Source of the DNA: Prescottella agglutinans
GTDB lineage: Bacteria; Actinomycetota; Actinomycetes; Mycobacteriales; Mycobacteriaceae
Reading direction: 5' to 3'
Length of the DNA: 24,000 nucleotides
Assembly (NCBI RefSeq): GCF_004011865.1
Contig: NZ_RKLP01000014.1
Coordinates: forward strand, 33,226-57,225
In this document: positions 1 to 24,000 of the stretch, piece by piece
How the letters are laid out: every line of letters begins with the position of its first letter
How positions within the stretch are numbered: position 1 is the first letter of the stretch
The notes under the pieces: generated by a model
What the model saw: only the letters and a program-made list of their open reading frames with translations
What the model was told of the DNA's origin: nothing
Databases searched by the model: none
Translations under genes and position numbers: made by a program

Positions 1-417
1 GAGCGCGAACACGGTCGCGCCCGTCATCTCGTCACCCGCGTTGATCGCTGCCTGGACGGGGGCGGCTCCACGCCACGCCGGCAGCAGCGAGAAGTGCAGA
101 TTCATCCACCCGTGGCGCGGCACGTCGAGGACCGGTCGCGGCAGCAGGTTGCCGTACGCGACGACGGGGCAGGCGTCGGGCGCGATTTCCTGCAGTCGGG
201 CCAGGAACTCCGGGTCGGACGCCGACGTCGGCGTGAGCACCTCGATCCCGTGCTCGTCCGCGAGTTGCCCGATCGGGGAGCGCGCGAGCTTGCGACCACG
301 CCCCGCGACGGCGTCGGGCCGGGTGATCACGGCGACCACCTCGTGCCGCTCGGAGTCGATGAGTCGCCGCAACGACGGCACGGCCGGTTCGGGCGTCCCC
401 GCGAAGACGATCCGCAT
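1..417 (-). CDS. fmt: Methionyl-tRNA formyltransferase, N-terminal part (3' end runs off the left edge of the window)
   Basis: Absent from the ORF track because there is no stop in the window. The reverse complement from 417 reads [63 protein letters not shown]...[36 protein letters not shown]. The [11 protein letters not shown]-terminus and the HFSLLPxxRGAAPVQ core are typical of Fmt. GGAGG (428-432, minus strand) lies 10 nt upstream of the ATG. Confidence 0.9.
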
Positions 418-536
418 CAGCGCCGGACCTCCACTCGGTCTGGACGGGTGAGCGGGCGGGTGGTCACAGAGTTCACGAGGGCGGCTCCCGGAGCGTCGAA
501 TCCCGGCGGTGCCGGAAGAAGGTTCACCCCGAGATT

Positions 537-2252
537 CTACGGAGCGCTCCCCTCCCCGGTCAGCGCCGCCTGCACCCGTGCGGTGTCGTCGTCGGACCAC
601 CCTTCCGGCTGCAGAATTCGCGCCCACATCCCGGCCGCTTCCGGGCCGTACGAATGACCGTGCCCGGCCGGGACGTCCGCGGAGAACACCATGTCGAGCG
701 TCACCTGCCAGAAGGTGACGAACGGCATCCACGTCATGTTCGGGTCCACGTCGCGGCCCCGCGGTTCCTTCAGCCAGTCGGGCTCGTTGAAGAGCAGGCT
801 CGGCGACCACCACACGATGGGGTCGCTCGCGTGCTGCCAGTACACGATCCGCCGCGGCTTCCACGGCGTACCGAGATCGAGGTCCTCCGGGTCCGACGCG
901 AACCGCACCGACGCGCCGTCGTCGACGACGGGCAGGATCTCGGGCGAGCCGGAATCGCGGGCGGCGGTCACCTCCTGCCACTGGGGCGTGAAGTTCGGGG
1001 TTCCCACCCACAGACCTCCGTCGACGCGCGCGGCCATGTCCTGATAGCCGGCGAAGGCATTCTGGCCGCCGTAGGAGCCGAGGCTCTCGCCGAACACCAC
1101 CAGCTTCGGCCTGGTTTCGACGGGAAGATCGATCCACCGCGCGAACACGGCGTTGAAGAGGGCCCGTCCGGCCACCTGCGGGGTCTCCCGGTCGGCGATG
1201 AAGGCCAACGGGCTCGGCAGGAAGGAGTACTGCATGGACGCGATCGCGGTGTCGCCCGCTTCGATGAACTCGAGCGACGACGCCACGTCCTGGTTCACCC
1301 AGCCGCGGCCCGTGGTCGTATTGACCGCGAGGACTTTTCGTTCCCACGCCTTCGTCCGATCCAGTTCCTCGACGACCAGATCGGCGACGCCTGCGACCGA
1401 GTCCGCCGACTCGCGGCCGGCATAGACCCGGATCGGCTCCTCGGCGGGACGTCCGGTCACCGCGGTGATGTCGGCGGCACTCGGTCCGCGGCCGACGAAC
1501 GTGCGCCCCTCCTGCCCGAGGGTGTCCCACGCCTGCGCGGACGCCGGCGACCCGCTCCGTTCGGGCACGGTCGGCTGTTCGACGCCCTCCGCAGTCGCGG
1601 TGTCGGCACCCTTGAAGCTCCAGTTCGCGAAGGCGATCAGGCCGTTGTACAGCGCGCCGTTGACGACCAGGACCGCGAGCACGACGACCACCACCAGTCC
1701 CGCCACGTTCGCGGCGGGGCGGGGCACCACGCGCCGGGCCACGGCGATGAGCCTGCGGGTCCCCAACCGGATCCCCCGCGACGCCTCGAGCAGGACGAAC
1801 CACACCACGAGAGCGATGAGAGCCACCAGCAGGGTGTTCGCCTGGTTGTTGCGCTCGATACCGACGAGGTCGCGGACGTAGTTCTGCCACACCGCACCGA
1901 GCACCAGGAACACGGGGACGAGGATCACGGCGGCGGCGCCGAGGATCCACCAGCCGATCCGCCTGGTACGCGCCGACCACGCCGGTTGCACGCCGCACGA
2001 GCGGACCACCCACGCCGCGAGACAGCCGACGCCGTATCCCGCGGCCACCGAGATGCCGGTCGCGACACCCTGCAGGTACCAGGCCCGGGGCAACAGCGAC
2101 GGGCTGATCGACCACGTGAAGAAGACCAGCGCCACCGCCAACCCGACGGGGTTCGCACGGCGCAGGTAGGCCCGGAGTCCGGCCCAGCGGCCGGAGTCCG
2201 CCGGAGGCGGGTTGGCAGAGCTGTTGTCGGCCCGCTCGGGAGCTATGGTCAT
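537..2252 (-). CDS. Membrane-anchored alpha/beta-hydrolase family protein (multi-TM N-terminal half, hydrolase C-terminal half)
   Basis: ORF track 537..2888 (-). I trimmed the start to the ATG at 2252 ([12 protein letters not shown]...) because the upstream ~210 codons are Arg/Pro-rich and overlap the divergent small gene. There are several hydrophobic segments ([75 protein letters not shown]). The C-terminal half has a GESLGSYGG nucleophile elbow (GxSxG). Confidence 0.8.
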
Positions 2253-2357
2253 GCGCCGAACGATAGATGCCACACCGAGCGGTCTGTAGACCTGACCCCG
2301 GCACGGCGTGTACACCGGAACTGCGGGGCACTCCCGCGGCACCGTTCGGAGGTGGAC

Positions 2358-2564
2358 ATGTCCGGCATCGCGAGCAAGTTCGACAAGGCATTCGAGTCCA
2401 GGTCGGTCGACGACCTGGCCGACGCGCCCGTGACCGCACTGCGGGGGCTGAGCGAATCCGACGCCGAGCACCTGCGGGCCGCATTCGGGATCAGCACGGT
2501 CCGCGATCTCGGCACGAACAGGTTCTTCGTCTGGGCCCAGGCGATCGCCAGGCTCGCCGAATAG
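2358..2564 (+). CDS. Small hypothetical protein (68 aa), function unrecognised
   Basis: This is the tail of track ORF 654..2564, read from the ATG at 2358 ([68 protein letters not shown]). GGAGG at 2349-2353 sits 4 nt upstream. The composition is protein-like, unlike the Arg/Pro-rich upstream part of the ORF. It is divergent from the hydrolase gene. Confidence 0.55.
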
Positions 2565-3023
2565 CCGACACCGGCGCCCGCGCCTTTCGGATCGTGCGGG
2601 GTCCCGGCGCGCCCGCCTCGGCGGCACACCGCAGCACGCGTCCGTTACCACGGATTCGCCCGCAATCTCGCGCGCCACGCCGATCGCCCGGCTTCGGATT
2701 CCCGCGATTACCGCGCGTCGGCCAAATTCTCGAGGTAGCTTTCCACTCACCCGCTGCCCCAGCACCCCGGCAGTACCGGGCATCTCGGAGCCACCCCGGA
2801 ATACCGGTGGCTTCTTCCTGATCACTTCACCTTCGCAGTCAGTCCGCGCCTGCCGGACCGATGAGCAAGGCCGGCTCCGGACACCCATTCGCGCGACACC
2901 ACTTGTGCGACTTGATTTTCCGAGATTCTTCCTCGCTCACGACATGCGCACTTCGCAACGCCGCGAACCGTACGCTCCACCACCGGTCCGAGCACACTCG
3001 CCTTCTCGGTAAGGGGTATCGCA

Positions 3024-4361
3024 ATGCTTTTGGGGGATACGAAGCCCGGCAACGCCGGCACCGCCCACACGGGCCTGCTCGAAAAGAGCTATATCGCAAC
3101 AGGATTCAAGTTCGACGTGGCGATCGTCGGTTTGGGGTACGTCGGACTACCGACGTCGTTGGCCTTCCATGCCGCCGGATGCAGGGTCCTCGGCATCGAC
3201 GTCAGCGAGGAACGACTCGACGTCGTCCGACGACAACGCGCCGATCTCGTCGACGCGGATCGTGAGCGCCTCGCCCACGCACTCGAGGACGACGGTTACG
3301 AGACCACCAGCGACACCGCGCGCCTCGCCGAGGCCGCCGCGGTGATCGTGTGCGTACCCACCCCGGTCGACGAGCACCTCACGCCGGAACTCGGGATCCT
3401 GCGCAGGGCATGCAGGTCCGTCGTCGAGCATGCCGTTCCCGGCCAGGCGCTGATCCTGACGTCCACGACCTACGTGGGCAGCACCCGGGACCTGCTCGCC
3501 ACCGAACTGAACGCGCGCGGCTTGACGGTCGGCACCGACGTGTTCGTCGCCTTCAGCCCGGAGCGCATCGACCCGGGCAACGACCGGTTCACCCACGAGG
3601 AGGTTCCGCGCGTCGTCGGAGGCGTCACGCCGGCGTGCACGGATGCCGCGACCGCGGTTCTGCGCCGCTACACGAAGAACGTCCACGGGGTCGATTCGAC
3701 CGACGCCGCCGAGATGACCAAGCTCGTGGAGAACACCTTCCGAGCCGTGAACATCGCGCTCGCAAACGAATTCGCGGAGATCTGCCGATCGCTGCGTCTG
3801 GACGTGATGGGCGTGATCAACGCTGCGGCGACGAAGCCCTACGGGTTCATGCCGTTCTTCCCCGGGCCGGGGGTCGGCGGCCACTGCATCCCGTGCGATC
3901 CGCACTACCTGCTGTGGCAGTTGCGCAAGAAGCGGCTGAGCACTCCGCTCATCGAGCAGGCGATGAGCGGCATCGCGGCCCGACCCCACCAGGTCGCCGA
4001 ACGCGCCCGGCAGACGCTGTCCGAACACGGCCGCGGGATCGTCGGCGCACGCGTCCTGGTCGTCGGCATCTCCTACAAGCCCAACGTCGAGGATCTGCGG
4101 GAATCGCCGGCGTTGGAGATCATCGCCGAACTCGTCGAGATGGGCGCGGACGTGCGGTACCACGACCCGAACTTCCCGGTCCTGACCCTGTCCGACGGCA
4201 CCGTCCTCACCGACGTCGCCGACCCGGGAGCGTTCGAGGCGGATCTGGTGATCGTCCACACCGTGCACGACGAGGTCGATCTCGGCTGGCTCGAGACGGC
4301 ACGGGCGGTCCTCGACACCACCTACCGACTGGATCGCGTTCCGAGTCGAGTCCCGCTGTAG
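3024..4361 (+). CDS. Nucleotide-sugar dehydrogenase (UDP-glucose/GDP-mannose dehydrogenase family; possibly a UDP-N-acetylhexosamine dehydrogenase of TviB/WbpO/WecC type)
   Basis: It has a Rossmann motif VAIVGLGYVGLP, a catalytic-Cys motif GGHCIPCDP and the C-terminal signature ISYKPNVEDLRESPA. AAGGGG (3011-3016) lies 7 nt upstream of ATG 3024. An in-frame GTG at 3117 (MAIVGLGYVG) is an alternative start. The substrate cannot be assigned by eye. Confidence 0.85.
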   Translation: MLLGDTKPGNAGTAHTGLLEKSYIATGFKFDVAIVGLGYVGLPTSLAFHAAGCRVLGIDVSEERLDVVRRQRADLVDADRERLAHALEDDGYETTSDTARLAEAAAVIVCVPTPVDEHLTPELGILRRACRSVVEHAVPGQALILTSTTYVGSTRDLLATELNARGLTVGTDVFVAFSPERIDPGNDRFTHEEVPRVVGGVTPACTDAATAVLRRYTKNVHGVDSTDAAEMTKLVENTFRAVNIALANEFAEICRSLRLDVMGVINAAATKPYGFMPFFPGPGVGGHCIPCDPHYLLWQLRKKRLSTPLIEQAMSGIAARPHQVAERARQTLSEHGRGIVGARVLVVGISYKPNVEDLRESPALEIIAELVEMGADVRYHDPNFPVLTLSDGTVLTDVADPGAFEADLVIVHTVHDEVDLGWLETARAVLDTTYRLDRVPSRVPL

Positions 4362-4393
4362 CGAACGCCCCGAATCCGCGACGAACGAAGGGA

Positions 4394-5404
4394 ATGCGCA
4401 CGATGAGAACCACAGTCACCGGAGGGGCCGGATTCATCGGCAGCCACCTGGTCGAGTACCTCCTGCGGCAGGGAGACGAGGTGGTCGTGCTCGACGACCT
4501 GTCGACCGGGCGACTCGCCAACCTCGCATCGGTTGCCGACGCCGACGGTTTCCGCTTCGTGGAAGGGTCGATCCTCGACCGCGCCACGGTCGACAGCGTG
4601 ATCGCGGGCACCGACCGGGTGTTCCACCTCGCGGCCGCGGTCGGCGTCCGGTTGATCGTCGACCGCCCGCTGGACAGCCTCCGCACGAATATCCACGGCA
4701 CCGAGAACGTCCTCGACGCATGCCGCTCCGCCGGATCCGTTCTGCTGCTGGCGTCGACGAGCGAGATCTACGGGAAGAACACCTCCGATGCCCTGTCCGA
4801 GGAGTCCGATCGAATCCTCGGTTCGCCCCTCACCGCTCGATGGACGTACGCCGCCGCGAAGGGGATCGACGAGGCGTTCGCCCACGCGTACTGGCGCGAG
4901 TTGGGACTGCAGGTGGCGACAGTTCGCCTGTTCAACACCGTCGGCCCGCGGCAGACCGGCCGATACGGGATGGTCGTCCCGACGCTCGTCGGACAGGCAC
5001 TGCGAGGCGAACCGCTCACGGTGTTCGGGGACGGACTGCAGACCAGGTGCTTCTCGTTCGTCGAGGACGTGGTGCCGGCGATGGTCGCAATCGCCGAGGA
5101 GCCCGCCACGTACGGTCAGGCCTTCAACCTCGGCGGGGCGCGTGAGATCTCGATCCTCGAACTCGCGGAGCGGGTGATCGAGGTGCTGGGCTCCGACAGT
5201 CCGATCACTCTGGTGCCGTACGACCAGGCGTACGCCCCGGGGTACGAGGACATGCGTCGGCGGGTGCCCGACAACCGGCGGGCCCGCGAACTGGTGGGCT
5301 TCGAACCCGTCACGCCGCTCGACGAGATCATCGTGCGTGTCGCCGCGGGACTGCCGGAGACGGACGCGCACGCGGTCCGTGAACAGGTGGTGGCGCGCCG
5401 ATGA
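4394..5404 (+). CDS. NAD-dependent epimerase/dehydratase (extended SDR; nucleotide-sugar 4-epimerase or decarboxylase type)
   Basis: This is the C-terminal part of track ORF 3350..5404. It reads MRTMRTTVTGGAGFIGSHLVEYLL (GxxGxxG) and has a YAAAK (YxxxK) catalytic motif and LFNTVGPRQ. Start is ATG 4394 or ATG 4403; 4403 has better spacing to GAAGGGA at 4386-4392. The stop overlaps the next gene's start (ATGA at 5401-5404). Confidence 0.85.
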   Translation: MRTMRTTVTGGAGFIGSHLVEYLLRQGDEVVVLDDLSTGRLANLASVADADGFRFVEGSILDRATVDSVIAGTDRVFHLAAAVGVRLIVDRPLDSLRTNIHGTENVLDACRSAGSVLLLASTSEIYGKNTSDALSEESDRILGSPLTARWTYAAAKGIDEAFAHAYWRELGLQVATVRLFNTVGPRQTGRYGMVVPTLVGQALRGEPLTVFGDGLQTRCFSFVEDVVPAMVAIAEEPATYGQAFNLGGAREISILELAERVIEVLGSDSPITLVPYDQAYAPGYEDMRRRVPDNRRARELVGFEPVTPLDEIIVRVAAGLPETDAHAVREQVVARR

Positions 5405-6465
5405 CGCATCGCCTCACGCGCCGGGAAGGTCCACGGACGTGCATGACCGTCGCGCTCGCGGCGACGGCCGCGCTCTCGCAGCTCAATTCGGACGCCTACC
5501 TCGCCCGTCCGCCGGAGCTGCCGCTGGTGATCGGTGCGATTCCGTACTGGGACCGGAGTGCCGCACTGATGTCGACGTACACCCACGTGCGATACCTCGA
5601 CATCGTCTCGCCCTGGTCGTACTCGGTGGCCGCCGACGGGACGGTGGCGGCCACCTCGGGATCGGACCTGGATGCCGACTCCGCGATGGCGACCCGGCTG
5701 GGCGCCAGCAACATCCGAACCATCCCGACGATCACGAACACCACCGCCGGGGAGTGGGATCGTGACACCGTGGCATCGGTCCTGTCGGATCCGAGCCTGC
5801 GTGGCGCGCACATCGACGCGCTGACCGCGCTGGTCCGCGAGCACGGGTTCGACGGGGTCCAGATCGACTACGAGAATCTGCTGTCCGCGGATCGTGTCGG
5901 CTTCTCGACGTTCGTCGGCGAACTGGGCGCGGCACTTCACCGGATCGGCCGGGTCCTCCACGTCGCCGTACACGCCAAGCCGAACGACGCCGGCTACGGG
6001 CCGCACAACGAGGCGCAGGACTACGCCGCCGTCGCCCGCGGCGCCGACAAGGTGATCGTGATGGCGTACGACCGGCACTGGGCGACGAGCACCGCCGGGC
6101 CCATCGCTCCGTACGACTGGGTCGAGGAGGTCCTGCGGTACGCGATCACGCAGATCCCGCGCGAGAAGCTGGTACTCGGCGTCGGGTTGTACGGCTACGA
6201 CTGGGTCGGTTCGTCCGCCACTCCCCTCACCTGGACCCAGGTGATGTCGATCGCAGCGGCGCAGAAACCCCTGCTGTCCTGGGACGAGACCAGCAGGTCG
6301 ACCCACTTCGCTTACATCCTCGACGGCATCCTGCACGAGGTCTGGTTCGAGAACGCGCGCAGTGTCGAGGCCAAGATCGACCTCGCACGCCGGCACGGGC
6401 TCGCGGGTGTCGCGCTGTGGCGCCTCGGCGGGGAGGACCCGTCGATCTGGGGACTCGGCCCGTGA
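5401..6465 (+). CDS. Glycoside hydrolase family 18-like protein (chitinase/cortex-lytic-like) with variant catalytic motif
   Basis: ORF 5401..6465. FDGVQIDYE aligns to the GH18 DGxDxDxE motif: Glu and the adjacent Asp are kept, and the middle Asp is replaced by Gln. MAYD, GLYGYDW and GVALWRLGGED are typical GH18 barrel strands. The gene is translationally coupled to the epimerase. The start could instead be ATG 5443 (MTVALAATAAL). Confidence 0.8.
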   Translation: MTHRLTRREGPRTCMTVALAATAALSQLNSDAYLARPPELPLVIGAIPYWDRSAALMSTYTHVRYLDIVSPWSYSVAADGTVAATSGSDLDADSAMATRLGASNIRTIPTITNTTAGEWDRDTVASVLSDPSLRGAHIDALTALVREHGFDGVQIDYENLLSADRVGFSTFVGELGAALHRIGRVLHVAVHAKPNDAGYGPHNEAQDYAAVARGADKVIVMAYDRHWATSTAGPIAPYDWVEEVLRYAITQIPREKLVLGVGLYGYDWVGSSATPLTWTQVMSIAAAQKPLLSWDETSRSTHFAYILDGILHEVWFENARSVEAKIDLARRHGLAGVALWRLGGEDPSIWGLGP

Positions 6466-6525
6466 CCGTCGAGGCGACCTGTCGATCGACACGACCCTGT
6501 TCCCACCCGCATCGGAGGATCAGCC

Positions 6526-8313
6526 ATGTGCGGAATCATCGCCTGCCGGACCGCCGGTCCGGCCCTCGACTATCTGCTGCCGGCCCTGAAGCGACTCGAG
6601 TACCGCGGCTACGACTCCGTCGGCGTCGCGGTCCGGACCGGTGACGGCGACATCGCGCGACTCCGGACGATCGGGCGGATCGGCGCGCTCGAACAGCAGG
6701 TCACGGAGTGGTCCGGCCCCGAACTGGACGGACTCGGGATCGGACACACCCGCTGGGCCACGCACGGCGGCGTCGACGAGCAGAACACCCACCCGCATCT
6801 CGACTGCACCGGGCGGATCGCGCTGGTGCACAACGGAATCATCACCAACGCCGACGAACTGGCCCGGGAGCTCCGTGCGACCGGCCACCGGTTCACCTCC
6901 GAGGTCGACAGCGAGGTCGTGGCACACCTCGTCGAGGACGATCTCGCGCTGTCGGGTGACCTGTTGACGGCGGTCCAGCGGACGGTGGAACGCCTGTCCG
7001 GGTCGTGGGCGCTCGCGGTACTCGAACAGGGAACCGGACGACTCGTCGCCGCGGCGCATCGCTCACCGCTGCTGATCGCCCGCGCCAACGGCGGCGATTT
7101 CGCCACCAGCGACGCGGCCGCGATCTCCGACTGGGTGGACGAGTTCCGCCCGCTCGAGGACGGCGACGTCGTGGAACTCGGCGAAACCTTCACGTGGAGT
7201 CGCCGCGGGCAGCGGTGTGCGCCTCCGCCGATCACCCGGCACACCTGGAATCCGACCGACATGAGCCTCGGCCGGCACACCGACTACATGAGCAAGGAGA
7301 TCGGCGAGCAACCCCAGGTCGCGGCGCGCCTGCTCGGACAGATCGGCGGTGGGGTGGCCGACGGATCGCTGTGGTCCGGGCTCGGCCTTCCCGACTTCGA
7401 TCGGCTGCGGGTGATCGCGTGTGGCACGTCGCTGCACGCGGGTCAGGTGATCGGCAACTGTGCCCGCGGGATCGGCGGGATACGTCCCACCACGACGGTC
7501 GCCAGCGAGACCCTCCGGGAACCGCTCGAGCCCGGCACGCTCACCCTTGCCATCAGCCAGTCGGGCGAAACCGCCGACGTACTACGCGCACTGGACCTGC
7601 AGGCACCCGGCGATGGCCCGGTACTCGCACTGACCAACTCCTCCCATTCCACCTTGGCGCGTCGCGCCGACGCGGTCCTCCCCTGTTCGGCCGGACCCGA
7701 GATCGGCGTGGCCGCCACGAAGACGTTCGTGTGCCAGGTCATCTCCGGTGTCGCACTGGTGATGTCGGCGATGGTCGCCAACGAACGGCTCTCGCCGGAC
7801 GCCGCCGCGCGCCTGATGCGGGCGCTCAACGGCGCCCCCGCACGGCTCGCAGCGGCAACCGAGACGGCGGAACGACTCATCCCGCCCCTCGTGGACGAGT
7901 TGACCACGGCGACAGGCTTCGTGTTCCTGGGCCGCGGTGCCGGCGTCCCCTACGCCGCCGAGGGCGCGCTCAAGCTGAAGGAACTGACCTACCGCTGGGC
8001 GGAACACCATCCGGCGGGCGAACTCAAACACGGGCCGCTCGCGGTGATCGAACCGGGGACCCCGGTCGTCGTCGTCGACCACGGAGACGCGCGGCTCGAC
8101 GCGAACGTCGCCGAGGTCCGCGCCCGCGGCGGACGCATCATCAGCATCGGCACCGAGGGGACCACGGTTCCCGTGCTGCACCCCGGTCCGGCTCCGTGCG
8201 GACCGTTGGAATCCGTCGTCCCGATGCAGGTCCTCGCCCGCGCACTCGCGCTCGCGCTCGGACGGGACGTCGACAAGCCCCGCAATCTCGCCAAGTCAGT
8301 GACCGTCGAATGA
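6526..8313 (+). CDS. glmS: Glutamine--fructose-6-phosphate aminotransferase (isomerizing), cluster-embedded copy
   Basis: It has the MCGIIA N-terminus (Cys2 nucleophile) and RLEYRGYDSVG. SIS-domain motifs CGTSLHAG and AISQSGETADVL are present, and the C-terminus is the canonical KPRNLAKSVTVE. GGAGGA (6514-6519) lies 6 nt upstream of the ATG. Confidence 0.92.
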   Translation: MCGIIACRTAGPALDYLLPALKRLEYRGYDSVGVAVRTGDGDIARLRTIGRIGALEQQVTEWSGPELDGLGIGHTRWATHGGVDEQNTHPHLDCTGRIALVHNGIITNADELARELRATGHRFTSEVDSEVVAHLVEDDLALSGDLLTAVQRTVERLSGSWALAVLEQGTGRLVAAAHRSPLLIARANGGDFATSDAAAISDWVDEFRPLEDGDVVELGETFTWSRRGQRCAPPPITRHTWNPTDMSLGRHTDYMSKEIGEQPQVAARLLGQIGGGVADGSLWSGLGLPDFDRLRVIACGTSLHAGQVIGNCARGIGGIRPTTTVASETLREPLEPGTLTLAISQSGETADVLRALDLQAPGDGPVLALTNSSHSTLARRADAVLPCSAGPEIGVAATKTFVCQVISGVALVMSAMVANERLSPDAAARLMRALNGAPARLAAATETAERLIPPLVDELTTATGFVFLGRGAGVPYAAEGALKLKELTYRWAEHHPAGELKHGPLAVIEPGTPVVVVDHGDARLDANVAEVRARGGRIISIGTEGTTVPVLHPGPAPCGPLESVVPMQVLARALALALGRDVDKPRNLAKSVTVE

Positions 8314-8336
8314 TCGACCGAACCGGAAGGAACAGC

Positions 8337-10004
8337 ATGAACAGTCGCGACTGGACACGGCCCTCCCGCCACGGAACTCGGCATCCACGTCAGCACCGAC
8401 CACCGACGCGACCCCGGCGGAACCGCGTGCTCGGGCTGATCAGCGTCCTGGCGCTGCTGGTCGGACCGGCCCTGATCGCGGTCGGTGCCGGCGCGCCCGC
8501 CGGTGCGGCAGGCGCACGCACCGTGGTGAGTCTGACGTTCGACGACGGTAACGCGGACGCGACCGTTGCTGCACAGACGCTGCAGGCCAACGGGCTCCGC
8601 GGAACCTTCTTCGTCCCGTCCGGCTACATCGATCAGCCCGGGTACATGTCACAGGCCGATCTTCACGGTATCGCCGCCGCAGGCAACGAAATCGGCGGCC
8701 ATTCCGTGACGCATCCGGACCTGAGCACGATGTCGCGGGACGAGGCGACCCGGCAGTTGTGCAACGACCGCGTGAACCTCACCAACTGGGGATTCCAGGT
8801 CACCTCGCTCGCCTATCCTTTCGCGTCGGCAACCGCCGAGACCGAATCGATCGCGCAGCAGTGCGGCTACAACAGCGCCCGTGGCCTCGGGGACGTCGAG
8901 ACCCGATTCGGGTGCGCCGGCTGTGATCTCGCCGAGAGCATTCCGCCGGCGAACCCGTACTACACGAAGGCTCCCGACCAGGTGGACAACACCTGGACCC
9001 TCGCCGACCTGCAGAACGTGGTCACCAACGCCGAGAACAACGGCGGCGGGTGGGTCCAGCTGACCTTCCACCACGTGTGCGCGAACAACTGCGATCCGGG
9101 TGGACTGTCGATCTCGCCGACGCTGCTCGACCAGTTCGCCGCGTGGCTCGCCGCGCGGTCGAGCAACAACACGGTGGTGCAGACCGTACGTGAGGTGGTC
9201 GGCGGCGCCGTCGCTCCGGCCGCACCCGGTCCCGTCCCGCCCGCACCGGCCCCCGGTGCCAACGGAGCACCCAACCCCGGCCTGGAGACGGTCGACGCGA
9301 CGACCGGACTGCCGCAGTGCTGGATGGCCGGCGGCTACGGCGTCAACACACCGACTTTCGCCACGGTGCCCGAGGCGCACGCCGGCAGTATCGCCGAGCG
9401 CCTGACGATGGCCGGCTACGTGGACGGCGACGCGAAGCTGCTTCCCAAGCTGGATCTCGGTGAATGCTCGCCGGGAGCCACTCCCGGACACACCTACGCC
9501 CTGAAGGCCTGGTACAAGTCCACCGCACCGACCCAGTTCGCGGTGTACTACCGGACCGCGATCGGCACATGGGCGTACTGGACGTCGAGCCCCTGGTTCG
9601 CGGCCGCACCCGAGTACACCGCCGCGGAGTGGACCACACCGCCGGTTCCTGCCGGTGCGACCGGAATCAGCTTCGGGCTGAACCTGTTCGGCAACGGGCA
9701 GTTGCACACCGACGACTACGAACTCCACGACACCGCCGCGACGCAGCCCTCCAGCGGGTCCTGGACCGTCGGGACCACCACACCGACCGCCCCCACCACC
9801 ACGCCCGGGCCGGTGACTGCGGCGGCCGGACATGCGAAGCAGAAGGCCGCACCCGGTAAGCACGCACCGGGCAAGCCCGCACCCGGTACCGATCGGAGCA
9901 GCCGACGGGGTCCGGCCGAACCGCCCGTCCACTACGTCCCGGGTCCGGACGAGCTGAGGCCCGGTCAGACCTTCCTGCCGGACGCCGGCAACCTCGGCGA
10001 GTAG
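8337..10004 (+). CDS. Secreted or membrane-anchored polysaccharide deacetylase (CE4 NodB domain) fused to a carbohydrate-binding-like beta-sandwich domain and a Pro/Thr/Ala-rich tail
   Basis: This is the tail of track ORF 7005..10004. It has a basic N-terminus plus a hydrophobic segment (VLGLISVLALLVGPALIAVGAGAPAGAAGA). CE4 motifs are TFDDG and GGHSVTHPD. After a PAPAPG linker comes a roughly 150-aa Trp/Tyr-rich domain (GHTYALKAWYKST...WAYWTSSPWF...GISFGLNLFGNGQLHTDDYEL), then TTTPTAPTTTPGP and APGKHAPGKPAPG. Start is ATG 8337 (GGAAGG 6 nt upstream) or ATG 8310, which overlaps the glmS stop (ATGA). Confidence 0.85.
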   Translation: MNSRDWTRPSRHGTRHPRQHRPPTRPRRNRVLGLISVLALLVGPALIAVGAGAPAGAAGARTVVSLTFDDGNADATVAAQTLQANGLRGTFFVPSGYIDQPGYMSQADLHGIAAAGNEIGGHSVTHPDLSTMSRDEATRQLCNDRVNLTNWGFQVTSLAYPFASATAETESIAQQCGYNSARGLGDVETRFGCAGCDLAESIPPANPYYTKAPDQVDNTWTLADLQNVVTNAENNGGGWVQLTFHHVCANNCDPGGLSISPTLLDQFAAWLAARSSNNTVVQTVREVVGGAVAPAAPGPVPPAPAPGANGAPNPGLETVDATTGLPQCWMAGGYGVNTPTFATVPEAHAGSIAERLTMAGYVDGDAKLLPKLDLGECSPGATPGHTYALKAWYKSTAPTQFAVYYRTAIGTWAYWTSSPWFAAAPEYTAAEWTTPPVPAGATGISFGLNLFGNGQLHTDDYELHDTAATQPSSGSWTVGTTTPTAPTTTPGPVTAAAGHAKQKAAPGKHAPGKPAPGTDRSSRRGPAEPPVHYVPGPDELRPGQTFLPDAGNLGE

Positions 10005-10022
10005 CCGCGGCGTCCACCCATC

Positions 10023-10059
10023 GCCGACCGGGCCGAGGTCGGATCTCGGCCCGGTCGGC
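10023..10059 (+). terminator. GC-rich stem-loop (about 15 bp stem, 7-nt loop) between the deacetylase and lipoprotein genes; candidate terminator, attenuator or RNA-stability element
   Basis: gccgaccgggccga (10023-10036) is the exact reverse complement of tcggcccggtcggc (10046-10059), and one more G-C pair can form inside. It starts 19 nt after the deacetylase stop. No T-tract follows, which is common in high-GC actinobacteria. Confidence 0.5.
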
Positions 10060-10110
10060 ACCACCGGGGAGAAATCAGCTCGACAGGGAAACCAGATGGA
10101 GGAGCAGCGC

Positions 10111-10860
10111 ATGGCCATCAAAACCATCTCGGGCCTGCTCGGCGTCGCCGCCGTCGGCATCGCCGTCACGGGATGCGCCGCGGATGCGGCCCAACCCACC
10201 GCCGCCGACGGATACCCGTGGCACACGGACATCGTGGCGACCACCTTCTGGGTCGGCGAGATCTTCGATCCCGCTGCCGAGGACGGGAGCCAGGAGATGT
10301 CCGCCTACGACTCGAACTGGCTCGGGAGCTACGGCGGATGCGACGGTGTCGCCGTCGACGGGGCCTGCCGGACCGAGCCCCGCACCGCCGGCAACGGCTA
10401 CTTCCCGACGCAGATGACACCACGCGAGAACCCCTTCTACCTCGACCTGCCGTTCGACGACGTCAACGACGACGTCGCGTTCGAGCAGCGCGGTTCGGTG
10501 ATTCCCTGGGCCGACGAGGCGCCCTACCGCGATCACCTGTCGGATCCTTCGGTCAGCCTGATGAAGAACCGCTGGGTGCGGATCCGCAGCGGAGACAACA
10601 CCTGCTACGGCCAGATCCAGGATGCCGGGCCGGCGAACTACCACGATTCCGCGTACGTCTTCGGCGCGGACGACGCCAGACCCGCCAGCGACGAGTTCAA
10701 CGGCGCGGGCCTCGACGTTTCCCCGGCCTTGAACGGCTGCCTCGGGTTCAGCGAACTCGACGGCGAGAACGACCGCGTCGACTGGCAGTTCGTCGACGAC
10801 GGCGACGTCCCGCCCGGACCGTGGCGCACGGTCGTCACGACGAGCGGGGTCCGGCAGTGA
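10111..10860 (+). CDS. Putative lipoprotein of unknown function (C-terminal region shows weak RlpA/expansin-like double-psi beta-barrel motifs)
   Basis: Track ORF 10096..10860. I prefer ATG 10111 because GGAGGAG (10098-10104) lies 6 nt upstream. The signal peptide is MAIKTISGLLGVAAVGIAVTG|C with lipobox V-T-G-C. The mature part has TTFWVGE, NPFYLDLPFDD and NRWVRIRSGDNTCYGQIQDAGP...GLDVSPAL. That last segment resembles the DPBB consensus (xVxVxx..G.s..v.v.DrGP...iDLS.aa), but only at motif level. Confidence 0.7.
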   Translation: MAIKTISGLLGVAAVGIAVTGCAADAAQPTAADGYPWHTDIVATTFWVGEIFDPAAEDGSQEMSAYDSNWLGSYGGCDGVAVDGACRTEPRTAGNGYFPTQMTPRENPFYLDLPFDDVNDDVAFEQRGSVIPWADEAPYRDHLSDPSVSLMKNRWVRIRSGDNTCYGQIQDAGPANYHDSAYVFGADDARPASDEFNGAGLDVSPALNGCLGFSELDGENDRVDWQFVDDGDVPPGPWRTVVTTSGVRQ

Positions 10861-10909
10861 CCGATTCACCTCAACGTGTTCCTCTCCTTCTCGAGTGCAG
10901 GGGGTTTCG

Positions 10910-12277
10910 ATGTCGACAACTGTCCTGATCATGCTGCTGGTGTTCGGTCTCAACACGCTGTTCTGGACCACGGTGGGTCTGGGGCGGGAGGTCGCCTCCT
11001 GGTGGGTCCGGTGGCGCGGGAAACGTTCCGCTGTTCGGCCCGGCCCACCGCTCCTGACGCCGGCCGACGTGGCCGTGCTCGTGGCAGCCCACAACGAGGA
11101 ACTGGTGATTGCCGAGACGATCGCCTCCGCGACGTCGCTCGTGCCGGCCGCCAACGTCTTCGTCGTCTCCGACGGATCCTCCGACCGGACCGCCGATATC
11201 GTCCGCGCGGCGGGCGCACGGGTCCTCGAGCTGAGCCCGAACAGGGGCAAGGCCGGGGCACTCGCAGCGGGGATCGAGCACTTCGATCTGTGTGAGCGAT
11301 TCCAGGTGGTCACGATGCTCGACGCCGACACCCATCTGGCGCCCGACTACCTGACCACCGGGCTCGCTCAGATGTCCGAACCCGGGGTGGTCGCCGTCGC
11401 GGGGCGGGCGACCACGATCTCCGCGCCCGATCAGCTGACCCGCTTCGGGCGGCTCCTGGTGGCGTATCGGGAGCGGGTGTACGTCGCGGTGCAGTACCTG
11501 CTCAAGTACGGTCAGGCCGCACGCTGGGCGAACGCCGTCACGATCGTGCCCGGGTTCGCCAGCATGTACCGCACCGAGGCCCTGAAACAGATCGACGTGA
11601 GCGCGCCCGGCCTGGTCATCGAGGACTTCAACATGACCTTCGAGGTCCACGCCAAGCAGCTGGGCCGCATCGCCTTCCATCCCCGGGCCGCGATCGCCTA
11701 CACCCAGGATCCCGACAACTTCCGCGACTACGTCAAGCAGGTTCGACGCTGGGCACTCGGGTTCTGGCAGACGCTGCGGCGCCACCGACTTCACGTCGGC
11801 CGATTCTGGGTGGCATTGGCCGCGTATGTCGCCGAACTGGTGACCAGCAGTCTCCTGTTCGTTCTCCTCGTACCGTTGCTGCTCGTCTCCGTCGTCGCGG
11901 GGGTCTTCGGGAACGGCGCCGGGAGGTGGGAGCTGGCCGGTGTGCTGCCGCCCCAGGCAGTACTCCTCGGTGTACTGGTCCCCGATTTCCTGCTCACCGT
12001 GTTGGCAGCCGTCGTCAGTCGCCGCCCTCACTATCTGCTCTACGGACTGGCGTTCCCCGTCATTCGCATCGTCGACGCCGCAATGTGTCTGCGGACGATT
12101 CCGCTCGCGTGGCGCAGTCGAGACACCGGCGTATGGCGAAGTCCCACGCGCCGTTCCAACGCGAAGCACCGGGCCGGCACCGTCTCGGCGACACCTCTGC
12201 CGGTCACCGGCTCCAGCCGATCGCGACTGCACATCGTCGAGGACGACGGTCGCGAACCGCGAGGTGAGATCGCCTGA
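10910..12277 (+). CDS. Membrane-embedded processive family-2 glycosyltransferase (PgaC/IcaA/NodC/HasA/cellulose-synthase-like polysaccharide synthase)
   Basis: Track ORF 10895..12277. I prefer ATG 10910, with AGGGGG 5 nt upstream. It has an N-terminal TM segment (TTVLIMLLVFGLNTLFWTTV). The full synthase motif series is present: VAAHNEE, SDGSSDRT, NRGKAGALAAG, LDADT (DxD), PGFASMYR, IEDFNMT (ED) and KQVRRWALG (QxxRW). At least three C-terminal TM segments follow. Confidence 0.88.
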   Translation: MSTTVLIMLLVFGLNTLFWTTVGLGREVASWWVRWRGKRSAVRPGPPLLTPADVAVLVAAHNEELVIAETIASATSLVPAANVFVVSDGSSDRTADIVRAAGARVLELSPNRGKAGALAAGIEHFDLCERFQVVTMLDADTHLAPDYLTTGLAQMSEPGVVAVAGRATTISAPDQLTRFGRLLVAYRERVYVAVQYLLKYGQAARWANAVTIVPGFASMYRTEALKQIDVSAPGLVIEDFNMTFEVHAKQLGRIAFHPRAAIAYTQDPDNFRDYVKQVRRWALGFWQTLRRHRLHVGRFWVALAAYVAELVTSSLLFVLLVPLLLVSVVAGVFGNGAGRWELAGVLPPQAVLLGVLVPDFLLTVLAAVVSRRPHYLLYGLAFPVIRIVDAAMCLRTIPLAWRSRDTGVWRSPTRRSNAKHRAGTVSATPLPVTGSSRSRLHIVEDDGREPRGEIA

Positions 12278-12343
12278 CACCGCGGCACACCACCGGCACA
12301 CGGAAACACCACTTGTCCGCACTATACGTAAGGAACCTTCGCA

Positions 12344-12982
12344 ATGATCTCGAAGTCGACCAACGCACGCCGCCGCCGGGCCGCCCTGCCCGCGGCCACG
12401 ATCCTGACCACGGCCGGCGCCCTGCTCCTCGGGACCGCCGGCACGGCGACGGCCGCCGAACAGACCGCATCCACCCCCGCCGGCGCACTGACGGTGACCC
12501 TCACCAACGACGTCGTCGAGTCGGTTCCCAGCCTCACCATGATGCCGACGTCGAGCGAAGGCGTCGTGTCCGCCGCGGCCGTCGCCACTGCGACCGGGCC
12601 GGGCGCACAGGACATCACGGGCGGCACGCTCGACCTCGGCTATCAGGTCGGATGTGCTGTCGACGTCTCCGGCGGTGTGCAATTCGCGGTCGAGACACCC
12701 GCCGGTCCCACGCTCACGCTCTTCCCGACACCCGGAATCGGTATGAACTTCGGCGTCACGCCGTCGGTCCTGATCAATCCCAAGTTCGGTGTCAGCCAGG
12801 ATGTCTCGCTCGGCAAGCAGGTGGTGAACGGGCCCGACGCCGCGGTGTCGTTCGACGCGGTCCGCGTCAAGGCCGAGGGATGCATCGGTGGAGTCACGGT
12901 TCGTCCGTATGCGGTCTACACGGTGACGACCGCCCACGGGAGCCACTCGGTCGCGACGTACGGAAGTCCCCGCGCGCTCTGA
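12344..12982 (+). CDS. MspA-family mycomembrane porin
   Basis: ORF 12344..12982. The signal peptide is MISKSTNARRRRAALPAATILTTAGALLLGTAGTATA|AEQ. The mature part aligns by eye with M. smegmatis MspA: GGTLDLGYQVGCAVDVS against GTLELGYQIGFPWSLG, GGVTVRPYAVYTV against GGVLLRPFARLIA, and SVATYGSPRAL against SVTTYGEPWNMN at the C-terminus. AAGGAA lies 7 nt upstream of the ATG. Confidence 0.85.
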   Translation: MISKSTNARRRRAALPAATILTTAGALLLGTAGTATAAEQTASTPAGALTVTLTNDVVESVPSLTMMPTSSEGVVSAAAVATATGPGAQDITGGTLDLGYQVGCAVDVSGGVQFAVETPAGPTLTLFPTPGIGMNFGVTPSVLINPKFGVSQDVSLGKQVVNGPDAAVSFDAVRVKAEGCIGGVTVRPYAVYTVTTAHGSHSVATYGSPRAL

Positions 12983-12990
12983 CGGTAGAA

Positions 12991-13024
12991 CTTCTCGCCC
13001 GCACCACATGGTGCGGGCGAGAAG
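12991..13024. terminator. Bidirectional intrinsic terminator hairpin between the convergent porin and ANTAR genes
   Basis: cttctcgcccgcacc (12991-13005), loop acat, then ggtgcgggcgagaag (13010-13024) form a perfect 15-bp stem. It starts 9 nt after the porin stop and ends 48 nt before the stop of the minus-strand gene at 13072. Confidence 0.8.
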
Positions 13025-13071
13025 CTCATTCGTCGGCGACTGACCTGGTCGGGATGAGATTTCGGAGAAAG

Positions 13072-13773
13072 TCACACGCGCAGTTCGAGCGTGACGATCG
13101 CTTCGGCGACCGCGTGCACGCTCGCGTTGTGCGACCGTGCGTGACGACGGATCAACTGGTAGGCGGCGTCGACGCCGATGCCGTTCGCGTTGGAGATGAT
13201 CCCCTTCGCCTGTTCCACGACGATGCGACTGGTGAGTGCCTGCTCGAGTTGCCCCGACAGACGCTGGAAGTGACTGACCGCCGACCTCTGGCTCAGGAAC
13301 ACCGATGTCATCTCGGCCAGGCAACCGACCATGGCGATCTCGTCCTCGAGCCAACGGCGCGGACGATCCGAGACCAGGACGAGTGCGCCGACGGAGCGTA
13401 GACCGTGCCGGAGCGGAAAGACCGCCAACGACACCACACCCGAGCGTCGCGCCTCGGCGACGAATTGCGGCCAGGCCTCGCGGTGATCGTCGACGGCGGC
13501 GATACGCAGAATGCTCCCGCGCGCGATCGCGTCCGCGCCCGGGCCGTCCGAAACCAGTTGCGCCAGGCGGTCGAGGGCGATCCCCGGCCCGGTCGACGTC
13601 GTCACCGTGGCCGTCGCGCCGTCGAGATCGGTCACGACGCCGCCGCCGGCAAGACCGAGAAGGCCCGAGACCAGTTCGACCAGACCCGTCAGCACCGCGT
13701 CCGTTTCGGATGATTCCGCCTGCAGTCTCGTGAATCTCTCCACGGCAACCGCGAAATGGCTTTGAACAGACAA
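13072..13773 (-). CDS. GAF and ANTAR domain-containing RNA-binding regulator (antiterminator-type)
   Basis: Track ORF 13072..13980 (-). The C-terminus LEQALTSRIVVEQAKGIISNANGIGVDAAYQLIRRHARSHNASVHAVAEAIV matches the ANTAR consensus (L..AL.SR..IeQAKGil......deAf.lLr..Sq..n..l..vA..iv). The preceding ~150 aa are GAF-like. I prefer the TTG start at 13773, which has a strong GAGGGGGG 7 nt upstream. ATG 13896 is the alternative, but the extra 41 codons lie in low-GC, non-coding-looking sequence. Confidence 0.85.
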   Translation of the reverse strand: MSVQSHFAVAVERFTRLQAESSETDAVLTGLVELVSGLLGLAGGGVVTDLDGATATVTTSTGPGIALDRLAQLVSDGPGADAIARGSILRIAAVDDHREAWPQFVAEARRSGVVSLAVFPLRHGLRSVGALVLVSDRPRRWLEDEIAMVGCLAEMTSVFLSQRSAVSHFQRLSGQLEQALTSRIVVEQAKGIISNANGIGVDAAYQLIRRHARSHNASVHAVAEAIVTLELRV

Positions 13774-14272
13774 TCGATAGCCCCCCTCATTCGAGAACTG
13801 AGGCTCCCCCGACAATCGAAGATTTCGGCACCCACCGGGACCCGCAGTGGCGTTTACACACTCGCGAGCCGTTCGTAATTCGTTCGAAATTCCCATGTTC
13901 ACTGTCGCTCTTCCGCTCCTTCGACCGCGGCCGCTCCCCCACGTGCGACCGACCCGATGCCTTCGACCCGACAGAAACACTTGCGCCAGAATGCTATCGC
14001 ACGCAGCCGAGATGCCGCCAGAGGACGACCTACGGTGCCGTATCGTTCACCCGGCCGTTCACCCCGACGCCGGCGATCTGCGATACCTGCACCAATCACG
14101 CCGAATATCCGATCCGATACACACATTCGGCACCCGAATTGGGATCCTATTTATTCGATCTTGATCAGTAAGATAAACGACAGACCGACAGTTCCCGCAA
14201 CCCGACGACAACGACATCTCACGCAAATGCAACGCCGACCCGGGGAAGACCGGAAGAGTTCGTTGCGTGCAG

Positions 14273-15280
14273 TCACGAATTGCTCTCGACGATCATCCCC
14301 GCGACCCCCGAACCCAGCGGGACCGGCGCACACACCGGGGCGGGCGCCGACGGGTCGAGTTCCCGCACCGCGAGCCAAAGCGAGAAGGGGTCGTACACCA
14401 TGTTGAAGTGCCCGCCCCGGTTCTCCGGACACAGGTCCTGCACCAGGATGTTCGTCGCACCTCGGTCCCGCAGCGCAATGTTGGTGTGGGGCTGGATCAT
14501 CTCGTCGTAGCGCGACCCGATGGTCGTGTAGGCGACGCCCGGAACGGTGTCGCCTCCCGCGTTGAGTGCGACGAGGAACGGCGATCCTTGCATCTGCTGG
14601 CTGATCGCCTTCGAGGTGAGCCCCTCGGCGATCCGGTCGGGATCCGGCAGCAGCCTCAGCAGCGGCACGATCCCGTACATCACCCCGCCGTAGGTCGGCG
14701 ACGCGATCCCGATCCAACGGCCCACGACGTCGGCGCCGCCCAACCGATTGACGAAGTACCGCGCCACGGTCGCGCCCTGGGAGTAGCCCACGAGGTCGAC
14801 CTCGGCAGCGCCGGTCGACACCCGGACCATGCGTACGAAGTCCGCGAGTTCCGTTGCGCTGCGAGCCATGTCGCCGCGCGCATACTTTCCGGGTTTGCCG
14901 TCCGCACCGTAGTTCGGAGCGAACACGCAGAACCCCCGGTCGGCGAGGATCGGAGCGAGCGCGGACCAGTCCGTGTAGGCGTCGGAGTCACTGCCGTGCA
15001 CGAGGACGACCGGGTTGGGGTGGCCCGGATCCGGTCGGCAACCGAAGTCGTTCGTCCCGGGCGGCGCGGAGTCCCGGTGCCGTTCGGCGTACCGCAGTGC
15101 TCCGGCGTGGCCGATCTGGATCGGGCCCGGATCTACCGGCACCACGTAATCGGGTCGCGTCGTGGACGGCGCCGGGGGCGCCGGCGACGCGGACGCCGCG
15201 GGCGGGGCGAGCACGGCCAGGCCGGCCGCAGCCACAACGGAAACTCCAGCAGCGAAGCGCCTCGTCACCCGATCCACCAT
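14273..15280 (-). CDS. Secreted alpha/beta-hydrolase, lipase/esterase family
   Basis: Track ORF 14273..15343 (-), trimmed to ATG 15280 with GGAGG 4 nt upstream. The signal peptide is MVDRVTRRFAAGVSVVAAAGLAVLAPPAASA|SP. Motifs are NPVVLVHGSDSD (oxyanion region) and the VDLVGYSQGATVARYF nucleophile elbow (GxSxG), as in small secreted actinobacterial triacylglycerol lipases. Confidence 0.8.
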   Translation of the reverse strand: MVDRVTRRFAAGVSVVAAAGLAVLAPPAASASPAPPAPSTTRPDYVVPVDPGPIQIGHAGALRYAERHRDSAPPGTNDFGCRPDPGHPNPVVLVHGSDSDAYTDWSALAPILADRGFCVFAPNYGADGKPGKYARGDMARSATELADFVRMVRVSTGAAEVDLVGYSQGATVARYFVNRLGGADVVGRWIGIASPTYGGVMYGIVPLLRLLPDPDRIAEGLTSKAISQQMQGSPFLVALNAGGDTVPGVAYTTIGSRYDEMIQPHTNIALRDRGATNILVQDLCPENRGGHFNMVYDPFSLWLAVRELDPSAPAPVCAPVPLGSGVAGMIVESNS

Positions 15281-15456
15281 GCACCTCCGTGACCCGCAGG
15301 ACTGCCAGCAGTTTCCATCAAGATCACTGCCGGGGCCGGCCACGCGCCAACCCGCCCGAATAACGAAAGTGGAACGAAATCTGCGCTGATCCGCTCACAC
15401 CCGCGACCGGCCCCATGGTGCAATGGGGCGAGTCTCCCGGACAGGAACGGTGCGGT

Positions 15457-16473
15457 ATGACCATCGTGGACAACGCTGTCTACGTCGACGGTGTTCGCGT
15501 CGACACCCCACAGACGCTCGACTGCACCTACGAGACGATGAACCGGCTCGGCGGAATGGCCTGGATCGGCCTCTACCGACCCGACGCCGACGAAGTCCAT
15601 TCCCTGGCGAGCGAATTCGGTCTCCACCACCTCGCCGTCGAGGACACGATCGCCGCACACCAGCGCCCCAAGCTCGAGCGCTACGACGAGACGCTGTTCG
15701 TGGTCCTGCGGCCCGCCCGCTATCTCGACGACGTCGAGAAGGTCGAGTTCGGCGAGGTGCACGTGTTCGTCGGATCCGACTTCGTCATCACCATCCGGCA
15801 CGCCGAGTCCCCCGATCTCGCGCAGGTACGACGCCGACTCGAAGCGAATCCCGAACTGCTGCGCCTCGGCCCCGAGGCCGTGTTGTACGCGATCCTGGAC
15901 CAGGTCGTCGACGAATACCTACCGGTCGCCGCGGGCCTCGAGAACGACATCGACGAGATCGAGAACCAGGTGTTCACCGGCGACCCCGCCGTCGCCAAGC
16001 GCATCTACGACCTGTCCGGCGAGGTCATCGACTTCCAGCGCGCGACGCATCCGCTGGTGTCGATCCTCGAGGCCCTCGAACGCGGATCGGACAAGTACCA
16101 CGTGGATCTCGAACTCCGACGCCACCTGCGCGATGTGCTCGACCACACACTGCGCGTCGTCGAGCGGGCCGACTCGTCCCGCGCGCACCTGCAGACCGCG
16201 TTGTCGGTGCACGCCACGCTCGTCGCTCAGCAGCAGAACGAGGAGATGCGTCGGCTGACGGTCACGAGCCTGAACCAGAGCGAGGAAGTGAAGAAGATTT
16301 CCGCCTGGGCCGCAATACTTTTCGCTCCGACGCTGGTCGGCACGGTGTACGGGATGAACTTCAACGACATGCCGGAACTGGGCTGGGCGTTCGGCTACCC
16401 GATGGCGTTGCTGCTCATGGTCGCGACGTCGCTGACACTGTTCTACGTCTTCAAACGCCAGCGCTGGCTGTGA
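15457..16473 (+). CDS. corA: CorA-family magnesium/cobalt transporter
   Basis: Track ORF 15415..16473, trimmed to ATG 15457 (MTIVDNAVYVDGVRV, a typical actinobacterial CorA N-terminus). It has the signature YGMNF (GMN motif) followed by two C-terminal TM helices (ISAWAAILFAPTLVGTVYGMNF...GYPMALLLMVATSLTLFYVFKRQRWL). Confidence 0.92.
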   Translation: MTIVDNAVYVDGVRVDTPQTLDCTYETMNRLGGMAWIGLYRPDADEVHSLASEFGLHHLAVEDTIAAHQRPKLERYDETLFVVLRPARYLDDVEKVEFGEVHVFVGSDFVITIRHAESPDLAQVRRRLEANPELLRLGPEAVLYAILDQVVDEYLPVAAGLENDIDEIENQVFTGDPAVAKRIYDLSGEVIDFQRATHPLVSILEALERGSDKYHVDLELRRHLRDVLDHTLRVVERADSSRAHLQTALSVHATLVAQQQNEEMRRLTVTSLNQSEEVKKISAWAAILFAPTLVGTVYGMNFNDMPELGWAFGYPMALLLMVATSLTLFYVFKRQRWL

Positions 16474-16524
16474 GCGTCCTCGAGGTTGACAGTGCCCATA
16501 CCCGCTGGCACCCTCGACGTGCAG

Positions 16525-16688
16525 CACCTCGTTAGGCGAGGCTCCTGCACGAACACAGGCCACTGATCTCACGACGTCGAGAGACGCCCAAGATCAGGAC
16601 AGATTTCCCCGGCTTAAGGGGTGATCCCAAGTGGCTTCCCACGGACGTGGGATACGTCGTGCAGTGCCGAAGCTCTTACGTGGAGGTG
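16525..16688 (+). promoter_or_regulatory. M-box (ykoK leader) Mg2+-sensing riboswitch aptamer upstream of mgtC
   Basis: The conserved blocks of the B. subtilis mgtE M-box are matched in order: GTTAGGCGAGGCTCCTG (16531-16547; Bsu GUUAGGUGAGGCUCCUG), GAGAGACGCCCAAGATCAGGACAG (Bsu AAAGACGCUAAUGGGUCAACAG), TTAAGGGGTGAT (Bsu AUAAGGUGAU) and CAGTGCCGAAGCTCTTACG (Bsu CAGUGCUAAAGCUCUACG). Supporting helices are P1 cacctc (16525-16530) with gaggtg (16683-16688), cacgacg (16571-16577) with cgtcgtg (16665-16671), ctgatct with agatcag, and cccac-ggac-gtggg. Confidence 0.85.
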
Positions 16689-16775
16689 TTCCGACCGGAC
16701 GGTCACTGCCGAATGCGTGGTCGCCGCGAAACCCCTGCGTTGCATTGTCCCTGCGTCGCGTTGTCGACGAAATCG

Positions 16776-16800
16776 CGCACCGGGCCCCGGGCCCGGTGCG
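16776..16800 (+). promoter_or_regulatory. GC-rich hairpin in the riboswitch expression platform (candidate Mg2+-dependent terminator or RBS-proximal structure)
   Basis: cgcaccgggc (16776-16785) and gcccggtgcg (16791-16800) form a perfect 10-bp stem. The hairpin ends 10 nt upstream of the mgtC Shine-Dalgarno GGAGG (16811-16815). There is no U-tract, so its role is not established. Confidence 0.35.
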
Positions 16801-16823
16801 GCTCGTGCACGGAGGTATCCGCC

Positions 16824-17555
16824 ATGGACACCACGATCATCATTCTTCGGGTGGCTCTCGGCCTGGGGCTCGGCGCCCTGGTCGGTATCGAGCGGCAATG
16901 GCGCGCCCGCATGGCGGGTCTGCGCACCAACGCCCTCGTGAGTCTGGGCGCAACGCTGTTCGTGATCCTCAGCGCCTACGGATTCGACGGACCCGACGCC
17001 GATCCCACCCGCGTCGCCGCGCAGATCGTCTCCGGAATCGGGTTCCTCGGGGCGGGCGTCATCATGAAGCAGGGCGCGTCCGTGACCGGCCTGAACACCG
17101 CCGCCACCCTGTGGGCCACCGCGGCCGTCGGCGCACTGGTGGGCGGCGGAATGTACTGGGCCGCCGTCATCGGAGCCGTTGCGATCATGGGGGCCAACAT
17201 GATCCTGCGCCCGGTGGGCCGACTCATGGACCATCAGCCGGCACGCGCCGGCCGCGACGAGGCGCCCGTCGACTACCGCTTCGAGGTGACGTGCCACGAG
17301 GACGCGGAGGCGCACGTCCGGGCGCTGACCGTGCAGGCGATCTCGCGACCCGAGTTCCGGTTGCGGTCGGTGCAGTCGCACGACACCTCCGACGCCGCCC
17401 GGGTGCAGGTGACAGCGGAACTGACCGCGCGCCGGCGCGACGACACCCTCCTCGAGTCGGCCGTGAACCGGATGAGTCTCGAGCCACTGGTCACGAGCGT
17501 CCGCTGGAGCACCTCCCCGAGCGAGTACGAGGAACTGTTCGACGCCGGGCGGTGA
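16824..17555 (+). CDS. mgtC: MgtC/SapB family protein (Mg2+-limitation / virulence-associated membrane protein)
   Basis: Track ORF 16647..17555, trimmed to ATG 16824 with GGAGG 8 nt upstream. The upstream in-frame codons lie inside the riboswitch. The N-terminus MDTTIIILRVALGLGLGALVGIERQWRARMAGLRTNALVSLGATLFVILS and QIVSGIGFLGAGVIMKQG...GLNTAATLWATAAVGALVGGGMYW are the classic MgtC membrane domain. A soluble ACT-like C-terminal domain follows. Confidence 0.9.
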   Translation: MDTTIIILRVALGLGLGALVGIERQWRARMAGLRTNALVSLGATLFVILSAYGFDGPDADPTRVAAQIVSGIGFLGAGVIMKQGASVTGLNTAATLWATAAVGALVGGGMYWAAVIGAVAIMGANMILRPVGRLMDHQPARAGRDEAPVDYRFEVTCHEDAEAHVRALTVQAISRPEFRLRSVQSHDTSDAARVQVTAELTARRRDDTLLESAVNRMSLEPLVTSVRWSTSPSEYEELFDAGR

Positions 17556-17601
17556 CCGCGGGACACCGCCCCGCCGGGAATCCTCCCGAAGCCCGGGAAC
17601 G

Positions 17602-17832
17602 GTGGTTCCGCCCAACCGGACTCCGCGGTACCGTCGCGCTCCACTCGACGGCGCGCCCGACCCGGACTTCGACGTCATCAGCGAGTTCGTCTTCGACGAC
17701 ATGGCCGCCTACGAGGACATGCTCGCCACCCACGCCCGGCCGGAGGTCGCGGCCGCGATCGCGGCCGACGAGGCGAACTTCCTCGACCGCTCGCGCACCC
17801 GGATGTACGTCGTCGACGTCCGGGAGAGCTAG
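17602..17832 (+). CDS. EthD-domain-like protein, apparently lacking the N-terminal third (possible gene remnant)
   Basis: Track ORF 17602..17832 (GTG start). DFDVISEFVFDDMAAYEDMLATHARPEVAAAIAADEANFLDRSRTRMYVVDVRE resembles the C-terminal two-thirds of roughly 100-aa EthD proteins (...aEl.Fdd.eal.aal.sPeg.a...D..nF.d......). No in-frame ATG, GTG or TTG extends it upstream to supply the usual first beta-alpha unit. Confidence 0.5.
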   Translation: MVPPNRTPRYRRAPLDGAPDPDFDVISEFVFDDMAAYEDMLATHARPEVAAAIAADEANFLDRSRTRMYVVDVRES

Positions 17833-17925
17833 GGCACGCCGCCCGCCTCCCGACAGCGGGCCGGAGTGCGGGTTCATCCCGTACGGGTGATGTCGCTCGC
17901 CGGGTGCAGTTCTTACGGTCGGCAC

Positions 17926-19266
17926 ATGACGAGGCCCACGGAGAACAGCATCGACATGGACGACCCGGGATTCGTGTACGTGTACGCGTTTCCGCTGGTG
18001 TTCAATCTCGAACAGGTGCAGCGTTACGTCAGCGAGGGCGTGGGCGCGAATCCCCCTGCGGCGTACAACACCTTCAGCCACGCACGCACACTGGCCGGAC
18101 CGCAGGACACGTTCGTCTCCATCAACAACGACACCGTGTATTCGATGGCCCAACTGGACCTGAGCGTGGGCCCGGTCAAGCTGACGGTCCCGGACACCGC
18201 CGGCCGGTACTACGTGCTGCAGTTCGTCGACGCCTGGACCGACAACTTCGCCTACGTCGGGACCCGTGCCACCGGCACGGGTGCGGGCGAGTTCCTTCTC
18301 GTACCTCCCGGATGGGCGGGAGACGACCTCGGTCTGCGTGTCGTTCGCTTCCCGACCCGCATCGCCTCGATCGTCGGCCGGTGGGCCGTGGCAGGCGACG
18401 ACGACCTGCCGGCGGTCCACGCGCTGCAGGATGCGACCATCCTCAGCCCGCTGACCGAACAGGCCCCGGCGGGGATTCCAGCGGTCGGGTCCGGACAGAC
18501 CGAGGCCGTCGAGTTCTTCGAGAAGTTCCGTGTCTGGTCGCAGGAGTTCCCGCCCGCCCTGCGCGATGTGCGACTGCAACAGGGCTTCTCCGCCCTCGGG
18601 CTCACCGGTGCCGACTCCGTGGCCCGAGGGGATGCGGAACTCGACGCCGCGCTCGGCACGGCCTGGACGACCGGGCGCGCACACGTCGAGGAGATCGCGC
18701 GGACGGCACCCGGAATCAGGAGGGTCGACGGGTGGCTGCTCAGCATCCACGGCTTCGACTACAACGTCGACTGGTTCGAACTGGGCACGATCGACAGTCC
18801 CGACTGGCAGATCTCCGACGACACCCTCCGGATCGTGAGCCGGGCCGCGGCCGCACGGGCCGGGCTGTGGGGAAACCACGGCTACGAGGCCACCTACGGA
18901 CTCACCTACATCGACAGCGACGGCGCTCCGCTGGACGGCGCGCACGCCTACCGGATCACCTTCGACCCGGTACCCCCCGTCGATGCGTTCTGGTCGTTGA
19001 CGATGTACTCCGTTCCGGATTTCTACCTCGTCGACAACCCGATCGGACGCTTCTCCATCGGCGACCGCACGCCCGGCCTCGTCGCCGACGGTGCCGGCGC
19101 CGTCACGATCACGATCAGTTCCGACGAACCCGCCGACCCGGACGCCCGCGCCAACTGGCTGCCCGCGCCGAAGGGACCGTTCCGCCCGGTCCTGCGGATG
19201 TACTCGCCGCGCAAGACGATTCTCGACGGGGCATACGATCCCCCTCCGATCGTCAGAGTCGACTGA
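17926..19266 (+). CDS. DUF1254/DUF1214 domain-containing protein (conserved hypothetical)
   Basis: Track ORF 17866..19266, trimmed to ATG 17926 (MTRPTENS...). YVYAFPLV, NNDTVYSMAQLDL..GPVKLTVPDTAGRYYVLQFVDAWTDNF is the DUF1254 signature. RAAAARAGLWGNHGYEATY...FWSLTMY is the DUF1214 signature. Confidence 0.7.
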   Translation: MTRPTENSIDMDDPGFVYVYAFPLVFNLEQVQRYVSEGVGANPPAAYNTFSHARTLAGPQDTFVSINNDTVYSMAQLDLSVGPVKLTVPDTAGRYYVLQFVDAWTDNFAYVGTRATGTGAGEFLLVPPGWAGDDLGLRVVRFPTRIASIVGRWAVAGDDDLPAVHALQDATILSPLTEQAPAGIPAVGSGQTEAVEFFEKFRVWSQEFPPALRDVRLQQGFSALGLTGADSVARGDAELDAALGTAWTTGRAHVEEIARTAPGIRRVDGWLLSIHGFDYNVDWFELGTIDSPDWQISDDTLRIVSRAAAARAGLWGNHGYEATYGLTYIDSDGAPLDGAHAYRITFDPVPPVDAFWSLTMYSVPDFYLVDNPIGRFSIGDRTPGLVADGAGAVTITISSDEPADPDARANWLPAPKGPFRPVLRMYSPRKTILDGAYDPPPIVRVD

Positions 19267-19319
19267 CAACTCGGCGGGGCTACACGGCACTTCGCTCGAC
19301 GCGCCGGGCGCGAGGCGTC

Positions 19320-21302
19320 CTAGCCGATCCGGAGCGGATCGATCTGGACTCGAACGGGGCCGCCCGATCGTCGGGCGCTGCGAATCGCCTGGGCCTCCGC
19401 CAGGCCGTTCGCCAGCGCGCGCCCGTCGCGGCGCGGCACCCGAACGAGCATGCGCTCCACGTCTTCCGGCTCCGGTTCCTCGCTCGAGAACGGCAGCCGC
19501 TCCCCCGCCGGCAACGGGACCGGCCCCAGGACCTCGGCCGAATCCGGAAGTCCCGCAACCTCGAGCAGCTCCCCGATCGACGCCGCGGTGCCGTCGATCG
19601 CGGCCATGTGCACGGCGGGCGGGAACCCCACCTCCGCCCGCTCCTCGAGCTGAGCCCGCGCATGCCACACCGGATCCCACCGCACCAGCGCCTGCACGGT
19701 GGGGATCCCGGAGTCGGCGACGACCACGACCTGACCGCCGTCGGCGTGCGATCGCACGAGCGCCGACGCGGTCATCCACCGTCGCAACGTCTCCTCGGCG
19801 GCGCGAAGGTCGGCGCGCCCCAACAGCGCCCACCCGTCGAGCAGCAGGGCCGCGCCGTAGCCGCCGGGCATCACCGGTTCGGCGCCCACCGTCGACACGA
19901 CCAGCGTGGGCCCCGGCTCCATCTCGGCCTTCACGTCGGCCCCGCCCGACGTGTGCACCGCGACGCCGGGAAACGCCCGCCCCAATTCCTCGGCCGTGCG
20001 CCCCGCCCCGACGACGACCGCCCGCAGCGCCCGCGCACCGCAGGCGTGACAGCGGTGATTGGTGTCCGCGACGCCACACCACTTGCACGTCGGCGAACCG
20101 GCGCCGTCCGGACCGGCGGCCGCCGGCAGCGACAACGGTCCGTTGCACCGACGGCAGCGCGCCGGGGCCCGGCACTTGGCGCAGGCCAGCGACGGCACGT
20201 AGCCCCGACGCGGAACCTGCACCAGCACACCCGCTCCCGCGGCCAGTGCCTGCCGGGCCGCGGCGAACGCGATCGCGGGAAGACGGGCCGCACGCGCCCC
20301 GGGATCACGGGCCAGCGCGTGATCGCTGTCCGCGAGTGCGGTGATCTTCGGGGCACGTGTCCGTACGACGTCACGGGCCGCGACGAGGTCGTGCGCCCAA
20401 CCGGAGTCGACGAGGGCCTGGGCCTCCGCGGTCCGCGAATGCCCGGCCAGCACGACGGAACACCCCGTGCCGTAGGCCCGCAGCAGCGCGACTTCCCGCG
20501 CATGCGGATACGGTGAACGCGGCTCGGACAGGCTGCTGTCGCCGTCGTCCCACACGACCGTCAGGCCGAGGTCCGGTGCCGGGGCGAACACCGACGCCCT
20601 GGTCCCGACAACCACCCGGGCCGTTCCCCGCAGCGCGGCCAGCCAGCGCCGGTACCGTGCCGACGGCCCCAGTCCCGCCGCGAGACCCACGACATGTTCT
20701 GTGCCGAGCAGACTTTCGCATGCCCGCACCAGGCGATCGAGGTCACGCTGGTCGGGCACCACGAGTACCGCGCCCCGCCCCGATGCCGCGACGACGCCGG
20801 CCAACTCCGCGAGCCGCGCACACCAGTCCTCGCCGGGGAGTGCCTGCCACGCCGCGCGCGGACCGCGTCCGGCTTGCAGCGCGTCGAGAAAGTTGAGCCC
20901 GTGGGTGTAGGCGGACCACGCCTCCCGGTCGACGATCGGCGAGTCCGGTGCCGGGCGCGCCACGGCCTCCTCCGATTCGACCTTCGCGTGCCGCGGCGGG
21001 ACCGCCAGACGCAGCACGTCCGCGCGTGTCCCGGCGTAGCGCTGCGCCACCGCGTCGACCAGTCGGCGCACCTCGGCGGTCAGGACGGGCTCGCCCGAGA
21101 CGACCCGGTCGAGCCACGCCAGTTTGCCGTCGTGCTCGCTCGTCTCGATCCGTTCGAGGAGGAATCCGTCCACCAGCCGTCCCGCGAACCGGACCCGGAC
21201 CCGCACGCCCGGCCGGGCCTGCTCGTCCAGCTCGGACGGAACCAGATAGTCGAACTCGCGGTCCAGGTGCGCAACAGGAAGCAGCGGCAGCACTCGCGCC
21301 AC
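19320..21302 (-). CDS. priA: Primosomal protein N' (replication restart protein PriA)
   Basis: Track ORF 19320..21746 (-), trimmed to GTG 21302 (MARVLPLLPVAHLDREFDYLVP, the typical PriA N-terminus). The longer ORF would overlap metK by more than 380 nt. The protein is colinear with E. coli PriA, including the 4x CxxC zinc region (CAKC...CRRC...CKWC...CHAC). The predicted 660 aa is in the usual PriA size range. Confidence 0.9.
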   Translation of the reverse strand: MARVLPLLPVAHLDREFDYLVPSELDEQARPGVRVRVRFAGRLVDGFLLERIETSEHDGKLAWLDRVVSGEPVLTAEVRRLVDAVAQRYAGTRADVLRLAVPPRHAKVESEEAVARPAPDSPIVDREAWSAYTHGLNFLDALQAGRGPRAAWQALPGEDWCARLAELAGVVAASGRGAVLVVPDQRDLDRLVRACESLLGTEHVVGLAAGLGPSARYRRWLAALRGTARVVVGTRASVFAPAPDLGLTVVWDDGDSSLSEPRSPYPHAREVALLRAYGTGCSVVLAGHSRTAEAQALVDSGWAHDLVAARDVVRTRAPKITALADSDHALARDPGARAARLPAIAFAAARQALAAGAGVLVQVPRRGYVPSLACAKCRAPARCRRCNGPLSLPAAAGPDGAGSPTCKWCGVADTNHRCHACGARALRAVVVGAGRTAEELGRAFPGVAVHTSGGADVKAEMEPGPTLVVSTVGAEPVMPGGYGAALLLDGWALLGRADLRAAEETLRRWMTASALVRSHADGGQVVVVADSGIPTVQALVRWDPVWHARAQLEERAEVGFPPAVHMAAIDGTAASIGELLEVAGLPDSAEVLGPVPLPAGERLPFSSEEPEPEDVERMLVRVPRRDGRALANGLAEAQAIRSARRSGGPVRVQIDPLRIG

Positions 21303-21363
21303 GGGCGCGTGTGCTGCCGCTGTCTTGTCGGTGCCGGTCAGCGAACCGATCTCTCGGTCGCGA

Positions 21364-22575
21364 TCAGAGGCCGGCGGCCGCGCGCAGCTTCTCCGCGCGG
21401 TCGGTGCGCTCCCAGGGCAGGTCCACGTCGGTGCGACCGAAGTGGCCGTACGCCGCAGTGTCCGAGTAGATCGGGCGCAGCAGGTCCAGGTCCCGGATGA
21501 TCGCGCCGGGACGCAGGTCGAAGACCTCGCTGATCGCCTGCTGGATCTTCGCGATGTCGACCTTCTCGGTGCCGAACGCCTCCACGAACAGGCCGACCGG
21601 GGCGGCCTTGCCGATCGCGTAGGCCACCTGGACCTCGATGCGGTCGGCGAGACCCGCCGCGACCGCGTTCTTGGCGACCCAGCGCATCGCGTAGGCGGCC
21701 GAGCGGTCCACCTTCGACGGATCCTTGCCGGAGAACGCGCCGCCACCGTGGCGAGCCATGCCGCCGTAGGTGTCGACGATGATCTTGCGGCCGGTCAGAC
21801 CGGCGTCACCCATCGGACCACCCAGCACGAACTTGCCGGTGGGGTTGACCAGCAGGCGGACGTCGGCGGTGTCGAGGGGAATGGTCAGCTCGGACAGGAC
21901 GTGGCCGAGGACCTTCTCCCGCAGATCCGGGGTCAGCAGGTTGTCGAGATCGATGTCGGCCGCGTGCTGGGTCGAGATGACGACCGTGTCGAGGCGGACG
22001 GGGCGGTCACCGTCGTACTCGATGGTGACCTGGGTCTTGCCGTCCGGGCGCAGGTACGGCAGCACGCCGCTCTTGCGGACCTCGGTCAGGCGACGCGACA
22101 GGCGGTGGGCCAGCGCGATCGGCAGCGGCATCAGTTCCGGGGTGTCCGTGCAGGCGTACCCGAACATCAGTCCCTGGTCACCGGCGCCCTGGCGGTCGAT
22201 CTCGTCGTCGGTGACACCGTCGACGCGGGCCTCGTGCGAGTGATCGACGCCCTGCGCGATCTCGGGCGACTGCGCGCCGATCGCGATGTTGACGCCGCAG
22301 GAGTTGCCGTCGAAGCCCTTGGCCGACGAGTCGTACCCGATCTCGAGCACCTTGTCGCGCACGATCTTCGGAATGTCGACGTACGCCGTCGTGGTGACCT
22401 CACCGGCGACGTGCACCTGTCCGGTGGTCACCAGGGTCTCGACTGCGACGCGGCTGCGCGGATCCTTATCGAGCAACGCATCGAGGATGGAGTCACTGAT
22501 CGCATCACAGATCTTGTCGGGGTGACCTTCGGTCACGGACTCACTGGTGAATAGCCGCTTGCCGGACGTGCTCAC
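21364..22575 (-). CDS. metK: S-adenosylmethionine synthetase (methionine adenosyltransferase)
   Basis: Track ORF 21364..22782 (-), trimmed to GTG 22575 with GAGGGAG 5 nt upstream. [37 protein letters not shown] and [19 protein letters not shown] are canonical MetK motifs. The predicted length is 403 aa. Confidence 0.95.
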
Positions 22576-22750
22576 AGATCTCCCTCTCGACGTTCTGTCC
22601 GAGGCCGACTCCGCTCGAATTCGAATTCTCGAATCGTGTGGCCCCGCTACGACACCTGAGCTCATTTTCGTTACTACTTCATATTCAATACCGCAGACGG
22701 CCACGGTGCCAGGAGACCGGTCCCCGGTGCGGCACCGCGGTCGCCACGTG

Positions 22751-24000
22751 CTACTTCGGGGCCAACAGACCCGCAACCGCATCGAGCACGCGGCTGGCCA
22801 TCAGCGACTTCGAACCCGGTTCGATCGCCGATTCGGTGCCGTCGGCCCCGAGGAGCCAACCATCGTTGTGGTCCACCTCGAACGCCTTGCCGTCACCGAC
22901 CGCATTCACGACGAGAAGATCACAACCCTTGCGCGCCAATTTCGTTCGCGCATGGTCGAGGACACTTCCCGACTCGTCACCCGTCTCGGCCGCGAATCCC
23001 ACGATCGCGGTGCCGGGAGCGAGAGTGCCGTCCCGCCGAGCCTGCACGAGACCGGCGAGAATGTCATCGTTTTTGATCAACGGAATCGAGTTCGGCTCGT
23101 CCGCGCCCTTCTTGATCTTGCTCGTCGCGACGGTGGCGGGCCGGAAGTCCGCAACGGCGGCCGACATGATCACCACATCGGCGTCGACGGCGTGCTTCAT
23201 GACCGCCTCGCGCATCTGCTCGGCGGTGCGGACGTTCACGACGTCGACTGCGGCCGGATCGGCCAGTTCGGCGGTCGCGCCGGCGACCAGCGTCACCTCG
23301 GCACCGCGCTGCGCGGCCAGGCGCGCGATCGCGTACCCCTGCTTGCCGGAACTACGGTTGCCCAGGTAGCGAACCGGGTCGAGCGGCTCACGGGTTCCGC
23401 CCGCCGACACGACCAGGCGTCGGCCCTCGAGGTCGCGCGGCAGCGCCGACGGCCGCTCCAACAGGAGCGAGGCGAGCGCGAAGATCTCCTCCGGCTCGGG
23501 CATCCGGCCGGCGCCGGTGTCCTTGCCGGTCAACCGGCCCGACGCCGGCTCGATGACGATGTTGCCGCGGGCGCGCAGCGTCGCGACGTTGGCGACGGTG
23601 GCAGGGTGCTCCCACATCTCGGTGTGCATCGCGGGGGCGAACACAACCGGACAACGCGCCGTCAGGAGCGTGGCGGTCAGCAGGTCGTCCGCCCGCCCGG
23701 CCACCGCACGAGCCATGAGGTCTGCGGTGGCGGGGGCGGTGACGACCAGGTCCGCTTCCTGCCCGAGACGCACGTGCGCGACCTCCGGCACGTCCGCGAA
23801 CACGCCAGTCTGCACCGGATTGCCGGACAGGGCCTCGAACGTGGCCCGGCCGACGAACTGCAGTGCGGACTCGGTGGGGATCACCCGGACGCGGTGACCG
23901 TTCTCGGTGAAGCTGCGGACCAGCGCGCAGCTCTTGTACGCGGCGATACCGCCGCCGACGCCGACGACGATCCGCTTGGGTCCCGCCGAATCGGATTCCC
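22751..24000 (-). CDS. coaBC: Bifunctional phosphopantothenoylcysteine decarboxylase / phosphopantothenate--cysteine ligase (5' end beyond the right window edge)
   Basis: The track lists only 22751..23884, from an internal Met. The frame stays open to the window end, reading ...[45 protein letters not shown] (flavoprotein CoaC domain). Then [31 protein letters not shown] and AAVADFRP mark the CoaB ligase domain. No start codon is visible in the window. Confidence 0.92.

Follow-up and report, generated by a model that had tools for sequence, protein, structure and literature searches.

Polysaccharides such as PNAG, Pel and GAG are tailored by pairs of a deacetylase and a glycanase. The polymerases of Pel and of fungal galactosaminogalactan are not known to be GT2 enzymes of the BcsA/HAS type; the associated deacetylases are PelA and CE18, and the hydrolases belong to GH166, GH114 and GH135. 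The class I has operon pairs a small autonomous synthase, hasA, with a UDP-Glc dehydrogenase, hasB. Production of PNAG by actinobacteria has been described for Streptomyces MatAB (PMC5972031). A UDP-XylNAc pathway made up of UGlcNAcDH and UXNAcS is reported for Bacillus cereus (Gu et al. 2010 JBC, as cited in PMC12407052), and IdnS2/IdnS3 steps have been proposed in incednine biosynthesis (PMC11284099).

We analyzed a stretch of 24,000 nucleotides from Prescottella agglutinans (the window). On the basis of sequence, predicted structure and synteny, the module at 3024-12982 probably encodes, as a general statement, enzymes that make an extracellular amino-sugar polysaccharide in a synthase-dependent manner. 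The product is most likely a chitin-like, partly deacetylated surface polysaccharide that is built, exported and trimmed by the core genes, and it may hold an unusual sugar. The genes are listed below.

G1, 3024..4361, plus strand: nucleotide-sugar 6-dehydrogenase of the WecC/Cap5O/TviB branch (TIGR03026, UDPG_MGDP_dh)
G2, 4394..5404, plus strand: extended SDR of the UDP-glucuronate-decarboxylase (UXS) type (Epimerase/GDP_Man_Dehyd; UXS1 nearest)
G3, 5401..6465, plus strand: GH18 glycosidase of the YdhD/YaaH/SleL subgroup (Pfam Glyco_hydro_18)
G4, 6526..8313, plus strand: GlmS, glutamine-fructose-6-phosphate aminotransferase (TIGR01135)
G5, 8337 (or 8310)..10004, plus strand: CE4 deacetylase (Polysacc_deac_1)
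G6, 10096 (or 10111)..10860, plus strand: lipoprotein with a predicted RlpA-like double-psi beta-barrel core (lipobox, predicted fold)
G7, 10910..12277, plus strand: predicted membrane-embedded GT2 polysaccharide synthase (motifs, AF2 model, structural matches)
G8, 12344..12982, plus strand: MspA-family porin with signal peptide (Pfam MspA)
G9, 13072..13980, minus strand: GAF-ANTAR RNA-binding regulator, convergent with the operon (ANTAR and GAF domains)

Judged by its gene layout, 3024-12982 is a genuine eight-gene operon. A preliminary description of this DNA had proposed eight co-directional plus-strand genes with short gaps, and codon-position GC analysis bore this out. Intergenic gaps across G1-G8 are ≤106 nt, and no terminator-like site was found within 3024-12982. 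Two ATGA overlaps had also been proposed. The one at 5401-5404 stands. At 8310-8313 the sequence is present, but the ATG at 8337 has a better Shine-Dalgarno sequence (GGAAGGA) than the alternative G5 start at 8310, so that an overlap of G4 and G5 is doubtful. Pfam and NCBIfam profile searches of the proteins, which we used for domain assignment, reproduced all of the earlier domain calls except the "CBM-like" label for the C-terminus of G5, where a conserved domain followed by a Pro-rich tail had no Pfam match even at E=10. No Wzx/Wzy/Wzz, ABC-exporter or priming-transferase domain was found in any protein scanned. The public annotation begins G6 at 10111; in Amycolatopsis, Micromonospora and Aeromicrobium (three other orders), the start of G6 overlaps the stop of the CE4 gene. 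At the right edge of the window lie priA, metK and coaBC, as read off their translations.

Co-conservation was assessed in 67 loci that carry a GT2 homolog with full 10-kb flanks and come from Micrococcales, Nakamurella, Arsenicicoccus, Mycobacteriales and others. Within 10 kb of the GT2 we found a dehydrogenase in 63/67, an SDR in 64/67, a CE4 in 60/67 and G6 in 61/67. All four lie beside the GT2 in 56/67 loci, with gene order rearranged, and the G2 orthologs near the GT2 share 66-93% identity. In four contexts that were spot-checked (Rhodococcus globerulus, Amycolatopsis, Micromonospora and Aeromicrobium), the majority of the cluster genes were present too. The association of these genes is far beyond chance. 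Neighborhood conservation, which the preliminary description had suggested checking, is thus strong, and the conserved core consists of the dehydrogenase, UXS-like SDR, CE4, lipoprotein and GT2, in many soil Actinomycetota. The GT2 module is pan-actinobacterial and not a mycolate-specific system. Our limited literature search found no published description of the cluster, and to that extent the earlier statement of its novelty holds up.

The two genes at the right-hand end of the cluster have a much narrower distribution. G8 scores 119 bits with Pfam MspA and 38.7 bits with the MspA equivalog model (cut-off 280). An MspA porin adjoins the cluster in loci L001-L003 only, that is, in 2/67 complete loci, both from close relatives; in R. 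globerulus and Mycobacterium sp. E2733 the cluster has no such neighbor. With this distribution G8, which had been counted as part of the system, is not a demonstrable component of it. We regard it as a lineage-specific addition of the Prescottella clade inside the operon, with a putative role in the system. G9 (ANTAR 58 bits, GAF 41 bits) is kept beside the cluster in L001-L003 only and might possibly be a lineage-specific regulator; LuxR-type regulators (AAA_16 plus GerE) adjoin the cluster in its place in other genera.

G1 is the predicted first step of a donor-sugar cassette. It has three UDPG_MGDP_dh domains and exceeds the cut-off of TIGR03026 with 364 bits. Among equivalog models it scores best with UDP-ManNAc dehydrogenase (218 bits) and TviB (155 bits, cut-off 592), in both cases below cut-off, and the solved proteins closest to it are Cap5O (190 bits) and the Pyrococcus UDP-ManNAcA dehydrogenase (172 bits). 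The model for E. coli-type UDP-Glc dehydrogenase gave only 41 bits. The TDP-glucose dehydrogenase CalS8 also belongs to the G1 clade (128 bits), which keeps a route from UDP-Glc through UDP-GlcA to UDP-Xyl among the candidates.

G2 is predicted to decarboxylate the product of G1. Human UXS1, a UDP-glucuronate decarboxylase, is its closest solved relative (190 bits, 36% identity, 309 columns), followed by PelX (146 bits), WbpP/WbgU (107-112 bits) and ArnA (~89 bits); UXS1 outscores the epimerase PelX by a moderate margin. In UXS and ArnA, the Glu of T-S-E and the Arg of Q-T-R mark decarboxylases and dehydratases. G2 carries the decarboxylase-type set (T-S-E, Y-x3-K, N-T-x-G-P-R and Q-T-R), with T122, E124, Y152, K156, N181, R186, Q216 and R218 invariant in 65/65 orthologs, S123 kept in 64/65 and T217 in 60/65. 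Since UXS1 is nearest and these residues are kept, a pentosamine is likelier than a 4-epimerized uronic acid, and a UXS-like G2 next to a WecC/Cap5O-type G1 points to UDP-XylNAc rather than UDP-GalNAcA. We tentatively propose that G1 and G2 make UDP-XylNAc via decarboxylation; the enzyme classes are evident from these matches, and the substrates we infer.

The preliminary description had instead likened the SDR to TviC or WbpP and suggested a polymer that may hold uronic acid. In its broader form, this alternative has G1 and G2 making UDP-GlcNAcA/UDP-GalNAcA or UDP-GlcA/UDP-Xyl for a polymer with uronic acid or xylose in place of XylNAc, which we consider somewhat unlikely. G1 does lie in the broad dehydrogenase branch of TviB, within which the glucose-nucleotide dehydrogenase CalS8 also falls, and PelX (PDB 6WJ9-6WJB, which we take to be a UDP-GlcNAc 4-epimerase) is the third-ranked distinct solved relative of G2. 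However, both Tvi models are far under their cut-offs (TviB as above; TviC 90 bits vs. 760), WbpP and WbgU score well below UXS1, true UDP-Glc dehydrogenase models are far weaker for G1, and the diagnostic Glu and Arg of G2 do not vary among its 65 orthologs.

G7 matches a GT2 from P. agglutinans at 100% identity. All five motifs of the processive set that had been claimed for it were located (AAHNEE, DGSSD, LDADT, EDFNMT and QVRRW at residues 59, 88, 137, 238 and 277), and the majority of the motif residues are invariant in 57 homologs. The AF2 model (pLDDT 87.2) has Chlorella-virus HAS as its closest structure (E 6e-15, TM 0.64 over ~460 columns), with Xenopus HAS1, BcsA and Chs1/Chs2 as further top matches. 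This fold and these motifs, typical of membrane-embedded processive synthases, agree with the synthase-dependent logic proposed earlier, and they suggest that G7 is the core polymerase and translocase. Hydropathy analysis gave four TM segments; so few predicted helices with no evident partner subunit count against our best explanation. A known cell-wall enzyme, which the preliminary description had named as one contrary case, was considered for G7 and rejected: GlfT1 scored only 15 bits, and PpgS matches the N-terminal half alone.

The family matches of G7 raise the alternative of an actinobacterial PNAG (poly-beta-1,6-GlcNAc) system like PgaABCD, IcaADBC or MatAB, with G7 as PgaC/IcaA and G5 as the deacetylase. 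Among the curated models, PgaC_IcaA gives G7 its highest score, in a colinear end-to-end alignment (model positions 24-406 of 407). The match with E. coli PgaC, at 27% identity, is colinear as well, and some database sources name G7 homologs "PgaC". The cluster contains a CE4, and Streptomyces MatAB provides an actinobacterial precedent (PMC5972031). Nevertheless, we judge this alternative improbable. G7 reaches 84 bits with a family model whose cut-off is 422, G5 has no significant similarity to PgaB and no GH153 domain, and a PgaD/IcaD-like small membrane gene is missing from an operon whose gaps are so short. The dehydrogenase/UXS-like pair, near-obligatory at 63-64/67 loci, would be purposeless if PNAG were made, and a pentosamine, lacking C6, cannot form a 1,6-linkage. 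The linked hydrolases are GH18, not GH20 or GH153.

GH18 enzymes in the CAZy classification act on beta-1,4 HexNAc glycans. GH18 recurs, and the predicted fold of G6 belongs to a family active on beta-1,4 glycans; both favor a beta-1,4 backbone over the beta-1,6 of PNAG, and we consider a chitin/chitosan-like beta-1,4 backbone about an even call. The closest family model of G7 covers makers of beta-1,6 linkages, which counts against beta-1,4.

G3 (Pfam Glyco_hydro_18, 104 bits) has B. subtilis YdhD as its best solved relative (135 bits), and its catalytic-motif residues Q154, D156 and E158 are invariant across 13 orthologs. It is probably an accessory processing enzyme. The G3 type occurs in 13 loci, and 29 Arthrobacter-type loci have a chitinase-like GH18 instead (173 bits to exochitinase 9buf); a GH18 of either of these two unrelated types is present in 37/67 complete loci and absent from 30/67. 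G4 scores 533 bits with TIGR01135 (cut-off 418) and would supply GlcN-6-P for UDP-GlcNAc. GlmS is present in 21/67 complete loci at 54-63% identity, is absent from 46/67, and was also seen at the Rhodococcus globerulus and Aeromicrobium loci. G5 matches Polysacc_deac_1 (70 bits, residues 61-179) behind a hydrophobic, signal-anchor-like segment (residues 29-58), and D69, D70, H122, H126, H245 and H246 are all there; we predict an exported CE4 with intact catalytic residues. GlmS, such an exported CE4 and a GH18 make an extracellularly part-deacetylated amino-sugar polymer the natural reading, in line with the partly de-N-acetylated HexNAc polymer of the preliminary description.

G6 had no Pfam or NCBIfam match even at E=10 (40 family members searched). 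Its family counts 2601 relatives at E<=1e-3, with 61-100% identity among the 120 matches listed, and the family alignment has 75 invariant columns, many of them acidic. A lipobox, VTGC, was found. The AF2 model is of medium confidence (pLDDT 73.7); Foldseek gave weak PDB matches to kiwellin, PA4485, expansin and barwin (E 0.01-0.1) and matched phage RlpA at E 2.4e-4. G6 is thus predicted to represent an unannotated lipoprotein family whose core is an RlpA-like double-psi beta-barrel.

The CE4, GH18 and RlpA-like families all have members that act on peptidoglycan, so wall remodeling could be their task instead. Under that alternative, the GT2, dehydrogenase and SDR make the glycan, and the exported CE4, GH18 and lipoprotein remodel peptidoglycan for its passage or anchoring without acting on the product. 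Among solved proteins, G3 is closest to cortex-lytic or sporulation enzymes (YdhD, the SleL-type "cortical-lytic enzyme" and YaaH), the fold matches of G6 include the peptidoglycan lytic transglycosylase RlpA, and matches to the CE4 include the peptidoglycan deacetylases PgdA, PdaA and PdaC. On the other hand, the GH18 is of the chitinase type in 29 loci, CE4 and G6 are tightly coupled to the synthase across orders, like the deacetylase-glycanase pairs of PNAG, Pel and GAG, and a cluster GlmS suits bulk synthesis of a HexNAc polymer. We therefore regard this alternative as unlikely.

Very unlikely indeed is a NodM/NodB/NodC pathway that makes short, Nod-factor-like chito-oligosaccharide signals and no polymer. 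The likeness that the preliminary description saw is valid for the enzyme classes, since GlmS, CE4 and GT2 are identical in class and the GT2 is small with few TM helices, which is also the topology of NodC. It does not extend further: NodC scored 31 bits vs. 550 and NodB 29.5 vs. 240, and the window has no NodA-type acyltransferase. NodB is cytoplasmic, unlike a CE4 with an N-terminal membrane anchor or signal, and the presence of exported glycosidases and a lipoprotein means that the substrate should lie outside the cell.

Our preferred synthase-dependent pathway would run as follows. The cluster GlmS would boost the pool of GlcN-6-P and UDP-GlcNAc. G1 would oxidize a UDP-HexNAc, most likely UDP-GlcNAc, at C6, and G2 would decarboxylate the uronate to the UDP-pentosamine UDP-XylNAc. 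The GT2 would polymerize this donor, by itself or with UDP-GlcNAc, and the chain would pass through the synthase's own membrane channel, with no need for a lipid carrier, a flippase or an ABC exporter. Once the chain is across the membrane, the anchored CE4 would strip some acetyl groups, and the GH18 and RlpA-like lipoprotein might cleave the polymer, set it free or open the wall for it.

Compared with described systems, the cluster shares with PNAG systems (E. coli PgaABCD, staphylococcal IcaADBC, Streptomyces MatAB) a membrane GT2 with D/DxD/ED/QxxRW motifs, an extracellular CE4 de-N-acetylase with associated glycosidase activity, and a synthase-dependent logic without a lipid carrier. It differs in lacking PgaD/IcaD and PgaA, in a CE4 related to PgaB by motifs only, and in its extra dehydrogenase/UXS-like cassette, GH18 and RlpA-like lipoprotein. 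MatB is a fusion (PMC5972031), whereas the cluster CE4 is a separate protein. Chlorella-virus HAS is the top structural match of G7, but sequence similarity is marginal (27 bits, profile). As in the has operon, a small autonomous synthase is paired with a nucleotide-sugar dehydrogenase; here, however, the dehydrogenase belongs to the HexNAc type and a decarboxylase-type SDR comes after it, and the polymer would be deacetylated extracellularly. Unlike rhizobial NodM/NodB/NodC, the cluster has extracellular hydrolases and its product is probably a polymer.

Like the Pel and fungal galactosaminogalactan systems (PelX/PelA/PelF; Uge3/Agd3/Ega3/Sph3), the cluster combines an SDR dedicated to an uncommon HexNAc donor with extracellular removal of some N-acetyl groups, and it encodes glycosidases alongside its synthase; PelA, CE18, GH166, GH114 and GH135 were not found here. 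G6 shares with RlpA/DPBB_1 proteins a predicted double-psi beta-barrel core, and its "DAGP ... GLDVSPA" motifs are similar to the RlpA/expansin "DxGP ... DLS" pattern. It differs in having no match to Pfam DPBB_1 or another family, no detected SPOR domain, and a length of ~250 aa with ~100 extra conserved, poorly modeled N-terminal residues, and in that its gene is coupled to those for a CE4 and a polysaccharide synthase. Finally, as the B. cereus UGlcNAcDH/UXNAcS pathway and the proposed IdnS2/IdnS3 steps are described in the sources cited above, a UXS-like decarboxylase acts after a UDP-GlcNAc 6-dehydrogenase and yields UDP-N-acetylxylosamine, as proposed for G1 and G2. In those descriptions the sugar enters another polysaccharide or a macrolactam glycoside, whereas here it would enter the product of a GT2 synthase.

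Sequence, predicted structure and comparative genomics together give good support to the proposal made in the preliminary description that the cluster is a synthase-dependent amino-sugar exopolysaccharide system. The G+C content of the window is 65–75% (per 1-kb window), so raw ORF lists are rich in artefacts; our gene calls came from codon-position GC analysis and inspection of start codons and Shine-Dalgarno sequences. These placed the same eight plus-strand genes at 3024–12982 that had been read earlier.

Genes of the cluster, with domain calls from Pfam and NCBIfam scans
3024–4361 (+), G1, three-domain nucleotide-sugar dehydrogenase
4394–5404 (+), G2, extended SDR
5401–6465 (+), G3, GH18
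6526–8313 (+), G4, genuine GlmS (TIGR01135: 533 bits, cut-off 418)
8337 (or 8310)–10004 (+), G5, CE4 domain
10096/10111–10860 (+), G6, lipoprotein, no known family
10910–12277 (+), G7, GT2
12344–12982 (+), G8, MspA-family protein

The scans agreed with the earlier domain call for each gene, apart from the CBM-like part of G5: its C-terminal domain had no Pfam match even at E = 10, which leaves that label unconfirmed. G4 combines GATase_6/7 and SIS domains and exceeds the GlmS equivalog cut-off. Wzx, Wzy, Wzz, ABC-exporter and priming-transferase domains were absent from every scanned gene of the window, as had been stated. Of the two suggested ATGA overlaps, the tetranucleotide is present both at 5401–5404 and at 8310–8313, but for G5 a better ribosome-binding site precedes the ATG at 8337. 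Intergenic gaps within the cluster are all 106 nt or less (49 and 66 nt on either side of G7), and a search for terminator-like hairpins inside the block found none. The arrangement is therefore consistent with a single operon.

Elsewhere in the window, two mechanical ORFs read as priA (19320–21746, minus strand) and metK (21364–22782, minus strand) overlap by about 380 nt, and both begin with Arg/Pro-rich N-terminal stretches of non-coding appearance. The genuine starts probably lie further downstream, a typical artefact of ORF calling in high-GC DNA. At 16521–16692 on the plus strand, between a CorA gene on its upstream side and an MgtC gene directly downstream, there is an M-box magnesium riboswitch (RF00380; 147.6 bits, gathering score 44). 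Because of its position, the long ORF called from 16647 must have been started too far upstream; MgtC itself probably begins near 16821.

The G7 protein matches one from Prescottella agglutinans at 100% identity, which assigns the window to that species. G7 carries the motifs DGSSD (residue 88), LDADT (137), EDFNMT (238) and QVRRW (277), and D88, D138, D140, E238, D239, Q277, R280 and W281 are invariant among 57 homologs. Hydropathy analysis predicts one N-terminal and three C-terminal transmembrane segments. The AlphaFold2 model (pLDDT 87.2, pTM 0.85) has helices at 271–292, 298–333, 348–370 and 375–402. In a Foldseek comparison with solved structures, its best match was the Chlorella-virus hyaluronan synthase CvHAS (E 6e-15, TM 0.64 over about 460 columns), followed by Xenopus HAS1, BcsA and the chitin synthases (Chs1/2) of yeast, oomycete and Candida. 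The top matches are all membrane-embedded processive synthases, and soluble GT2 enzymes score lower. By its GT-A motifs and its predicted interface helix, transmembrane segments and fold, G7 is assigned to the membrane-embedded processive GT2 class. This placement draws on curated HMM scores, pairwise alignment with PgaC and the fold search. The top curated family model, PgaC_IcaA (TIGR03937), aligned end to end at 83.9 bits against a cut-off of 422.3; NodC and CelA scored about 30 bits and GlfT1 15, and PpgS covered the N-terminal half only. Aligned with E. coli PgaC, G7 is 27% identical across 306 residues. Fold matches and HMM scores therefore point neither to a non-processive enzyme nor to a known cell-wall GT2, and the earlier reading of G7 as a putative processive synthase stands. 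Within the synthase class, G7 is a separate family.

Searching solved structures with the G7 sequence alone gave no match, and a G7 profile gave weak HAS and BcsA matches only. The synthase showed neither a PilZ domain nor any other c-di-GMP domain. An invariant C-terminal motif, G407-x-W409-x-S411-P412-x-R414-R415, sits in a low-confidence segment of the model. This segment is presumably mobile, and by analogy the motif could serve as a gating loop.

When one genome per species was scanned, 551 stretches encoding G7 relatives were found, and 80 loci were retrieved; co-conservation was counted in the 67 loci with complete 10-kb flanks. The dehydrogenase was found in 63/67 of these, the SDR in 64/67, the CE4 protein in 60/67 and the G6 family in 61/67, while GlmS was found in 21/67. 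All four main partners (G1, G2, G5 and G6) occurred together in 56/67 loci. Searches by tblastn with the window proteins and independent ORF clustering agreed on the neighbours. The host genera include Arthrobacter, Pseudarthrobacter, Cryobacterium, Leifsonia, Herbiconiux, Curtobacterium, Nakamurella and Arsenicicoccus, together with a Mycobacterium and MAGs of Mycobacteriales. From locus to locus, the genes are heavily rearranged in both order and orientation. Lone paralogous GT2 copies account for three loci. Individual look-ups found most cluster genes in Rhodococcus globerulus, Amycolatopsis, Micromonospora and Aeromicrobium; G6 was absent within 10 kb in the R. globerulus locus, and the GT2 was not seen on the short Micromonospora contig. 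From the partner counts and these look-ups, we therefore define a five-gene core of dehydrogenase, SDR, CE4, G6 and GT2, with GlmS as a frequent accessory. A special link to mycolate bacteria is not supported, since the loci span Micrococcales, Mycobacteriales and Nakamurella, plus Amycolatopsis, Micromonospora and Aeromicrobium.

The porin had also been included in the system. G8 is a genuine MspA-family member (119 bits to Pfam MspA against 22.9; 38.7 against 280 for the MspA equivalog model), and its start 66 nt after the synthase gene suggests co-transcription. However, MspA adjoins the cluster in only 2/67 complete loci, both from close relatives, and is absent next to the cluster in other mycolate genomes that carry the cluster, so its membership lacks support. 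Polymer export through the G8 porin is an attractive guess to which comparative genomics lends no support. MspA, the GAF-ANTAR regulator G9, the lipase G10 and the hydrolase G0 all adjoin the cluster only in the three closest relatives (L001–L003, Prescottella clade). For this reason G0, an Abhydrolase_9 membrane protein, and G10 were rejected as cluster members.

Regulation of the cluster appears to be lineage-specific and transcriptional. G9 (13072–13980, minus strand), of the RNA-binding antiterminator type, is convergent with the operon and is kept beside the cluster only in L001–L003. In Micrococcales (about 48 loci by ORF clustering) and Aeromicrobium, large LuxR-type regulators of about 890 aa with AAA_16 and GerE domains adjoin the cluster instead (for example L008 13067–15718 and 354–3032, L005 11429–14128 and L085 190–2874). 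In Amycolatopsis, their place is taken by a GerE response regulator together with a two-component pair.

The Abhydrolase_9 gene upstream probably starts near 2255 rather than 2888, which leaves about 770 nt before the operon (2256–3023, plus strand) without clear coding signal. Aligned parts of this leader are 77–88% conserved in L001 and L003, and it is partly conserved in L002. The most conserved block, 2729–2815 (CTCGAGGTAGCTTTC...GCTGCCCCAGCACCCCGGCAG...GAGCCACCCCGGAATACCGGTGGCTTCTT), is limited to Prescottella/Rhodococcus loci and forms hairpins rich in GC (z = -2.0). A U-rich run comes after the last hairpin, which L002 has in duplicate. An Rfam search of 2200–3100, upstream of G1, gave only sub-threshold noise. 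The block may be a leader or attenuator, perhaps tied to the neighbouring GAF-ANTAR protein.

The dehydrogenase and SDR offer clues to the donor sugar. By sequence, G1 groups with the N-acetylhexosamine-type dehydrogenases of its family, with the caveat that this branch also contains CalS8, which oxidises TDP-glucose. Its top curated models were UDP-ManNAc dehydrogenase (218 bits) and TviB (155 bits, cut-off 592), both below cut-off, and the E. coli-type UDP-Glc dehydrogenase model gave 41 bits only. Its nearest solved relatives are Cap5O and the Pyrococcus UDP-ManNAcA dehydrogenase. The closest solved relative of G2 is human UDP-glucuronate decarboxylase UXS1 (190 bits, 36% identity); PelX follows at 146 bits, WbpP and WbgU at 107–112 and ArnA at about 89. 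The second-ranked distinct solved relative is PDB 8VR2, and a literature search on that code returned nothing relevant. The TviB/TviC-like pairing suggested earlier is thus not supported, with TviB at 155 bits against 592, TviC at 90.5 against 760, and G2 nearer to UXS1 than to WbpP or WbgU.

We take the catalytic residues of UXS enzymes to be Thr/Ser-Glu, Tyr-x3-Lys and a closing Arg (T-S-E, Y..K and Q-T-R in hUXS1). In G2, T122-S123-E124, Y152/K156, N181-T-x-G-P-R186 and Q216-T-R218 align with the hUXS1 set; E124, Y152, K156 and R218 are invariant in 65/65 orthologs, and the other motif residues are kept in at least 60/65. On these residues, G2 is predicted to be a UDP-uronate decarboxylase of the UXS/ArnA/UXNAcS type. 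It is about 40% identical to plasmid genes annotated as canonical UXS and 42–56% identical to dehydrogenase-adjacent homologs. There is precedent for such a pair: in Bacillus cereus, according to the passage of PMC12407052 that cites Gu et al. 2010, a UDP-GlcNAc 6-dehydrogenase and then a UXS-like decarboxylase lead to UDP-XylNAc, and a two-step dehydrogenase/decarboxylase route to UDP-XylNAc has been proposed for incednine (PMC11284099). The product of G1 and G2 could instead be UDP-GalNAcA or UDP-Xyl. However, the HexNAc-branch G1, the UXS-like G2 and these precedents taken together favour a route from UDP-GlcNAc through UDP-GlcNAcA to UDP-XylNAc, and we tentatively predict that the pair makes UDP-XylNAc, a plausible assignment although somewhat short of an even chance. 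The linkage of the pair to the synthase is nearly as tight as that of the deacetylase, which argues that its product is probably an obligatory donor for the synthase and no mere decoration.

A paralogous dehydrogenase and UXS-like SDR (56% identity to G2) lie at 8563–10969 of L083, on a Streptomyces sp. NBC_01001 plasmid (NZ_CP108712). They are inside a carrier-lipid-type cluster with genes annotated as MraY-family, WecB/TagA-family, GT4, LCP-family and oligosaccharide-flippase-family. Because of this setting, the cassette seems portable between synthase-dependent and carrier-lipid-dependent pathways.

Three proteins are candidates for acting on the polymer. In G5 a basic N-terminus precedes a hydrophobic stretch (residues 29–58), and the CE4 Asp and His residues are kept. 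Among loci L001–L080, there are 82 CE4 copies in 57 loci (ORF cluster 4), and many loci have two paralogs. Catalytic residues are replaced in about one-third of all copies, in second paralogs (H126→L in 29 copies, H246→D in 28, H245→Y in 22 and D70→G in 12). This pattern suggests that such copies are inactive, possibly polymer-binding, deacetylase-like partners.

G3 is a GH18 of the YdhD/YaaH/SleL subgroup; it scores 135 bits to YdhD, and its Q-x-D-x-E is invariant. In 29 Arthrobacter-type loci a different GH18 replaces it, as at L008 6935–8071 (minus strand): a membrane-anchored protein of 378 aa with the motif IDFDIEG, which Pfam missed and which matches exochitinase 9buf at 173 bits and also a Pyrococcus chitinase. 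GH18 enzymes cut beta-1,4 bonds beside GlcNAc by substrate-assisted catalysis. Since a GH18 of either type recurs among the loci (37/67 complete loci), a chitin-like backbone with beta-1,4 linkages is favoured over PNAG.

The lipoprotein G6 (lipobox VTGC) has 2601 detected relatives, which make up a family without annotation; members listed share 61–100% identity, with 75 invariant columns. Scanning 40 members against Pfam at E = 10 gave noise only, with DPBB_1 unmatched; at the same threshold, a G6 profile had no match among solved structures. The model is of medium confidence (pLDDT 73.7, core above 90) and its predicted core is a double-psi beta-barrel. Its best fold match is to phage RlpA proteins (E 2.4e-4), with weak matches in the PDB to kiwellin, PA4485, expansin and barwin (E 0.01–0.1). 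The family has 76 copies in 60 loci, and in three other bacterial orders the G6 start codon overlaps the CE4 stop codon. Some loci have a second, longer paralog (about 400 aa) directly downstream of the GT2, for example at L008 11513–12727 (minus strand). Because deacetylase and glycanase pairs are known in PNAG, Pel and GAG systems, we infer that G6 may cleave or handle deacetylated polymer. A different explanation is that G6, the YdhD-type GH18 and the CE4 protein remodel peptidoglycan. We keep this alternative since each of these families includes peptidoglycan-active members, although we consider it quite improbable.

The predictions can be combined into a bolder reading. G7 would make a processive beta-1,4 "pentosamine chitin" (poly-XylNAc or alternating GlcNAc/XylNAc) from UDP-XylNAc supplied by G1 and G2, the polymer would be partly de-N-acetylated to a cationic xylosaminan, and G6 would represent a new polymer-dedicated glycan-cleaving family on a double-psi beta-barrel scaffold. 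Such a polysaccharide would be new to any organism, and we regard this reading as doubtful. Were it true, the polymer would be a common yet overlooked matrix component, given how many Actinomycetota of soil and plants carry the module (one genome scan gave 551 GT2-encoding stretches). The five-gene module itself is defined across Micrococcales, Mycobacteriales and Nakamurella, with spot checks in Amycolatopsis, Micromonospora and Aeromicrobium, and combines a distinct cassette for the donor sugar with a conserved family of exported proteins that databases leave unannotated. If the proposal holds, it would give abundant soil bacteria a new matrix or aggregation polymer, possibly with new monomer chemistry, assign a function to the orphan G6 family, and make aggregation and biofilm simple to approach genetically in Arthrobacter, Rhodococcus and relatives.

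Cellulose, PNAG, alginate, Pel and hyaluronan are synthase-dependent exopolysaccharides and major biofilm and surface polymers. The cluster had been likened to the NodM/NodB/NodC trio, an equivalence that does not survive the model scores (31.1 against 550 for NodC, TIGR04242; 29.5 against 240 for NodB, TIGR04243). The window lacks the NodA N-acyltransferase gene of the Nod factor core, and whereas the Nod deacetylase is cytoplasmic, G5 has an N-terminal hydrophobic anchor. Compared with the PNAG systems (PgaABCD/IcaADBC), G7 fails the PgaC/IcaA equivalog TIGR03937, and the 49- and 66-nt gaps beside it leave no room for a small membrane partner of the PgaD/IcaD type. PgaB has a C-terminal GH153 domain, and G5 shows no significant alignment to E. 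coli PgaB beyond the TFDDG motif. We also considered the PNAG-like antigen that Rhodococcus equi presumably produces, and rejected a link since the closest G7 homologs include other Prescottella and no P. equi protein. The open-access literature that we searched contained no description of this gene combination or of XylNAc/xylosamine polymers in actinobacteria. A survey of synthase-dependent operons reported Actinobacteria for Pel operons only (PMC7112194), and the one characterised actinobacterial synthase-dependent case that we found is Streptomyces MatAB, with a fused GT2-CE4 (PMC5972031). Two elements of the present cluster are original: a donor cassette of the UXS-like kind, and the orphan RlpA-like family to which the deacetylase is coupled.

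Follow-up and report, generated by a model that had tools for sequence, protein, structure and literature searches.

The MspA-family porin encoded at the end of a polysaccharide locus of Prescottella agglutinans is interpreted, with slightly better than even confidence, as a clade-specific diffusion pore and not as a dedicated polysaccharide secretin. This reading is adopted because the upkeep of the porin appears to be independent of the neighbouring synthase. Phylogenetic co-occurrence of the porin with the synthase cluster is largely absent, a finding that the earlier note, which had proposed a dedicated export conduit across the mycomembrane, had itself named as contrary to export. The two genes are adjacent in one clade, and the porin is retained after loss of the synthase in two species.

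Genes of the locus and properties of the porin

The window (the whole stretch of DNA that was analysed, 24,000 nucleotides) includes a polysaccharide locus of eight genes on one strand, in the order UGDH, epimerase, GH18, GlmS, CE4, lipoprotein, GT2, porin. The porin gene is the eighth of the eight and, as previously claimed, the terminal one. The features are given in their order on the window (+, -: strand).

3024 to 4361, +: gene of the UDP-glucose/GDP-mannose dehydrogenase family (UGDH), first of the locus; PF03721, PF00984, PF03720.
4403 to 5404, +: NAD-dependent sugar epimerase/dehydratase; PF01370, 188.8 bits.
5443 to 6465, + (alternative start 5401): GH18 family glycoside hydrolase-like gene; PF00704, 104 bits; motif FDGVQIDYE.
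6526 to 8313, +: GlmS-type glutamine-fructose-6-phosphate transaminase; NF001484 (550 bits) and TIGR01135 (533 bits), both above their cut-offs.
8337 to 10004, + (alternative start 8310): CE4 polysaccharide deacetylase; PF01522, 69.9 bits.
10096 to 10860, +: lipoprotein of 254 aa (Lipo254), lipobox VTGC; conserved partner of the GT2 and CE4 genes.
10895 to 12277, +: GT2 processive-type synthase (PgaC/IcaA/cellulose-synthase-like), multi-pass membrane protein; PF00535, PF13641, PF13632.
12278 to 12343, +: intergenic gap between GT2 and porin, 66 nt; no stable structure, no promoter or terminator consensus.
12344 to 12982, +: MspA-family porin gene, 212 aa; PF09203, likeness to MspA 1UUN, AlphaFold2/Foldseek.
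12991 to 13024, no strand assigned: hairpin (perfect 15-bp stem, 4-nt loop) where the porin and GAF-ANTAR genes converge; folding energy, conservation.
13072 to 13743, -: GAF-ANTAR regulator gene, convergent, outside the operon; PF03861, PF01590.

The position of UGDH matches in four other loci (L001, L004, L087, L092). The start of the epimerase at 4403 was placed by ortholog alignment. The GlmS-type gene is the source of the hexosamine precursor. The CE4 protein has a membrane or signal segment at its N-terminus, and its C-terminal extension is long. Lipo254 has no family match in Pfam or NCBIfam; its alignment contains 84 invariant columns over 15 sequences, and its single-sequence structure model (pLDDT 36) is unusable. 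The best NCBIfam match of the GT2 protein, TIGR03937 (PgaC/IcaA), covers the full length with 83.9 bits for a cut-off of 422.3. Given a score so far under the cut-off, assignment as a PgaC/IcaA poly-beta-1,6-GlcNAc synthase proper was rejected. GC3 is 0.81-0.91 throughout the cluster, the porin and the flanks, and is uninformative on joint acquisition. The Rfam scan of the full window found an M-box at 16521-16692 and nothing else.

The porin open reading frame begins with ATG, 9 nt downstream of a Shine-Dalgarno sequence (AAGGAA), and its product matches a P. agglutinans database entry at 100% identity. Its assignment to the MspA family, made in the earlier note, is confirmed by the PF09203 profile (119.2 bits, cut-off 22.9, E 2.5e-34, profile positions 5-177 of 179) and by a model fold like that of 1UUN. 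The N-terminus (MISKSTNARRRRAALPAATILTTAGALLLGTAGTATA/AE) shows, by inspection, a charged RRRR n-region, a core of hydrophobic residues and an AxA site (A-T-A/AE); the product is predicted from this signal peptide to be a secreted protein of its mycolate host. The rim domain corresponds to residues ~38-107 and ~147-206, and the stem hairpin to residues ~108-146. The PDB match is MspA 1UUN (E 3e-9, aligned over residues 74-209). In the AlphaFold2 monomer the rim has a pLDDT of ~90 and stem residues 112-144 one below 50, so the conformation of the stem is taken from the 1UUN alignment only. The best Foldseek matches of the model are 1uun_A (E 8.6e-11) and 2v9u_A (TM 0.84). No second MspA open reading frame was found within the window.

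The relation to MspA (main porin of Mycolicibacterium smegmatis; 1UUN, PF09203) is one of family and not of orthology. Both proteins share the fold (rim beta-sandwich with an inserted stem hairpin), are of comparable length, carry a signal peptide at the N-terminus and come from mycolate hosts. Identity is ~26%, and the NCBIfam equivalog NF053716 'porin MspA' scores 38.7 bits (cut-off 280). The stem region G103-V154 has 52 residues versus 60 in MspA. Cys104 and Cys180, both nearly invariant, are not present in the MspA alignment. The acidic constriction of MspA is not kept: in the alignment, D90, D91 and D93 of MspA face L124, a gap and L126 of the porin (PTLTLFPTP), and D118 faces K147. From the equivalog score and the missing acidic constriction, the protein is classed as an MspA-family member and no MspA ortholog. 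Its gene, unlike that of MspA, closes a polysaccharide operon. The porin residues at the positions of D90, D91 and D93 are uncharged, and the pore would thus be expected to be less cation-selective than MspA.

By homology to MspA, the porin is proposed to oligomerise into a channel that is filled with water and spans the mycolic-acid outer membrane. It would act as a diffusion pore that is particular to the clade and has an uncharged constriction, its link to the operon being positional or at most regulatory. The same constriction would also suit another function, that of a dedicated or primary conduit. The porin would be co-expressed with GT2, and a partly deacetylated polymer of GlcNAc type would leave the cell through the channel, as through PgaA, BcsC or AlgE. 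A cationic deacetylated polymer would not be trapped at an uncharged constriction, and since single-stranded DNA can thread the constriction of MspA (~1 nm), there could be room for a linear glycan chain as well. The porin has no periplasmic scaffold or TPR-like domain, however; it consists of a 212-aa MspA domain alone. Given also the data on distribution and synthase loss presented below, a dedicated conduit is considered unlikely.

Probable transcription of the porin with the synthase

The stop codon of GT2 (TGA) is at 12275-12277 and the porin gene starts at 12344 on the same strand, so the gap is exactly the 66 nt reported earlier. The statement that it contains no recognisable promoter also holds. 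A consensus scan of 10000-14000 found neither a sigma-70-like promoter nor a canonical terminator, and no TANNNT -10 element at a sensible spacing was seen by eye in the gap. Folding of the gap RNA is no better than that of shuffled sequence (z +0.46), and it contains no hairpin. The final ~30 nt (TCCGCAC..AGGAAC..TCG.A-ATG, including the Shine-Dalgarno sequence) are kept in the alignment of six species, strains with the deletion described below included. Across all orthologous loci the gap between GT2 and porin measures 11-77 nt.

The perfect 15-bp repeat noted directly 3' of the porin was found at 12991-13024 and is conserved. Its arms (CTTCTCGCCCGCACC at 12991-13005, GGTGCGGGCGAGAAG at 13010-13024) begin 8 nt past the porin stop codon. 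The hairpin has a folding energy of -45 kcal/mol (z -6.0 on the + strand, -5.9 on the - strand), equalled by 0 of 200 shuffles. The core (CUCGCCCGCAC/GUGCGGGCGAG) is conserved in the loci of five other species (L001, L004, L087, L002, L089), and the outer stem shows compensatory changes. The hairpin has no U-tract and is sited between convergent genes, and can hence serve both. It is likely a bidirectional terminator without U-tract that closes the operon.

A gap that is free of a terminator and never exceeds 77 nt among the orthologous loci, together with a conserved hairpin 3' of the porin, makes co-transcription plausible. The porin is probably co-transcribed with the GT2 synthase; an internal promoter in the conserved region 5' of the gene is possible. 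The position of the porin at the end of the operon, after this gap and before this conserved terminator, speaks for a dedicated conduit. The tight, terminator-free junction, kept wherever the synthase is present, was counted against the diffusion-pore reading.

Distribution and loss of the synthase

Orthologs of the porin were found in a small Prescottella subclade only (P. agglutinans, P. defluvii, P. soli and Rhodococcus spp. ACT016, AG1013/BE178 and LBL1). A separate porin clade, for which the earlier note proposed to look, is observed: the orthologs form one 50%-identity cluster, with 287 bits inside the group versus 107 bits and 45% identity for the next relative. An exhaustive search by representatives gave 154 members of the porin family; the 20 best all belong to other genera (Skermania, Nocardia, Gordonia, Rhodococcoides, Jongsikchunia, Mycobacteroides). 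The closest relatives elsewhere (Nocardia panacis, Rhodococcoides yunnanense) are located in unrelated gene contexts. The metagenome scan added one ortholog contig, with the order GT2-porin-ANTAR-lipase, and one distant tandem pair. The sharp separation of the porin clade from its relatives, which counts in favour of a dedicated conduit, and a distribution nested in the subclade with this form of the locus would fit a specialised role.

The synthase module is distributed quite differently from the porin. Among the GT2 matches listed (the best 120 of 1745), homologs at 52-64% identity occur widely in actinobacteria that have no mycomembrane. Of 80 species loci, 65-70 carry the GT2/CE4/lipoprotein module (a Lipo254 homolog within 10 kb of GT2 in 70, CE4 in 69), and its hosts are mostly Arthrobacter, Cryobacterium, Nakamurella and others without mycomembrane. 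The homologous module includes GT2, CE4, the 254-aa lipoprotein, GlmS and GH18, as in the window; in those hosts it has no porin, and an MspA gene is attached only in the Prescottella version. An MspA gene consistently located beside GT2/CE4 clusters, for which the earlier note proposed a check, is not observed: MspA adjoins GT2 in 3 of the 80 loci, all from one narrow Prescottella clade. Two mycolate hosts of a homologous cluster, Rhodococcus globerulus and Mycobacterium sp. E2733 (L080), have no MspA gene within 10 kb of it, which argues against a dedicated conduit. All genomes of the clade with a synthase have GT2 and porin side by side, which favours such a conduit, but these genomes are closely related and fully syntenic, and the adjacency reflects a single evolutionary event.

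Within the same clade, two species have lost the synthase. P. soli and Rhodococcus sp. LBL1 have identical deletion junctions and lack the segments that correspond to 3044-4346 and 6470-12233 of the window. UGDH and GlmS-CE4-lipoprotein-GT2 are gone, and a 44-nt remnant of the 3' end of GT2 persists. P. soli and LBL1 could hold a second, more divergent synthase elsewhere, the GT2 homologs listed being the best 120 of 1745.

The porin is intact in the deletion lineage. Its dN/dS between P. soli and LBL1 (dS ~0.26) is 0.28 [0.16-0.47], and 0.19 and 0.29 in pairs with an intact cluster; the intervals are wide, the gene having 212 codons. In the same lineage the epimerase reaches 0.51 [0.35-0.76] versus 0.11-0.13 elsewhere and has lost its YxxxK region. 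GH18 reaches 0.46 versus 0.25-0.29, and in P. soli it has Gln in place of its catalytic Glu (DYE to DYQ). Constraint on the porin that is unchanged after deletion of the synthase, as it is for flanking genes outside the cluster, while epimerase and GH18 decay, speaks against a dedicated conduit. On these substitution patterns, purifying selection on the porin is unchanged after synthase loss, and the porin is maintained in evolution independently of the synthase.

Three other proposals would account for some of these data. In this Prescottella subclade, an MspA-type octameric pore with an uncharged constriction could have been recruited as the mycomembrane exit for a GlcNAc-type exopolysaccharide, made and partly deacetylated by GT2/CE4, while doubling as a general pore. 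Such double duty would account for the survival of the porin after synthase loss; recruitment of this kind is nevertheless regarded as quite improbable.

A second proposal is a chitoporin-like pairing with GH18, in which the pore admits or releases GlcNAc oligomers cut by, or destined for, this enzyme. It would explain why both GH18 and porin outlast the deletion, after which the locus reads epimerase-GH18-porin on a single strand. A precedent of a pathway-linked MspA-type uptake porin is RjpA, as presented in PMC8399759 (citing Somalinga and Mohn 2013). The pairing was downgraded in view of the decay of GH18 alongside an intact porin: it is relaxed in the deletion lineage, and in P. soli it is without its catalytic Glu although the porin is unchanged. 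Moreover, GH18 has no signal peptide that is obvious by inspection, and it accompanies the synthase module in several actinobacteria without mycomembrane (e.g. L009, L013, L036, L062). The pairing is thought very unlikely.

The third proposal is that, in function, the porin goes with the clade-specific GAF-ANTAR regulator and class-2 lipase downstream of it instead of the polysaccharide genes, and that the exopolysaccharide locus merely abuts it. GAF-ANTAR orthologs at at least 70% identity are confined to the Prescottella/Rhodococcus sp. set of the porin itself, a distribution as narrow as that of the porin. The ANTAR gene, like the porin, has an unchanged dN/dS in the deletion lineage (0.21 over the P. 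soli-LBL1 interval). One bidirectional hairpin is common to the porin and ANTAR genes, and porin, ANTAR and lipase genes follow one another in this order at every locus, deletion loci included. However, the genes are convergent, which precludes a shared transcript; no functional link of ANTAR regulators or lipases with porins is known; and neither folding nor the Rfam scan revealed an ANTAR-type RNA target close to the porin. The common distribution may only show that the whole segment is clade-specific. This grouping, too, is considered very unlikely, and the diffusion-pore reading is retained.

Known systems and significance

The likeness to PgaA, BcsC, AlgE, PelB and PelC is one of gene position only: a channel gene, a GT2-type synthase and a CE4 deacetylase are included in one operon. 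Exporters of the PgaA/BcsC/AlgE/PelB type are monomeric beta-barrels of 16-18 strands, as a rule joined to, or working with, TPR scaffolds in the periplasm, and in Gram-negative bacteria they co-occur with their synthases across taxa. The porin, unlike them, has an unrelated fold and no scaffold domain, co-occurs with its synthase in one clade and outlasts it.

Closer parallels are found among mycolate bacteria. MspA-like proteins are general cell-wall channels of Rhodococcus and relatives, and PorA and PorB of R. ruber and PorA of R. corynebacteroides are general diffusion channels in lipid bilayers (PMC9233653). These are, like the porin, PF09203 members of Nocardiaceae. R. ruber has tandem porin genes, thought to be a porin operon, whereas the porin gene described here is single and follows a synthase gene. 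RjpA of R. jostii RHA1 is MspA-like, induced by cholate and contributes to cholate uptake, according to PMC8399759 (citing Somalinga and Mohn 2013). As far as that account goes, the likeness is that of an MspA-family porin tied to one pathway and not a housekeeping pore. RjpA helps to bring a small steroid acid into the cell, where it is catabolised; the porin described here has biosynthetic neighbours and would pass an outgoing polymer if the export proposal held.

For the passage of capsular and matrix polysaccharides across the mycomembrane of mycolate bacteria, literature searches found no description of a dedicated channel and no published precedent for a conduit, a point against the latter; they found no work on Prescottella porins either. 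If the pore exports polymer, no earlier polysaccharide export channel would have been described for such an outer membrane, and research on this passage would gain a concrete candidate that is amenable to genetics, in a genus with an animal pathogen among its members. The comparison of loci points to a synthase module that originates in actinobacteria without mycomembrane, and to a porin that joined it once, in one clade, and outlives it. The evidence being against export, the value of the finding is more modest. What is new is a further member of the already known MspA family, representing a well-defined new subclade with a neutral constriction. P. agglutinans on one side and P. soli and LBL1 on the other constitute a natural deletion series, which makes the export hypothesis cheap to test.

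Gene content and operon-like arrangement of the locus

The polysaccharide locus comprises eight genes, all on the + strand.

Genes of the polysaccharide locus (window positions). Assignments are by family profile match, except for the lipoprotein, which is without family match.
3024-4361, +, UDP-sugar dehydrogenase (UGDH)
4403-5404, +, epimerase
5443-6465, +, GH18
6526-8313, +, GlmS
8337-10004, +, CE4 deacetylase
10096-10860, +, 254-aa lipoprotein
10895-12277, +, GT2 synthase
12344-12982, +, porin (PF09203)

The last ORF (+ strand, 212 aa, ATG start, AAGGAA 5′ of the start) encodes a product with 100% identity to an entry of Prescottella agglutinans (formerly Rhodococcus agglutinans), the source of the window. 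That it is a porin of the MspA family, as proposed in the earlier note, is confirmed: PF09203 is matched at 119 bits with nearly the full profile covered, a PDB sequence search retrieves MspA (1UUN, E 3e-9, residues 74-209 aligned), and Foldseek places 1uun_A (8.6e-11) and the MspA rim domain 2v9u_A (TM 0.84) far above the rest. The AlphaFold2 model used as query (monomer; alignment of 32 relatives as input) has a confident rim domain (pLDDT ~90); low confidence of the stem (residues 112-144) is expected because a monomer was modelled. Taken with a score of 38.7 bits against the NCBIfam MspA equivalog (cut-off 280), these matches indicate an MspA-family protein that is not an MspA ortholog.

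The gap between GT2 and porin is exactly 66 nt; a scan for promoter or terminator consensus found none in it, and its folding (z +0.46) is not better than that of shuffled sequences. A hairpin with a perfect stem of 15 bp (12991-13024; -45 kcal/mol, z -6), 8 nt 3′ of the porin stop, separates the porin from the convergent GAF-ANTAR gene. Five other species keep its core, and the changes in their outer stem are compensatory. The spacing, the gap in which no promoter could be recognised and the hairpin are exactly as first described, and the sequence can reasonably be read as an operon that ends with the porin. The operon-like layout that had been proposed holds up; a dedicated secretin is not supported.

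When the porin is aligned to MspA with HMMER (with uncertainty in the stem), L124, a gap and L126 stand opposite the MspA constriction residues D90, D91 and D93; they belong to PTLTLFPTP, a loop uncharged in all porin orthologs. K147 stands opposite the vestibule residue D118. The stem region spans G103-V154 and has 8 residues fewer than that of MspA and about 15 fewer than those of the nearest relatives. C104 and C180 (GYQVGC, VDGC.G) are near-invariant in the MspA subfamily of Prescottella, Nocardia, Gordonia and Skermania (alignment of porin relatives) and align with F and A of M. smegmatis MspA in the HMMER alignment; they may form a conserved disulfide. The uncharged loop, K147, shorter stem and cysteines suggest a less cation-selective pore. 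For glycan passage these features would be neutral, neither requiring nor excluding it.

Other elements of the window were noted. In every species of the clade, GH18 (window motif FDGVQIDYE) has Gln where DxxDxDxE normally has its second Asp, so that its mechanism may differ from that of classical chitinases. An M-box (magnesium) riboswitch (RF00380, 16521-16692, +, 147.6 bits) lies just 3′ of a CorA gene (15415-16473) and just 5′ of an MgtC-like ORF (MDTTIIILRVALGLGLGALVGIERQW...).

Distribution of the porin and of the synthase

Porin orthologs (66-87% identity) are confined to P. agglutinans, P. defluvii, P. soli, Rhodococcus spp. ACT016, AG1013/BE178 and LBL1 and a few metagenome contigs. 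Among 1.84 billion representatives, searched exhaustively, they form one 50% cluster (287 bits vs 107 bits and 45% identity for the next relative), which bears out the idea of a clade of its own. The nearest relatives, in Nocardia panacis and Rhodococcoides yunnanense, have unrelated gene contexts.

In Skermania sp. ID1734 (10001-11974 of its locus), the closest relative beyond the ortholog group (45% identity) is followed on its own strand, 72 nt downstream, by a GT2 with a fused GtrA-like domain. This polyprenyl-phosphate sugar synthase type is of a different kind from the window GT2; this second MspA-glycosyltransferase adjacency may be due to chance and is treated as a curiosity. Metagenome contig Ga0307410_10332335 (1.2 kb, positions 1-1190) carries two tandem MspA-like ORFs (~32% identity to the window porin), paired as has been described for R. 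ruber PorA/PorB. The GAF-ANTAR regulator (13072-13743, -) has exactly the phyletic distribution of the porin: orthologs of at least 70% identity are confined to the same Prescottella/Rhodococcus sp. set, followed by matches at ~40% from Nocardioides and metagenomes.

Every group member with the synthase has GT2-porin-(hairpin)-ANTAR in this order (gaps of 11-77 nt). The group genomes are syntenic over the entire neighbourhood, PriA and MetK included, and the adjacency therefore counts as one evolutionary event. Among the matches listed, GT2 homologs at 52-64% identity are mostly from actinobacteria without a mycomembrane (Arthrobacter, Cryobacterium, Nakamurella, Leifsonia, Herbiconiux). Across 80 species loci (10-kb flanks; MspA searched with the window protein and a broader family HMM), GT2 is accompanied within 10 kb by the lipoprotein (70), CE4 (69), GlmS (26) and GH18 (13), and by an MspA-family ORF in only three, all of the Prescottella clade. 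No MspA gene was found within 10 kb of the cluster in the mycolate species Rhodococcus globerulus and Mycobacterium sp. E2733. A consistent association of orthologous clusters with an MspA gene, the check suggested in the earlier note, is thus largely lacking. Export of the polymer through the porin agrees with the position after the synthase and with the separate clade, but not with this restriction to a single clade.

The lipoprotein, the most faithful partner of GT2 (homologs in L006-L085 of the compared loci), has no match in Pfam or NCBIfam. An alignment of 15 sequences has 84 invariant columns, and among the conserved motifs are YPWHT.IV.TTFWVGE, NPFYLDLP.DD, MKNRWV, CYGQ.QDAGP and G.DVSPA.NGCL; the protein seems to be a core component, as yet uncharacterised, of an exopolysaccharide module that is widespread in actinobacteria. 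The R. globerulus cluster (CP079698.1) is rearranged, with UGDH, epimerase, GH18, GlmS and CE4 on one strand and GT2 divergent; a gene for the 254-aa lipoprotein was not called there. In CP121458.1 (labelled P. defluvii strain SampleD3_15), each locus gene is split over several frames, pointing to long-read indels left uncorrected. The species label looks doubtful, because the GT2 of this record shares 92% identity with that of the P. agglutinans window and only ~75% with that of the P. defluvii type contig.

Porin constraint after deletion of the synthase

UGDH and the GlmS-CE4-lipoprotein-GT2 block are missing from P. soli and LBL1; by BLASTN, the lost segments are window 3044-4346 and 6470-12233. 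Both deletions have identical junctions in the two species and leave 44 nt of the GT2 3′ end; they are therefore derived deletions from a common ancestor, since which the species have diverged by dS ~0.26.

dN/dS of remaining genes. Values: P. soli vs LBL1 (95% CI in brackets; intervals wide); intact-cluster pairs; other change.
Epimerase: 0.51 (0.35-0.76); 0.11-0.13; YxxxK catalytic motif segment lost
GH18: 0.46 (0.33-0.65); 0.25-0.29; catalytic Glu to Gln (DYE to DYQ) in P. soli
Porin: 0.28 (0.16-0.47); 0.19 and 0.29; none
GAF-ANTAR (flanking): 0.21; 0.19-0.24; none

By these ratios, whose intervals are wide, and by the losses of catalytic residues, the leftover pathway genes decay once the synthase is lost, whereas the porin does not and resembles the non-cluster neighbours. 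No other evidence speaks as strongly against a dedicated export role as this persistence, and the conduit put forward in the earlier note is not upheld; polymer export through the porin is improbable. P. soli or LBL1 may have another, divergent synthase at a different place in the genome; no close GT2 ortholog from either was found among the best 120 of 1745 GT2 matches.

Proposed function

Gram-negative synthase-dependent systems use monomeric barrels of unrelated fold with periplasmic scaffolds, and to our knowledge these barrels always travel with their synthases. The porin differs from them in both testable respects, co-occurrence and dependence. A literature search for an MspA-type porin linked to polysaccharide export found no paper.

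MspA-like proteins are general cell-wall channels in Rhodococcus and related genera (PMC9233653). RjpA, an MspA-like porin of R. jostii, is described in PMC8399759 (citing Somalinga and Mohn 2013) as cholate-induced and contributing to cholate uptake; on that description, a pathway-linked MspA porin is not unprecedented, although RjpA serves small-molecule uptake and the role proposed here was polymer export.

The initial proposal is thus partly supported, in gene identity, operon-like arrangement and separate clade. We favour, with some reserve, a diffusion porin that is specific to this clade and neutral at its constriction; it would have inserted next to the polysaccharide operon, would probably be co-transcribed with it because of this insertion site, and would be kept for a role independent of the synthase. 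The contrast between P. agglutinans and P. soli makes the export idea easily testable, and the porin adds to the known MspA family.
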